From: Dehalococcoidia bacterium
Lineage (GTDB): Bacteria > Chloroflexota > Dehalococcoidia > UBA6926
Reading direction: 5' to 3'
Length of the DNA stretch: 64,000 bases
Assembly (NCBI GenBank): GCA_963666115.2
Contig: CAXXET010000004.1
Coordinates: 32,001 to 96,000, forward strand
Positions 1-64,000 of this stretch are shown here, piece by piece (the first letter of the stretch is position 1; every line of letters starts with the position of its first letter). The notes below the pieces were generated by a model. That model worked only from the letters and a program-made list of their open reading frames with translations, ran no database searches and was not told the DNA's origin. Position numbers and translations under genes: made by a program.

Positions 1-31
1 ACGCGAGGTCTGGGACGGCGGCTCAGAGTGG

Positions 32-1810
32 CTACGGGGCGCCGGATAGTCTCTTCGTCATGGCCACGTGCTCAATGTCGGCTTCCATAAACATTTCGCC
101 CTGTTCCGTATAGCCTGCCTGCGCGTAGAAATCCTTGACGTAGGTCTGAGCATGGAGGAGCGCGTTCTGGAATCCGCGCTCGCGGGCTGCCTCTTCAAGC
201 AGAGCAAGAATCTTATCGCCAATCCTGTGCCGCCTGAGGTCCTGTCGTACTGCCATGCGGCCGATGCGGCACGTTTCCTCGTCCTGATCCGTTAGCAGGC
301 GCCCCGTGCCGACAACCTCACCGCCTATGAGTGCCACGGCATGGACGGCGTCCTCATCACGTCCGTCCCACTCTTCATAAGGGTCCACGTTCTGTTCATC
401 AATAAAGACGACGCGGCGGAGGGCAAAAATCGCCTCCAGGTCATCTGCTCCGGCGATCCGAACCACCACGTCCACCTCATCATCCACAGCAACTCTATGC
501 CCCATCCCACCCGTGTTGATAATCTCGCGCGCCGCCTGTAGGAGCACGGCGCGCCGCCCAGTGGCAACCGATGACTTCTCCATATAGAGGTTGAGTGCTT
601 GTTCAGGCTCAAGCGACTCAATTGCCATGCTGCGGTCGAGGCGGGTTCGGGACCTGTCAGGCGCGTCCGCCTGCACCGTGACGCCGGAGACGACGTGCGC
701 TCCGGCCTGCCTCAACATGTTCCGAATACGAATACGGTCTATGTCGCCTGCAAGTTCGGCGGGAGCCTGGATTTCCACGCGGGTTACCGCATCATTCACG
801 TCCGCGCCGGCAAGCCTCTTTTCGATTTCTCCCATCACGTCCTGCTCTGTCGAACGCAGCTTTACCTGTATTGTCGTGAACCGGCGACTCCACACAGGTT
901 GAAACGACCACGAAGCGGCGCGCCGCCCGGGCGGAAGGGCAGGATTGATGTCCACGACACAGAAGCCCTTGTCGTCACTTTCCTCGGAAAAGTCGACACG
1001 GTGGAGGCTGCCGGAGTAGACGACAGGCGGAGCGTCCGCAATGAGCTGGCGGCGGTGGATGTGGCCAAGCGCGGCGTAGTCGACGGGATGGGCCTGGAAT
1101 GCGCTGGGCAGCAGCAGGTAGTCGTTGCCCATCATCATGGTGCGTTCATGGCCGACGGTGGCGGTGGTGGCAGTGGCATGGGCTGATAGGATGGACGGCA
1201 CAGCCGGATCAAGCTCTCCCGCCATGCGATTGATCTCATTGGTGAGGTATTCCTGCATCCACTCATTCACCTCCGTAGCGCTCTTGCCGTGCAGCTCGCC
1301 AAGCGCGGCGGCGGAACTACGGCGGAACCACGGCACGGCCACAATCTGGACCGGGCCGGCCGGGGTCTCAATGCGGTGAACGGCCGGGCGCGATGCGACA
1401 GTAACGTTGTCAACGGCGAGCGCGTCAAAGATGTCCAGCGCGGTTGCCCTGCCCTCCGTGTTGGGCACGTCATGATTGCCGGTGAGGAGAAAGACCGGGA
1501 TGCCCGCAAGCGCCAGGCGGCTGATGCGGCGGGCGAATTCCCGCTGGTGGGTCTGTGAGGGGTCCCGCGAGCGATAGGCGTCGCCGGAAAAGACGACAAG
1601 ATCGACGCGGGGTTCGGTCAGGGCAAAATCGACGAGATCATCGAGAGAGCGGAGGGAATCGATGAGGCGGGACGGCATCCCGGTGTAGGTGGCGGCGCGG
1701 TTGACACCAGGCGCGAACGTTTCCGGCAGCGCGTTGAGTTCGTCCGATGTAACGGGTCGGCTGTGAGTTTCAACGCCGATATGCGAGTCGGCAAAGTGGA
1801 TAATTCGCAT
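32..1810 (-). CDS. sbcD: SbcD/Mre11-family exonuclease subunit with a C-terminal GNAT (YjcF/ElaA-like) acetyltransferase domain
   Basis: Metallophosphoesterase motifs HFADSHIG, SGDAY, LTGNHD, HA and ALGHIH, plus YSGSLHRVDFSE. The last ~150 aa have GNAT signatures: RRVVFIDEQNV, RIGRMAV, R.HRIG, LHAQ..VKDFY, FMEADIEH. Confidence 0.9.
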   Translation of the reverse strand: MRIIHFADSHIGVETHSRPVTSDELNALPETFAPGVNRAATYTGMPSRLIDSLRSLDDLVDFALTEPRVDLVVFSGDAYRSRDPSQTHQREFARRISRLALAGIPVFLLTGNHDVPNTEGRATALDIFDALAVDNVTVASRPAVHRIETPAGPVQIVAVPWFRRSSAAALGELHGKSATEVNEWMQEYLTNEINRMAGELDPAVPSILSAHATATTATVGHERTMMMGNDYLLLPSAFQAHPVDYAALGHIHRRQLIADAPPVVYSGSLHRVDFSEESDDKGFCVVDINPALPPGRRAASWSFQPVWSRRFTTIQVKLRSTEQDVMGEIEKRLAGADVNDAVTRVEIQAPAELAGDIDRIRIRNMLRQAGAHVVSGVTVQADAPDRSRTRLDRSMAIESLEPEQALNLYMEKSSVATGRRAVLLQAAREIINTGGMGHRVAVDDEVDVVVRIAGADDLEAIFALRRVVFIDEQNVDPYEEWDGRDEDAVHAVALIGGEVVGTGRLLTDQDEETCRIGRMAVRQDLRRHRIGDKILALLEEAARERGFQNALLHAQTYVKDFYAQAGYTEQGEMFMEADIEHVAMTKRLSGAP

Positions 1811-1815
1811 GGGCG

Positions 1816-3138
1816 CTAGCCCGTTAGGCGGTCTTCAAGCAGCGCGCCAAGCTCAGCTATCGGCACGCGCACTTGCTCCATCGTGTCGCGGTCGCGGACG
1901 GTGACGGCGTTGTCTTCCTCAACGGTCTGGAAGTCGATGGTGACGCAGTACGGCGTGCCGATTTCGTCCTGGCGGCGGTAGCGGCGGCCGATGGACTGGG
2001 AATCGTCATAGTCGGTCATCCACCGCTTGCGGACGATGTCATAGACTTCCCGCGACTTTGGCAAGAGTTTCTCATTGCGAGAGAGGGGGAGGACAGCGAT
2101 CTTATAAGGTGCGAGGTCGTGGTGCAGCTTGAGCACGGTGCGGCTCTCCCCGTTCACCTCCTCCTCTGTATAGCCGTCAACCAGAAAAGCGAGGAGGCAG
2201 CGGTCGACGCCGCTGGCAGGCTCCACAACGTGGGGGATGAACCGCTCTTGCCGTTCATCGTCGAAATACTCCAGCTTGTGGCCGGAACTGTCCTGGTGCT
2301 GGCGAAGATCAAAGTCTCCGCGGTAGGCAATGCCCTCCAGCTCCGACCAGCCAATCGGGAACAGGTACTCAATGTCATAGACGGCGGCGGCGTAGTGGGC
2401 GAGCTCATCCTGCTCATGCTGCCGGAAGCGCAGCCGCTCCGGGTTGATGCCGAGGTCTGTATACCAGCGCATCCGCTCGTTTCGCCAGTAGTCCAGGGAC
2501 GCAAAGCCGTCCTCCGGGCGGACGAAGTACTCCATCTCCATCTGCTCGAACTCGCGGGTACGGAAGATGAAGTTTCCCGTCGTGATCTCGTTGCGGAATG
2601 ACTTTCCGGTCTGCGCGATGCCGAACGGGATCTTCTTCCGCGTGGCCGTCCGCACGTTGTCGAAATTCGTGAAGATGCCCTGCGCGGTCTCAGGCCGCAG
2701 GAACGCCACTGCCGCGTCCTCCTCCACCGGCCCGAGGAACGTCTTGAACATCAGGTTGAACTGCCGTGGCTCCGTGAATTCGTCCACGGCGTCGCAGTCC
2801 GGGCATGCGCCATTCTCGATGTGGTCGGCACGGTGACGGCGATGGCATCTGCGGCACTCAACGAGGGGGTCAGTAAACCCCGCCACGTGGCCGCTGGCCT
2901 CCCAGACTAAGGGGCTTTGGATGATGGCGCTGTCAAGGCCGACGACGTCATCCCGCTCCTGCACCATCGCGCGCCACCATGCGTCGCGCACGTTCCGCTT
3001 GAGTTCCACGCCGAGGGGGCCGTAGTCCCACGACGAGCCGATGCCGCCGTAGATCTCGCTGGCCGGAAACACGAACCCGCGCCGCTTGGCCAGCGACACG
3101 ATGGTGTTCATGTCGGTCAGGGTCGGCTCAATCGTCAC
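1816..3138 (-). CDS. glyQS: Glycine--tRNA ligase (homodimeric class II type)
   Basis: Motifs KRRGFVF..SEIYGG, DYGPLG, LRPETAQGIF, GKSFRNEI, FRTREFEQME and SIGRRYRRQDEIGTP. Confidence 0.97.
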   Translation of the reverse strand: MTIEPTLTDMNTIVSLAKRRGFVFPASEIYGGIGSSWDYGPLGVELKRNVRDAWWRAMVQERDDVVGLDSAIIQSPLVWEASGHVAGFTDPLVECRRCHRRHRADHIENGACPDCDAVDEFTEPRQFNLMFKTFLGPVEEDAAVAFLRPETAQGIFTNFDNVRTATRKKIPFGIAQTGKSFRNEITTGNFIFRTREFEQMEMEYFVRPEDGFASLDYWRNERMRWYTDLGINPERLRFRQHEQDELAHYAAAVYDIEYLFPIGWSELEGIAYRGDFDLRQHQDSSGHKLEYFDDERQERFIPHVVEPASGVDRCLLAFLVDGYTEEEVNGESRTVLKLHHDLAPYKIAVLPLSRNEKLLPKSREVYDIVRKRWMTDYDDSQSIGRRYRRQDEIGTPYCVTIDFQTVEEDNAVTVRDRDTMEQVRVPIAELGALLEDRLTG

Positions 3139-3165
3139 GAGACGCGCCCTCCGGAGGATTGCGGC

Positions 3166-3522
3166 TTAATCAAGGCCGCGCTTGTCCAGGATTTTGTCGA
3201 CCTCGCCCTCGCGGGCCTGGCCGATCATCTCCTTGACGCGGTCCGGCATCTCGATGCCTGCCTCGTCCATGCGCTTCTCCGCCCACCGGCCGATATTCGA
3301 CGGGTCACGCCAGTAGTCGTAGCCGGGGGCGTCAGGGTCGCCGGATGCCTCGTGGCGGGAGGCGGTGGAGCGGACGTATGCCGCGCGGGACATGACTTTC
3401 TCGGTCTCCGTGGAGCCGCAGTGGGCGCATTCCTGGTTCGTCGGCAACTCCTCCGGCATGACCTTGTAAAAGGCGCTGGAGCGTTTGCCGCACTCGTTGC
3501 AGGTGTACTCGTAAATGGGCAT
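3166..3522 (-). CDS. FmdB-family zinc-ribbon protein
   Basis: MPIYEYTCNEC...CAHCGS (CxxC..CxxC) signature. Confidence 0.85.
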   Translation of the reverse strand: MPIYEYTCNECGKRSSAFYKVMPEELPTNQECAHCGSTETEKVMSRAAYVRSTASRHEASGDPDAPGYDYWRDPSNIGRWAEKRMDEAGIEMPDRVKEMIGQAREGEVDKILDKRGLD

Positions 3523-3560
3523 CGCGTCACCGCCCTCTCTGCCGCGCCGCCAGGACGCTG

Positions 3561-3824
3561 CTAATCATACCCGTCATCGAAGTAGCCGTCATCCATTCCA
3601 TCGTAATCATCATCGCTTGGCGCGTCATCGAAGGCGGAAAGGCGGTCATACTCGCGGTAGAGGTCTTGCCGCGATCTCACGACTGCGACGCGGGAAATCT
3701 TGCGCCGCAGCGTGCCGCCGTCGCAGTGGCTGCACGTGAGGTCGCCGATGGGTGAGGAGACGGAGCGCGTGAATACGCTGGTGTCTCGCTCGCAGCCATC
3801 GCATTCGAATTCGTAGATGGGCAT
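3561..3824 (-). CDS. FmdB-family zinc-ribbon protein with an acidic tail
   Basis: MPIYEFECDGC...CSHCDG; Asp/Tyr-rich C-terminus; tandem paralogue of the adjacent gene. Confidence 0.82.
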   Translation of the reverse strand: MPIYEFECDGCERDTSVFTRSVSSPIGDLTCSHCDGGTLRRKISRVAVVRSRQDLYREYDRLSAFDDAPSDDDYDGMDDGYFDDGYD

Positions 3825-3847
3825 GATGCGTTTGAGTTTAGCAGAGG

Positions 3848-3873
3848 GATTCTTCGCTGCGCTCAGAATGTCA
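3848..3873 (-). repeat. GTCATT-type REP-like palindromic element (consensus TGTCATTCTGAGCGCAGCGAAGAATC)
   Basis: gattcttcgctgcgctcagaatgtca is the reverse complement of the consensus with 1 mismatch; it overlaps the yraN stop codon. Confidence 0.8.
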
Positions 3874-4281
3874 GATCACATCTGCGATGGCGTTCTTGTG
3901 CCAGGTGAGCCGCGTGACCCTGCCTCGCCGGTCAAAGACGACGGCGACGACATCGATGCGTGTGTTTTCAGGCAATTTCTCAGTCTCGGCTTGGTGATGC
4001 TGCCGGTATATCTGGATGAGGCGGGCGAGGCGGGCGGCCTTGGCAGGAGTGACGGACTCCTCCGGCGTGCCGACGTTGGGCGTGGAGCGGCTGCGCACTT
4101 CCACGGCCACCAGTGTCTCGTCGATGACACCGACGATATCAAGCTCCCCGGCGCGGTAGCGGACGTTCTCCGCCAGGGTCTGAAAACCCTCGGATTCAAG
4201 GCGTCGGCGGGCTAGGCTCTGGGCGTGCAGCCCGCGCCTGGATCGGTTTGTGGGGCCTGGCTTTCGTTCCTGCTTCGTCAC
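3871..4281 (-). CDS. yraN: YraN/UPF0102 family PD-(D/E)XK-fold protein
   Basis: NVRYRAGELDIV..LVAVEVRSR..GTPEESVTPAK..RIDVVAV pattern typical of UPF0102. Confidence 0.88.
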   Translation of the reverse strand: MTKQERKPGPTNRSRRGLHAQSLARRRLESEGFQTLAENVRYRAGELDIVGVIDETLVAVEVRSRSTPNVGTPEESVTPAKAARLARLIQIYRQHHQAETEKLPENTRIDVVAVVFDRRGRVTRLTWHKNAIADVI

Positions 4282-4347
4282 GGCTCAGTCCGTTATCCGC
4301 ATCCCTTATACTAATGTGGCCATTGCGCCGTATTTCGCCAGGAGGAC

Positions 4348-5673
4348 ATGTTGGGCGAAGACTTTACCCACTCGGCCGTGATTCTCGCCATGCAGCTGGG
4401 CATCATCCTTGTGGTCGCCAAGCTCGCGGGTGAGTTCACTGAGCGCATTTTGCGCCAACCGGCCGTCATTGGGGAACTGGTCGCGGGCATCATCATCGGC
4501 CCGTTCGCGCTGGGCGGCATCGAGTTGGCCGGCATCGGCCCAATCGAGCAGATCGGCCCGCTCTTCGAGCAGCCTGCAGAAGACGCCGTCATACCTGTCC
4601 CAAAGACGCTGTTCGTCGTCGGTCAGGTGGCGGCCATCATCCTGCTGCTCGAAACAGGGCTGAACACTGATCTCAAAGCGTTCCTGCGATTCGTGCCTCA
4701 GGCGAGTATTGTGGCCATCGGCGGCGTCGTTGTCCCATTCGCCCTCGGTGCGTATGCGACCGTCCTATTCGGATTCGCAGACTCTGTCTTCTCAGCCCCT
4801 GCCCTGTTTGTGGGAACCATCATGACCGCGACGTCCGTGGGCATCACGGCGCGCGTGCTGGCCGACTTGCTGCGTTTGGATTCGCCGGAGGGCGTAACGA
4901 TCCTGGGCGCAGCCGTTGTGGACGACGTGCTCGGAATCCTGATTCTGACGATTGTCGTTGGCGTCACGGCAAGCAGTTCCGTTGAGGCGGCGACAGCCGC
5001 CGGATCGTTCGAGTGGACGGAAGTAGCCGTCGTTGGCGCGAAGGCGGTTGGGTTCTGGCTGGTGCTAACCGTGGGCGGGATTCTTGGCGCGAAGTACATC
5101 GTCCGGGCAATCAACGGCATCCGCGTAGAGGGCGCGGCGATTGCGATCGTGTTCGGCATCGGGCTGTTTGCGGCGGCGCTGGCGGAAATGTTCGGGCTGG
5201 CGATGATCATCGGCGCGTACTCCGTGGGCCTGGCGCTGTCCCAAACAGAACTGCGGAATCAACTCCATCAGCCCCTGAACGGCCTGTACCACGCGATGGT
5301 CCCCGTGTTCTTCGTCGTAATGGGAATGATGGTGAACATTGAGGCGATGCGAGAGGCTCTCCTGTTCGGCGTGGTCGTCGTCGTACTGGCCGTCATCGGC
5401 AAGGTGGCGGGTTCGGGGCTGCCGGCGCTGGCGGCCGGATTCAGCCGCATCGGGGCGTGGCGCGTGGGCGTCGGGATGGCGCCGCGCGGCGAGGTGGGAC
5501 TGATTGTGGCGGGCATCGGCGTATCGGAGGGGTTGATTGGGCAGGACCTGTTCGGCGTTGCGATCCTCATGACGATTGCGACAACGCTCATCGCGCCCGC
5601 CGTGTTGGTGCGCGCGTTCCGCAACAACGCGCCGGGCCTCCGCAGGGACCAGGCGGCGGAAAGCCAGGCCTAG
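4348..5673 (+). CDS. Cation:proton antiporter (CPA2, NapA/Kef-like)
   Basis: Many TM segments; motifs ATSVGIT, GAAVVDD, PVFF, GMAPRGEV; GGAGG upstream; TATACT at 4307-4312. Confidence 0.92.
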   Translation: MLGEDFTHSAVILAMQLGIILVVAKLAGEFTERILRQPAVIGELVAGIIIGPFALGGIELAGIGPIEQIGPLFEQPAEDAVIPVPKTLFVVGQVAAIILLLETGLNTDLKAFLRFVPQASIVAIGGVVVPFALGAYATVLFGFADSVFSAPALFVGTIMTATSVGITARVLADLLRLDSPEGVTILGAAVVDDVLGILILTIVVGVTASSSVEAATAAGSFEWTEVAVVGAKAVGFWLVLTVGGILGAKYIVRAINGIRVEGAAIAIVFGIGLFAAALAEMFGLAMIIGAYSVGLALSQTELRNQLHQPLNGLYHAMVPVFFVVMGMMVNIEAMREALLFGVVVVVLAVIGKVAGSGLPALAAGFSRIGAWRVGVGMAPRGEVGLIVAGIGVSEGLIGQDLFGVAILMTIATTLIAPAVLVRAFRNNAPGLRRDQAAESQA

Positions 5674-5721
5674 CAGCGAACCGGCGGAGTATGATGGAAG
5701 GGCACTGCGGCGCGTAACCAT

Positions 5722-5793
5722 GCCCCTGTAGCTCAGTGGATAGAGCACCAGCCTCCGGAGCTGGTGGCCCGGGTTCGAGTCCCGGCAGGGGTA
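5722..5793 (+). tRNA. tRNA-Arg, anticodon CCG; CCA end not encoded
   Basis: Acceptor stem GCCCCTG/CAGGGGT; D-arm GCTC-AGTGGATA-GAGC; anticodon arm CCAGC-CTCCGGA-GCTGG; T-arm CCGGG-TTCGAGT-CCCGG; TATGAT upstream. Confidence 0.96.
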
Positions 5794-5811
5794 TTTCATC
5801 CGCCCAAGATC

Positions 5812-5943
5812 AACCTTGCAATCTGCCGAGGGTAAAGGTTGCAATTTGCCGCGCCATAACCTTGCAATCTGCCGAGGGTAAACCCTGCAATCTGCCGCAT
5901 CCTAACCTTGCAATCTGCCGAGGGTAAAGGTTACAATCTGCCG
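5812..5943 (+). repeat. Tandem array of three 46-bp units, each made of two 23-bp subunits with core TGCAATCTGCCG
   Basis: Units start at 5812, 5858 and 5904 (AACCTTGCAATCTGCCGAGGGTAAA...); six core copies in total. Confidence 0.92.
5908..5937 (+). promoter_or_regulatory. Putative sigma70 promoter inside the last repeat unit, probably leaderless
   Basis: TTGCAA (5908-5913), 18 bp, TACAAT (5932-5937), 6 nt, ATG (5944); no SD. Confidence 0.6.
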
Positions 5944-7194
5944 ATGCAGGACCTACCCTATTTCGCCCGATACGCAGAGGCGCCGCTGATGGAGGCGCTG
6001 GCCGATTCACCGGCGGTTCTGATACATGGACCGCGGCAATCGGGCAAGACTACCCTGGCCCGTGTCATTGGAGACCACCACGGTTACGACTACGTCAGCT
6101 TTGATGACGACATTGCCCGCACAGCCGCCGAGTCGGACCCTTCCGGCTTCATCCGGCGCCTGGGAGAGCGGGCGGTCCTGGATGAGGTGCAGCGCGTTCC
6201 CGGTCTCTTCACGGCGTTGAAACAGGAGATAGACTCGATGCGCGCGCCCGGGCGATTCCTGCTCACGGGTTCGGCACAGGTTCTGCTGGTTCCGAATCTC
6301 TCCGACTCTCTCGCAGGCCGCCTGGAGATTCTGCGACTGCATCCGCTCTCCCAGGGTGAGATCCATGGCGGCATTCCGACTTTTCTCGACGACCTGTTTC
6401 ACGGCGACATACCCACCTCGAACGCCGCCCCGCTTGGCGATGATTTGGCGGAGCGGATTGCAGCCGGCGGTTACCCTGCGGCGCTGGCTCGCTCAACACC
6501 ACGGAGACGAATAAACTGGTACCGTAACTTCATCGACACCCAACTCCAGCGGGACGTGCGCGATATGGCGAGAATCAGGGGGCTTGACGTGATGCCCCGT
6601 TTACTCACGGCGGCAGCATCACAGACCGCCCGGCCATACAACCTCTCAGATTTGTCGACGAACTTCCAGGTGAGCCGCACGACCCTTGGGGAATATGTGA
6701 CGCTCCTTGAGCGGCTCTTCCTGATCGAGCCGCTGTCCTCCTGGCACACAAACCAACTGCATCGCCTCCTGAAAGCGCCGAAGCTCCATATAGGAGACAC
6801 AGGCCTTGGGTGCGCCCTGCTTGGGGTAGGCCCTCACGATCTTGCAGGGAACCGGACCCTTCTGGGTCAACTGGTCGAGTCGTTCGTCCTCCAGGAGCTG
6901 CGGAGACAATCCATCGCGCAAGAGACGCCCCCGGCGTTCTACCACTACCGCGACAGGGACCAGGTGGAAGTCGACATCGTGATTGAGTCGGCGGGGCGGA
7001 GGGTGGCCGGTGTGGAGGTGAAGGCTTCGGCCACCGTAACTCGATCCGACTTTCGCGGGCTTCGGAAGCTCAAGAGGGCTGCGGGAGATCGTTTCGCGGC
7101 CGGGGCAGTGCTCTATGACGGCGCGATAAGCGCCGGATTCGGAGATGACATGTTTGCCGTGCCCATCCGCCATCTGTTGGAGGGAAGTCAGTGA
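5944..7194 (+). CDS. AAA_14 ATPase with DUF4143 and a C-terminal PD-(D/E)XK-like domain
   Basis: Walker A GPRQSGKT, Walker B VLDEVQ, LTGS, SLAGR, GGYP, PKLHIGDTGL, EVDIV..GVEVK. Start placed at ATG 5944 (the ORF track extends to 5908). Confidence 0.92.
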   Translation: MQDLPYFARYAEAPLMEALADSPAVLIHGPRQSGKTTLARVIGDHHGYDYVSFDDDIARTAAESDPSGFIRRLGERAVLDEVQRVPGLFTALKQEIDSMRAPGRFLLTGSAQVLLVPNLSDSLAGRLEILRLHPLSQGEIHGGIPTFLDDLFHGDIPTSNAAPLGDDLAERIAAGGYPAALARSTPRRRINWYRNFIDTQLQRDVRDMARIRGLDVMPRLLTAAASQTARPYNLSDLSTNFQVSRTTLGEYVTLLERLFLIEPLSSWHTNQLHRLLKAPKLHIGDTGLGCALLGVGPHDLAGNRTLLGQLVESFVLQELRRQSIAQETPPAFYHYRDRDQVEVDIVIESAGRRVAGVEVKASATVTRSDFRGLRKLKRAAGDRFAAGAVLYDGAISAGFGDDMFAVPIRHLLEGSQ

Positions 7195-10100
7195 ACCTGT
7201 CGCCGACCAGGCTGCGACTCATACGCAGCGTCGGCCTGCTGCTCATGCTGGCAGTGTCGGTCGCAGGTTTCATGCTGCTGATCGACCTCCTGGCCGATAC
7301 CGCGTCAGGAAGTTCCGACGACCTCCTGGCTGAGGCCGATTCGGATGAGGTTCTCATCAGCCTGCCGAGTTCCGCCTCCCTCTTTGCGCTCGGCGTGGCC
7401 GCTGTCGCGCTAATCGTAGCCCTCGGAGTCATTGCCGCGCCCTCAAATTGGAGACGATCCGGGGTCGGCCTGCCGCGCCCAAGTTGGCGTCCGCTTGGAA
7501 TTGCCGCGGCGATCGCGCTGATTGTCGCAGCGGCAGGCCTTTTCCTGGCATTCTCGGATTCCTCGCCCCTGTTCCAACAGCAGGCGGAAACGGCGGCCGG
7601 CGCGGCGGGCCAGGGAGCGGCGGGACACCAGGTGGACACGGAATGGCTCGCCCCAATTGGCGTTGTCATCCTCGCCACCTTCTTCTTCACGGTCATCCTC
7701 ATCGGGTTCCTCAGGCCGCGTCTCATCCTGCCGGTTCTCGCCCTGTGGCTGGCCGCGAGCATGTTCTTTGGATTCTTCGACTCGTCGGCCATTGCAGGCC
7801 TCCGCCTCTTCAACCCCGTCATTACACTGCCGGCGTCGGACGCTTTCGCAGTAGAGGTCGCACGGCATCGAACGACAGACCTCTCACCGGACAGCCAGGA
7901 CGTTGGCAACGTCGCGCCGGGCACCGACGACGGCCCGCAGAGTCCCGGAGATGGAGACACAGCGGGCATGCTTGGCGGGGAATATGGGCAGGACGCGCCC
8001 GGGGAAATAACCGAAGAAGCCGTAATCGCGCGGCTGCGCTATGCGCGGGACCCGGCAGACCGCGCGTCCGCCGCAGATCAACTCCCCGGGTTCGGTTCTG
8101 ACGATGCCCTCCGCGCGCTGGCCCACGCGTGGCTGAACGACCCGTCCCCGGTTGTGCGCGAAAGGGCCATCGATGCCGTCACCGAATGGGACTTTGAGAC
8201 GCTTGTTGAAATACTGCAAGAACACCCTGAACGCGTTGTCCGGCAGGCGGCAGCCGCCGCGCTCGGCAGGTTGAATGACCAGCGCGCGGTCGAGCCTCTC
8301 GCCACTGCCCTGCTCACGGATGAATCGCCCGACGTCCGGCAGGAATCCGCCAAGGCGCTCAGCAGGCTCAGAGGCTCAGACGGTGTCAGCGCGCTCATCC
8401 AGTCGTTGCAGCGCGACGCGGCCGACGATGTTCGGGGCGAGTCGGCGCGGGCGCTTGGCATCCTTGGGGATGAACGGGCGGTTCACGGTTTGTTGGAGGC
8501 GCTGGAGCAGGACCTATCGGGCAGCGTCCGTGAAAATTCGGCGAAGTCCCTGGGGACTCTACGCAGTTCCGGGGCGCTGGCTGAACTCGACGCCGCGCGG
8601 GCGGGGGATCATTCGGCAGACGTGCGGTTCGCCGCAGGGGGCGCGCTGGATCGCTACACGTATACCGAACTCATCGAGGCGCTGGGCTCCGCCGTCGATC
8701 CGGATGACCGCGCGACGGCAGCCAGGATTCTTGGGGAGCGACGCATCCGCCCCGCCATCCCCACGCTCATGGAGGCGCTCTTCGATGGCTCGCCGGTTGT
8801 GCGTGAGGCGGCATTGGACGCGCTCGATCAATTCGGAAGCCTGCACCAACTGGAAAACGGCGGCGTTCTCCTGTCCCATCAGGGCGGCGTGACGCTCAAT
8901 CGCGGAACGATAACGTCGCAGCAGGCTGACGGGCAGCCGCAGTTCCCTCTCTTTGTGGTTGAGGGCGCCGCCAATACTGATTTTCTGCGAATGGCGGTCG
9001 GCGACAGGTACGCGGGCCAGCGTTGGTATCTGAGTTCCGAAACGATAGAGCCGTATAGGATCGGCACGACGGTCTCTCACCAATACGCTCCAATCCATCA
9101 ACTGGATTCTATGCCGCGTGATGATGTGACCGTTCGCCAACTGCCAAATGACGATGACGATGTCGCTGATTTCGTTGGTTTCGTGCCAGCCGGTTACGCC
9201 CTCGAAACGGTAAGCGTGAACGCCTCGTATTTCGCGGAGAGCGCAACGTTGTGGCTTGGCAGAACGCCTATTGAATACTCGTTTACTATCAGGGTTCCCC
9301 GCTTTGATGCTGCCACCCTCCAAGCCGCCACGCCTGCGGAGTACGCGGAGGTCACTCTTCCTGACAGCGTGCCGGATCGCGTGCGCCAGCTTGCGAAAGA
9401 CATTACGGCGGGGTATTCCGGGGCCTATGCCAAGGCCAAGGCGATTGAGCAGTATCTGCGCCATAACTACACATACAAGTTCGCGGATTCATCCACGCCG
9501 CCCATTCCGGCCGGCAGTGATCCGGTGGACTGGTTCCTGTTTGAGAGCGGCGAGGGCACGTGCGGCAACTTCAGCAGCGCCTTCGTCGTCCTCGCGCAGT
9601 CCATCGGCCTACCGGCGCGGGTCGTCTCCGGCTACTCGATCACGCCGACGGAGCAGGAGCAGATCGTCTTTGCGGACCAGGCGCACCAGCGGGCGGAGAT
9701 CGCATTCGAGGGACTCGGGTGGGTCCCGTTCGAGCCGACCGCTCCGGACGGGAGCGCGCCGGACAGGGCTCAAGGGTACTTCGAATCCGGCGCTGCGTCG
9801 GTTCAGGGGGAGCAGGACGAATTACAGGAACTCGCCGCGCAACTCTCCAGCCAGGACGCCGACGCCGCACAAGCTGCCCGTGCAGAGCTGGAGGCCCGTG
9901 GCGCCGACGTTATTCCGCTTGAGAACGGTGGCAGCGTCGTAAAGAGGGGCGACCACACTATCGCGACCCCTCCGAGAACAACAACTCAACATGCGCCCAG
10001 TCCGCCGGCCGTTGGCGTCTTTACGGTGACAGGGGCAAAGCGGACTGAATACTTATTGACGGCAACGGGCGATGTCTATGAGAACGGGCAGTGGCAGCAG

Positions 10101-13100
10101 CTCGATCCCGTCTTGCTCGACTACTCACCGCGGGATACGATTCCTGAGCGCGTGCTCAGCGCCATCAAACGCGGCGGGGAGCCGTGGGATGCTTTCCCCA
10201 AGGCGCGGGTTGATTCCTACCTGCTGGCCCCCGACTATGAAGACTATGACGCGGCCAATATGGAACGCGTGCGGATAGCTCCGCTGACCCCGCAGGGCAG
10301 AATCCCGGCAGGTGTTATCCCGGTATCCCGCCACTTGAGCGTCATGGAGCGGGACGGCGTCTACAGCCCGTTTAGCGGCGTCTTCACGATGTCCGAGGCG
10401 GCGCTTGGCTACCAATGGTGGTCCGTCGTTCCGCGATTGCCCCGGGAAACGCTGCGGTACGCAGAGGTGATTGACGACCCAACATACACCGAGTTGCCGT
10501 TCGGCGTGCCGTACAGGATTCGCGAGTTGGCAATGGAGATTACCGCCGGGTGGGTTACTCCCTACGAAAAGGCAAAGGCGATCGAGAATCACCTGCGCCG
10601 CCAGTACTCATATCAATTCGCCGACGATTCAACCGCGCCGCCGCGCCCCGCGGACCATGACCCCGTCGACTGGTTCCTCTTTGAAAGCCGGGAGGGAACG
10701 TCCGGCCAGTTCAGCAGCGCTTTCGTCGTCCTTGCCCGCTCGATCGGGCTTCCGGCGAGAGTGGCATCGGGATGGGTTATAAATCCGAGCAAGCAATCCC
10801 AGGTCGTCCAAACGAACCAGGCGCACCAGTGGGCGGAGGTGGCTTTCGAACGTATCGGCTGGGTCGCATTCGAGCCAACTGCAGAGGGCAATGCGAGGAC
10901 GCGAGTCGGACTACCGGCGCCCTCCGGCAACGGCCCATCCGGCACCGGCTCGGCGGACATCGGCTCCTCAGGAAACGGTGGTTCGGGCGGCGGCTCATCA
11001 GGCGGCGGCGGATCGGGCAACTCCGGCGGCGGGAGCGGAGCGCAAGCAGAACCGGGGCCGCGCATCTACGCCACCGTCACAGACATCACGGACTGGCCCC
11101 CAGTAGTCGTGCGGGGCGAGCCGTTCACTATTGGCGGCACGGTCGAGACGCAGGGCGGCAGACCCGTCAGTGGCATGCAAGTCGAGATATTCGTCAATGA
11201 GATCAAGGCCAACGGCGGCCTCCGCGTCGGTTCAGGCACTGTGACGAATGGCCGCTACACCATAGAGGTGGAGATTCCCTCGCCCATCGAGCGGGGCAAA
11301 TACCAGCTGATCGCTCATGCCATCGGCCATGCCATCGGCGCTGAAACGTACCTTGAATCATGGAGCGATCCCGATATTGCCGTCTTTGCAAAGAGCGGCC
11401 TTGTGCTGTCCGGCCCGCAAGAGGTCGATGTTGGAACCGAGGCGGTTTTCCGTGGGCGTGTGACGGAGGACAACGGCGACGCTGTTGCGGGCCTCCCCGT
11501 CTCGATCGTCATTGACGGCCGTCGCTTGCCCCGGGAGACAACGGACTCGGACGGGAGTTTCAGCTTCACAAACACGTTCCTCTCACCCGGCAGACACTGG
11601 GCGGAAGCGCGCTTCTCGGACACCGACTTCCTGCGCGGCAACTCGGTTCGCCTTAACCTGGACGTCGTCATGCCCACTACCCTTACGCTGGACGTCCCCG
11701 CCCAAACGCGCGTCGATGAGCCGTTCACCATCACCGGCAAGCTGCTTGACATACGCGAGAGTCCATTGCCTGGCCACGAGGTGGTTCTCAGGGTCGGCGA
11801 CAACGAGGAGATTGAGGTTTTCGCCGGCGTTGACGGCACGTTCAGCCATGAAGTCACCCTGCCCGCTGCCGGACAGTTCGCGGTGACCGCCGACTATGGA
11901 GGAGAGCATCCAATTCTGCCGGCCACGGCAGCGGCAAGTGTCATTGCCAGGGACGTAACGGTAGTGTCCTTCGAGGGGCCGCGTGAAATCCTGAGCGGGG
12001 AATCAGCGACGTTCGCCGGCACGGTCACGTCTCCGACGGCATCGGAGGATGCTGCGGTCAGCGTTGAAATTGTGGACGGCGCGGGCGATGTCCTACAGAC
12101 AGTGGACACGACTATCGGCGGCGCTCTCTCGTTTGAGACCGGCGCCCTGACGGAAACCGGCCCGCATACTTTGACCGCCCGCGTGTCGGAGCAGGGATTC
12201 CTCACGTCCGGCGCGGCCACCGTCGCCTACTCCGTCGTCCATCCCACCATGATCACAGTTGACGGCCCGCCTATCGCCATGGTCGGTCAGCATATTGAAT
12301 TTGTGGGGACGCTCACGCAAGCCGACGGGCAGCCCGTTCCCAACGCCTCCGTCCTGCTGGGAGGCGATCCGGTCATCACTGCGGAGGACGGCACGTTCAG
12401 CCGCGTCATCACCATGCCGGAGAGCCTTGGCGAAGCCGCCATAGAAGATCGTATCGGCATCGCCTACGAGTTCGAGGGAACGGACCGCCTGGCGTCGGCC
12501 TCCGGCAGCCGCTCCATCATCGTGGGCGTGCCGCGCCTCACCACTGAACTCGTGTCCCCGGTCGCCCGCGGGGCTGTCGCAGAGGTACGCGGCGCGGCCT
12601 TTACCGGAACCCGCCCGCTGCCCAACGCGGCTGTCACGCTGACCGGCGGCCATGCCGGTGCAACAGGTTCATCGGGGCAGTTCCTCTTTGAGTACCAGGT
12701 TGGGTCGAGCACGCCGATCGGGCCACTGCGGCTGACCGCAGAGCTTGACCAATTCGATATTCAAGCGACTGTTGAGCTGGACATCCGGTCATCGACGCAC
12801 GTGGTGGCCGTGCCGCTGGAAGACGTGCGGCCCGGGCGCGTGGTGGAGGCGCAGGTCGCTCTCTACGACGACACCGGCGCGGGCATCCCCGGCGCGCGCC
12901 TGCAAACCAGCACGGGCCTGAGCCTCGTCACAGATGAGTTTGGCCAGGCCCTGTTTGAACTGACCGTGCCTGAGAACGAGGCGCTCCTCACCATCCCAAT
13001 CACGTTCACCTACAACGGCGACACTCGCCACATGCCGCTCAACTACTTCCTTGGAATCCCTGTCACGCAGCCCTCCTTCAATTGGCTGCTGTGGGTCGTC

Positions 13101-13829
13101 CTGCCCGCGTTCCTGCTCATCGTTGGAGCGGGCGGGTTCGGCGCGTACCGCCTCCGCGCCGCCGGCGTTCCGCTCGATGTTCGACGGCTGACGGGCTCCG
13201 GCGCTCTGGCAGCGGTTGAGCCTGCCCCGCCGCCCGTCGATGACGACGGCGAACCTTTGCCCGCGCCCCTCGAAACGTCCCTGGAGTTGACGCTTGGCGG
13301 GCCCGGCGCGGACACCGGCAATGTGTACGGCCTCAGTGAGGAAGTCATCATCTCCGGCAGGCTCATGTCCGGGGACGGCTCGCCCGTGCAGAATCAAGCT
13401 ATCGAGCTGCGCGAGCCTCTGGGCGACGTTGCAATGATTGACACGGACGAATCGGGAGAGTTCCGGCTCGTGCTGCGCGCCGATGAACGCGGCGAGTTCT
13501 CAGTGGCCGCCCAGTTCGCAGGCGACGAATCCCATTTGGAATCGGCGGCGTCCGCCTCATACCGCATCGTGGATTTCCGCGAGGAGATGGTGCGGCTGTT
13601 CGGCGATTTCATGGAGTGGGCGGCGCATCTCGACGTCGGAATCGCGGGGCAGTCGCCCCGGGAAACCGAGTCGATCCTCGTTGCCGCCGGCGTGCCCGTT
13701 GATCAGCGGGCGCTGGATGAGTTTGTCACCCGCTTTGAGGAAGCCGACTACAGCGAGCATGAGATAGCCCGCAGGCACTACGAGGCCATGTACCGCGCGT
13801 GGCGGACGGTCACCGGAGAACGGGCATGA
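7191..13829 (+). CDS. Large membrane protein: N-terminal TMs, HEAT repeats, two transglutaminase-like domains, Ig-like beta-sandwich repeats, TM, DUF4129-like C-terminus
   Basis: HEAT repeats (VR..AA.ALG.L.D.RAV..L..AL); DPVDWFLF..EGT[C/S]..FSSAF, HQ.AE.AF..GWV.FEPT twice; late TM FNWLLWVVLPAFLLIV; SPRE...FEEADYS at the C-terminus. GTG start overlaps the previous stop (GTGA). Confidence 0.85.
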   Translation: MNLSPTRLRLIRSVGLLLMLAVSVAGFMLLIDLLADTASGSSDDLLAEADSDEVLISLPSSASLFALGVAAVALIVALGVIAAPSNWRRSGVGLPRPSWRPLGIAAAIALIVAAAGLFLAFSDSSPLFQQQAETAAGAAGQGAAGHQVDTEWLAPIGVVILATFFFTVILIGFLRPRLILPVLALWLAASMFFGFFDSSAIAGLRLFNPVITLPASDAFAVEVARHRTTDLSPDSQDVGNVAPGTDDGPQSPGDGDTAGMLGGEYGQDAPGEITEEAVIARLRYARDPADRASAADQLPGFGSDDALRALAHAWLNDPSPVVRERAIDAVTEWDFETLVEILQEHPERVVRQAAAAALGRLNDQRAVEPLATALLTDESPDVRQESAKALSRLRGSDGVSALIQSLQRDAADDVRGESARALGILGDERAVHGLLEALEQDLSGSVRENSAKSLGTLRSSGALAELDAARAGDHSADVRFAAGGALDRYTYTELIEALGSAVDPDDRATAARILGERRIRPAIPTLMEALFDGSPVVREAALDALDQFGSLHQLENGGVLLSHQGGVTLNRGTITSQQADGQPQFPLFVVEGAANTDFLRMAVGDRYAGQRWYLSSETIEPYRIGTTVSHQYAPIHQLDSMPRDDVTVRQLPNDDDDVADFVGFVPAGYALETVSVNASYFAESATLWLGRTPIEYSFTIRVPRFDAATLQAATPAEYAEVTLPDSVPDRVRQLAKDITAGYSGAYAKAKAIEQYLRHNYTYKFADSSTPPIPAGSDPVDWFLFESGEGTCGNFSSAFVVLAQSIGLPARVVSGYSITPTEQEQIVFADQAHQRAEIAFEGLGWVPFEPTAPDGSAPDRAQGYFESGAASVQGEQDELQELAAQLSSQDADAAQAARAELEARGADVIPLENGGSVVKRGDHTIATPPRTTTQHAPSPPAVGVFTVTGAKRTEYLLTATGDVYENGQWQQLDPVLLDYSPRDTIPERVLSAIKRGGEPWDAFPKARVDSYLLAPDYEDYDAANMERVRIAPLTPQGRIPAGVIPVSRHLSVMERDGVYSPFSGVFTMSEAALGYQWWSVVPRLPRETLRYAEVIDDPTYTELPFGVPYRIRELAMEITAGWVTPYEKAKAIENHLRRQYSYQFADDSTAPPRPADHDPVDWFLFESREGTSGQFSSAFVVLARSIGLPARVASGWVINPSKQSQVVQTNQAHQWAEVAFERIGWVAFEPTAEGNARTRVGLPAPSGNGPSGTGSADIGSSGNGGSGGGSSGGGGSGNSGGGSGAQAEPGPRIYATVTDITDWPPVVVRGEPFTIGGTVETQGGRPVSGMQVEIFVNEIKANGGLRVGSGTVTNGRYTIEVEIPSPIERGKYQLIAHAIGHAIGAETYLESWSDPDIAVFAKSGLVLSGPQEVDVGTEAVFRGRVTEDNGDAVAGLPVSIVIDGRRLPRETTDSDGSFSFTNTFLSPGRHWAEARFSDTDFLRGNSVRLNLDVVMPTTLTLDVPAQTRVDEPFTITGKLLDIRESPLPGHEVVLRVGDNEEIEVFAGVDGTFSHEVTLPAAGQFAVTADYGGEHPILPATAAASVIARDVTVVSFEGPREILSGESATFAGTVTSPTASEDAAVSVEIVDGAGDVLQTVDTTIGGALSFETGALTETGPHTLTARVSEQGFLTSGAATVAYSVVHPTMITVDGPPIAMVGQHIEFVGTLTQADGQPVPNASVLLGGDPVITAEDGTFSRVITMPESLGEAAIEDRIGIAYEFEGTDRLASASGSRSIIVGVPRLTTELVSPVARGAVAEVRGAAFTGTRPLPNAAVTLTGGHAGATGSSGQFLFEYQVGSSTPIGPLRLTAELDQFDIQATVELDIRSSTHVVAVPLEDVRPGRVVEAQVALYDDTGAGIPGARLQTSTGLSLVTDEFGQALFELTVPENEALLTIPITFTYNGDTRHMPLNYFLGIPVTQPSFNWLLWVVLPAFLLIVGAGGFGAYRLRAAGVPLDVRRLTGSGALAAVEPAPPPVDDDGEPLPAPLETSLELTLGGPGADTGNVYGLSEEVIISGRLMSGDGSPVQNQAIELREPLGDVAMIDTDESGEFRLVLRADERGEFSVAAQFAGDESHLESAASASYRIVDFREEMVRLFGDFMEWAAHLDVGIAGQSPRETESILVAAGVPVDQRALDEFVTRFEEADYSEHEIARRHYEAMYRAWRTVTGERA

Positions 13830-14989
13830 CAGGCGCAATTGTGCGGCTGAATATCGCCTTTGTGATGTTCGTTGGCGTCTTTGCGGGCAGCCGCGTCCTC
13901 GCCTCCACCTATGAGTATCCGACATCCGGCGTGATGCTCGCCTCATTCGCGGCAATTGCCCTGGTCTTCGCCGCGTGGGCCATCCGCCGAACGCTGCGGC
14001 TGGACTATCAATGGCGATTCAGGCGCATCATGGACGCCATGCTGGCGCCCGCCGCCGCGCTGCTGACCGCGTTCGGGCTGACTCTGCCGCTCCTTGCCCT
14101 GCTCAACGACATGCCCGTCATCAATGCCCTGCTGTTGGACTATGTGGAGACGGCGCGCATCGGGCGGCTCTATCAGCCCTATTTCGCCAGCGTCTACGAA
14201 ATTCGCTACCTGATCGCCGTTCTGTTCTTCGTCATCGTGCTTGCCCTGGCGCTGCCGCAGGCCGTCTGGAGGATGCCGACGTGGCAGGCGCGCCCGCTGT
14301 ACGTGTCTGTCGGATTTGCCGCAGCCGGATGCCTCTCGTGGCTGCTTGGGCTTGGCATGGCAGACCTTGGCTACGGGTACGCCCTCGGAGGCTCGGTTGC
14401 CGGGGCGGGCTTCTTCTCCGTCGCCGTCGTCCAGATGGGCATCCAGTTCACGCAGGACTCGGACTCCGTCCTGGCCGACGCCGTTCGCTGGATGGCGGTG
14501 TCCAAGACGCGCTCATTCATGCCCGGCGCAGCTATCGCGGTTTACCTGCTGCTCCTGCGCCCGGTCATGTACGACACGCTTGCCCTGGCCCCCGTCGTGG
14601 AGTGGCTGGCCGTCCTCGCCACTGTCGCGGGCGCGGTCCTCCGGATGCGGAGCCGCCTGCAGACGGAGATCAACGTCGTCCACGCAGGCTCAGAGCCGGA
14701 AATCGAGTGGAGCAGGCATGAGCAGGTTCTTGAGACGCGGCCGGACCCACGCGCCGCCGCTGCGTGGAACGCGCGGCAGGCGTGGATTGAATCCGGCGAC
14801 CCTGATGAAATCCGGGCGTACCTGGACGGCTTGCTGACCAGGGAGGGCGCAACCACGTACATGATCGAGGACGTCGTGTCGCCGCTTTATGACAGGTCTG
14901 TGCGCAGAAGCCGCCGCAATCGCAGCCTCGCGCTTGATGAGTCGTATCGTTTGGCCAACGATGTCATGGCGCGATTGACTCTGTATTGA
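13826..14989 (+). CDS. Multi-pass membrane protein of unknown function in the MoxR operon
   Basis: About 8-9 hydrophobic segments; ATGA overlap with the upstream stop. Confidence 0.75.
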   Translation: MTGAIVRLNIAFVMFVGVFAGSRVLASTYEYPTSGVMLASFAAIALVFAAWAIRRTLRLDYQWRFRRIMDAMLAPAAALLTAFGLTLPLLALLNDMPVINALLLDYVETARIGRLYQPYFASVYEIRYLIAVLFFVIVLALALPQAVWRMPTWQARPLYVSVGFAAAGCLSWLLGLGMADLGYGYALGGSVAGAGFFSVAVVQMGIQFTQDSDSVLADAVRWMAVSKTRSFMPGAAIAVYLLLLRPVMYDTLALAPVVEWLAVLATVAGAVLRMRSRLQTEINVVHAGSEPEIEWSRHEQVLETRPDPRAAAAWNARQAWIESGDPDEIRAYLDGLLTREGATTYMIEDVVSPLYDRSVRRSRRNRSLALDESYRLANDVMARLTLY

Positions 14990-15004
14990 TTCTATAATGG
15001 TAAC

Positions 15005-15997
15005 GTGAACGAGAACGAGTTGGAGCGAGTCCGCCAAACGTGCGATGCCATCATCGACCGTGTTGGCGAGGTATTTGTCGGCAACCGGCTGCTCCTCCGC
15101 AAGCTGCTGGCGGCGGCCCTCGCAAACGGCCACGTCCTGTTTGAGGACTACCCCGGGCTCGGCAAGACCCTGCTCGCCAAGGTCTTTTCCCGCGCCATCG
15201 GCAGTGAGACGAAGCGCGTGCAGTTCACGCCGGACTTGCTGCCGTCAGACATCCTTGGCGTCAACGTATGGCGCCAGAGGGAAGGCGTCTTTGAACTCAT
15301 CAGGGGCCCCGTGTTTACCAACGTCCTGCTTGCCGATGAAATCAATCGCGCGCCCCCAAAGACGCAGGCCGCCCTGCTGGAAGCCATGGAGGAGCGGCAG
15401 GTCACCATCGACGGCGAGACGCTGAGCCTCGGCAGCCCCTTCATCGTCATCGCCACGCAGAACCCCATCGAGCAGGAGGGCACGTACCCCCTGCCGGAGG
15501 CGCAGCTTGACCGCTTTCTCTTCAAACTCGGCACCGGCTACCCCGCGAACGAGGAACTGGAAAGCGATATCCTCAACCGCCGCATCGCGTGGCAAAAGGA
15601 CGATCCCACCGCCGACCTGGAACCGGCGATCAGCGTCGAGGGATTCCTCGATCTCCAGCGTCTCGTCGAAACCTCCGTGTATATCGACACGGTCATCGTC
15701 GATTACATCACCCAGCTCGTCAGGTTGACCAGGGAGCACCCGCGCGTCGCCGTTGGCGTCAGCCCGCGCGGCTCCCTTGCCCTCCTGCGCGTTTCGCGCA
15801 GCATCGCCCTCATCCACGGACGCGATTTCGTCGTGCCCGATGACGTCAAGATGGTCGTGGCCGACGTGCTGGCGCACCGCGTGATTCTCAACATCGAGGA
15901 CACGCTGGAGGGCGTGCGCCCCGAATCGATCATCGACGAGATTCTTGAACTCGTGCCGGTGCCGACGGAGCTGGGAGAGCGGCCCGCGCAGCCATGA
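15005..15997 (+). CDS. moxR: MoxR-family AAA+ ATPase
   Basis: GHVLFEDYPGLGKT, RVQFTPDLLPSD, LADEINRAPPKTQAALLEAM, TQNPIEQEGTYPLPEAQLDRF, GVSPRG. Confidence 0.96.
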   Translation: MNENELERVRQTCDAIIDRVGEVFVGNRLLLRKLLAAALANGHVLFEDYPGLGKTLLAKVFSRAIGSETKRVQFTPDLLPSDILGVNVWRQREGVFELIRGPVFTNVLLADEINRAPPKTQAALLEAMEERQVTIDGETLSLGSPFIVIATQNPIEQEGTYPLPEAQLDRFLFKLGTGYPANEELESDILNRRIAWQKDDPTADLEPAISVEGFLDLQRLVETSVYIDTVIVDYITQLVRLTREHPRVAVGVSPRGSLALLRVSRSIALIHGRDFVVPDDVKMVVADVLAHRVILNIEDTLEGVRPESIIDEILELVPVPTELGERPAQP

Positions 15998-17331
15998 TCA
16001 CCCCCGCCCTGCTGAGTTGGACCTGGCTCAGCCTGCTCCTTCTCGTCGCCGGGCTCTTCTTGGGCAACGTCATTCTCCTTGCCGCTGCCGTGTTCCTCTT
16101 TGTCGCCGTTCTCACGGCGGGCGGCGTCCGCCCTCCCGGTGACGTTGTCATCGAGCGCGGCCTCCCGCGCGTCATCTGCTGGGTCGGCGATTCCCTGGTC
16201 GTCCAACGCCGCCTGACCGCGAAGGGAGGGCTGGGAGCAATCCGCGTCGTTGACCCCCTGCCGCCAGAGGCGACCGTCATCGACGGCAACAATTTCCACG
16301 TCGTCTGGAAATGGCCGGGCGAGACAACGGTCGATCTCTCCTACACCATCGCCTTTGCAAAGCGCGGCGAATACGCGCTGCCCGAGACCGTCTGGGAGTC
16401 CCAGGCGCCCCTCGGAGCGGGACGCGGCGAAAGCGGCCGGGCAGGCCCCGAACTGGGCCTCCTCGTTGCCCCGCGAACGTCGGACATCAGCCGCCTCAAT
16501 TCCGTCCGCGCCCTCACGCGCAGCACGATGCTGCAAGACGACATCTCCCAAATACGGTCGTCCGGCGAGGAGTTCCGCGAACTCCGGCCATACCAGCCCG
16601 GCGACCCCATCAAGAGCATCAACTGGAAGGCGACGGCGCGCACTGGCGAGGCCGCCGACGTGCCGCTGGTGAACGAGTTGGAGCCCGAGGGGCGCAAGGC
16701 CGTGTGGATATTCCTGGACATGGCCTCCTACATGGACGTCGGCACCGCCGTCTCCAGTCCCGTTGAAAACACCATCGAGGCCGCCGGCACGCTGGCGCAG
16801 TTCTACGTCTCGCAGGGCTCCACGCTCGGCGCATACGCCTACAACTCCCTGGGCGGCGGGGAACTCCTCTCGCCGGACTCCGGCCAAAAGCAGTTTCGCA
16901 GGCTTACCCGCATGTTCGCCGGCCTCACCCCCGGCCCGCCCGAACAAGACCTGCTCCGCTCCGTTGAATGGTGCAAGTCCTTCCTCTTCAGGCTCCGCCC
17001 GCAGGTGTTCATCATCACCCGCCTCGATGCCCACTACCCCCGCCCCGGCGACGATACCGATCAGCTCGACCGGCTCACGACCGCCGTGACCCGCCTGACC
17101 GCGCTGCGCGCCCGCTCGCGCCGCGGGGGCCGCGTCCGGGTGATCCACGTTCATCCCCCTGCCGAACAGCAGGTTGGCGAGTCACCCGTGGAAACGGTGG
17201 ACATGGCGCGCTGGGAGACTCGCGCGACCATGACCGCGCTGCAACAGGCGGGCGCCGCCGTGATGGACTGGGACCCCTCCGGCGAGCGATTCATCACGAC
17301 GCTCGTGCGGCACATGGACAGGTACCAGTGA
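15994..17331 (+). CDS. DUF58 (VWA-like) protein
   Basis: EFRELRPYQPGDPIKSINWKATAR motif, KRGEY, N-terminal TMs; follows moxR with an ATGA overlap. Confidence 0.92.
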   Translation: MITPALLSWTWLSLLLLVAGLFLGNVILLAAAVFLFVAVLTAGGVRPPGDVVIERGLPRVICWVGDSLVVQRRLTAKGGLGAIRVVDPLPPEATVIDGNNFHVVWKWPGETTVDLSYTIAFAKRGEYALPETVWESQAPLGAGRGESGRAGPELGLLVAPRTSDISRLNSVRALTRSTMLQDDISQIRSSGEEFRELRPYQPGDPIKSINWKATARTGEAADVPLVNELEPEGRKAVWIFLDMASYMDVGTAVSSPVENTIEAAGTLAQFYVSQGSTLGAYAYNSLGGGELLSPDSGQKQFRRLTRMFAGLTPGPPEQDLLRSVEWCKSFLFRLRPQVFIITRLDAHYPRPGDDTDQLDRLTTAVTRLTALRARSRRGGRVRVIHVHPPAEQQVGESPVETVDMARWETRATMTALQQAGAAVMDWDPSGERFITTLVRHMDRYQ

Positions 17332-18080
17332 TATACATCCCGTCTTCCCTCACCGGGCGGCTGGCCTGCGCAGAGGTCGGCCTGGTGGTCCTCATCGCCC
17401 AGGTTGCCTTGTGGATGGCGACCGAATCCATCCGGTTTGCCGACCCCGCCAGGACGATGTGGCCGCCGTTCCTGGTCGAACTCTCGCTGTCCGTTCTGTC
17501 ACTGCGCGCTATGTTGATCATGGCGGCAATAGTCGGAATCTACTTCGCGCTTAGGCGCTCACGCCGAAACCGGCTCGCGTTCTGGGCATTCACCGCGTTC
17601 GCTGTGGGCGCACAGATACCCGACCTGTGGGCGCACAACCGGATCGACTGGCACCGCTTCTTCGACCGCGTGGCCTACTTCTCGGAGCCGCTGCCCCTAC
17701 TGGCCTCCGCAGCCCTGTTCCTGCTCACCCTTGCCGGCCTTGTCGCCCTGCACCGCATTACTCAACTGCGAAGCCTGGCCGACGACATGGACATGCGCGG
17801 CGTGGAGGCCGCGGAGCGCAACGCGATTATCACGAACGAGGCGATCAGCATTGCCGCAACGATCTTCGTGTCTCTTGGCCTAGCGACGCTTGTCGTCATC
17901 GTCGCCATGATCGTCGGACGCGCCGAGCTTGTCTCCGGCCTGGCGGGCTGGGCGGTCGTCATCATCGGAGCCGCCGCGACGCTCTCCCTAGCCACCTTCC
18001 TCCTCTTCCTCTACCGAGGCCTAAGCGGCGGGGAAACGGTATTCCCAGACGAGGACGACGCGGGAGACGCGGAGGCCTGA
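17328..18080 (+). CDS. Membrane protein of unknown function, last gene of the MoxR operon
   Basis: About 6 TMs; GTG start at 17328 overlaps the DUF58 stop (GTGA). The ORF track's longer N-terminus overlaps DUF58 and is rejected. Confidence 0.72.
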   Translation: MIYIPSSLTGRLACAEVGLVVLIAQVALWMATESIRFADPARTMWPPFLVELSLSVLSLRAMLIMAAIVGIYFALRRSRRNRLAFWAFTAFAVGAQIPDLWAHNRIDWHRFFDRVAYFSEPLPLLASAALFLLTLAGLVALHRITQLRSLADDMDMRGVEAAERNAIITNEAISIAATIFVSLGLATLVVIVAMIVGRAELVSGLAGWAVVIIGAAATLSLATFLLFLYRGLSGGETVFPDEDDAGDAEA

Positions 18081-18086
18081 TCCCCC

Positions 18087-18194
18087 CTACAGCGTTGTTC
18101 CCTCAACCACGTCCTCTACCCCGTTGCCTTTGCGCATTAGACGGCGGAGGATTGCCGCGAGAACCAGGATGATCGCGCCCACCACCGGCAGCCA
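18087..18194 (-). pseudogene. Orphan copy of the last 36 codons (TM anchor, basic tail and stop) of the cadherin/FN3 giant-protein genes
   Basis: Translates to WLPVVGAIILVLAAILRRLMRKGNGVEDVVEGTTL*, nearly identical to the C-termini of the CDSs ending at 22122 and 30745. Confidence 0.9.
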
Positions 18195-18254
18195 CCGGCG
18201 GTCCGCCTCGTCCTCCACCACTTGCGGATTGCCAGATAGCGTACAATGGCACAC

Positions 18255-21200
18255 ATGTCGGCGATGACTAACCCATCCCCCATCCTTGAGCGCGTCTACA
18301 CCGACCTTGACCTGGTCGGAGGGTTGCTGTTGGATGCAGCGGACTCACCCTCGGTTGATGACACGGATCGATGGCGGGAACTAGGCGACTGGCTCCTTCT
18401 AGCAGACCGGGTCCAAGCAGACAGGATATTTTTTCTGAAGGATGACCCCGTCCTGGTCTTTTCATCTCTCCCGTCGGACTCTGATGAGAACGATGTTTTC
18501 GAGTGCTATCGACGCACGTGGAGTCTCGCTAGGCCGCGTTGCCTGTTCCTAGCCATTGGCAATGAACTGCGAGTGTATTCTCTTGCTAATCCACCTGTTC
18601 CTATCGGAGACCGTGCATCTACTCCCGAACCGCTGGAAGTCATCACCCAGGCCACCGAAGTCTTGGAAAAGCTGTCTGGATTTCGCCGCGAGCGGATGGA
18701 GTCCGGGGCGGCTTTCGAAGATCCGGCATTGTCCGAGCAGTCAGGTCGCGCCGATCAACAGTTGCTTCGAGATGTACACGTGGCGACCGCTGCATTGGTC
18801 GACGCTGGTCTTGAGCCACGTGCTGCCCACTCGCTCATCGAACGAGCGATCTTGGTCAGATATCTAGAAGATCGTGAGATTCTTACAGACGAGTATTTTG
18901 ACGAAATCGCCAATCATCACCAGCAAATAATCGAACATTCTTCGCCCGTGGAGCAGATCCCGGATTTCGGAAAGCCCAGTCGATTCATTGGGTTTCTTGC
19001 CGATAAGAGCCTCACTTACGGACTGTTCGACCAACTCGCTAAGGATTTCAATGGCGACCTGTTCGTGACCAGCATTGAAGAAAAAGAGGCTGTTACCAGC
19101 AATCAACTCCAATTGCTAAGTGACCTCCTGGCAGGGAAAACGAGTGCGGTCCAACAACCGCTGTTTCTTTGGGCCTATGACTTCAGCGTTATTCCTACTG
19201 AGCTCATTTCCACTATGTATGAACTGTTCTACCGCGAAGAAGCGAGTCAAGAAAGTTCAAGCACGTACTATACGCCGGCAGCGCTAGTAGAGTTCGTATT
19301 GACTGACCTGCTCAATGAGGAGACACTCGACCGTGAACCCACCGTTTGTGACCCTGCTTGCGGGTCGGGAATTTTCCTGGTTGACGCATACCGCCGGATA
19401 GTCAGGCACGAAATGCGGCGCGAAGGGAAGCCCCTTTCCAGTGAACGACTAAGGGAGCTACTGCTGAGCCGTGTTTCAGGTTGCGACATCGATGCGGCGG
19501 CAATTCGTCTCGCGGCCTTCAGTCTTTACGTGGCTTTCTTGAGCTACCAGTCGCCTCAGGATATTCGCGAAGCTGGGCCGCTGCCCCGGCTGATATATGA
19601 CCGAAACCCGGATTCTGAGCTTGCCCCCCTGGTCGTAGGCGATGCCTTCGCTCCAAGGGAAGGGGAATATACCTCCACTGAGCAGGAGAACTCAGTTTAT
19701 GCGGAAAGGTTGCCCTGGCCAAACACCGGTTTCGATATAGTAGTCGGCAACCCGCCATGGACCGAGATTACTGAGGAAAATAGGACCCGGCCTGAGGAGT
19801 GGGCGCGACAGTTTGACCACCCAGTTGGAAACCGAAATCCCTCACAACTGTTCCTCTGGCGCTCCTTGGATCTTCTGAAGGATGGGGGCATAGCCGCTCT
19901 ACTGATCGGCGCAAAGGCGATGCTCAATACTAGAAAGACGGACCGCCAGTTTAGGGAGCAATGGCTGCAACAAGTGAGACTTGACCACGTGGTCAACTTC
20001 AGTCATGTCAGAAAGGATTTCTTTGCGAGCGGCGTTGCACCCTTCATGCTGGTCCGATTCCGTCGTCGTAAAGCGCTGTCCAATGACATGGTGGTCTACG
20101 AAACTGCTCGACGAGTAACTTCTGGAAGACGCGGCTCAGCCGCACTAGCGCGTCTTGACCGCCAAGTGGTGTCCCAGGCTTCCTTGGTATCTCGGCACTA
20201 TCTGTGGAAAACATACAGCGCGGGCTCGCTCCGGGATGATGCCTTAGTGGCGAGGCTAGAGGCCGAAGACCGCTTGAGTCGATATATCTCAGATAGCCCT
20301 CACGGCTTTGGATTTCAGCGACCACGTACAGGAGAACAGGGTCATGCTGCTCCACAAAGCATCAGTAGCCTACCCATTCTCTCAAAGTTCGATTCGTGGG
20401 GCCCACTAAGGAAGGAGTGGTTCGAATCCGCTCCCTCTCACGTCAAGTATCCTCCCAACGAGCGGCTTTTTGAGGGGCGACGGTTGCTCCTACGATGGGG
20501 CGTCTCACCCAGGTTCGGGCCACATGCGCGACTGGAAGCCGACCCTGTTGCCTTCCGGCACACAACCTATTCCATATCGTTGGATCACCTGTCTCTGTGG
20601 GAAGGCAAGGCCATCCTCGCAACGTTGCTGTCGTCGTTGGGGCGTTACTGGCTATATATGATCTCCGGCTCTTGGGGTACATGGCGAGACCAAGTCCGCA
20701 TAAGCGATGTGCTTGACCTCCCCATCAGACTTACACCGCCCACCAACGGCTTAATGGAACGGATAGAAGAGGCTGTCGACGCACTCTACTACATGACACC
20801 GCAGAGGAGGAGCAGTATTGCCTCCACAGTACCTCCGGAAATGAAGCAAATCGACGACGCCATAGCGGATATGTTCGAGCTTTCAGATGCTGAGCGCAGC
20901 CTCGTCGCGGACTTTTGGGCATCCTTAGAGCCGGAAGCGGACCTGCCAATGCCAGCCGTCGAAATGGTTTCCGGTACTGAGGCCGACCTGGATCCCAACA
21001 GCTTGGACGGGGCCTGGCCATACCTAAACGTTTTGGTGAGGACTTGGAATCGGAGATTGAGGGGCAGAGGAGAGTTCAGTTGGAGGGTATGGCGGGACGT
21101 TGATGCTGGCGTAATTGCTTTGGTCATGGAGACCGGCGACGTCGGGCAGGATTCTCGTCCCATTCCTACCCCGGAGGAAACGGAGAGTTGGTCCGCAGTG

Positions 21201-21392
21201 CTCCATCGCTTAGGGGTTCAATGGGACGTACCGCAGACACAATCAATCCTTCGATACGGTGTGGTTAGAGTCATAACTGATACTGCAATTGTAATAGTCA
21301 AGCGCGACGAGCGACATTTGTGGACGACAACGGCAGCTTGGCAAGACGCTGATGCCACAGCAGCACAAGTAATGGCGGCCAGGCGACCATGA
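18255..21392 (+). CDS. Large N6-adenine DNA methyltransferase (gamma class, Type IIG/Eco57I-like) with a putative target-recognition region
   Basis: YYTP, motif I DPACGSGIF, motif IV VGNPPW, ELISTMYE; visibly less GC-biased than its neighbours. Start could be 18246, 18255 or 18264. Confidence 0.88.
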   Translation: MSAMTNPSPILERVYTDLDLVGGLLLDAADSPSVDDTDRWRELGDWLLLADRVQADRIFFLKDDPVLVFSSLPSDSDENDVFECYRRTWSLARPRCLFLAIGNELRVYSLANPPVPIGDRASTPEPLEVITQATEVLEKLSGFRRERMESGAAFEDPALSEQSGRADQQLLRDVHVATAALVDAGLEPRAAHSLIERAILVRYLEDREILTDEYFDEIANHHQQIIEHSSPVEQIPDFGKPSRFIGFLADKSLTYGLFDQLAKDFNGDLFVTSIEEKEAVTSNQLQLLSDLLAGKTSAVQQPLFLWAYDFSVIPTELISTMYELFYREEASQESSSTYYTPAALVEFVLTDLLNEETLDREPTVCDPACGSGIFLVDAYRRIVRHEMRREGKPLSSERLRELLLSRVSGCDIDAAAIRLAAFSLYVAFLSYQSPQDIREAGPLPRLIYDRNPDSELAPLVVGDAFAPREGEYTSTEQENSVYAERLPWPNTGFDIVVGNPPWTEITEENRTRPEEWARQFDHPVGNRNPSQLFLWRSLDLLKDGGIAALLIGAKAMLNTRKTDRQFREQWLQQVRLDHVVNFSHVRKDFFASGVAPFMLVRFRRRKALSNDMVVYETARRVTSGRRGSAALARLDRQVVSQASLVSRHYLWKTYSAGSLRDDALVARLEAEDRLSRYISDSPHGFGFQRPRTGEQGHAAPQSISSLPILSKFDSWGPLRKEWFESAPSHVKYPPNERLFEGRRLLLRWGVSPRFGPHARLEADPVAFRHTTYSISLDHLSLWEGKAILATLLSSLGRYWLYMISGSWGTWRDQVRISDVLDLPIRLTPPTNGLMERIEEAVDALYYMTPQRRSSIASTVPPEMKQIDDAIADMFELSDAERSLVADFWASLEPEADLPMPAVEMVSGTEADLDPNSLDGAWPYLNVLVRTWNRRLRGRGEFSWRVWRDVDAGVIALVMETGDVGQDSRPIPTPEETESWSAVLHRLGVQWDVPQTQSILRYGVVRVITDTAIVIVKRDERHLWTTTAAWQDADATAAQVMAARRP

Positions 21393-22060
21393 ATCAGCGT
21401 CCACAGTTGTCATCTCTCGACCTATGGAGCGACCACGAACAACTGTGTAAGCAGCTGCTTCGCGATGCATTAGCGGAATTGGAAGACAGCCCCATCGACG
21501 CCGATGAGAATGACCTCAATCGCCTTCTGTATAGGGCCATAATCCGAGTGTCCCAGAGGGCATCTGAGAGTGGAGATCATGTTCCTGTCGTTGTCCCCGA
21601 AGGAAGAAACCCACCGGCCGCATCCGACAAGGAGCGTGCCGAACGTGAATTCAAGACCCCAGATTTCTATTGGGCCTATATCGACCCTCTCGCGAGTGAC
21701 CCCAATGACGCCTCCAAGCAGTTCGTGGTCGAGTGCAAGAGGCTTGCCAAACCGATCTCTCGATACGCCAGAGAATACGTTAAGTCTGGAATCGCCCGGT
21801 TCATCAACATCGGCCACGGATATGGGAAGGGGGTGAGGAGCGGTGCCATGGTCGGGTATCTTCAAGAGGTCTTTCTGGATGAAGCATTGATGGGCGTGAA
21901 TCGTCAAGCTGCCGAAGACGCTATTCCCGATTTGCTTGCCTTACGGAGAGACGGCGAAAGTAGCGCGGAACTTGTTCACCAGGTCACTCGGCAATTTACC
22001 GTCTCCCCCTTTCAATTGACTCACGTCTGGACTCGGATTGGTCCCGAGCCGGTTCCTTGA
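21389..22060 (+). CDS. Putative PD-(D/E)XK nuclease partner of the methyltransferase
   Basis: E..LN, TPDF...FVVECKRL, YVKSGIARF, GAMVGY; ATGA overlap with the MTase stop. Confidence 0.7.
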   Translation: MNQRPQLSSLDLWSDHEQLCKQLLRDALAELEDSPIDADENDLNRLLYRAIIRVSQRASESGDHVPVVVPEGRNPPAASDKERAEREFKTPDFYWAYIDPLASDPNDASKQFVVECKRLAKPISRYAREYVKSGIARFINIGHGYGKGVRSGAMVGYLQEVFLDEALMGVNRQAAEDAIPDLLALRRDGESSAELVHQVTRQFTVSPFQLTHVWTRIGPEPVP

Positions 22061-22121
22061 CTTCCCTATTGCCCAAAGTTGACACAGTTCCCAGCTTGGT
22101 CCGGCCGTGTCCCGGCTCCTC

Positions 22122-25100
22122 CTACCCGGTCGATGATTCGATAATGTCCTCTACCCCGTTGCCCTTGCGCATTAGACGGCGGAGGATTGCGGCCAAGACC
22201 AGGATGATTGCTCCCACGACCGGCAGCCAGTTGATGAGGGTGGAGACGCCGCCCTCGATGAGGCCAACTTCGGCCAGTTCCGGCGTTTCGTTCACCACGA
22301 TGGCAAACTCCGCCGTGACCGGATCGTTCACCTCGTCCGACGCCGTAATCGTCACGCGGTAGGTTCCGGGCGCGGCGTCATCGTACACCGTGCCGCTCAC
22401 CGCGCCGACGCCGTAGGTCAGCCACGCGGGCAGCCCCACCAGCCACACCGTCACCGTGTCCTCCGGGTTCGGATCGGTCACCGTGATGGCGAACGACTCG
22501 ATGGTCTGCCCCTGTAGGAACTCCTTGTCCGCAGGCGTGACGATCGTCGGAGGCGCGTTGACGGGCGGCTCCTCGACGACGTCGTCCTCATCCTCCTCAG
22601 TAGTCACGTCAGCCGCGCCGCTGCCCTCGCCCGTGTCCTCATCCTCCTGGTTCCAGTTGGACGTTCCGGCCGGCCCGCCCGATGACGACGCCGGGCGTGC
22701 CGCCGGCGGGGGCGTCGGCGACGCAGTTGGCGCAGCCGGGGATGTCGAGGAGCTTGGCGTTGGCGTCGCCGTGGTAGTGGGAGTTGGGGCAGCAGGCGTC
22801 GGCGTCGCGGGCGCGGGCGTCGGAACCGGAGTCGATGGCGCGGGCGCAGGTGTTGGAACAGGAGTCGACGGCGGCGCAGGCGTGGCTGTCGGTACGGGAG
22901 TAGCGGGCGGCGTGGGCGCGGGCGTGGCCGTCGCCGTGGGCCTCGGCGTGGGGTTTCGCGACGACACATTCCGCTTGGTGTACACCGTGACCACGTCCGA
23001 CCACTCGCCGTAGCCCTCGCCGTTGTCCGCCATCACTTCAACCTCATAGGCCGTGCCCGGCTTCAGCGGCGCGCTTGGGTTGCTGCTGGTGGGAGCCTCA
23101 TCCATCACCACCTCGGTGGCAGAGCCCGCCCAGGCGGTGACAAAGTCCGTCCCCTTCTCCCAGAACCGCACCCAGTACTCCTTCACCGGCGGCTTGCCGG
23201 TGGTGGCCGGCGCCGTCCACGTGACCGTGATAGTGCTGGTGGTGGCCGACTTGGCCTTGAGTCCCCCCGGCGCGTCCAGCGGCTCATCCACGTCCGTCAC
23301 GGTGATATTCACAAACGCCGAAGCATCGATCACCGTGTCCGCGTTGTCCCACTCATCCTTCAGATCGCTCACCTGCACCGTGACCGTGTAATTCGTCGTG
23401 CTCTCGTGGTTGAGCGACGTGTCATCGCCTACCGTGATCTGGCCCGTCGACGAGTCGATTTCGAACTTGTCCGCGTCCGTGCCGATCATGGTATACGTGA
23501 GCGTGTCGCCCTCCGTGTCCGTTGCGCTGACCGGCGCGCCGACGTTCGCCCCGGCGGCGGAGTTTTCCGCGATCTGCCGCGTCGCGCCGAAGAAGCCGAC
23601 GTCCGTGAACGCCGGCGGCGTGTTCAAATCTTCCGTCGACGCCGTCCCGCTGCCGGACCACGCCCCGTCCCCCTCGTCGTTCACCGCCCGCGCCTGCACG
23701 TCATACGAGGTTCCCGGTGAGAGGCCCGTCAGTGTCGTCGATGTGCCCGTTCCGGTGAAGCTGTGCGACGTCCAAGTGGAATCGCTGCTCTTCTTGTACT
23801 GCACGTCGTAGTCCGTGATCGCGGGCTTGCCCGTCACATCCGGCGCAGTCCAGTTCACGTCAAACTGCGTCTTGGGGTTGGCGGCGTTCCGGTCGACAGT
23901 TGGCGCGTCCGGCGCGGGCGGCGGCTCGGCCGCGTCCGTCACGCTGATCGTCACCGCGATGGTATCGTCGATCTCCGAATCCGGGGCTCCATAGGAATCC
24001 TTGCCGTCGCTGACCTGCACCGTGACCGTGTAGCTTGTCTTGCTCTCATAATCGAGCGTCGTGCCGGCGCCCACCTGTATCTGACCCGTCGATGCAACGA
24101 CGGTGAACTTGCCCGCGTCCGTTCCCGTCAGCGAATACGTCAGCGCGTCGTCCTCCGTGTCCGTGGCGCACACCACCTCGTCCACGTTCGCTCCCGCCGC
24201 GGAGTTCTCCGCGATCTCCCGCGTCACGCTGAGGCTGTTGTACTTGAACTGCGGGTTCACGTTCTTGTCCTGCGTCGTCGCCATGCCGCTGGTCGACCAC
24301 GCGCTGTCGCCCTCATCGTTCGTCGCCATGATCTGAACGTCATACGACGTTCCCTCGTCCAGCCCGGTGATCGTCGTGCTTGTGCCGGTTCCGGTGAAGG
24401 TGTGCGATGTCCACGTGGAATCGGAACTCTTCTTGTACCGCACGTCGTAGTCGCTGATCGCAGGCTTGCCTGTCATGTCCGGCGCAGCCCAGCTTACGTC
24501 CAGCTGCGTCTTTGGAGTCGTCGTGTTCTGGACGACCGTCGGCCCGTCCGGCGCGGCGGGCGGCTCCGCAACGTCCGTCACGCTGATCGTCACCGCGATG
24601 GTGTCGTCAACGGTCGTGTCATCGTTGTCGTCAGAATCCTTGCCGTCGCTTACACCGACGCTCACGCTGTAGGAACTCTTCGCCTCATAATCCAACGCCG
24701 CCTTGACCTTGATCTGGCCTGTGCTGGTGTTCAGGGAGAAGCTGGCCACGTCCACGCCTGTCAGGCTGTACGTCAGCGTGTTGTTCTCCGTGTCCGTGGC
24801 CGTCACCGCCGCGCCGATGGCGGTATTTGCCGCCGAGTTCTCCGCGATGCTCCGCGTCGTCGTGGCGCTTGGGAACGTCGCGTTGACGTTCGGGTCCTGC
24901 GTGGTCGCGGAGCCGCTGGTGGACCAACCGCTAGCGCCCTCATCGTTCTTGGCCTTCACCTGCACGTCGTAGGACGTGCCCTCGTCCAAGCCCGTCAGCC
25001 GCGTTGTCGTGGCCGTGCTGGCAAAGGTGTGGCTTGTCCACGTGTTATCGCTGCTCTTCTTGTATTGGACGTCATAGTCCGAGATGGCGGGCTTGCCCGA

Positions 25101-28100
25101 CATGTCCGGCGCGGTCCAGCTCACGTCCAGCTGCGTCTTGGGCGTGGCCGAGTACTGCCAGACGGAGGGCGCGCTCGGCGCGGCGGGCGGCTCATCCGCG
25201 TCCGTCACGTTGATGGTGACGCTGATCGTGTCGTCGATCGCCGTGTTGGCCGTGCCGTCCCCGGCCTTCTTGTCCGTGACGTTCACCGTCACGCTGTGCG
25301 ACGTCGCGGCCTCATAGTCCGGGATATTCCCCGTCTTGACCGTGATCTGCCCGGTGGTGGAGCCGATGGTGAACTTGCCCGCGTCCGTTCCCGTCAGGCT
25401 GTAGTAGAGCGTGTCGCTCTCCGGATCGGCCCCTGCGGTGACCACCGCGCCAACGTTCGTGCTCGCCGCCGAGTTTTCGGCGATGCTGCGTGTCGCCGTT
25501 GCCGCGCTGAACTCCGCCCCCTCGTTCACGTTTGTGACGTTGATAGTGACGGGGATCACGTAGCTTCCCGGCGCGTTCGGCGCAAGGTTCTCGCTTTGCG
25601 CCTGCGCCACCGCCGCAGTCACCGTGACCGTCACCCTGTAGCTTGTCTTCGTCTCATAATCCAGGCTCGTGCCGCTCTTGACCTTGATCTGGCCCGTGCC
25701 GCCGGTAATCGTGAACTTGCCCGCGTCCGTGCCGCCCAGCGCGTGCGAGAAGGTGTAATTATTCGGGTTCGAGGTAGCCGTCACCGGCGAGCCGATGTTC
25801 GTGTTCGCCGCCGAGTTCTCCGCCACGCTGCGGCTCATGCCGCCCGCCGTCGTGACCGCCGTGCCGCTCGCCGACCACGCGCTATCGCCCTCGTTGTTCG
25901 TAGCCTGCACCTGCACTTCATACGTCTTGCCCGCCGTCAGGCTGCCAATGCTCGTCGACGTGCCCGTTCCCGTGAACGTGTGGCTGCTCCACGTGGAAGC
26001 GCCAACCTGCCGGTACCGCACGTCGTAATCACTCAGGGCAGGCTTGCCGGTCATGCTCGGCAGGGTCCAGGAAACATCGATCTTCGTTGTTGGAGTCGTC
26101 GAATTCGTGCTCACCGTTGGCGCGGCAGGCGCGGCGGGAGGCTCATTCACGTCCGTCACGTTGATGGTCACCGCGATGGTGTCATCGATGACCGTGTTGG
26201 CCGTGCCGTCCGCAGCCTTCTTGTCCGTGACGTTCACGGTCACGCTGTACGAGGTCTTGGCCTCATAGTTGGGAATGTTGCCCGTCTTGACCGTGATCTG
26301 GCCGGTGGTGGCGCCGATGTTGAACTTGCTCGCATCCGTTCCCGTCAGGGAGTACGTGAGGGCGTCGCCCTCCGGGTCCGCCCCCGCAACGACAGCCGCG
26401 CCGATGCTGCTGCCCGCCGCCGAGTTTTCGGCGACGCTGCGCGTGGCCGTCGCGGCGCTGAACTGGGCCTTTTCATTCACGTTGGTCACGTTGATGGTGA
26501 CCGCGATGGTGTCGTCGATGGCCGTGTTGGCCGTGCCGTCGGCGGCCTTCTTGTCCGTGACGTTCACGGTGACGCTGTACGACGTCGTGGTCTCATAATC
26601 CAGCGACGTGCCGCTCGCCACGGTGATCTGCCCCGTGCTGGAGCCGATGCCGAACTTGCTCGCGTCCGTTCCCGTCAGCGTGTAGTAGACCGTGTCGCCC
26701 TCCGGATCGGCCCCGGCGGTGACGACCGCGCCAACCGTCGCGTTGGCCGCTGAGTTCTCCGCGATGCCCCGCGTGGCCGTGGCGGCGCTGAATTCCGGCC
26801 CCTCGTTCACGTTCGTCACGTTGATGGTGACCGCGATGGTGTCATCGATCACCGTGTCCGCCGTGCCGTCCGATGCCTTCTTGTCGCTCACGTTCAGCGT
26901 CACGCTGTAGCTAGTCTTCGTTTCATAGTCGAGAGACGTGCCGCTCGTCACGGTAATCTGGCCGGTGTTGGAGCCGACGGCGAATTTGCTGGCGTCCGTT
27001 CCTGTCAGCGTGTAGTAGAGCGTGTCTGTTGTTGGGTACGGATCGGTGGCCGTGACCGCCGTGCCCACGTTCGTTCCCGCCGCCGAGTTCTCCGCAACGC
27101 TCCGCGTCGCCGTGTCGTCGGAGAACGTGGGATCAAGGTTGTCAACGGTTGAGCCCTTGACGATGGCCGACCATTCGGGGCTGCCTTGGTTCACGTCGTC
27201 CTCAGCCTTCATGCGGAATTGGTACTCGGTGTTCCGATCCAGGCCCGAGATTTCCAGGCTCGTCACCGGCTGGTTGTTTGAGACGGCATCGATGTACTTG
27301 TATGGCGCAGTCGTCCAGTTCGTCTCACTCGCCTTCATGTAGATGATCCAGAACTTCGCGACGTCGCGGTAGTCCGGGTCGCGCGTCGCGTTCGACGAAA
27401 CGCTGTTATCGTTCGGTTCGTCCCAACTGATGATGAGCGTGTCGTAGGGCTGGGTTGTCTTCTGCGCCACGCTGACACCCGTCACCATGGCCGGCAGGTA
27501 TTCCTCGTCGGTCAGGTTGATGGTCACCGCGATGGTATCGTCGATAACTGTGTCCGCCGTGCCGTCCGCGGCCTTCTTGTCGCTCGCGTTCACGGTCACG
27601 CTCAGGCTGCTGTCTGTCTCATAGTCGAGTATCGCGCCGCTCGCCACCGTGATCTGCCCCGTTGTGGAGCCGATGTTGAACTTTGAGGCGTCCGTGCCCG
27701 TCAGCGTGTAGTACACCGTATCGCCGTCTTGATCGCTCGCTGTCACAACCGCGCCCACGTTCTGCCCCGACGCCAGGTTCTCCTTGATGGAGCGCGTGGC
27801 CGTCGCGCCACTGAACTCCGGCGCCTCGTTCACGTCCGTCACGTTGATGGTGACGGCGACGTTGTAGTCGCCCGGCGCGTTTGGATCGAGTGTGAAGCTC
27901 TGCGCGTTCGCCCCTGCCTGCGCCGCCGTCACCGTCACGACCACGCTGTAGCTGCTCTTGGTCTCATAGTCCAGGCTCGTGCCTGTTTTCACCGTAATCT
28001 GGCCGCTGGACGACGCGATGCTGAACTTGGAGGCGTCCGTGCCGCTTAGGCTGTGCGTCAACGTGTAGCCGTTGGTGTTCGCAGAGGTCGTCACCGCCGC

Positions 28101-30575
28101 GCCAACGTTTGTTCCCGCCGCCGAGTTCTCCGCGACCGACCGCGTCACCGCATTCGAGTTGGTAGAGCCCGACCCGGTGTCCGACCACCCGCTCGTTCCC
28201 TCCGCGCTCGTGGCGCGCACCTGCGCGTCGTAGAGCTTGCCGACGGTCAGGCCCGTGATTGTCGTCGTCGTGCCCGCGCCGGTGAAGGACGCGTCCGTCC
28301 AGTCCGTCGTGCCGGACAGCCGGTACTGCACGTCATAGTCGGTGATGTCCGGCCCCGTATTGGTCGGCGCTGTCCATGTAATATCCAGCTTGGTCGTCGG
28401 CGTTGTGGTGTTGGCCGCTACCGTGGGCGCGGACGGCGCGGACGGAACCTCCGTTGTGTCCGTCACGTTGATCGTGACCGCGATGGTGTCGTCGATGGCC
28501 GTGTTCGCCGTGCCGTTAGCGGCCTTCTTGTCGGTGACGTTCACCGTGACGCTGTAGGAGGTCTGGGCCTCATAGTTGGGGACGTTGCCCGTCTTGACGC
28601 TTATCTGGCCGGTGGTTGAGCTGATGGCCAACTTGCTCGCGTCCGTTCCCGTCAGCGAGTAGGTGAGCGTGTCTTCCTCCGGGTCAGCCCCGGCGGCCAC
28701 CGCCGCGCCGATGTTGGTTCCGGCCGCGGAGTTCTCCGCGATGGAGCGGGTGGCGGTGTCGTCGGCGAACACGGGGCCCTCGTTGATGTTCGTCACGTTG
28801 ATCGTGACCGGGATGATATAGCTGCCCGCCGCGTTGGGACTGAGGCCGCTGTTGCCCGTCCCCGTCGAGCTGCCCCCGGACGCCGCCATCGTCACGGTGA
28901 CACTGTACGATGACTTGCTTTCGAAATCCGGGATGTTGCCGGCCTTGACCTGGATCTGGCCGTTGGAGGAACCGATGGTGAACGTGCTCGCGTCAGTTCC
29001 GCCCAGGGAGTAGGCCAGCGTGTAGCTGTTGGGGTTGGAATCGGCGTCCACCGCCGCGCCGATGTTGGTATTCGCCGCCGAGTTCTCGGCGATGCTGCGG
29101 GTCTGCGTCGTGTATTGGGTGATGGCCGTGCCGGAGGACGACCAGGCGCCGGTGCCTTCGGTGTCGGTGCCCCGCACCTGCACCTCGTAGCTCTTGCCGG
29201 CCGTCAGGCCGCTAATCTCCGTGCTGGTTCCCGTCCCGCTGAAGCTGTGGTTCGTCCAACTGCCGGCCCCGGTCTGCCGGTACTGAACGTCGTAGTCCGA
29301 GACGCCATCGGGATGGGAGGGCGTCGCCGCCGTCCACGACACGTCCAGCTTGGTCGTCGGCGAGGTGGCGTCCCTGGACACCGTGGGCGCGGTCGCCGTC
29401 GGCCCAGTGAGGTTGTTGATGCTGATCCTTACCTTGCGGTGGGACTTGTAGGTGGTGCCGCTGTCCACCACGTCGTAATTGACCCTGCCGAGGTAGGTAG
29501 TCTCGGTCTCGTAGTCCAGGGTCGCGCCGGACTTCACCTCGATCAGGCCGGTGCTGCTGCTGATGGTGAATGCTTCGGTGGCGTCCCCGTAAGAGCCGGC
29601 GTCCGCTTGAAACGTCCAGTTGCTGGCGCCGGAGTTGTACACCCCCACCTTGCCCACGTCGGCGCCGGCGGCGGAATTCTCGTTGATTGACATGGATGAC
29701 CCGGAGGTGGTGCAGGTCATTTTGAACTTCCACGTGAAGTCCGCGTAGAGGCCGCCAGGATCCGTCGCTCTGGTCCTGATCGTCACCCACGTGTCGGCGG
29801 GATGGTTCGCGCGAATCCTGACGGGGGTGTCCTGTGTGATGGCCACCAGCCCGGGATGCGAACTAGTCGAAACGATGGTCAGCGTGTCGCCGTCCGGGTC
29901 TGAGAAATAGCTGTTCTCGCCGGTGGGGTACGACACCCCGTGGTTTTTGTAGCACTCGTTGTCTCCGTCATCTACCCGATGGTGGGTATCGTGGGTGCTG
30001 GCGATCACCTGGGGCGCCTGGTTGGACTGGCCGCTCGCGCCATCCTCCGCTTGCCCCTGCGCCTGTGCCTCCTGCGCCAGGGGAACCTTCAACTCCGGCT
30101 TGACCGGCTCTGCCGTCGCCGTCGGCTCAGGCGTGAACGGCCCTGCGGGCGAGGAGTTCGTCCACCCGCCCCACCCCGCGTCGTTCCCCGCGCGCGCGGC
30201 AACAATATAGGATTTCGCGTTATCGACGCCGCCGATGGTGATGGTCGAGGCATTGTGCTCATACGCGGCGAGGCTCCAGCTAACCGCCTCGTCCGAGCTG
30301 TACGTCACGTGATAGCGAGTCGCCCCCTCAACGGGAGTCCAACTGGCCGTCAGCGAGCCGTCCGCGCGCACAACCTTAACAGAAGAAACCGCCCCCGGAG
30401 GAGCGGTTTCGAGGCCGCCGCCGCTCGCCGACGCAGGCACGGGCAAGGCCAGCACGGGAAAAACAACGGCAAAAGCCAAAAACACAGAGAATGCCCGCTG
30501 CACCCATGTCATCCTCGGCGCGCCCCATGTCATTCTGAGCGCAGCGAAGAATCCTCCCGTCGGCATTCCGCCCAC
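22122..30575 (-). CDS. Giant surface protein A: signal peptide, ~13 cadherin-like and ~9 FN3 domains, Pro/Thr-rich linker, Ig-like domain, C-terminal TM anchor
   Basis: Repeats ENS..G.NVGA.V.A.D....L.Y.LTGTDA..F.I...TGQI.V......DYE..SYSVTV and DVNEPP; FN3 repeats SW.AP...DYDVQY...YDVQV.A.N.EG...WS. The true start may be ATG 30512, because the annotated N-terminus runs through a REP. Confidence 0.93.
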   Translation of the reverse strand: MGGMPTGGFFAALRMTWGAPRMTWVQRAFSVFLAFAVVFPVLALPVPASASGGGLETAPPGAVSSVKVVRADGSLTASWTPVEGATRYHVTYSSDEAVSWSLAAYEHNASTITIGGVDNAKSYIVAARAGNDAGWGGWTNSSPAGPFTPEPTATAEPVKPELKVPLAQEAQAQGQAEDGASGQSNQAPQVIASTHDTHHRVDDGDNECYKNHGVSYPTGENSYFSDPDGDTLTIVSTSSHPGLVAITQDTPVRIRANHPADTWVTIRTRATDPGGLYADFTWKFKMTCTTSGSSMSINENSAAGADVGKVGVYNSGASNWTFQADAGSYGDATEAFTISSSTGLIEVKSGATLDYETETTYLGRVNYDVVDSGTTYKSHRKVRISINNLTGPTATAPTVSRDATSPTTKLDVSWTAATPSHPDGVSDYDVQYRQTGAGSWTNHSFSGTGTSTEISGLTAGKSYEVQVRGTDTEGTGAWSSSGTAITQYTTQTRSIAENSAANTNIGAAVDADSNPNSYTLAYSLGGTDASTFTIGSSNGQIQVKAGNIPDFESKSSYSVTVTMAASGGSSTGTGNSGLSPNAAGSYIIPVTINVTNINEGPVFADDTATRSIAENSAAGTNIGAAVAAGADPEEDTLTYSLTGTDASKLAISSTTGQISVKTGNVPNYEAQTSYSVTVNVTDKKAANGTANTAIDDTIAVTINVTDTTEVPSAPSAPTVAANTTTPTTKLDITWTAPTNTGPDITDYDVQYRLSGTTDWTDASFTGAGTTTTITGLTVGKLYDAQVRATSAEGTSGWSDTGSGSTNSNAVTRSVAENSAAGTNVGAAVTTSANTNGYTLTHSLSGTDASKFSIASSSGQITVKTGTSLDYETKSSYSVVVTVTAAQAGANAQSFTLDPNAPGDYNVAVTINVTDVNEAPEFSGATATRSIKENLASGQNVGAVVTASDQDGDTVYYTLTGTDASKFNIGSTTGQITVASGAILDYETDSSLSVTVNASDKKAADGTADTVIDDTIAVTINLTDEEYLPAMVTGVSVAQKTTQPYDTLIISWDEPNDNSVSSNATRDPDYRDVAKFWIIYMKASETNWTTAPYKYIDAVSNNQPVTSLEISGLDRNTEYQFRMKAEDDVNQGSPEWSAIVKGSTVDNLDPTFSDDTATRSVAENSAAGTNVGTAVTATDPYPTTDTLYYTLTGTDASKFAVGSNTGQITVTSGTSLDYETKTSYSVTLNVSDKKASDGTADTVIDDTIAVTINVTNVNEGPEFSAATATRGIAENSAANATVGAVVTAGADPEGDTVYYTLTGTDASKFGIGSSTGQITVASGTSLDYETTTSYSVTVNVTDKKAADGTANTAIDDTIAVTINVTNVNEKAQFSAATATRSVAENSAAGSSIGAAVVAGADPEGDALTYSLTGTDASKFNIGATTGQITVKTGNIPNYEAKTSYSVTVNVTDKKAADGTANTVIDDTIAVTINVTDVNEPPAAPAAPTVSTNSTTPTTKIDVSWTLPSMTGKPALSDYDVRYRQVGASTWSSHTFTGTGTSTSIGSLTAGKTYEVQVQATNNEGDSAWSASGTAVTTAGGMSRSVAENSAANTNIGSPVTATSNPNNYTFSHALGGTDAGKFTITGGTGQIKVKSGTSLDYETKTSYRVTVTVTAAVAQAQSENLAPNAPGSYVIPVTINVTNVNEGAEFSAATATRSIAENSAASTNVGAVVTAGADPESDTLYYSLTGTDAGKFTIGSTTGQITVKTGNIPDYEAATSHSVTVNVTDKKAGDGTANTAIDDTISVTINVTDADEPPAAPSAPSVWQYSATPKTQLDVSWTAPDMSGKPAISDYDVQYKKSSDNTWTSHTFASTATTTRLTGLDEGTSYDVQVKAKNDEGASGWSTSGSATTQDPNVNATFPSATTTRSIAENSAANTAIGAAVTATDTENNTLTYSLTGVDVASFSLNTSTGQIKVKAALDYEAKSSYSVSVGVSDGKDSDDNDDTTVDDTIAVTISVTDVAEPPAAPDGPTVVQNTTTPKTQLDVSWAAPDMTGKPAISDYDVRYKKSSDSTWTSHTFTGTGTSTTITGLDEGTSYDVQIMATNDEGDSAWSTSGMATTQDKNVNPQFKYNSLSVTREIAENSAAGANVDEVVCATDTEDDALTYSLTGTDAGKFTVVASTGQIQVGAGTTLDYESKTSYTVTVQVSDGKDSYGAPDSEIDDTIAVTISVTDAAEPPPAPDAPTVDRNAANPKTQFDVNWTAPDVTGKPAITDYDVQYKKSSDSTWTSHSFTGTGTSTTLTGLSPGTSYDVQARAVNDEGDGAWSGSGTASTEDLNTPPAFTDVGFFGATRQIAENSAAGANVGAPVSATDTEGDTLTYTMIGTDADKFEIDSSTGQITVGDDTSLNHESTTNYTVTVQVSDLKDEWDNADTVIDASAFVNITVTDVDEPLDAPGGLKAKSATTSTITVTWTAPATTGKPPVKEYWVRFWEKGTDFVTAWAGSATEVVMDEAPTSSNPSAPLKPGTAYEVEVMADNGEGYGEWSDVVTVYTKRNVSSRNPTPRPTATATPAPTPPATPVPTATPAPPSTPVPTPAPAPSTPVPTPAPATPTPAAPTPTTTATPTPSSSTSPAAPTASPTPPPAARPASSSGGPAGTSNWNQEDEDTGEGSGAADVTTEEDEDDVVEEPPVNAPPTIVTPADKEFLQGQTIESFAITVTDPNPEDTVTVWLVGLPAWLTYGVGAVSGTVYDDAAPGTYRVTITASDEVNDPVTAEFAIVVNETPELAEVGLIEGGVSTLINWLPVVGAIILVLAAILRRLMRKGNGVEDIIESSTG

Positions 30576-30739
30576 AACGATCCCCTGGATTACTTGCGAT
30601 CATCAACACCTGATGAACTACAAATAATACATCCAGCATATCGTTGTCAAGCGCAACTATTGATCCTTCGCTGCGCTCAGGATGACAGGCTATGTCATTC
30701 TGAGCGCGCCCTATGTCATTCTGAGCGCAGCGAAGAATC
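30503..30739. repeat. Cluster of GTCATT-type REP-like elements (REPIN-like inverted pair plus truncated tandem copies)
   Basis: Full copies at 30528-30553 (+), 30662-30687 (-) and 30714-30739 (+); partial copies 21 bp before the 30528 and 30714 copies. Confidence 0.88.
30624..30650 (-). promoter_or_regulatory. Putative promoter of giant protein A
   Basis: Minus strand TTGACA (30650-30645)..TG-TATTAT (30629-30624). The 15-bp spacer is short. Shares TTGACAAC-ATATG with the promoter of paralogue B. Confidence 0.45.
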
Positions 30740-30744
30740 TTCCC

Positions 30745-33700
30745 TTATAGTGTCGTTCCCTCTATGGCCTCCTCCACCGCGTTGCCCTTCCGCATCAGCC
30801 GCCGCAGAATCGCCGCAAGAACCAGGATGATCGCGCCCACCACCGGCAGCCAGTTGATGAGCGTGGACACGCCGCCCTCGATGAGTCCAACCTCCGCCAG
30901 TTCCGGCGTCTCCACCACCACAACGGCAAACTCCGCCGCCACGGGGAAGTTCACCTCGTCCGACGCGGTTATCGAGACGCGGTACGTGCCCGTCGAGGCA
31001 TCCTCCTGCACCGTGCCGCTCACCATGCCGTCCTCATAGGCCAGCCACGCGGGCAGCCCCACCAGCGACACCGTCACCGTGTCCTCCGGGTTCGGATCGG
31101 TCACCGTAATCGCGAACGGCTCGATGGCCTCTCCCTGCAGGTACTCCTTGTCCCCCGGCGTGACGATGGTCGGCGGCGTATTGACCGGCGGCTCAATCTC
31201 CTCGTCCTGTTCGGCATCCTCTTCGGCTGGCGCGCTCGCTGCCGGCGCGGGTGTGGGCGTCGGCGTGGGCGGACGCGAAGCCGAGCTGGGCCCGGGCCCG
31301 CCGCCGGACACAATGGGTGGCGGCGTGGCTGCCGGCGTCGCCTGTGGCGCAGGTGTTGGCGTCGGGGTAGTCGGCACAGGCGTGCTTGTCGGAATCGGAG
31401 CAGCCGGCGCAGGCGTGGCTGCCGGAACCGGAGTCGACGTTGGCGGTGCAGGCGCAGGTGTCGGAACAGGCGTAGCGGGCGTTGGCGCGGGAGTGGCCGT
31501 CGACGTCGGGCTGGGCGTCGGCGTCGCGGCGGCCTTGGTATACAGCGTTGCCAGCGCCGACCACGCGCCGTAGCCCTCGCCGTTGTCCGCCATCACCTCC
31601 ACCTCATAGGCCGTGCCCGGCTTCAGGCGCGAGTTCGGGCTGATGTCGTCGTGAACCTGGTCCAGCAGCGCCTCGTTGGTGGTGATCGTCCAGGCGCTGA
31701 GGGTGTCGAGCCCCTTCTCCCAGAGCCGCACCCAGTACTCCTTGACCGGCGGCTTGCCGGTGGTGTCAGGGGCCGTCCAGGTGGCCGTGATGCTGTTCGT
31801 GGTGGCCGACTTGGTCGTGGGCGCCCCGGGAGCGCCCAGCGGCTCATTCACGTCCGTCACCGTGATCGTCACGGTGCTTGTCGCGTCGACGCTGTCATCC
31901 GGGTCGTCGTTGATGTCCTTGCCGTCGCTCACCTGGACTGTGACCTCGTAATCTGTCTTGCTCTCGTAATCGAGCGTCGTGTCGGCGCCAACCGTGATCT
32001 GGCCTGTCGACGAGTCGATTGCGAACTTGTCCTCGTCCGTTCCGGTCAGAGAATACGTGAGCGTGTTGTTCTCGGTATCGGTTGCCGTCACGGGCGCGCC
32101 CACGTTCGTGCCTGCCGCCGAGTTCTCCGCGATGGACCGATCAACAGTGGGCGCCCCAAACTGCGCGTTCTCGTTCTTGTCCTCCGTCCTGGCGGAGGCG
32201 CTGTCCGACCATGCGCTGCTCCCCTCGTCGTTCACCGCCTGCACCTGGACCGTATACCTGGTTCCCTCGTCCAGGCCGGTAAGCGTCGTGCTCGTGCCTG
32301 TTCCGCTAAAGGTGTGCGATGTCCACGTCAAGTCGATGCTCTTCTTGTACTGGACGTCATAATCCGTGAGCACGGGCTTGCCCGTTACGTCCGGCGCAGT
32401 CCAGCTCACATCCAGTTGGGTCTTCGGAGTCGTCGCGTTCTGCGCGACCGTTGGCGCGGCTGGCTTGGCGGGCGGCTCCGCAGCGTCCGTCACGTTGATC
32501 GTCACCGCGATGGTGTCGTCCACCACCGTGTCCGCGTTCCCGTCCGAGTCCTTCCCGTCGCTCACGCCGACAGTCACGCTGTACGACGTCTTGGCCTCAT
32601 AATCCAGCGCCGCCGAAACCGTGATCTGCCCCGTGCTTGTATCCAGCGAGAAGCTGGCTGCGTCGGTTCCCGTCAGGCTGTACGCCAGCGTGTCGCCCTC
32701 CGTGTCCGTTGCCGTCACGGGCGCGCCGATAGTTGCGCCTGCCACCGAGTTCTCCGCGATGCTGCGCGTCGCCGTGCTGTCTGCGAACGCGGGGTTCACG
32801 TTCGCGTCCTGCGTCGTTGCGGAGCCGCTGTCCGACCACTCGCTGTTCCCCTCGTCGTTCTTCGCCTTCACCTGCGCGTCGTATGACGTTCCCGCATCCA
32901 GGCCGGTGATCGTCGTGCTCGTGCCGGTCCCCGTGAAGCTGTGCGATGTCCACGAAGAATCGGTGCTCTTCTTGTACTGCACGTCGTAATCGCTGATTGC
33001 GGGCTTGCCCGTCATGTCCGGCGCAGTCCAACTCACGTCCAGCTTGGTCTTCGGAGTCGTCGTGTTCTGCGCCGCCGTCGGCGCGGCCGGCTTGGCGGGC
33101 GGCTCATTCACGTCCGTCACGTTGATTGTCACCGTGATGGTGTCGTCGATCTTGGTGTCCGCGTTGTCGTCGCTGTCCTTCCGGTCGCTTACCTCTACGG
33201 TGACGCTGTAGGAGGTCTTGGCCTCGTAGTTGGGCACGCTGCCCGATTTCACGGTTATCTGGCCGGTGTTCAGTCCGACGTTGAACGTGCCGCCGTCGGC
33301 GCCGGACAGGCTGTAGTACAGCGTGTTGCCCTCGGTATCGGAGGCGGTGATTGCCGTGCCCACGTTGCTGCCCGCCGTCGAGTTCTCGGCGATGCTGCGG
33401 GTTGCCGTATCGGCCGGGAACTGCGCGTGAACGTTCGCGTCCTGCGTATTCGTGGAGCCGCTGTCAGACCACCCGCTGTTCCCCTCGTCGTTCTTCGCCT
33501 TCACCTGCACGTCGTATGACGTTCCCTCGTCAAGCCCTGTCAACCGCGTGGTGGTCCCCGCCCCGGTGAAGCTGTGTGACGTCCATGAGTTGTCGCTCGT
33601 CTTCTTGTACTGCACGTCATAGTCACTGATCGCCGGTTTGCCCGTCATGTCCGGCGCAGTCCAGCTTACGTTCAGTTCCGTCTTCGGCGTGGCCGAGTGC

Positions 33701-36700
33701 TGCCAGACCGAGGGCGCGGCAGGTTTGGCCGGCGGCTCGTTCACGTCCGTCACGTTGATCGTCACCGTCGCCGTGTCGTCAACCGACGTGTCATTGCCCT
33801 CCTGGTCGTTCTTGCCGTCCGAGACGTCCACCTCGACCGTGTATGAACTCTTGGCTTCATAATCCAGGCTCGTGCCGCTCTTGACCGTGATCTGGCCCGT
33901 TGAACTATCGATCTCGAACTTGTCCTTGTCCGTTCCGTCCAGCGAATACGTCAGCGTATCGCCGTCCGCGTCCGTCCCCGTCACCACCGCCCCGACGTTC
34001 GTATCCGCAACGGAATTCTCCGCCACGCTCCGGCTGGCTGTCGCGCTAATCACCGGCGCAGCATTCGCCTGCGTCGACCTCGTGCCGCTCGCCGACCATG
34101 CGCTGTCGCCCTCGTCGTTCGTCGCCATGATCTGCACGTCATACGACGTTCCCGCCGTTAGCCCCGTAAGCGTGGTGGACGTTCCGGTTCCCGTGAAGCT
34201 GTGGTCTGTCCACGAGTTATCGCTCGTCTTCTTGTACTGCACGTCATAGTCCGTGAGAGCGGGCTTGCCCGTCATCGTGGGCGCAGTCCAGCTCACGTCC
34301 AGCTTGTACTTCGGCGACGTGGAATGCGCGCTCAGCGTCGGCGCGGCAGGCGCGGCAGGCACCTCGGCAACGTCCGTCACGTTGATCGTCACCGGAATCA
34401 CGTAGCTCCCCGGCGCGTTCGGCGTAAGGTTCTCGGACTGCGCCTGAACCTGCGCCACCGCCGCCGTCACTGTGACCGTCACGCTGTAGCTTGTCTTGCT
34501 CTCATAATCCAGGCTCGTCCCGCTCTTGACCTTAATCTGGCCGCTGGACGACTCAATCGTGAACTTGCCCGCGTCCGTCCCGCTCAGCGCGTGCGTGAAA
34601 TCGTAATTGTTCGGGTTGGAGGTAGCGGTGACGGCAGAGCCGACGTTCGCTCCCGCAGCCGAGTTCTCCGTTACGCTGCGGCTCATGCCGCCCGCCGTCG
34701 TGACCGCCGTCCCCGACGCCGACCACCCGCTGTCACCCTCGTCGTTCGTCGCCTGCACCTGCACTTCATACGTCTTGCCCGCCGTCAGGCTGCCGATGCT
34801 CGTTGACGTGCCCGTTCCCGTGAACGTGTGCGAAATCCACGATGCGTCTCCAACCTTCCGGTACTTCACGTCGTAATCGCTGAGCGCAGGCTTGCCCGTC
34901 ATGCTAGGCGCAGTCCATGACACGTCGATCTTGCTTGTCGGTGTTGTCGAATTCGCGCTCACCGTCGGCGCGGCGGGCGCGGCAGGCGGCTCGTTCACGT
35001 CCGTCACGTTGATCGTCACCGCAATCGTGTCATCGATTGCGGTGTTGGCCGTGCCGTCCGACGCCTTCTTGTCGGTCACGTTCACCGTCACGCTGTACGA
35101 GGTCTTCGCCTCATAATTGGGGACGTTGCCCGTCTTGACTGTGATCTGCCCCATCGTCGACCCAATGTTGAACTTGGAGGCGTCCGTTCCCGTCAGCGAA
35201 TACGTCAGTGTGTCGCCCTCCGGGTCCGCCCCCGCAGCAACCGCCGCGCCGATGCTGCTCCCCGCCGTCGTGTTCTCGGCGACGCTGCGCGTGGCCGTCG
35301 CCGCGCTGAACTGCGCCTTTTCATTCACGTTGGTCACGTTGATGGTGACCGCGATCGTGTCATCAATCGCCGTATCCGCCGTGTCGTCCGCTGCTTTCTT
35401 GTCCGAGACGTTCACCGTCACCGAATACGATGTCGTGGTCTCATAGTCGAGCGTCGTGCCGCTCGCCACGGTGATCTGCCCCGTGCTTGAGCCGATGTCG
35501 AACTTGCTCGCGTCCGTTCCGGTCAGCGTGTACTCAACCGTGTCGCCCTCAGGATCGGCCCCGGCGGCGACCGCCGCGCCCACGTTGCTGTTCGCCGCCG
35601 AGTTCTCAGCGATGCTCCGCGTCGCCGTCGCCGCGCTGAACTCCGGCCCCTCGTTCACGTCCGTCACGTTAATCGTCACCGCGATTGTGTCGTCGATCAC
35701 CGTGTCCGCGGTGCCGTCCGATGCCTTCTTGTCGCTCACGTTCACCGTCACGCTGTACGAAGTCTTCGTCTCGTAGTCCGGGATATTCCCCGTCTTGACC
35801 GTGATCTGCCCCGTCGTTGACCCAATGTTGAACTTCGAGGCATCCGTTCCCGTCAGCGTGTAGTACAGCGTGTCCGTTGTCGGGTACGGATCGGTCGCCG
35901 TCACCGCCGTTCCCACGTTCGTTCCCGCCGCCGAGTTCTCCGCGACGCTCCGCGTCGCCGTGTCGTCGGAGAACGTGGGATCCAGGTTGTCAACGGTCGA
36001 GCCCTTGACCACGTTTGACCAATCAGGGCCATAGTTCGTGAATTCGTCCTGGGCCTTCATACGGAACTGGTACTTGGTATTCCGGTCGAGGCCGGAGACC
36101 TCATAGCTCGTAACGGGATTGTCGCTCCCGTCCACGGCATCGACGAACTTGAAGCTCGAATCGTTCGTCCAGTCGGTGTCGGTATCCTTCATCCAGGCGA
36201 TGAAGAACTTATCGACGTCGTCGTAGTCCGGGTCCGCTGTCTTCCCGCTCGATACGCTTCTGTCGAGCGGCTCGTTCCACGAGATGATGAGCGTGTCGTA
36301 GGGGCGGGAGGTCTTGGGCGAGACGCTGACGCCCGTCACCTTCGCTGGCTTGTACTGCTCGTTGGTCACGTTGATGGTCACCGCGATGGTGTCGTCGATA
36401 ACCGTGTCTGCCGCGCCGTCCGCGTCCTTCCTGTCGCTCACGTTCACGGTCACGCTGTAGCTGCTCTTCGTCTCATAGTCCAGCGACGTTCCGCTGGCCA
36501 CCGTGATCTGACCCGTCGTGGAGCCAACGCTGAAGCTGCTTGCGTCCGTCCCCGTCAGCGTGTAGTACAGCGTGTCATTGTCGTCATCGCTCGCCGTGAT
36601 CACCGCGCCCACGTTCGTCCCCGACGCCGAGTTCTCCTTCACACTGCGTGTGGCCGACGAGCCGGAAAACTCCGGCGCGTCGTTCTTGTCCGTCACGTTG

Positions 36701-39018
36701 ATGGTGACGGCGATGTTGTAGTCGCCCGGCGCGTTCGGATCCAGCGTGAAGCTCTGCCCGGTGGCCCCGCCGCCGGACGACGCCGCCTTGACCGTCACGA
36801 TGACGCTGTAGCTGCTCTTCGTCTCATAGTCCAGGCTCGTGCCGGTCTTCACCGTGATCTGCCCCGTGCCTGAGCCGATGCTGAACTTCCCTGCGTCCGT
36901 GCCGCCCAGGCTGTGCGTCAGCGTGTAGCCGTTGGTGTTGGCGCTGGTGGTTACCGCCGCGCCCACGTTCGTTCCCGCCGCCGAGTTCTCGTCGATCGAC
37001 CGCGTCACCGCATTCGAGTAGGTGGTCCCCGACCCGGTGTCAGACCACCCGCTGTCTCCCTCGTCGTTCGTCGCCCGCACCTGCGCGTCGTACTTCTTGC
37101 CCGCCGTCAGGCCGGTTATCGTCACGCTCGTCGTCGTGCTGGTCGTGCCCGCGTCCCACTCCGTCCAGTCCGTCGTGCCGGACAACCGGTACTGCACGTC
37201 GTAGTCCGTGATGGCAGGCCCCGTATTGGACGGCGCCGTCCAGCTAACGTCCAGCTCCGTTGCTGGGGTCGTCGTGTTGGCCGTCACCGTGGGCGCGCCC
37301 GGCGTGGACGGCGCTTCCGTCACGTCCGTCACGTTGATCGTCACGCTGATGGTGTCGTCGATGGCCGTGTTGGCTGTGCCGTCCGCGGCCTTCTTGTCCG
37401 TGACGTTCACCGTGACGCTGTAGGAGGTCTGGGTCTCATAGTTGGGCACGTTGCCCGTCTTGACGCTTATCTGGCCGGTGGTTGAGCCGATGGCCAGCTT
37501 GCTCGCGTCCGTTCCCGTCAGCGAGTACGTCAGCGTGTCGCCCTCAGGATCCGCCCCGGCGGCCACGGCCGCGCCGATGTTCGTCCCAACCGCCGAGTTC
37601 TCCGCGATGGAGCGCGTCGCGGTTGCGCTGCTGAACTGCGCCGGCTCGTTCACGTTCGTCACGTTGATCGTGACCGGGATGATGTAGCTGCCCGTTCCGT
37701 TGGGGCTGAGGCCGGTGTTCCCCGCCCCTGTCGAGCTGCCCGCAGACGCCGCCATGGTTACGGTGACGCTGTACGACGTCTTGGTCTCGTAGTCCGGGAC
37801 GTTGCCCGTCTTGACCGTGATCTGCCCCGTCGTTGAGCCGATGTCGAATGTGCTCGCGTCGGTTCCGCCCAGGGAGTAGGCCAGCGTGTAGCCATTGGGG
37901 TTGGAATCGGCGTCCACCGCCGCGCCGATGTTCGTCCCAACCGCCGAGTTCTCGGCGATGCTGCGGGACTGGGTGGTGTACTGCGTGATGGCCGTGCCGG
38001 AGTCGGACCAGGCGCCGGTGCCCTCGGCGTCCTTGCCGGCCACCTGCACGTCGTAGCTCTTGCCGGCTGTCAGGCCGCTGATCTCCGTGCTCAGTCCCGT
38101 GCCGCTGACGCTGTGGCTCGTCCAACTGCTCGCCCCGGTCTGCCGGTACTGCACGGCATAGCCGGTGACGCCGCCTGAGTGGGTGGATGTCGGGGCGGTC
38201 CAGGACACGTCCAGCTTGGAAGTCGGCGAGGTCGCGTCCCTGGCCACCGTGGGCGCGCCCGGCTTGGCCGGCCCGGTTATGTTGTTGATGCTGACCGTAA
38301 CGGCGCGGTGGGACTTGTAGGTTGTGCCGCTATCCACCACGTCGTACCTGACCGTGCCGCTGTAGCCGGTCTTGGTCTCGTAGTCCAGGGTCGCGCCGGA
38401 CTTCACCTCAATCAGTCCGGTGCTGCTGCTGATGGTGAATGCTGTGGGGGCGTCCCCGTAAGCATTGGGCTCGTCCGATTCAAGCGTCCAGTTGCTGGCG
38501 CCGCTGTTGTACACCCCCACTTTGCCCACGTCTGTGCCGGCTGCCGAGTTCTCGTTCACCGACACGCCTGACCCGCTGGTGGTGCAGGTCATCTTGAACT
38601 TCCACGTGAAGTCTGCGGAGAGGCCGCCGGGGTCCGTCGCCGTGGTGGTTATGGTCACCCACGTGTCGGCCGGATGGTTCGCGCGAATCCTGACGGGGTC
38701 GTGCTGCGTGATGGCCACCAGCCCGGGATGCGAGCTGGTCGAAGCGATGCTCAGCGTGTCGCCGTCCGGGTCTGAGAAATAGCTCGACTCGCCGGTGGGG
38801 TACGACACCCCGTGATTCTTGTAGCAGTCGTTGTCGCCGCCGCTTGCCCGATGGTGGGTATCGTGGGTGCTGGCTATCACCTGGGGCGCCTGGTTGGCCT
38901 GGCCGCTCGCGCCGTCCGCAGACGCCGGCAGCGGCAGCGCCAAAACGGGGAACACAACGGCAAACGCCAGGAAAACAGAAAACGCCCGCCGCCCCCTCAC
39001 AAACATCCCCCGTCCCAC
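30745..39018 (-). CDS. Giant surface protein B, tandem paralogue of A (cadherin/FN3 repeats, P/T linker, TM anchor)
   Basis: Collinear and highly similar to A, including the signal peptide RAFSVFLAFAVVFPVLALP and the anchor NWLPVVGAIILVLAAILRRLMRK. Start may be ATG 39006. Confidence 0.93.
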   Translation of the reverse strand: MGRGMFVRGRRAFSVFLAFAVVFPVLALPLPASADGASGQANQAPQVIASTHDTHHRASGGDNDCYKNHGVSYPTGESSYFSDPDGDTLSIASTSSHPGLVAITQHDPVRIRANHPADTWVTITTTATDPGGLSADFTWKFKMTCTTSGSGVSVNENSAAGTDVGKVGVYNSGASNWTLESDEPNAYGDAPTAFTISSSTGLIEVKSGATLDYETKTGYSGTVRYDVVDSGTTYKSHRAVTVSINNITGPAKPGAPTVARDATSPTSKLDVSWTAPTSTHSGGVTGYAVQYRQTGASSWTSHSVSGTGLSTEISGLTAGKSYDVQVAGKDAEGTGAWSDSGTAITQYTTQSRSIAENSAVGTNIGAAVDADSNPNGYTLAYSLGGTDASTFDIGSTTGQITVKTGNVPDYETKTSYSVTVTMAASAGSSTGAGNTGLSPNGTGSYIIPVTINVTNVNEPAQFSSATATRSIAENSAVGTNIGAAVAAGADPEGDTLTYSLTGTDASKLAIGSTTGQISVKTGNVPNYETQTSYSVTVNVTDKKAADGTANTAIDDTISVTINVTDVTEAPSTPGAPTVTANTTTPATELDVSWTAPSNTGPAITDYDVQYRLSGTTDWTEWDAGTTSTTTSVTITGLTAGKKYDAQVRATNDEGDSGWSDTGSGTTYSNAVTRSIDENSAAGTNVGAAVTTSANTNGYTLTHSLGGTDAGKFSIGSGTGQITVKTGTSLDYETKSSYSVIVTVKAASSGGGATGQSFTLDPNAPGDYNIAVTINVTDKNDAPEFSGSSATRSVKENSASGTNVGAVITASDDDNDTLYYTLTGTDASSFSVGSTTGQITVASGTSLDYETKSSYSVTVNVSDRKDADGAADTVIDDTIAVTINVTNEQYKPAKVTGVSVSPKTSRPYDTLIISWNEPLDRSVSSGKTADPDYDDVDKFFIAWMKDTDTDWTNDSSFKFVDAVDGSDNPVTSYEVSGLDRNTKYQFRMKAQDEFTNYGPDWSNVVKGSTVDNLDPTFSDDTATRSVAENSAAGTNVGTAVTATDPYPTTDTLYYTLTGTDASKFNIGSTTGQITVKTGNIPDYETKTSYSVTVNVSDKKASDGTADTVIDDTIAVTINVTDVNEGPEFSAATATRSIAENSAANSNVGAAVAAGADPEGDTVEYTLTGTDASKFDIGSSTGQITVASGTTLDYETTTSYSVTVNVSDKKAADDTADTAIDDTIAVTINVTNVNEKAQFSAATATRSVAENTTAGSSIGAAVAAGADPEGDTLTYSLTGTDASKFNIGSTMGQITVKTGNVPNYEAKTSYSVTVNVTDKKASDGTANTAIDDTIAVTINVTDVNEPPAAPAAPTVSANSTTPTSKIDVSWTAPSMTGKPALSDYDVKYRKVGDASWISHTFTGTGTSTSIGSLTAGKTYEVQVQATNDEGDSGWSASGTAVTTAGGMSRSVTENSAAGANVGSAVTATSNPNNYDFTHALSGTDAGKFTIESSSGQIKVKSGTSLDYESKTSYSVTVTVTAAVAQVQAQSENLTPNAPGSYVIPVTINVTDVAEVPAAPAAPTLSAHSTSPKYKLDVSWTAPTMTGKPALTDYDVQYKKTSDNSWTDHSFTGTGTSTTLTGLTAGTSYDVQIMATNDEGDSAWSASGTRSTQANAAPVISATASRSVAENSVADTNVGAVVTGTDADGDTLTYSLDGTDKDKFEIDSSTGQITVKSGTSLDYEAKSSYTVEVDVSDGKNDQEGNDTSVDDTATVTINVTDVNEPPAKPAAPSVWQHSATPKTELNVSWTAPDMTGKPAISDYDVQYKKTSDNSWTSHSFTGAGTTTRLTGLDEGTSYDVQVKAKNDEGNSGWSDSGSTNTQDANVHAQFPADTATRSIAENSTAGSNVGTAITASDTEGNTLYYSLSGADGGTFNVGLNTGQITVKSGSVPNYEAKTSYSVTVEVSDRKDSDDNADTKIDDTITVTINVTDVNEPPAKPAAPTAAQNTTTPKTKLDVSWTAPDMTGKPAISDYDVQYKKSTDSSWTSHSFTGTGTSTTITGLDAGTSYDAQVKAKNDEGNSEWSDSGSATTQDANVNPAFADSTATRSIAENSVAGATIGAPVTATDTEGDTLAYSLTGTDAASFSLDTSTGQITVSAALDYEAKTSYSVTVGVSDGKDSDGNADTVVDDTIAVTINVTDAAEPPAKPAAPTVAQNATTPKTQLDVSWTAPDVTGKPVLTDYDVQYKKSIDLTWTSHTFSGTGTSTTLTGLDEGTRYTVQVQAVNDEGSSAWSDSASARTEDKNENAQFGAPTVDRSIAENSAAGTNVGAPVTATDTENNTLTYSLTGTDEDKFAIDSSTGQITVGADTTLDYESKTDYEVTVQVSDGKDINDDPDDSVDATSTVTITVTDVNEPLGAPGAPTTKSATTNSITATWTAPDTTGKPPVKEYWVRLWEKGLDTLSAWTITTNEALLDQVHDDISPNSRLKPGTAYEVEVMADNGEGYGAWSALATLYTKAAATPTPSPTSTATPAPTPATPVPTPAPAPPTSTPVPAATPAPAAPIPTSTPVPTTPTPTPAPQATPAATPPPIVSGGGPGPSSASRPPTPTPTPAPAASAPAEEDAEQDEEIEPPVNTPPTIVTPGDKEYLQGEAIEPFAITVTDPNPEDTVTVSLVGLPAWLAYEDGMVSGTVQEDASTGTYRVSITASDEVNFPVAAEFAVVVVETPELAEVGLIEGGVSTLINWLPVVGAIILVLAAILRRLMRKGNAVEEAIEGTTL

Positions 39019-39092
39019 ACGTTGCCAGTCCGCACCAATCCCCCAACACCCGTTGTCGCCATTTACTGATACCGCTCACACCCGATAAACAA

Positions 39093-39122
39093 ATACTAAT
39101 ATGATATTCATATTGTTGTCAA
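39093..39122 (-). promoter_or_regulatory. Putative promoter of giant protein B with an operator-like palindrome
   Basis: Minus strand TTGACA (39122-39117), 18 bp, TAGTAT; inverted repeat AATATGA-tat-TCATATT at 39098-39114; AT-rich island. Confidence 0.6.
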
Positions 39123-39202
39123 TAGCATAAGTAATGATATTGCAAGGACAATCCATCCACCCCAAAACCCTGCTACACTAGGCACACAGGAGCGCCCTCC
39201 CG

Positions 39203-39808
39203 ATGACAACCCAAACCACCCCAACCGTCGAAGAACGACTCAGCGGAGTCGAGGGCGAACTGCGCCAAATAACAGAACGCCTCCGCAACATAGAAAACAC
39301 AATCACAACCCTCGATACCAAGATCGACACAAAGTTCGACGGCCTCCGCAGCGAGTTCGATACCAAAATCGACGGTGTCCGCGCCGAAGTCGTCGGCCTC
39401 CGCAGCGATGTTGATGCCAAAGTCGAAAACATCCGGACGGAACTCAACACCATTCGGGACCAAATCGCCGCCGTAGAAGCCCGCCTGGATGCCAAATTCG
39501 ACACCAAAATCGATGAACTCCGCGCCCACGTAGACACCGTAGAATCCCGCCTGGACGCCAAGATCGATGTCCTCCGCGCAGAAATGAACGCCGGATTTGC
39601 CCGCCTCGACAAGAAAATCGATGACAGGTTCGACTACCTCGACAAGAAAATCGATGACAGGTTCGACTACCTCGACAAGAAAATCGACGACAGATTCGAC
39701 TTTCTCAGCAAGAAGATCGATCGCCTCCTCTACGCCTTCATCGGCTCCCAAACCGCAATCATCATCCTGTTCCTCACCGCCATCATCACCTTCATCCTCC
39801 GCTCCTAA
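39203..39808 (+). CDS. Coiled-coil protein with KID/hendecad repeats and a C-terminal TM (DUF1640/CCDC90/Bdr-like)
   Basis: Repeated D.KID motifs, (LDKKIDDRFDY)x3, hydrophobic C-terminus, AGGAG SD. Confidence 0.8.
   Translation: MTTQTTPTVEERLSGVEGELRQITERLRNIENTITTLDTKIDTKFDGLRSEFDTKIDGVRAEVVGLRSDVDAKVENIRTELNTIRDQIAAVEARLDAKFDTKIDELRAHVDTVESRLDAKIDVLRAEMNAGFARLDKKIDDRFDYLDKKIDDRFDYLDKKIDDRFDFLSKKIDRLLYAFIGSQTAIIILFLTAIITFILRS
39605..39721 (+). repeat. In-frame 33-bp tandem repeat, about 3.5 copies
   Basis: ctcgacaagaaaatcgatgacaggttcgactac at 39605 and 39638 (identical), 39671 (variant) and 39704 (partial). Confidence 0.92.
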
Positions 39809-39832
39809 CCCCCCCCCGTTCACCCAGCCCCA

Positions 39833-39984
39833 TGTCATTCTGAGCGCAGCGAAGAATCCAAAGCCCCAATTGCGCAGCAAATACCCCCTTTGTGAGCCAT
39901 ACGCGTCTTTAGATTCTTCGGGGCTGCGCCCCTCAGAATGACAGACATGGCCTCCCCCCAAATGACAGACATGGCCTCCCCCCA
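39833..39984. repeat. Inverted REP-like doublet plus a 24-bp tandem duplication
   Basis: 39833-39858 (+) and 39912-39943 (-, longer-loop variant); aatgacagacatggcctcccccca at 39937 and 39961. Confidence 0.85.
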
Positions 39985-40135
39985 CCCTGCGCCAACACCC
40001 CCATTTAACCCCCTCTACCCCTAAAGTCACCCCAATGTGACGAAAAAACTCAAAAGCTCACACCTATGTCACCCTCTTTGCCGTATCCTTGTGCTGTCCG
40101 CATATGGACCTGGGGCATCGCAAGGGGGCATCATC

Positions 40136-43100
40136 ATGCTGAATCGATCCGCTGCCGTTCCCGCCAACGGTACCGCCGCATCTCGCGCCGCATCCCGCGT
40201 CGGACTCGCCGCAGTCCTTGTCCTGGCGGCGATCCTCGCCGCCGCAGCCCTCCTTGCCCTAACGCCCGCCCGCGCGGACGCATCCGGCGCGTCCCCCGGC
40301 CTCGTCATCCAGGGCAGCCCCATCAGCGGCTCCAGGATCAACGTCACGGAGGGCAAGTGGAGCTCCTACACCGTCAAGCTCGCCACACAGCCCTCCGCTG
40401 ATGTCACCGTCACCCTCTCCCCCCACAATGACTCCACCCGCCCCGTCCACGTCCAGTGGGGCTCCGGCCAGCCCCGCCAGAAGTCCACAACCTTCACACC
40501 CTCCAACTGGAATACCGCCCAGACCGTCAACATCTGGGGCACGCAGGATTCGGACTACCAATATCTCAACGGCCAATGGGTCGCAGGCGTCGCCAATGAA
40601 GCCGAGTGGGTCTACCACCGCGCCACCAGCAGCGACGACGATTACGACCGCGAGCAGGAGGTCCTCCAGGCCCGCGTCTCCGACGATGACGGCATCACCG
40701 CCACCGCATCATCCCTCACCGTCACGGAGGGCGGCTCCTCCACCTACAACATCTCCCTCATCACCGCCCCCGCCGCCGGCTACACCGTCTCCGTCTCCTT
40801 CAGCGTCGCCGGCGACTCCGACATCACCGTCAGCCCCTCATCCCTCTCCTTCAACGCGGACAACTACACCGTCGCACAGACCGTCACCGTCTCCGCCGCC
40901 CCGGACGCGGACACTGCCAACGGCACGGCCACAATCACCCACACCGCCACCGGCGGCAACTACAGCTACAGCCGCGGCACGGTCGCCGTCACGGAGAATG
41001 ACACCGGCGCGGCCGCCGTCACACCCACCCCAACACCCACGCCGCCCCCAACACCCGCCCCCAAGGCAAGCCTCATCGTCACCACGCCCGACGAGTGCGA
41101 CAAGGACACGCTGGACGTCAATGACAACGTCATCGACGGCATGAAGGTCGCCCAGGGCGAGTCCTGCACCTTTGACGTCGTCCTCGGCAAGCAGCCCAAC
41201 GCCGACGTCGCCGTGAATATCTACAAGTACGGCGATGCCGACGGCGTCCTCTCCTACAGCCCCGCCAAGCTCACCTTCACCAACGCCAACTGGGACACGA
41301 AGCAGACCGTCACCGTCACCTCTGCCGCCACCCAGTACCACGGCCTCCGCCAGGCCAACATGATGATCCGCACCGGCAACACCAAGGACACCACCGGCTA
41401 CCACAACCTCCCCTGGACGTATCTCCGCGTCAACCAGGTCAAGGGCCCGGGCATCATCCTCTCCGCCCCCGGCATCGTCCACAGCGGCGGTCACTCCGCC
41501 ATCTCCGTCACGGAGGGCTCCTCCCTCGGCTATGACGTCAAGCTCAACACCAAGCCCACCGCCAACGTCACCGTCACCGTCGCCCAGCCCACGTCCGGCG
41601 ACACTGACCTCACACTCGTCGGCGCCGACTCTGACAACCAGCGCGTGCTCACGTTCACCCCGTCTAACTGGAACACCGCCCAGCTCGTCACCATCGCCGC
41701 AGCCCATGACGTCGATCTCGTCAACGGTTCTCGCACATTCGTCAACACCGCCGCCAGCGACGATTCCGACTACAACGACAAATACACCGACCTAACGGCC
41801 ACCGAGATCGAGGACGACAAAGCCTCCCTCGTTCTCTCATCCACCGCGGTAACCGTCCCCGAGGGCGGCACGGCAACCTACACCGTCAAGCTCAGCAACC
41901 AGCCGTCCGGCGCCGTCACGATTGACATCGAAGCCCTAACCGGGCGAGAGGTCACTCCGGTGGCCACCGAGGGCGACAGGGACCTCAGGGGCTCGCCCGG
42001 AACCCTCACCTTCAGCACGACCAACTGGAACGTCGCGCAAACCGTGACTCTGACCGCCGATGAGGACGGAGACGACCTCGCCGGAACCCGCACCATACGC
42101 CACACCGCGTCCGACACGAGCGCCGAGTTCAGCGGCCTCGTCGTGCACCTCGTCGCCACCGAGGGCGAGAACGATTCCCGCGGCTTCAAACTCTCTCGCT
42201 CTAGCCCCATCACCCTCAATGAGGGCGGCTCCACTACCTACACCATCAAGCTCGGGACCGAGCCCACAGCCGACGTCGTCATCGCCCTCAACGCCGAGGG
42301 CGACAGCGACATCACCGTCGCCCCCGCATCCATGACCTTCACCTCCGTCAATTACGCCACGGCCCAGACCGTGACCATATCCGCCGCAGAGGACGACACC
42401 GACTACGCGGATGACACCGCCAACATCTCCCACTCCATCACCACCACGGATGCCATCTACGTTGAACAGTTCATCGGCACGATGCACGTCACCGCCAAGG
42501 AGAATGACGCCGCGCTGGTCCTGTCCGTCAACACCCTCCAGGTGCCGGAGAACGGCACCGCCGAATACACCGTCGCGCTGACCAACCGTCCCACCGGCGA
42601 CGTCACCGTCACCATCACGGAAGGCACGACGACGAACGACGACACGAGCATTACCGTCACCAGGCCCTCCAGCAAGGTTCTCACCTTCACCACCGCCACG
42701 TGGAACAGCCCGACGACCGTCACGCTGCGGGCCGCGTCTGATTCGGACGCCGTGAACGGAACGCGGACCATCAGCCACACCGCCTCCGGCGGCGGTTTCG
42801 ACAGCGCCCCGGCGCAGACCCTAACCGCCATCGAGAGCGACACCCGCGCCACCGTCATCCTCCGCAACAGCGCGGACACCGCGAATATCAGCAGCATCGC
42901 CGTGACGGAGGGCAGCAGCGCCACCTACAAGGTTGAGCTCGGCGCCCAGCCGTCCTCGGACGTCACCGTCACCGTCGGCAGGACCGGCGACACCAACGTC
43001 ACCGCAAGCCCCGCCTCCCTCACCTTCACGTCATCGAACTGGGACACCCCGCAGACCGTCACCCTGAGCGCGGCGAGCGACACAGACCTCGCCAACGGCA

Positions 43101-46100
43101 CGGCCACCATAACCCACTCCGCCGCGAACGGCGGCTTCAACGGCAAGTCCGCATCCCTCACTGCGACGGAGACGGACAACACTGGCCAGGTCGTCCTGAG
43201 GAACGCTGCCGACAATGCCAACATCACCGCCATCACCGTGCCGGAGAACGGCAATACTACCTACAAGGTCGAGCTGAGCCATCAGCCCACCGGCGGCACC
43301 GTCGCCGTCCGGATCACCTATGCAAGCGGCGGCGATACCAGCATCACGCGCTCCCCCACCAGCCTCTACTTCACCAGGACAAACTGGAACGTCGCCCAGA
43401 CCGTGACACTCCGCGCAAGCAACGACTCCGACACGACGGCCGGCGCGCGGAGCATCGTGCACACCGCCACCGGCGGCGGCTACAACAGCCCCACCAAGAC
43501 GCTCACCGCGACGGAGGCTGAGGACGACTACGCCGTGGTCCTCAGGAACGCCGCCGACAGCGCGGACATCTCCACGATCAGCGTCACGGAGGGCAGCACC
43601 GCCACCTACAAGGTCGAACTCAGCATCGCCCCCACCGGCAGCGTCACCGTCGCCGTCGCGGCGGCCACAACGGGCAGCAACGTCGACCCGAGCATCACCG
43701 TCTCCCCCGCCACCCTCACCTTCACCGCCAACAACTGGAGCACGGCCCAGACTGTCACCCTGACGGCGGCAGAGGACAACACGGACATCATCAACGGCAA
43801 GCGGAACATCACCCACACCGCAAGCGGCGCCAACTACAACAACACCCCCGTCGCGTCCCTCACGGCAACGGAGGCAGACAACGACACCGGCACAATCGTC
43901 CTGCGCAACAACGCGGACAACGCGGACATCACCACCATCGACGTCCCGGAGAACGGCAACATCAACTACAAGGTCAAGCTCAGCCATCAGCCGCAGGGCA
44001 ACGTCACCATCAGGATGACGTACGCGAGCGGCGGCGACTCTGACATCACCTACAACAAGTCGTCCCTCTACTTCAACGCGACCAACTGGAGCACGCTCCA
44101 GACCGTCACCCTCCGCGCCCGCGATGACAGCGACCAGCTCGCCGGCACGCGCACAATCAACCACACGTCGACCGGCGGCGGCTACACGGACACCGCAGCC
44201 CTCGCCGCAACCGAGGCGGAGAACGACAAGTCCGTCATCCTCACCCCCTCATCCGTATCAGTGGGCGAGGGCAGCACCGCCAACTACACCGTCAAGCTCA
44301 GCGTCCTCCCCACCTCCGACGTCATCGTCACCATCGCCGCAGGAACCGGCGACTCGAACATCACCGTCCAGGACACCGATGACAGCCAGTCCGGCAACCA
44401 GACCAGCACGATCACCTTCACGACAACCAACTGGAGCACCGCGCGGACGGTCGTGCTCGCCGCCGCCCAGGACGCCGACATCCTCAACGGCACACGCAGC
44501 ATCACCCACACCTCCACCAGCACGGATGCCGCCTACAACAACAAGACGGTCACCCTGACCGCCACAGAGGCTGACAACGACTCCGGCACAATCAAGATCA
44601 GGAACGCCGCGGACTCTGCGGACATCAGCACCCTGAACGTCAATGAAGGTGGCTCGGCAACCTACAAGGTCAAGCTCAGCATGGAGCCGCGCGCCAGCGT
44701 CACCGTCAACATCGCGGGAGCGACGTCGGGCAGCTACACGGACTCGGACATCACCGTCAGTCCATCGAGCCTCACCTTCACCACCCGCAATTGGGACACC
44801 GCCAAGACCGTCACCCTCCGCGCCGCCCAGGATGCCGACCTCCTAAACGGCATCCGCTCCATCCGGCACACTGGAGACAGCACAGACAACGGCTATCCAA
44901 CCACGCTCCTGCTCACTCTTGCGGCATCGGAAGTCGACAATGACACCGGCGCAGTCCTCATCAGGGACTCCGGCGACACATCCAACATCAACGCCGCAAG
45001 CGTCACGGAGGGCAGCACCGCCACCTACAAGATCAAGCTCAGCAAGGAGCCGCGCGCCAACGTCACCGTCACCGTCGCGGCGGCCACCACCGGCAACGCG
45101 ACCGACTCCGACATCACCGTCAGCCCCGCCACCCTCACCTTCAGTTCCACCACCTGGAGCACGGCCCAGACCGTCACCCTCACCGCCGCCGAGGACAACG
45201 GCGACCTCACCAACGGCAGCCGCGCCATCACCCACACCGCCTCCGGCGCGAACAGCGGCTACGTTGGCGCCGCCGTCAAGACCCTCACCGCCACGGAGGC
45301 GGACAATGACACCAACGGCGCGATCCTGATCCGCAACGCCGCGGATGACGCCGCCATCACCACCCAGGGCGTCCGCGAGGGCGGCACGGCCACCTACAAG
45401 GTCAAGCTGGACAAGCAGCCCCGCGCCAACGTCACCGTCACCGTCTCACAGGGCGCGGGCGATACGGACATCACCGTCATCTCCGCCAGGACGCTCACCT
45501 TCACACCCAACAACTGGAATACCGCCAAGTCCGTCACACTCCGCGCCACGCAGGACGCCGGCACCGCGTTCGGCACCCGCACCATCACGCATACCCCGTC
45601 CGGCACCAACAACGGCTACGCCAGCGCCGCAAGCCTCACCGCCCAGGAGTACGACGACGACGTCATGATCGAGATCAGCGACAGCAGCAACAACGACACG
45701 GACGCCGTCCTCGTCAGGGAGGGCAGCACGGCCTCCTACATGGTCAAGCTCAGCCAGCTCCCGCTCGCCGACGTCACCGTCGCGATCACGTCAACCGGCG
45801 ACAGGGACATCACCTTCAGCCCCTCCTCCCTCACCTTCACCAGGACCGGCTCGACCATTTGGAGCACGGCCCAGGAGGTCACCGTCTCCGCAGCGGCGGA
45901 CACTGACACCTCCAACGGAACCAAGACCATCAGGCACAACGCCAGCGGCGGCGGCTACGACTACGCCGCGACCGCGAGCGTCACCGCCAGGGAGCAGGAC
46001 GGCCCAACGCTCTCCCTCACCGCCACCGCAATCACCGCCACGATGACCATCTCCCAGCACACCAACGCCTGGTGGTACAAGATCGGGGGCAGCCCCACGT

Positions 46101-47992
46101 GCAGGGGGCCGGTCGCCCAGGGAACCGACACGCACACCACCACGGCCACCCTGGTCAAGAACACGGAATACTCCTTCACCGCGTACAGTGATTCCAACTG
46201 CGCAACCGCCCTCACGCCCTCCGCCTCCATCACGACCCTCAACCCCGCGCTGGCATCCTCCAACGTCGGGGCGACAAGCGCCACGCTGACCCTCTCCGGC
46301 TGGGACCTGACCAAGGACGGCAGCTGGTACTACAAGCACGCGAGCGGCACCTGCTCCGGCGTCCAGTCCGCGCTCACGGCAAGCGTCACCGGCCTCACCA
46401 AGAACACGGCCTACGTCTTCACGGCCTACGCCTCCTCCACGTGCGCAGCGACTATCGTCGCCGCGCCGTCGTTCACAACCCTCAACACGGCTCTCGCAGC
46501 GTCCGGCACGACAGCGACGACCACGACACTAACCCTCTCCGGTTGGACCATCAGCACGAACGGCAACTGGTACTACAAGGCCAACGTGGCGCCGCACACA
46601 ACTTGCTCGGACGCCCAGACCTCGCTCACGGCCAACCTCACCGGGCTGAGCGTGAATACGTCCTACACGTACACGGCGTACAGCGACGCCGCGTGCTCGA
46701 CATCGCAGGCCGTGGCGTCGGCGTTCACTACGAAGAACCCGTACCTTCAGTCCTCCGTGACCAGCAACTCGGTCACGGTCTCCATCTGGAACTGGACCAT
46801 CAGCAAGGATGGTAGCTGGTACCTCAAGGAGACCACCAACAGTTGCAGGTGGACCTCTGGAGTCACCATTACCTTGAGCGCCCTGCAGTCCAACACGTCG
46901 TACACCTACCAGGGCTTCAGCGACAGTTCATGCACCACTGGCAACGAGATCACCGCGCAGCACACGGCCACCACGACAGCAGGCGGCGGCGGCAACAGCA
47001 TCCAGGTCCTCGGCCAGCAGGTCGAGAAACGGCTGCCGAGCCCCGTCACCGGCCTGACCGTCTCGCGACAGAGCGATTTCGGCATCGCGCAAAGCAGCAG
47101 CATCGTCGCCTCGTGGGACGCGTCCCAGCACGCGACGGGCTATGACGTCGTCTACAGCACGGACGGCGAATACAGTTGGACGCGCGCCGCCGACAACCAG
47201 CCCGCCACCACCTTCACCCTCTCCAACGCCAACGAGGGGCTCAGCTACGTGATCGCCGTCCAGGCCGTCAACCAGCACGGAAGCAGCGGCTGGACGGACT
47301 CCGATACCGTGCCCGCCACCGCCAACCTCCCCGGCAGCGTCACCGGCCTCTCTGCGACGCACAACGGCAACAGCATCTCCGTCACGTGGGACGCCGCCGA
47401 CTACGCCGCGAGCTACGACATCGTCTACAGCACAGACGGCAAGTACACCTGGAGCCGCGCCGCCACCGAGCACGTCGGCACAACCTACACCCTCACGGGC
47501 GTAGACGGCGGCTCCAACAAGTCCTACGTCATAGCCGTCAGGGGTGTGAACGGAGTCGGCACAGGCTCCTGGACCAACTCCGATCCCGTCAGCCCCCCCA
47601 ACAACGGCGCCACGTATGACGGGCAGGGACAGTCAGGCGGGCAGGCCGAATCAGGCGCCGTAGGCGCCTCCGCCCCAGGCGCCCCAACCTTCGTGGGCCT
47701 GTCCCACCACGGCGGCCGCCTGAGCGTAACGTGGACAACGTCGGCCACCGCAACAAGCTACGACGTCCAGGTAGGCACGGCAGACGCGAAGGACGAATAC
47801 CCCTCAAGCTGGTCGACCGCCACCTGCTACACGAGCGGCGCAAACAGCTGCAACATCTACAGCGGAGTAAGCAGCGCCAACAACTACGCCGTCCGAGTCC
47901 GAGCCACAAACACCAGCGGCAGCAGCGCCTGGACAGGCTCCATCCTGGTCTGGTACATAACCGGCAGCGCAGGAGGCGCCTCCGGCGCCTAA
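40136..47992 (+). CDS. Giant secreted protein C: signal peptide, ~16 Calx-beta/Ig-like repeats, 4 Cys-containing repeats, 3 FN3-like domains; no TM anchor
   Basis: Repeat V.EG..ATY.VKL...P...VTV...D.DITVSP..LTFT..NW.T.QTVT..A..D.D...G.R.I.HT; WYYK..C..AYSD..C repeats; AGGGGG before ATG 40136; ARA-D cleavage-like site. Confidence 0.9.
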   Translation: MLNRSAAVPANGTAASRAASRVGLAAVLVLAAILAAAALLALTPARADASGASPGLVIQGSPISGSRINVTEGKWSSYTVKLATQPSADVTVTLSPHNDSTRPVHVQWGSGQPRQKSTTFTPSNWNTAQTVNIWGTQDSDYQYLNGQWVAGVANEAEWVYHRATSSDDDYDREQEVLQARVSDDDGITATASSLTVTEGGSSTYNISLITAPAAGYTVSVSFSVAGDSDITVSPSSLSFNADNYTVAQTVTVSAAPDADTANGTATITHTATGGNYSYSRGTVAVTENDTGAAAVTPTPTPTPPPTPAPKASLIVTTPDECDKDTLDVNDNVIDGMKVAQGESCTFDVVLGKQPNADVAVNIYKYGDADGVLSYSPAKLTFTNANWDTKQTVTVTSAATQYHGLRQANMMIRTGNTKDTTGYHNLPWTYLRVNQVKGPGIILSAPGIVHSGGHSAISVTEGSSLGYDVKLNTKPTANVTVTVAQPTSGDTDLTLVGADSDNQRVLTFTPSNWNTAQLVTIAAAHDVDLVNGSRTFVNTAASDDSDYNDKYTDLTATEIEDDKASLVLSSTAVTVPEGGTATYTVKLSNQPSGAVTIDIEALTGREVTPVATEGDRDLRGSPGTLTFSTTNWNVAQTVTLTADEDGDDLAGTRTIRHTASDTSAEFSGLVVHLVATEGENDSRGFKLSRSSPITLNEGGSTTYTIKLGTEPTADVVIALNAEGDSDITVAPASMTFTSVNYATAQTVTISAAEDDTDYADDTANISHSITTTDAIYVEQFIGTMHVTAKENDAALVLSVNTLQVPENGTAEYTVALTNRPTGDVTVTITEGTTTNDDTSITVTRPSSKVLTFTTATWNSPTTVTLRAASDSDAVNGTRTISHTASGGGFDSAPAQTLTAIESDTRATVILRNSADTANISSIAVTEGSSATYKVELGAQPSSDVTVTVGRTGDTNVTASPASLTFTSSNWDTPQTVTLSAASDTDLANGTATITHSAANGGFNGKSASLTATETDNTGQVVLRNAADNANITAITVPENGNTTYKVELSHQPTGGTVAVRITYASGGDTSITRSPTSLYFTRTNWNVAQTVTLRASNDSDTTAGARSIVHTATGGGYNSPTKTLTATEAEDDYAVVLRNAADSADISTISVTEGSTATYKVELSIAPTGSVTVAVAAATTGSNVDPSITVSPATLTFTANNWSTAQTVTLTAAEDNTDIINGKRNITHTASGANYNNTPVASLTATEADNDTGTIVLRNNADNADITTIDVPENGNINYKVKLSHQPQGNVTIRMTYASGGDSDITYNKSSLYFNATNWSTLQTVTLRARDDSDQLAGTRTINHTSTGGGYTDTAALAATEAENDKSVILTPSSVSVGEGSTANYTVKLSVLPTSDVIVTIAAGTGDSNITVQDTDDSQSGNQTSTITFTTTNWSTARTVVLAAAQDADILNGTRSITHTSTSTDAAYNNKTVTLTATEADNDSGTIKIRNAADSADISTLNVNEGGSATYKVKLSMEPRASVTVNIAGATSGSYTDSDITVSPSSLTFTTRNWDTAKTVTLRAAQDADLLNGIRSIRHTGDSTDNGYPTTLLLTLAASEVDNDTGAVLIRDSGDTSNINAASVTEGSTATYKIKLSKEPRANVTVTVAAATTGNATDSDITVSPATLTFSSTTWSTAQTVTLTAAEDNGDLTNGSRAITHTASGANSGYVGAAVKTLTATEADNDTNGAILIRNAADDAAITTQGVREGGTATYKVKLDKQPRANVTVTVSQGAGDTDITVISARTLTFTPNNWNTAKSVTLRATQDAGTAFGTRTITHTPSGTNNGYASAASLTAQEYDDDVMIEISDSSNNDTDAVLVREGSTASYMVKLSQLPLADVTVAITSTGDRDITFSPSSLTFTRTGSTIWSTAQEVTVSAAADTDTSNGTKTIRHNASGGGYDYAATASVTAREQDGPTLSLTATAITATMTISQHTNAWWYKIGGSPTCRGPVAQGTDTHTTTATLVKNTEYSFTAYSDSNCATALTPSASITTLNPALASSNVGATSATLTLSGWDLTKDGSWYYKHASGTCSGVQSALTASVTGLTKNTAYVFTAYASSTCAATIVAAPSFTTLNTALAASGTTATTTTLTLSGWTISTNGNWYYKANVAPHTTCSDAQTSLTANLTGLSVNTSYTYTAYSDAACSTSQAVASAFTTKNPYLQSSVTSNSVTVSIWNWTISKDGSWYLKETTNSCRWTSGVTITLSALQSNTSYTYQGFSDSSCTTGNEITAQHTATTTAGGGGNSIQVLGQQVEKRLPSPVTGLTVSRQSDFGIAQSSSIVASWDASQHATGYDVVYSTDGEYSWTRAADNQPATTFTLSNANEGLSYVIAVQAVNQHGSSGWTDSDTVPATANLPGSVTGLSATHNGNSISVTWDAADYAASYDIVYSTDGKYTWSRAATEHVGTTYTLTGVDGGSNKSYVIAVRGVNGVGTGSWTNSDPVSPPNNGATYDGQGQSGGQAESGAVGASAPGAPTFVGLSHHGGRLSVTWTTSATATSYDVQVGTADAKDEYPSSWSTATCYTSGANSCNIYSGVSSANNYAVRVRATNTSGSSAWTGSILVWYITGSAGGASGA

Positions 47993-48029
47993 CGCCAACA
48001 CAACACGGCACAACACGGCGCAACAAACA

Positions 48030-48058
48030 GTAGGGGCGGCTCAATGAGCCGCCCCTAC
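48030..48058. repeat. Perfect GTAG-tagged palindrome (REP-like, possible terminator)
   Basis: GTAGGGGCGGCTCA-A-TGAGCCGCCCCTAC; 14-bp arms; just downstream of giant gene C. Confidence 0.8.
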
Positions 48059-48163
48059 GTCATTCCGGCGTAGGCCGGAATCCACCCCGTGCCCCCCCTC
48101 CGTCATTCCCGCCCCCTCCGTCATTCCCGCCCCCTCCGTCATTCCCGCGAAAGCGGGAATCCA
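48058..48163 (+). repeat. CGTC-tagged REP-like elements with an 18-bp stutter
   Basis: cgtcattccggcgtaggccggaatcca at 48058; cgtcattcccg at 48101 and 48119; full cgtcattcccgcgaaagcgggaatcca at 48137-48163. Confidence 0.88.
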
Positions 48164-48220
48164 GCCCCCCATCCTCCCGTTATAATGACCCCACACCCAA
48201 CCCCCACAGGAGTTACCAAA

Positions 48221-48514
48221 ATGGCAACAGTACGAGCGAGATACGAGCGTGGCGTCCTAACCCCCCTCGCCCCCCTGGACATCCAGGAAGGCGCAGAGGT
48301 AACCGTCTCAGTAGAAGCAGACGCCCCCACACCCAACGGCGCGCAGCAGCCGGCGGACAAACCGGACGCCCCCGCCAAGTCAGGCGAGACCCTCCTTGAA
48401 ATGGTTGACCGCCTGCACGCGTCCTATCCCCCGGACATGTGGGAGGGACTTCCAAAGGACTTGGCCAAAAACAAGAAGCACTACCTCTACGGCCATCCCA
48501 AAGAAGAGGACTAA
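48221..48514 (+). CDS. Antitoxin, DUF104/AF2212-like
   Basis: TVRARYERGVLTPLAPLDIQEGAEV N-terminus; DLA.N..HYLYG C-terminus; AGGAG SD; TATAAT at 48181; directly upstream of a PIN gene. Confidence 0.82.
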   Translation: MATVRARYERGVLTPLAPLDIQEGAEVTVSVEADAPTPNGAQQPADKPDAPAKSGETLLEMVDRLHASYPPDMWEGLPKDLAKNKKHYLYGHPKEED

Positions 48515-48931
48515 ATGCCGCCGCTGTTTGCGGATTCCGGTTATTGGATCGCTCTCATCCATCGGGACGATGCGCTGCATGCGCGGGCGAGAGCAGCCGC
48601 AGCCAATCTAGGGTCGACTCCCATCGTCACAACGCAGATGGTGCTGGTTGAAACGCTCAACTACATGTCACGCCTGGGAGAGGCTCGACGCACGATCGCT
48701 GAGGAATACGTGAGGGATCTGCAGACCAATCCTCAAGTGGAAATCATCCCCCAGACGGATGCCCAGTTCCAGGACGCGCTGGAACGATACGCCGCCCGCC
48801 GTGACCAAACCTGGAGCCTGACGGACTGCGCCAGCTTCCTAATAATGGAACAACGAGGAATCACGGACGCCCTCGCCTACGACCAGGACTTCCAACAAGC
48901 AGGCTTCACCCCCCTCCTAAGAACCCCCTAA
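48515..48931 (+). CDS. vapC: PIN-domain (VapC-like) toxin
   Basis: FADSGYWIAL..D..H, VLVE, SLTDCASF, ALAYDQDF..AGF. Confidence 0.9.
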   Translation: MPPLFADSGYWIALIHRDDALHARARAAAANLGSTPIVTTQMVLVETLNYMSRLGEARRTIAEEYVRDLQTNPQVEIIPQTDAQFQDALERYAARRDQTWSLTDCASFLIMEQRGITDALAYDQDFQQAGFTPLLRTP

Positions 48932-48958
48932 CCCCCCACCCCCCCGTCCACCCCCCTC

Positions 48959-48985
48959 CGTCATTCCGGCGTAGGCCGGAATCCA
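48959..48985 (+). repeat. CGTC-tagged REP-like element, identical to the copy at 48058
   Basis: cgtcattccggcgtaggccggaatcca. Confidence 0.88.
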
Positions 48986-49005
48986 CCACCCCCACCCCTA
49001 CCCCC

Positions 49006-49035
49006 TTTACACCCCCCCCCCCCCCCATATATGCT
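49006..49035 (+). promoter_or_regulatory. Putative promoter with a C15 homopolymer spacer
   Basis: TTTACA (49006-49011), C15 (49012-49026) plus ATA, TATGCT (49030-49035); 18-bp spacer. Confidence 0.55.
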
Positions 49036-49070
49036 ACCCTTACCAAGTGACGTTAAAGGGAAAGGAAGGC

Positions 49071-49910
49071 TTGACCACAGCACGTCCTATGAGCAGTTCC
49101 GGCCCCGGCACACCTGACTACACCATGGGTTTCAGCCAGGAGATACTGGAATCCTTCCGCCGCTACACGGCCGCATCCTGCGCCGCCTACTTCCTCCCAC
49201 GCCTCCAACCCGGCTTCCGTGTCCTCGACGTCGGCTGCGGCCCAGGCTCCATCTCCGTCGGCCTTGCGGAAGCCGTCGCCCCAGGCGAACTCCACGGCAT
49301 TGACATGGAGCCCTCGCAGATCGAGATGGCCGGCAGGCTCGCCCAGTCCAACGGGCGCGACAACACCGTCTTCCATGTCGCCGACGCCCTCAACCTCCCC
49401 TTCGAAGACGACTTCTTCGATGCCGTCCACTGCCACAACGTCCTCATGCACGTGCCGGACACCGCCGCCCTCCTCACGGAACTCAAGCGCGTCCTCAAGC
49501 CCGGCGGCGTCATCGGCGCCCGCGAACTGATCGTCGGATCGTCCTTCACCTACCCCGATTACGGCGTTATCGGCCACGCCTGGGACATGTTCGCAGACCT
49601 GTTGGAGGCCGATGACGGCCACCCGCAGATGGGCAAGGAACTCAAGGGACACCTCGCGCGCGCCGGCTTCTCGGACATCCACGTCTCCGCCGCCATCGAT
49701 GTCTACAGCCACCCGGAGGACGTCGCATTCATCTACTGGGTCACGCAGACCTGGTTCCTCTCGCCGGAGATACTGGAAGCGGCCATCAAGTACGGCGCGT
49801 CCACACAGGAACTGGCAGATCAAATCTCCCAGGCCTACGAAAGGTGGCGCGAAGACCCCGCCGCCTTCTGCGCCCTGGCCTTCGGCGAAGCCACCGCCAC
49901 CAACCCCTAA
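49071..49910 (+). CDS. Class I SAM-dependent methyltransferase (UbiE/Methyltransf_31-like)
   Basis: VLDVGCGPG, ADALNLPFEDDFFDAV, RVLKPGG. Start is TTG 49071 or ATG 49089. Confidence 0.9.
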   Translation: MTTARPMSSSGPGTPDYTMGFSQEILESFRRYTAASCAAYFLPRLQPGFRVLDVGCGPGSISVGLAEAVAPGELHGIDMEPSQIEMAGRLAQSNGRDNTVFHVADALNLPFEDDFFDAVHCHNVLMHVPDTAALLTELKRVLKPGGVIGARELIVGSSFTYPDYGVIGHAWDMFADLLEADDGHPQMGKELKGHLARAGFSDIHVSAAIDVYSHPEDVAFIYWVTQTWFLSPEILEAAIKYGASTQELADQISQAYERWREDPAAFCALAFGEATATNP

Positions 49911-50380
49911 AGCGTCCCCTCGTAATTCGCCACTATCTTCAAGGAAGAAGCCAAAAACGCCCGCCGCTCACGCGCCCCCAACCCCGACAACAGCGTCTCG
50001 TAGTACTCCTCGATCTTCTGGATCACCTCCGCCATCAACTCCTCCCCCGCAGGAGACAGCCGCAGCATCACGATCCGACGGTCGTTCCGCAGACGACGCC
50101 GGCGCAAAAGGCCCTTGCTCGCCAGGTCGGACACCAGCCGGCTGATGCGAGACGCGTCCGTCGGCAGCATTTGCGCAAGCTGTGTCGCCGCGCACTCCCG
50201 CATCTCCGCGCAGATCATCAGAAGCTGCGCGTCGATGGTCGTCAACCCGTACGGGGCGACCACGATGGAGATGCCCCGGTGAACCGCGTTCTCCAGGCTG
50301 GATACAACCCGCACGAGGTCCGGCATCTCATCCGTCTTACCGTCTGAGCCGTCTTGGGCTCGTCGTCGCGGCCCTGTCAT
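49907..50380 (-). CDS. MarR-family transcriptional regulator
   Basis: GLT..DAQLL, QLAQ...DASRISRLV..L..KGL..R....DRR...L.LS..G. Confidence 0.88.
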   Translation of the reverse strand: MTGPRRRAQDGSDGKTDEMPDLVRVVSSLENAVHRGISIVVAPYGLTTIDAQLLMICAEMRECAATQLAQMLPTDASRISRLVSDLASKGLLRRRRLRNDRRIVMLRLSPAGEELMAEVIQKIEEYYETLLSGLGARERRAFLASSLKIVANYEGTL

Positions 50381-50611
50381 AACGTCCCTTGCTTGCTTTC
50401 AACAATCAATGATGATCCCTATCATAGCCTAATCATCGCGCGACGTATACCGTTTCGCGCATATATCCCCAAAAGATTACCATCACGTCACACCCACAAT
50501 ACCACCCCCCACCCAAAAACCCACAAAACACCAACAACCCCCGCCCGAATCCCCCGCGAAGGCGGGGCCCCCGCTCACCCTACCCCCCCACCGTTCACCC
50601 TGACCCCCACA

Positions 50612-50637
50612 TGTCATTCTGAGCGCAGCGAAGAATC
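50612..50637 (+). repeat. GTCATT-type REP-like element that supplies the last codons and stop of sulP
   Basis: Exact consensus tgtcattctgagcgcagcgaagaatc; its minus strand encodes DSSLRSE*. Confidence 0.85.
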
Positions 50638-52263
50638 CCCCAACATCTCCCTCACCCTGGCCCTCGCCGCCTCCATATCACTCACAATCAAACCCTGGAA
50701 CGCGCCCCCCAGCAAACCAAACGCGTCCAGCGTCTCCCTCACCGGCGGCGTCAAACCCGCCATGATAACCCGCCCCGGCCGCCGAACCGCGGCAATCCGC
50801 ACCAGGTCCGCAATCGCCACCGCTGCGGAATCATCGATGAACACCGCGCGCGACATGTCGAAGATCACCACTTGGTGCCCCAGCGTGTCCGTGCGGATGA
50901 TGCGGCTCACCTCGCGCGTCGATGCCGCCGTCACCCGGTCCGGGAAGATGACCATGCCCGCCCGCGCCTCGAACGAATCTGTCTCGTCATCGCCGAAAAG
51001 CGCGCTGTCGAGGAGGGGCGCGGAGATCAGCGCCTCCGTCTCCAGCTTTTCGTGGCGCCGCGCCCCCGCCAGCGCGGACACGACGAAGCCCACCACCACC
51101 GCGAGAGTGATGTCCACGAACAGCACGAGGACGCACGTCAGCGCCATCACGATCGTGTAGTCCGCCGGCACGCGGCGCGCCCGCTTGATGAACCGCCAAT
51201 CAATGATGTTCCAGCCGTTGATGATCAGGATGCCCGCCAAAACCGCGAGCGGCACGCGCTCCACCAGCGGGCCGAGAACGAAGATCGTGGCGCCGATGAG
51301 CGCCGCGACGGTCAAGCCCGCCAACTGCGTGCGCCCGCCTGCGAACGCGTTGACAAAAGTCCCGGGAGACACGCCCCCGGGCAACCCGCCAATCATGCCC
51401 GCCGCCACGTTCCCCGCCCCCTGCGCCGCCAGCTCCTGGTTCGGCTTGTGCTGCGTCCCCGTGATCGTGTCCAGCGGAAGCGCCACGATCAGCGTCGAAA
51501 GCGAACTCAGCAGCGCCATCGCGAAGGCGGGCTGCAGCAGCCGGACGGCCGTTTCGAGGGAGAACGCGGGCCATACCGGCGGGGGAAGCTCCTGCGGAAT
51601 CGCCCCGATGGTCGGCGCCCCCGCAAAGAACAGAACCCCCACTGTTGTTCCCAACGCCAGCACGGCGAACTGCGACGGCGCAATCTTCAACAGCCGTCCG
51701 CGCCACGCCACCCCCAACGCCACGCAGAGCGCCGCAACGATCATCGCCTCCACGTTGGCGTTCGCCGCCGCGTCAGGCAGCGCCCGGATGCTGTCCAGCG
51801 CGGTGCCCGCCGGGGACGCTCCAACGCCGAGCAGCAGCTGCTTGATGATCAGGAGGATGCCGAACGCCGTGAAGAATCCGGCAACCAGGGAGTACGGCGT
51901 ATACGCCACGAAACGCCCTAGCCGCAACACGCCGAAGCCCATCTGGATCAAGCCCGCGAGAATCGCCGCGGTCGCCGCCTCCGCAAGGCTGTTCGCGTAT
52001 TGGGAGACAACGGCTGCCATCGTCAGCGTGACGAGGATATTCGGGCCGGAGATCAGCCCGCGCGTCCCCCCGAACACCGCCCCGAACAGGCTCACCGCGA
52101 ACGCGCCGTACAGCCCGGCAACCGCGCCAAGCCCGGAGATCGCCCCGTACCCGATCGCCGCCGGAAGCACGATGCTCCCCGCAGTGAGTCCGCCGAGAAC
52201 GTCGCCCCGGAGTTGACCCCAGCTATAGCTGAGCCTGCCGGTTAGTGCCGCTGTCCTGATCAT
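50614..52263 (-). CDS. SulP/SLC26 anion permease with STAS domain (supE-like position)
   Basis: GDVLGGLT..IVLP.AIGYG.ISG, GLYGA, ISGP, NQELAAQG.GN, C-terminal STAS DMSRAVFIDDSAA. Confidence 0.9.
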   Translation of the reverse strand: MIRTAALTGRLSYSWGQLRGDVLGGLTAGSIVLPAAIGYGAISGLGAVAGLYGAFAVSLFGAVFGGTRGLISGPNILVTLTMAAVVSQYANSLAEAATAAILAGLIQMGFGVLRLGRFVAYTPYSLVAGFFTAFGILLIIKQLLLGVGASPAGTALDSIRALPDAAANANVEAMIVAALCVALGVAWRGRLLKIAPSQFAVLALGTTVGVLFFAGAPTIGAIPQELPPPVWPAFSLETAVRLLQPAFAMALLSSLSTLIVALPLDTITGTQHKPNQELAAQGAGNVAAGMIGGLPGGVSPGTFVNAFAGGRTQLAGLTVAALIGATIFVLGPLVERVPLAVLAGILIINGWNIIDWRFIKRARRVPADYTIVMALTCVLVLFVDITLAVVVGFVVSALAGARRHEKLETEALISAPLLDSALFGDDETDSFEARAGMVIFPDRVTAASTREVSRIIRTDTLGHQVVIFDMSRAVFIDDSAAVAIADLVRIAAVRRPGRVIMAGLTPPVRETLDAFGLLGGAFQGLIVSDMEAARARVREMLGDSSLRSE

Positions 52264-52302
52264 GTGCCCCGCCCCGTTCAGCCCACACGGGCGCCCAAAG
52301 TG

Positions 52303-52329
52303 ACTATAGTGTAATCAGCAGTGTAGTCA
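52303..52329. promoter_or_regulatory. Possible bidirectional -10 element between sulP and supA, plus direct repeats
   Basis: Palindrome ACTATAGT (52303-52310) reads TATAGT on both strands; AGTGTARTCA at 52308 and 52320. Confidence 0.4.
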
Positions 52330-52353
52330 GTGTGCGCGGAACGCGGAGGCGGT

Positions 52354-55300
52354 ATGACAACGGCAGCGCAAAATGAACCCGTCGCCATCATCGGCATGGC
52401 CTGCCGCTTCCCCGGCGCGGACGACTACGACGCCTACTGGCGGCTGCTCGCCACGGGCACGATGGTCCGCACGGAGGGCATGATTGGGCCCAAAAGCCCC
52501 GGCAGAATGGGGCAATTCCTCGAACTTCCGGACCAACTTGGTGAATTAATTCACCACGCAGCTTTCATAGAGCATATCGACAAATTCGATTCAGAATTCT
52601 TCAGGATCGCGCCGGTAGAGGCCCAATTGCTCGATCCGCAGCAGCGCCTGATGCTCGAAACGAGCTGGCGCGCCCTCGAAGACGCCGGCATCGATCCCGA
52701 CACCCTTAAAGGCACCCGCACCGGCGTATATGGAGGAATAAGCAACGCCGAATACCGATATGCGGCTATCGCGTCCATTGAATTGGGCGATCCCGCCACC
52801 AGCCTCTACGCCGCCAGCGGAAGCAGCCTCAACACCGCCATTGGCCGCGTTTCCTACGCCCTCGGCCTTGAAGGACCTGCGATTTCCGTCGATACGGCCT
52901 GCTCATCGTCCCTCGTTGCCATGCACCAGGCTGTAATCGCCCTGGATCGCGGAGAAGCCGATTTGGCTCTCGCCGGCGGCGTCAACGCCATCCTCTCCGC
53001 GCGGGTAATGAACCTCCGCCGCCAGGCCGGAATGCTCTCCCCCAGCGGCATATGCCGCACGTTCGACGAAGCGGCAGACGGCTACCTGCGCGGCGAAGGC
53101 TGCGGCATCATCGTGCTCAAGCGCCTCAGCGACGCCGAACGCGACGGCGACCGCATCTGGGGCGTCATTCGCGGCTCCGCCATCAACCAGGACGGCGCAA
53201 GCCAGGGCATCACCGTGCCGAGCGCGGCGGCCCAGGAAAACGTCATCCGCGATGCGCTGGCCACAGCCGGCCTCACGCCGATGGACGTTGACTACCTGGA
53301 GGCGCACGGAACCGCCACCCCGGTTGGCGATCCGGCGGAGTTGAACGCGGCAGCCGCTGCGTATGGAACTCAGCGGCCCGCTGATCAACCAATGCTCATC
53401 GGCTCCGTCAAGACCAACTTCGGCCACCTTGAGCCTGCGTCAGGCGTCGCCGGAGTGATGAAAGTCGTGCTGGGAATGCGGCGCGGCATCATCCCCAGAC
53501 ATCTCAATCTCGAGAATCCCACCACGGCAATCGACTGGGAAACCGCCAACCTGCGTGTGCCGACGGAGATGACGGACTGGCCGGAAGTCGCCGGCAGGCC
53601 GCCGCGAGCCGGCGTCAGCGGTTTCGGATGGTCCGGCACGAACGCGCACATCATCGTCGAGGGCTATGGCGAACCGGCTGCTCAAGCCGCCGCAGGCACA
53701 GGAACAACGTGGCCGCTCGGCGCATACCAACCCGTGCCGCTTTCACTGTCCACCGCAGACTCTTTAAAGGAAGAAATGCCCGGGACGACGCCGCGCCCAA
53801 CGCGATTCCTGCCCATGGCCGGCAAGTCGCCGCAAGCCCTGGCCGAATTGGCGCAGCGGCACCTTGATGACCTGGACGAAGTGCGCGGCGGCCCCGCCCC
53901 GGACGTGGCAGCATCCGACCCTGCCCTGTCCGACCTTGCGTGGACGGCGAGCATCGGGCGCAGTCACCACCGCTACCGCTCCGGCATCGTGTACCGCGAC
54001 GCCGATTCGCTGCGGGAGGGCCTCCGCAAAATCGCGGAGCTCGATAACTCGCGCGCGGCGGGCAGCCCTGCCAAAATCGGATTCGTCTTCACCGGCCAGG
54101 GCAGCCAGTGGGTCGGCATGGCACAGGCGCTCTATGAGACAGAGCCGGTCGCGCAAGACGTGCTCGACCGGTGTGACCGCATCATTAAAGAGGAGCGCGG
54201 AATCTCGCTGCTGGATGTCATCTTCGGCAAAGCCGCTGACCTCGATGATTCGAGATGGGCCATGCCGACTATCTACGCCGTGGAATGTGCCCTAACTGCC
54301 CTCTGGAAGAGCATCGGCATAACGCCCGCAGTGGTCGCCGGTCACAGCCTCGGGGAATACGCGGCAGCGCAGGCAGCCGGTGTGTTCACCCTGGAAGAGG
54401 GCATCCGCCTCACGGCAGCGCGCGGAGAGTTGATGAGCGGACTCCCGCTTGGCGCGGCGATGGGCGTTGTATTCGCGCCCGAAGCCGCCGTGCAGGAAGC
54501 CGTCCTTGCGCAGCAGGAAGTCTCCGGCGACGACCGCCTGACGATTGCCGTTGACAACGGCATCAACCACGTCGTCAGCGGCCCGGAAGGGGACGTCGAG
54601 GCAGTCCTTCAAAAATTCGAGGCGCAGGAAGTTCGCGTTCGGCGTATGCCGCCCAGCCCAGCATTCCACAGCAGCTTGCTAGAGCCGATGCTTGAACCTC
54701 TCGGAGAAAAAGTCCGTGAAATTGTTGCGGCGCCGCGAGCGCCGGATATTGATTTCATCTGCGGCGCAACAGGCAGGCCGGTTGAGCAGGACACCCTCCT
54801 GGACGCCGCCTACTGGATGCGCCATTCACGGGAGAAAGTCCTGTATCGAACCAGCGTTGAATCGCTGGCGGAAAGCGGCGTGGATTTCGTCATCGAGATT
54901 GGCCCGGGCGCAGTCGTGGGCGCGATCGTTTCCATGTGCTGGCCCCAGGGAGCCCCCGCCAAAGACCCGCCCGTCCTCTCCAGCATGGTGCGTCCTCCCC
55001 ACGACGAGACGGAGCCGCCAATCGACGCAACACGCGGATTCGTCACCGCGGCCGCCGCCGCCTACGAAGCAGGCTTGCCAATCGACTTTTCCGGCCTCTT
55101 TGCGGGCGAATCGCGTCGCCGCGTCATGGTTCCGAGCTATCCATTCCAACGGCATCGCCACTGGGTTGATGCAGCCGCGCAGCCACGGGCAGCCACAGGC
55201 CATCCCCTTTTGGGCGTTCGCCATGACTCCCCGCGCGGCGAGGTGACGTTCGAAAGCCGCCCGTCCCCGTCAGACCCCGCGTGGCTCAGCGATCACCGCG

Positions 55301-58300
55301 TCTTTGGCCGCGTCATCGCCCCCGGCGCAATGCACGCCGCGCTTGCCCTAACCACCGCGCGGGCCGATCACGACGGAATCATCGCCCTCGACGATATGCA
55401 GATACAGACTGCCCTCGTCTTTGCGGACGGCCAGGACGACGACGCGCCGGAGTCCGCCGAACGCTCCGTCCAGTTGATCCTCGAACCCAGAGGCGGCGAC
55501 GCGGGTCGCGGCTTTGAGATTTACAGCACGTCCGAATCTGAGAAGGACTGGACCCTCCACGCCAGGGGCACGACCCTTGCCATGCAGGGCGGGCTGCCGG
55601 ACGGCGTGACAGCCGCGTCGCCGGACGCGCTGCGTGACGGCCTCGCGCCGGTGGATATTGCGGAGTTCTATCGCGCCAAGGCGGATATCCGTATCGACTT
55701 CGGCCCGCTGTTCCGCGTCGTAACGGGGCTGTGGGCGGCAAACGGGACATCTCTCGGCGAAATCACTCTTTCCGATGAGCTGGCTCGCGGCGGGCTTGAT
55801 TTCCACCCGGTTCTCCTGGATGGGTGCCTGCAGGCCGCGTCAGCCGCGAGGATGGACGACAACTCCGGCGGCGACGCCGCGTACTTGCCCTTCGCGTGGG
55901 AGCGCCTGTGGATGAGCGGCCCGCTGCCCTCCCGCGTCTACTGCCACGCCAAAATGCGCGAACGGGCCGCAGACGCCGCAGCCGGCGCCCAACGCGGCGC
56001 GCCCGAAGTGCATTCGATGGACGTGACCGTCTACAGCCCCGACGGCGAGCCGCTTGGCGGAATCGTTGGCCTGACGGTCAAGCGCGCAACGCGAGAGGCC
56101 CTGCTCTCCGCAGCGGAGGGGCTCTCGAACCTGCTCTACGATGTCGTCTGGCAGGACCGCCCCCTCCGTCCGCTGCTGCCCGCCGATTTCCTCGCCTCGC
56201 CCTCCACCATCCAGGACGTGACGCCAACCTTTGAGGAGTACGTCGGACGGGAAGGCGTGGACTGGAGCGAACGTATCAACCTGCTGACCGATCTTGAACG
56301 CCTCTCGTGGTCCTTCGCCCTGGCCGCCGTTCGCTCGCTCGGCTGCCATCCCACCGCCGGGGAGATGATCGACCCGGAGACGGCGGGCGGCGAACTGGGC
56401 ATCACAGGAGACCGCGCCAGGTTGTTCAGGCGAGTCTTTGAACTACTTGCGCGGGCCGGCGTCGTTGAGGAAACGGCGGACGGCTTCCATGTCCTGATCG
56501 GGCCGGACGACCCGCTGCCCGCAGACCTGCCCCCTGACCCGGACGCCTTTGCCGCATCCATGCTGGAGCGCTACCCGCACGCATCAATTGAAATCGCCCT
56601 CTGCCGGCGGACGGCGGCGCAACTGCCGGGCATCCTGCAAGGGAAGACGGACCCCGTGTCACTCTTGTTCGGAAGCGGGAACCCAACCCCCGCCGACCTG
56701 TTCAGCGCCGCCCCTGCCGCGCGCGCCGTCAACAGCCTGCTGGCCGATGCCGTCGCCGACCTCATCGAAGGACTGCCCGACGGACGCCCGCTGCGAATCA
56801 TCGAGGTGGGCGCGGGCACAGGCTCAGGCACCGCATCCGTCCTGCCCCAGCTCCCTGAGGGGCGATTCGAATACGTCTACACGGACATATCCGCTGGATT
56901 CTTCTCGGAGGCGGAGGCCCGGTTCGGAACCGCCGGCGGCGCCATAACGTACGCGCCGCTCGATATTGAAAAGAGCCCGGCGGAACAGGGACTTGACCTC
57001 CACCGCTATGACCTCGTGATCGCCTCCAACGTCCTGCATGACACCATCTCGCTCGATGAGACGCTCAGCAACTGCCTGAGCCTCCTTGCCCCCTCCGGCC
57101 AACTCGTGGCGATAGAAGCGCTTGTCGGCATGGGCTGGCAGGACGTGACGTTCGGCGCGCTGGAGGGCTGGTGGCGCTTCGACGACCGCTATCGAACCAA
57201 TCATGGAATCGTCGGCGCGGACGTGTGGACGCGCGCGCTGGCGGACACGGGGTTTGAGAACCCGCAGGTTCTCGGTCTCGGCTCAAACGAACCCTCCGAA
57301 ACTCCCGACCGCGCCGTTTTCCTCGCCGGCGCGCCCGCGGAAATCCTTGAGGAGCGCGGCGCATGGGTCATTGCCGCTGACGACAGCGGCGTTGCCGAGA
57401 CGCTCGCCCGCAGAACTGGCCGCGCGAAACCAGTCCGTCACGCTCGCAGACGTCGATCCGGCCAATCGCGATTCCTGGCGCGCCCTCTTCGCGGATCTGC
57501 CGCCGGACGTTCCCCTCCGTGGCGTCGTTCATCTCATCGGGGCGAGCGGCCACGGGGCGGACGCGGCGACGGACGATATGTTCTCCGACGTCCGACAAGC
57601 GGCCGGCTCCGCTCTGGCCATGGTGCAGGGGCTGCTGGACGCGGACGCGGCGCCGTCGGGCGGCCTGTGGCTCATCACGCGCGGGGCGCAGTCCGTCGGG
57701 CGCGAGCGCCTCATCGAGCCGGCAGGCGCGGCCCTCTGGGGATTCGGCAAGTCCCTGATCCGCGAAATGCCCTCCCTCCAACCGAGAATGATCGACCTGG
57801 ATGCCGAAGGCGTGCCGGGTTCCGACCTCGTCGAAGAACTGCTGCGCCCGGACGGCGAGAATCACGTCGCATGGCGCAGGGGTTTCCGCCAGGCCGCGCG
57901 GCTGGCGCGCGCCGCAGACGTGCCGGATCGCCTAACCGTGCCGGAGACGACAACTTGGCGTCTGCGGCCTGACCCGTCGGGAGACCTGGACAAGGCGCAT
58001 ACGGTGGAAATGCCGCCCCGCGCCCCGGAGCCGTGGGAAGTCCGCGCCACAATAGACGCCGCCGCTCTCAATTTCCGCGATGTCCTGGTGAGCATGGGCG
58101 TTGAAGACGGCGATAATCTTGGACTGGAGTTCTCGGGACGCATCTCTGAAGTCGGCGCGGACGTGACGCGCGTCGCGCCGGGAGACCGCGTTGTCGGCCT
58201 CGCGTTTGAAACGCTGGGGCCGGAGACCGTCATTCACGAGGAACTGGTCACGCGCGCGCCGGAAACCATGTCGTCCCGCGCGCTTGCGACGGTGCCGACC

Positions 58301-61300
58301 GTCGGCGCAACTGTCGCCCTGTCATATGAGCTCATCCGCCTTGCCAAGGGAGACCGCGTGCTGATACACGCCGCCGCAGGCGGGGTTGGGCTGGCAGCCG
58401 TGGAGATGGCGAAAGCGGCGGGCGCGGAGATCTTTGCCACGGCAAGCAGCCGCAAGCAGGGCTATCTGCGGGAGTTGGGAATAGATCACGTCTATGACAG
58501 CCGCAGCACGGACTTTGCGCAGGGCATCCTGGAGGACACGGACGGCGCAGGCGTCGACGTGGTGCTCAACAGCCTGACGGGAGAGGGCTTTATCGAGGCC
58601 AGTCTTTCATGCCTGGCGCGCGGCGGCCGGTTCATGGAATTGGCGGTCGAGGGAATCCTGACTGCCGAAGAGATGTCGGATACCCGGCCTGACGTGGAGT
58701 ATCACACCATCCAATTGAATGATCTCAAGGTCGTCGATCCCCACACCCCGGGCGCCGCCCTCCAAGCGGTCATGGAGCAGGTGGCAGACGGCGCGCTCGC
58801 CCCCATCGCCCATACCGCGTGGTCAATGGCAGAGGCGCCCGCCGCCCTCAAGTTCATGCGCGACACGCGCCACGTCGGAAAGATCGTCCTGTCCAACTCC
58901 CCCCTCCAGCAGGGCCGTCTCCGGGCGGACAGAACATATCTCGTTACCGGCGGCCTGGGCGGCATCGGCGTGGCGGTCGCGCGGTGGCTCGCCGGCAACG
59001 GCGCGGGCGCAATCGTCCTCAACGGGCGGCGCGATCCTGACCCGGAGGCGCAGGACGTCATCGACGAACTGCGTGAGGCAGGTGTCACCGTGCAGGTGGA
59101 ACTCGCCGACGTAACGGACGCGGACGCGATAGACGCCATGCTCGCCCGGATCGACGAATCGCTCCCGCCGCTTGCAGGCGTCATCCACAGCGTTGGCATC
59201 CTGGCCGACGCGTCCGTTGCCAACCAGACGTGGGAATCCTTTGAGCGGGTGCTCTCGCCCAAGGTTCTCGGCGCGTGGCATCTCCACCGGGCAACGCTGA
59301 ATCGTGATCTTGACATGTTCATCCTGTTCTCCAGCGCGGCAGGGGTGTTCGGCAACCCCGGGCAAGCCAACCACGCCGCCGCAAACGCATTCCTCGATCA
59401 ACTGGCCGGACACCGCCGCGCCATGGGCCTTGCCGGGCAGACTATCGCGTGGGGCGCGTGGTCGGACATCGGCGAGGCGGCGGAGCAGCGGGAGCGCATC
59501 GAAGAGCGGCTGGCTGAACGCGGAACCGGGTGGATTCCTCCCGAGCAGGGAATGCGCGCGCTGGACTGGCTCGTCAGGCAGGACTGGACGAACGCGACCG
59601 TCGCATCAATCGAGTGGGATTCGCTTTTCGACAGCATCGGGTACGCGCCGCCCCTCTTCGCGGATTTTGAGCGCGTTGACGCAGCCGGCAGCGCGGCATC
59701 AGACGATGCGGGGCCGTCCCTGCTCGCCGGACTCGCGGACGCTCCCGCCGAACAGCGCGAGCAGTTGATCATCGACTTCCTCCAACAGGAGTTGCAATCG
59801 GTGATGCGGATGCCGTCGCTTCCCCTCCCTGCGGCGGAGTTCTCGGAACTCGGCATGGACTCGCTCATGGCCGTTGAACTGCGAAACAGGATCAATCGCG
59901 CCCTCATCGGCGCATACGTCGCGCCCAACACCGTCGTCTTTGATTACCCCAGCATCGACCGGCTGGCCGCCCACCTTGCGGGCGGGCTCGGCGACGCTGA
60001 CCTGCCTGCCGCGCCTGTTGCGGATACGCCCGCCCCCGCGCTCCCCGCGCCGGTCATCGAGTTGCCCGCGCCGCCGTCGCCGCCCACCCCCGTTGCTGAA
60101 CAGCCCGCAGCCCGGGCCCGCGTGCGACACCACGCGGATAAGGACGCAATCGCCATCGTCGGTATGGCGTGCCGCTTCCCCGGCTCCGAGGACGTGGACG
60201 CCTTCTGGCGCCTGCTGGACGAGGGCAGATCGGCAGTCACGGACGGACGCAGGGACGGGCGCGACTGGACAGGACTGTTCGGCGATCCGAACGCCGCGAA
60301 TGCGTATGAACGGCAGGGCGCGTTCCTGGAAAACATCGACGAGTTCGATTCGCGGTTCTTCCGCGTCCAGCCCATCGAGGCCCGGACGATGGACCCCCAG
60401 CAGCGGCTCCTGCTAGAGACGGGCTGGCAGGCCTTTGAGGACGCCGGAATCGACCCTGAGACCTTAAAGGGCAGCCGCACCGGCGTCTACGCGGGCATCA
60501 GCGGGAGCGAATACCGCGCCGTTCTCGCGCGCAACGGCAACGATGATATTTTGGGCTCCATCCCCAGCATGGCCGTCGGACGCATCGCTTTCACGCTCGG
60601 CCTGCAGGGGCCGGCCGTGCCAATCGACCTTGCCTGCACGTCATCGCTGGCGGCGGTGCACCAGGGCGCGGCGGCGCTCCGCAGCGGCGAGGTTGACCTA
60701 GCGCTTGCCGGCGGCGTGAGCATCACGCTTTCCCAATCCACGTCGCGGTTCCTTGCAGAGTTGGGCATCCTCTCAAGCAGCGGAAAGACCGCGAGCTTCG
60801 ACGCGTCGGGCGACGGGTTCACGCGCGGCGAGGGCTGCGGATTCGTCGTGTTGAAGCGCTTGGGACAGGCGGAGGCGGACGGCGACCGTATCTGGGGCGT
60901 CATCCGCGGATCGGCGGTGAACCAGAACGGCGCGGGATTCAGCATCACCAGCCCCAACGGAGCCGCTCAACAGGCGGTCATGCGGGAGGCCCTCAAGCGT
61001 TCAGGCCTGGCAGCGTCCGACGTCGATTACCTGGAGGCGCACGGCACAGGCACGCCGCTGGGAGACTCCATCGAGGCGAATGCGGTCGCCGCCGTATACG
61101 GCCAGGGACGTGAGCCGGACCGCCCGCTCGTCATGGGATCGGTCAAGACGAACATGGGACACCTGGAGGCGGCATCAGGAATGGCAAGCCTGCTCAAGGT
61201 CATCCTTGCCATGAATCACCGCCTGATCCCCAGGCATCTCAACTTCACCACGCCGAACCCGGACATCGCCTGGGACGCCATGCCCGTGCAGATCCCGGCG

Positions 61301-61852
61301 GAGGCGATGGACTGGCCGGCGCCCCCAGATCGGCCCGCGACGGCGGCCGTCAACATCTTCGGCATGACCGGCGCCAACGCCCACATGATCGTCGAAAGCT
61401 ACGAGCCGCCTCCCGCCCAGGCATCGTCGCCCGGCATTCCGAAAACACGCCTCCTCCCGCTCTCCGCCAAAGACGATGATGCCCTGCGCGATCTCGCAGA
61501 ACGATACCGCGGTTGGCTCGACACTCAAGGCGACGAACAACTCGCGGACATGGCATGGACGGCATCCATCGGGCGCAGCCATTTCCCCGCCCGCGCGGCG
61601 GTGGTCTTCAGGAACGCGGACGACCTGCGAACAGGACTTGACCGCCTGATCGACGGCAATTCTCCGCAGAACGGCGCAACTGCGGATGGAAACGCGGATT
61701 CCGCAAGCGCGGCGGCGCGGGCATACGAGGCCGGACAGGACGTCGATTTCGCAACGCTATTCGAGGGAGAGGAGCACAGGAAGATCGCCCTGCCCGGCTA
61801 TCCCTTCCAGCGCCGCCGCTACTGGGCGCCGCCAAAAAACGGGTCAGGTTAA
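52354..61852 (+). CDS. supA: SupA-like type I PKS, KS-AT-DH-MT-ER-KR-ACP-KS, split by a +1 frameshift at ~57407-57409 (sequencing error or pseudogene)
   Basis: KS1 DTACSSS/HGTAT/GHLE; AT GHSLG/AFHS; DH HRVFGRVIAP; MT EVGAGTG; ER HAAAGGVG; KR TGGLGGIG; ACP GMDSL; KS2 DLACTSS/HGTGT/GHLE; GGAGG SD. Removing one C joins ORFs 52330..57972 and 57203..61852 (…VAETLA|AELAARNQ…). Confidence 0.88.
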
Positions 61853-61930
61853 GAGAACGTAAGCGACAATCGCAAGTGAATGCGGTACGCTGATAGAGAG
61901 CACAAATGGCATGACGAAAGGAGTGACAGA

Positions 61931-62167
61931 ATGGCAACAACGGAAGAGAGGCTCCACAAGCTGGTTCACGACAACCTGGACGTCCCGGACACCGAGAGCC
62001 TGAACCTGAACCTGAATTTCGCGGACGCCGGCGTGGCCTCGGCGCAGGTCGTCGCGTTCGCCAAGCTCGTGGCGGATGAGTTCGGCATCACGGTTACCCC
62101 GGAAGACTTCGCAGGCTTCAACAACGTCGGCGACCTCGTCGCCCACATCAACGCGAACGCCGCCTAG
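61931..62167 (+). CDS. supB: Stand-alone acyl carrier protein (SupB-like)
   Basis: 78 aa, acidic, ADAGVAS...EFGI.V..EDF....VGDLV.HI; AAGGAG SD; follows the PKS. Confidence 0.82.
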   Translation: MATTEERLHKLVHDNLDVPDTESLNLNLNFADAGVASAQVVAFAKLVADEFGITVTPEDFAGFNNVGDLVAHINANAA

Positions 62168-62182
62168 CGGCATCCGTTCGGC

Positions 62183-62220
62183 AATCGCGTTCCCGTCGCC
62201 GTCGCGGCGGGAACGCGATT
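62183..62220. terminator. Strong stem-loop after the ACP gene (terminator or mRNA-stabilising hairpin)
   Basis: AATCGCGTTCCCGTCGC-cgtc-GCGGCGGGAACGCGATT; no long U-tract. Confidence 0.6.
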
Positions 62221-62233
62221 CACATTAAGCAGA

Positions 62234-62956
62234 GTGGCGTCAGCAGGAGTGGGCGGAGAGTGGGTCGACTACGGACTCACCGGCGGCGTTGCCGTCTATC
62301 ACGTCGACGTGACGCCGCATCCCGGGCGCGAGGCCGCGGCCCGCGCCCTGCTGAATGAAGAGGAAACAGAGCGCGCCGGCCGATTCTATTTCGCAGAGCC
62401 GCGCCGCCGCTTCGTCCTCTGCCGCGCCGCCCTCCGCTCCCTCATCTGTGAGCGGCTCGGCTGCGACAATTCCGATCTCGATTTCTACCCAACTGCCTAC
62501 GGCAAGCCCATCGCGCTGGTCGAGGACGTGCCGGCGGACGTCAACTTCAGTGTGAGCCACAGCGGCAACCATGGACTCATCGCCATCGCGGGAAAGGCGC
62601 TGGTGGGAGTCGACGTCGAGGATCGAAACACGCGGCTCCCGCTGGAGCAACTCATGGACTCCGTCCCAAGCCCGCGCGAACGGCAGCAGCTTGCCGCTCT
62701 GGACAGCGACGCCCGCAAAAGGTCATTCTTGGACTTGTGGACACTCAAAGAAGCGCTCATCAAGGCAGTCGGCCTCGGGCTGCGCATGCCGTTGCAGGAC
62801 ATCGAGATTCCCGACGCGATGAAAAGCGGCGCGGCGTCCGGCACGATAGCCGTTCCGCAAGCTCCCGGCATCCGGTGGCGGCTGACCAAGCTGAGCGGCG
62901 CGCAATTCGCCGCCGCTGTCGCGCAGGAAATACGGGCGGACGCCGGCTGTGACTGA
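62234..62956 (+). CDS. supC: Sfp-type 4'-phosphopantetheinyl transferase (SupC-like)
   Basis: YGKP, NFSVSHSG, VGVDVE, WTLKEALIKAVGLGL. Confidence 0.92.
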   Translation: MASAGVGGEWVDYGLTGGVAVYHVDVTPHPGREAAARALLNEEETERAGRFYFAEPRRRFVLCRAALRSLICERLGCDNSDLDFYPTAYGKPIALVEDVPADVNFSVSHSGNHGLIAIAGKALVGVDVEDRNTRLPLEQLMDSVPSPRERQQLAALDSDARKRSFLDLWTLKEALIKAVGLGLRMPLQDIEIPDAMKSGAASGTIAVPQAPGIRWRLTKLSGAQFAAAVAQEIRADAGCD

Positions 62957-63860
62957 CTCAAACGATTCCGTATGGATGCCGCCTGAGCCGCTGGCCACGC
63001 ATGACGTCCAACTGGACGCCGACACGGTCGTGACGCTGCGGCGCCACGGCAACCCAAACGGCCCCCGCCTCGTGCTGAGCCACGGCAACGGCCTCGCAAT
63101 CGACCTCTATTACCCGTTCTGGTCCCTCCTGCTGGATGATTTCGACATCATCGTCCATGACATCAGGAACCACGGGTGGAACCCCGTTGGCCCCATGGAG
63201 CGCCACAACCTGCCAACGTTCATCCGCGATCACGACCGCATCCTGGAGGCAATCGACGCGCAATTCGGCAGCAAGCCGCAGGTCGGAGTTTTCCACTCAA
63301 TCTCCGCATTGATCGCGCTCTTGTCGCCCGCGAGGGGGCGGCGATTCTCCGGTCTCTTCCTCTTCGATCCACCCGTGTGCAAGCCGGGCAGGACATATGA
63401 AGAACTGGACGCGGCGGCGGTACGCAACGCGGAGATGATCCGCCGCCGCACGGAGAAATTCAAGACCCGCCGCGAACTCATCGAAATACTGCCCTACATG
63501 CCCGCATTCCAGCAGGTCGTCGACGGCGTCGGACAACTCCTGGCAGAGACGACGCTGCGAGAGGCGGCGGACGGCGACGGTTATGAACTCCGCTGCCCGC
63601 GCGAATACGAAGGGCAGATCATGGAATACGCGGGCATCTTCGCCGTATCCGTCGATTTCGAAAGCATGGCGTGCCCCGTCAAGGTCATGGGCGCGGACCC
63701 CACCGTCCCCTACTCATACCTCCCCACGCTGGACCTAAGCGACATCACCACCGTCGATTACGATTTCATAGCAGACGCCACCCACCTAATGCTCCTCGAA
63801 CAACCCCAAGAATGCGCCCAGGCAGTCCAACAATACACCCAGCAAATCCTCCAACCGTAA
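62949..63860 (+). CDS. supD: Alpha/beta hydrolase (SupD-like)
   Basis: LSHGNG, HDIRNHG, GVFHSIS elbow, ATHL..LEQP. Confidence 0.85.
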
Positions 63861-63873
63861 GAAGGGAGCACGA

Positions 63874-64000
63874 ATGACAACATCCGGCGCGAACAGCGGC
63901 AACGGAGCTGTGACAGGCTACGAGGCCGAGTTATGGAAGATGGCCGATGCCCTCCGTGGGAGCATGGACGCCGCCGAGTACAAGCACGTCGTCCTCGGCC
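63874..64000 (+). CDS. hsdM: Type I restriction-modification M subunit, N-terminal fragment (runs off the window)
   Basis: [28 protein letters not shown] is the HsdM N-terminal motif; AGGGAG SD. Confidence 0.85.

Follow-up and report, generated by a model that had tools for sequence, protein, structure and literature searches.

Integrative elements that enter the 3′ ends of tRNA or protein genes restore the gene through integrase-mediated site-specific recombination, the element side supplying a new gene end, and gene conversion operates among tandem paralogous surface-protein genes. Restriction-modification (RM) genes are also reported to insert with a long target duplication, reportedly in work by Nobusato and colleagues in 2000. 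In the portions of Furuta, Abe and Kobayashi (2010; PMC2853133) drawn on here, which treat the insertion of RM genes with duplication of a long target, such a case is recognized by R and M homologues within an insert of <20 kb that holds no other mobile-element gene, by a non-dispersed direct repeat of >30 bp, by a related empty site with a single copy, and by near identity of the two repeat copies, as expected of one duplication; the published repeats are about 85% (233/263; 234/270 is 87%) to 100% identical, and some overlap the 3′ end of a gene (Figure 3 legend). The locus described here is read, with moderate confidence, as a horizontally acquired bare RM cassette that inserted at the 3′ end of an adhesin gene, leaving 108-nt repeats, followed by later exchange among the adhesin tails.

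Locus anatomy and the two RM genes

The window (the whole stretch of 64,000 nt analysed) comes from a 2.07-Mb metagenome-assembled genome with a GC content of 0.634 overall. As the sequence-only reading had described, a methyltransferase/nuclease pair lies between two same-orientation copies of an adhesin 3′ end, one an orphan beside a MoxR/DUF58 operon and the other the live end of gene A, and a third copy ends the paralogous gene B (Table 1). The insert between the repeats (18195-22121, 3,927 nt) holds two ORFs only. The orphan is convergent with the last gene of the operon, which has orthologues in 16 of the 21 congeners, with a stop-to-stop gap of 6 nt; translated on the minus strand it reads WLPVVGAIILVLAAILRRLMRKGNGVEDVVEGTTL followed by a stop, and is laid out as a transmembrane helix, a basic stop-transfer stretch, and then 11 codons and the stop, the gene body being absent. 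Its homology to the adhesin tails breaks off sharply at 18194/18195, and no gene signal was found in the 85-residue open frame that runs through it. The product of gene A begins with a signal-peptide-like stretch and ends in a transmembrane anchor; because same-orientation copies of the anchor-coding end stand on both sides of the cassette, gene A keeps its whole anchor, and the earlier claim that anchoring is undisturbed holds. The tail has the look of a plain hydrophobic helix with RRLMRK after it; when the 80 C-terminal residues of A and of B were compared with NCBIfam at E up to 10, no curated sorting signal (LPXTG, PEP-CTERM and similar) matched. DNA identity between A and B is 73.6% across the 3.3 kb at the 3′ end and rises to 83% across the 4.5 kb at the 5′ end.

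Table 1. Features of the locus, with positions in the window
Feature	Position	Strand	Basis
Last gene of MoxR/DUF58 operon	17331..18080	+	ORF list; AAA_3 (MoxR) and DUF58 Pfam matches are in neighbouring genes
Orphan copy of adhesin 3′ end	18087..18194	-	88/108 identity each to A and B
Core common to orphan and gene A live tail	18111..18155 vs 22146-22190		44/45
Cassette left junction and short leader	18195..18245	+	Unique in genome; no other matches at E <0.3
Predicted gamma-class N6-adenine DNA methyltransferase, 1048 aa	18246..21392	+	Pfam, PADLOC, motifs
Predicted PD-(D/E)xK restriction-endonuclease-fold protein, 223 aa	21389..22060	+	Fold model, conserved residues
Right junction spacer, nuclease stop to gene A stop	22061..22121		Unique in genome
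Gene A live anchor-coding tail, second repeat copy	22122..22229	-	4035 nt from first copy
Gene A, cadherin/FN3 repeat surface protein, 2817 aa	22122..30575	-	ORFs, Pfam
Gene B, paralogue of A, 2757 aa	30745..39018	-	ORFs, Pfam
Gene B tail, third repeat copy	30745-30852	-	Sequence comparison

The 1048-aa protein matches the Pfam families N6_Mtase (1.5e-17) and Eco57I (4.5e-17), as well as MmeI_Mtase, and the PADLOC model REase_MTase_IIG (1.8e-46); it carries the motifs DPACGSG (residue 369) and NPPW (residue 502) and matches the BsaXI RM chain at 1.7e-07. From these matches it is predicted to be a type IIG-like M subunit with a long C-terminal region. The start of the nuclease gene overlaps the methyltransferase stop by 4 nt, and a promoter scan of 17800-22500 gave 0 sites. 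The 223-aa protein has 312 representative relatives and no match among the models of Pfam, NCBIfam and PADLOC; in an alignment of 80 sequences residues E40, P91, E115 and K117 are invariant and D92 is nearly so. Its structure model (pLDDT 96.6) has no Foldseek match in the PDB at an E of 0.001 or better; in the VIA wide search its best folds are OkrAI (Z 8.3, rmsd 4.0, 147 aligned), BamHI (Z 8.1) and BglII (Z 7.5). With both this fold and the D...E-x-K residues, the protein is a predicted BamHI-like PD-(D/E)xK endonuclease.

The cassette has a GC content of about 0.55 (0.49-0.575), against about 0.65 in its flanks. Among the 21 congeners the methyltransferase has one strong match, 32% identical and lying at a different locus, in G007; all other matches extend over only about 60-290 residues of the methyltransferase domain. 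No integrase or transposase family was found by Pfam in 23 window ORFs, two PKS ORFs at 52330-61852 having been left out of the scan; the absence of an integrase claimed earlier is confirmed for these ORFs, and the cassette is supported as a foreign, integrase-free insert. In the two closest cassettes, from Chloroflexota MAGs and 77-78% identical in amino acids, DNA homology is limited to window positions 18229-22058 and 18236-22050 and thus begins at 18229-18236, and the unit common to the cassette relatives is the two RM genes only. The methyltransferase-nuclease pair is kept in 16 of 19 genome loci; a contig search with the methyltransferase alone gave 93 pattern matches, 0 of which were confirmed.

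Mosaic structure of the adhesin tails

DNA search and tblastn both find three copies of the tail in the whole genome, all of them adhesin tails at this one locus. Tails A and B agree at 78/108 positions, and the orphan differs from each of them less (Table 1). At 81% identity the flanking repeats depart from the identical copies that simple duplication predicts, a point against simple insertion. The numbers given earlier for the mosaic all recur: besides the core shared with A, orphan positions 18154-18194 match gene B 30812-30852 at 40/41, and the orphan ends in EGTTL as does B (...AVEEAIEGTTL), whereas A ends in ESSTG (...GVEDIIESSTG).

The 26 informative sites read AABBBBBBABAAAAAAAAAABBBBBB, which is 6 runs; as few runs arose in a fraction of 0.0009 of 100,000 shuffles of these sites, and the mosaic is non-random (P about 0.001). 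From 18109 to 18153 the orphan is A-type at 11/12 informative sites; its arms are mostly B-type, with 6/6 on the 5′ side, where it matches gene B at 38/39, and 6/8 in the terminal arm (18087-18102). There are 3 orphan-specific changes and 4 three-way sites. Live A departs from both orphan and B at 13 sites, grouped in two arms, and the two flanking copies share exact matches of at most 26 nt. As judged from these alignments, the 45-nt core with its reshuffled arms shows that the tails have undergone homologous exchange, as the sequence-only reading had proposed; the core is the likely site of a crossover or gene conversion. Flanking repeats of such length are rare in the source genome, where 4 of 300 random 3,927-nt segments have direct repeats of ≥60 nt in their 4-kb flanks.

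The first 24 codons of the orphan hold 0 nonsynonymous differences, and 7-9 codons differ synonymously from A and B; the orphan lineage therefore evolved inside a live gene. This would also be expected if the orphan were the remnant of a third tandem paralogue, Z, in an ancestral Z-A-B array, the cassette having replaced or deleted the body of Z so that its last 108 nt survive, and the mosaic having arisen through ordinary gene conversion among three paralogous tails. A third paralogue is plausible as A and B are tandem and in the same orientation; the orphan stands where a gene end would be, 6 nt from the stop of its convergent neighbour, and its 5′ arm is nearly that of B. However, no remains of a third gene were found at the cassette junctions: the right junction holds no start or upstream remains of Z, and the stretch 22030-22125 has no second copy in the genome and does not resemble the A-B spacer. 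We consider this origin unlikely.

The same mosaic can be derived in another way. A core at 44/45 with diverged arms is the outcome of a single reciprocal crossover between diverged tails, as would follow if a circle bearing one tail copy entered an adhesin tail through a Campbell-type exchange, made by host recombination, within the 45-nt core. Orphan and live tail would then each be a hybrid, reciprocal to the other, of a resident and an element-borne tail, and the tail would serve as a reused, integrase-free attachment site. The longest exact match of 26 nt is, however, short for efficient RecA recombination, and gene conversion accounts for the same mosaic.

A candidate cassette-free allele and repeat-flanked relatives

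Relatives of the locus were sought in assembled contigs of other runs, X1 and X2, the junctions in the window being known from assembly alone. In one 391-nt contig of run X1 (depth 3.82), 18031 is followed directly by 22121, with 4089 nt missing between them; the contig was placed at 85% likeness in a metagenome, where such joints may stem from other organisms or repeats. The flanks of the X1 relative are about 97-98% identical to the window (records 2, 4 and 5), and it appears to carry a cassette-free allele, which may be ancestral or may be the product of excision. In record 6 the tail follows directly after the end of the DUF58 operon. Over a 582-nt stretch in which A and B share about 74% identity, record 8 (depth 7.36) agrees with A at 95%; its match to A breaks off precisely at the edge of the core, 22146. 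At 22194/22196 the orphan's codon, CTC, is present in both X1 contigs. The X1 contigs have zero cover on 18288-22123, a lack of cover that is not counted as evidence. Run X2 has small pieces only across the cassette, one of which, of 238 nt, is identical.

The sole other tail-bearing protein found is P0001, a fragment with a body 84% identical to A and 74% to B; its terminus, GVQDVVEGTVV, is near that of the orphan, GVEDVVEGTTL, and unlike that of A. Together with the CTC codon of both X1 contigs, this makes the orphan look like an older A-type terminus. A search with the C-terminus of the last operon protein gave no fragment on a contig of 956 nt, the length of the P0001 contig; it did turn up P0153, a 95% relative that lies on a 980-nt contig. 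Outside the source genome (G000), the tail was found only in the P0001 fragment and in the contigs of the X1 relative: it occurs in 0 of 21 congeners, which have no adhesin at the locus, in 0 of 300 other genomes of the class and, as a degenerate pattern, in 0 records of the JGI metagenomes, a collection that may leave out near-identical ones. No longer tail-bearing proteins (211-2000 aa) were found, which is weak evidence.

These relatives bear on each of the alternatives. The gene in X1 and that of P0001 may be orthologous to Z, and the X1 relative may hold a full third adhesin paralogue; against this, the likeness of record 8 to A far exceeds that between A and B, and the depth on the A-like tail, 11.2 summed over two contigs compared with about 9 on the DUF58 operon, hints at one A-like gene, not two, per genome, depth being a poor measure of copy number. 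An assembly artefact, in which the low-GC cassette of another organism was joined through the repeated tail, would fit a metagenome-assembled genome, a cassette GC unlike that of the host and junctions known from assembly rather than raw reads; it is nevertheless highly improbable, as the orphan is distinct, with 20 differences from each other tail, and continuous with unique DNA on both sides, the flanking copies share so short an exact match, record 6 independently has the tail beside the operon, and complete genomes from this genus, e.g. G007, also contain defence islands of low GC.

For re-entry through the tail, in which the anchor tail would serve as a portable homology arm and an RM circle would re-enter the adhesin tails of other paralogues or strains via the 45-nt core, the X1 data supply a candidate cassette-free allele and a match to A that stops at the core boundary; the orphan's terminal arm resembles the terminus of the A-like gene of a relative (P0001), as expected of a resident arm, and a cycle of insertion, repeat-driven amplification and release was proposed by Furuta et al. 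(PMC2853133, in the portion drawn on here). Set against these points, the three tails of the source genome are all at one locus and the tail is missing from the congeners, class genomes and JGI records searched; the related cassettes have no tail-like sequence, their homology stopping at the two ORFs, and no circle or excision junction was seen in run X2, with its small pieces of the cassette. This reading is quite improbable. The sequence-only reading had cast the tail as a platform that repeatedly gains, loses or swaps cargo and paralogues; of the two kinds of allele expected on that account, a cassette-free one was found, on one low-depth X1 contig, and a second cargo was not, the congeners having no adhesin there to compare. 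With a single locus and a single cargo, the platform idea is not borne out.

Insertion with flanking repeats finds an analogue elsewhere in the cassette family, the loci of which were searched with a 9-sequence alignment. At L047, in an unrelated genome and at an unrelated locus, a methyltransferase (37% aa) and a nuclease (32% aa) lie between 103-nt repeats that are identical at 98/103 positions (95%); on the left the repeat forms the live 3′ end of an Omp85 gene, the insert of 4,265 nt contains the methyltransferase and nuclease and nothing else, and the repeat has two copies only in its genome. The cassette family shows the same architecture there, at a gene unrelated to the adhesins, in a case that rests on one genome, G041, flagged as unpublished. 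In both cases the orphan copy ends 6-8 nt from the stop of its neighbour, with a length of 108 nt here and 103 nt at Omp85. The Omp85 gene is single-copy, with no other copy of the repeat that could be a decayed paralogue, which argues against a remnant of the Z type. No empty site was found for L047: in the closest relative, G050, with an Omp85 at 87%, the match runs as far as the stop and the downstream sequence differs. A sharper variant of the portable-arm reading is that the methyltransferase and BamHI-like nuclease family may itself make ~100-nt duplications at convergent gene ends. Flanking repeats were found at 3 of the 24 family loci that have the whole module and flanks of ≥500 nt, a low share that stands against simple insertion, and two of the three are ambiguous: at L044 a serine recombinase adjoins the repeat-flanked module, and L036 is an island of 8.5 kb.

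Origin of the arrangement and comparison with known systems

In the preferred reading, insertion with later tail exchange, a bare two-gene RM cassette with no recombinase of its own would have entered the extreme 3′ end of adhesin gene A with the final 108 nt of the adhesin reading frame remaining on each side. The copy joined to the body of gene A would keep the membrane anchor, and the other would be a dead orphan beside the DUF58 operon. Because the core is near-identical and the arms differ, at least one further exchange between tail copies, either with alleles of other strains or with paralogue B, would have taken place at or after insertion; since 13 sites set live A apart from both orphan and B, events beyond simple duplication must be assumed. 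The order of these extra exchanges could not be set, which also weighs against simple insertion. The direct repeats would permit RecA-type loss of the cassette. The anatomy, the foreign origin, the lack of an integrase in the scanned ORFs, the cassette-free joint in a relative and the recurrence of the architecture elsewhere in the cassette family are what the data show; the order of events and the mechanism of duplication are probable reconstructions.

The locus illustrates how a bare defence cassette can enter a densely packed small genome, of a Chloroflexota-like symbiont lineage, without gene loss: the host anchor end is present twice, which keeps the adhesin anchored. The Kobayashi-type insertion pattern now takes in a cassette family with a nuclease that lacks a Pfam, NCBIfam or PADLOC model, and the 45-nt core with swapped arms, together with the cassette-free relative, makes a testable case of the loss and gain of defence genes through repeats. 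If the portable-arm reading, which has a low likelihood, were true, defence genes would hitch-hike on, and help reshuffle, the surface-protein gene ends of the symbiont with no recombinase of their own.

Of the known systems, Type IIG and IIB RM enzymes (MmeI, BpuSI, BsaXI) resemble the methyltransferase in its Eco57I, MmeI_Mtase, N6_Mtase and BsaXI matches; here, however, the nuclease forms its own 223-aa protein, a member of the unmodelled family. Integrative elements at gene 3′ ends share the duplicated gene end, the gene kept whole and a core with differing arms, but no recombinase was found here in the 23 window ORFs scanned by Pfam, and the unit common to the relatives is two RM genes. 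Gene conversion among tandem surface-protein genes would produce the patchwork of three tails and the synonymous-only divergence of the anchor, yet alone it leaves the position of a foreign cassette exactly between two copies unexplained. The closest likeness is to RM insertions with long target duplication: R and M homologues lie inside an insert of ~4 kb (3,927 nt) with no other mobile-element gene, the 108-nt direct repeat is non-dispersed, and the GC content is unlike that of the host. The related genome with one copy and no insert would be represented here by one metagenome contig (391 nt, depth 3.82, run X1), the 21 congeners having no adhesin at the locus. In contrast to the published insertions, the repeats are 81% identical overall (88/108) and 98% in the core (44/45), with reshuffled arms, and the repeat is coding throughout, as it comprises the host gene's entire membrane-anchor tail. 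The cassette is probably a further case of this known RM insertion pattern, and establishes no new class of mobile element or recombination platform.

The three adhesin tails

At the C-terminus, the proteins of the giant adhesin genes A and B have a hydrophobic helix, then RRLMRK and roughly twelve more residues; the last 108 nt of each gene encode this anchor (the tail), and a third, body-less copy (the orphan) lies across a methyltransferase-nuclease cassette (18195-22121) from the live tail of A. DNA and translated searches agree that there are no copies beyond these three in the genome, which comprises 2.07 Mb in 9 contigs. Likeness of the orphan to the adhesin tails ends abruptly at 18194/18195; it matches A at 44/45 nt over 18111-18155 (the core) and B at 40/41 nt over 18154-18194. 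Over the whole tail the orphan is 88/108 identical to A and 88/108 to B, A and B being 78/108 identical to each other, and it ends EGTTL* as B does, where A ends ESSTG*; the 44/45 and 40/41 matches and the endings are exactly those of the sequence-only reading. The 26 informative sites of the orphan read AABBBBBBABAAAAAAAAAABBBBBB, and as few runs occurred in only 0.09% of 100,000 shuffles.

Codons 1-24 of the tail (WLPVV...RKGN) encode identical protein in every pair, with synonymous differences in 7 to 13 codons; private changes number only 3 in the orphan, beside 4 three-way sites. Because the differences are silent over 24 codons and private changes are few, the orphan is no recent copy of the present-day A or B tail; its lineage evolved as part of a live gene, with little change since. 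Mutation after a plain duplication does not account for the orphan and A tails: it would have to place 19 differences in the arms (the 63 nt of tail on either side of the core) and only 1 in the 45-nt core, every one of them silent in the anchor. One or more homologous exchanges between tail copies are required. This could have been Campbell-type entry of DNA already bearing a tail, import of an allele from another strain, or gene conversion by B. A less likely reading takes the orphan for what is left of a third adhesin paralogue, which a past inside a live gene would also suit.

Features of the window and repeat-flanked modules at other loci
Feature	Position	Strand	Description
Orphan tail	18087-18194	same orientation as A, B	third 108-nt copy, without gene body
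Methyltransferase	18246-21392		gamma-class N6-adenine methyltransferase; Pfam N6_Mtase, Eco57I; motifs DPACGSG, NPPW
Nuclease	21389-22060		223-aa nuclease-fold protein; start overlaps methyltransferase stop by 4 nt
Gene A	22122-30575	minus	2817 aa; cadherin and fibronectin-III repeats
Gene B	30745-39018	minus	2757 aa; cadherin and fibronectin-III repeats
REP-like copies	3848-3873, 30528-30553, 30662-30687, 30714-30739, 39833-39858, 50612-50637		26-nt palindromic element
L047			methyltransferase 1104 aa, nuclease 240 aa; 103-nt repeats (98/103); 4,265 nt between, nothing else
L044			75-nt exact repeat and 61-nt repeat; large serine recombinase adjoining
L036			51-64-nt copy of LamG-domain gene 3' end around 8.5-kb island

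The cassette genes and their family

From about 18.2 to 22.1 kb the GC content is 0.49-0.575, down from ~0.65 in the flanks (genome mean 0.634). The larger cassette ORF is matched by PADLOC REase_MTase_IIG (1.8e-46) and also by the BsaXI RM chain. The 223-aa protein has no match in Pfam, NCBIfam or PADLOC, nor do these hold a model for its BamHI-like family of 312 representative clusters; in an alignment of 80 sequences E40, P91, E115 and K117 never vary, and D92 almost never does. Its predicted model is confident (pLDDT 96.6) and best matches the solved structures of OkrAI (Z 8.3), BamHI (8.1), BglII (7.5) and BstYI (6.5), followed by many further PD-(D/E)xK nucleases. Given the methyltransferase matches and the nuclease fold of this model, the sequence-only reading was right to call the two genes an MTase/nuclease pair. 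No integrase or transposase family was found in the 23 window ORFs scanned.

The cassette lies on the same strand as the MoxR/DUF58 operon upstream and starts 166 nt past the last operon stop, so the methyltransferase may be transcribed by read-through; a scan of 17800-22500 found no promoter-like site. A 2212-aa transglutaminase/HEAT/Ig-like protein is encoded directly upstream of the genes for the MoxR AAA ATPase, the DUF58 protein and two unassigned membrane proteins; a single strand carries them all (7191-13829 with 13799-18080).

A scan of species genomes placed the nuclease at 19 loci, with the methyltransferase just upstream in 16; the nuclease family (this cassette and loci L036-L082) has a ~1000-aa methyltransferase as its partner in Chloroflexota, Actinomycetota, Planctomycetota and Leptospiraceae. 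The two closest cassettes (77-78% aa) are from Chloroflexota and Dehalococcoidia MAGs; they share DNA with the window over 18229-22058 and 18236-22050 only, and with each other over the two ORFs only. As DNA likeness is restricted to these ORFs, the unit common to the three has no conserved ends, inverted repeats or tail-like sequence, and by this comparison the cassette appears to be a bare, mobile two-gene unit. Across 21 same-genus genomes only G007 gives a strong match to the methyltransferase, a 32% relative at a different locus, the rest covering the methyltransferase domain only; the G007 relative is again followed by a small-protein homologue, both inside a low-GC island. This island (L035, G007:C1:536000-555999, about 7000-20000) spans at least 13 kb at GC 0.46-0.58 against 0.66, and carries further large ORFs of 1141 and 961 aa in addition to the pair.

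The locus in congeners and metagenomes

Orthologues of the DUF58-operon end are present in 16/21 congeners. In G019 and G010 the orthologue of the sulfate permease gene at window 50614-52263 lies 2-5 kb past it, and because these genomes span operon to permease in so short a distance, 18.1-50.6 kb of the window is a variable region; at the remaining congener loci the post-operon genes have counterparts on another contig of the present genome. No A/B-like gene lies downstream of the operon end in the 11 congener loci compared. The species-specific stretch (18100-50600) holds the cassette, A, B, a plus-strand 2651-aa FN3 giant gene, a methyltransferase and a PIN/AF2212-like toxin-antitoxin pair (48089-48931). 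In G014 (L026, G014:C1:1449500-1469499, 3726-20000) a plus-strand open frame of >5425 aa directly follows the operon, with no relation to A or B by BLAST. The REP-like element (88 genome-wide copies at <=2 mismatches) occurs several times in the A-B spacer and once where the variable region ends on the right. Translation through the element gives the 'FFAALRMTWG'-type peptides with which gene A and ORF 39173-40030 begin as annotated, the latter being probably spurious.

The tail peptide was found in 0/21 congeners, in 0/300 further genomes from the class and in no JGI metagenome record; 5.8 billion protein clusters yielded a single tail-bearing fragment (P0001, 160 aa), which shares 84% identity with A and 74% with B and whose end GVQDVVEGTVV is nearer to the orphan's GVEDVVEGTTL than to A's GVEDIIESSTG.

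Two public metagenome runs (X1, X2) carry parts of the window, and contigs of both were aligned to 15000-23200. In X2 a 238-nt contig is identical to the cassette; X1 contains a relative with a DUF58 operon that is ~2-4% different (records 2, 4, 5). A cassette-skipping junction, which the sequence-only reading had proposed to seek in reads, is present in an X1 contig: record 7 (391 nt, depth 3.82) passes directly from 18031 to 22121, so that 4089 nt are skipped. An adhesin tail therefore appears to follow the operon with no intervening cassette in the X1 relative, although contigs were aligned at 85% likeness and such joints may stem from other organisms. Record 6 (182 nt) also crosses from the end of the operon to a tail, and record 8 (619 nt) is 95% identical to A over 22146-22727, its match breaking off precisely at the boundary of the core. 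At the position where A has the codon TTG, both tail contigs have the orphan's CTC. Summed depth (A-like tail 11.2, operon about 9) hints weakly at one A-like gene per genome.

Probable insertion at gene ends and the known class

All family loci with a complete module and >=500 nt of flank (n=24) were compared for repeats in their 4-kb flanks. Direct repeats flank the module at three (L047, L044, L036); as background, flanking repeats of >=60 nt occur around 4/300 random same-size segments of the present genome. In L047 an Omp85/POTRA gene ends in the left repeat, which is its live 3' end, stop included, while the right repeat (7774-7876) is an orphan that ends 8 nt short of a convergent gene's stop; the L047 genome, flagged unpublished, has two copies of the repeat. 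Because the orphan copies end 6-8 nt from the convergent neighbour's stop in both clean cases (L047 and the window), the ancestral sites would have been convergent gene ends with almost no spacer.

The anchor-tail interpretation is partly right, as to a probable integrase-free insertion at the tail with the anchor preserved and an apparent cassette-free allele in the X1 relative; the proposed platform for repeated exchange of cargo and paralogues was overstated, having no support beyond one locus. The mechanism class is already known: the criteria in PMC2853133 are R and M genes in an insert of <20 kb, a repeat of >30 bp, no other mobile element and a single repeat copy at the empty site. The same account reports RM insertion with repeats for all RM types in several phyla, and proposes, without experimental proof, a cycle of insertion, repeat-mediated amplification and release. 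Compared with the RM insertions described there, the window copies differ in being 81% identical overall and 98% in the core, with swapped arms.
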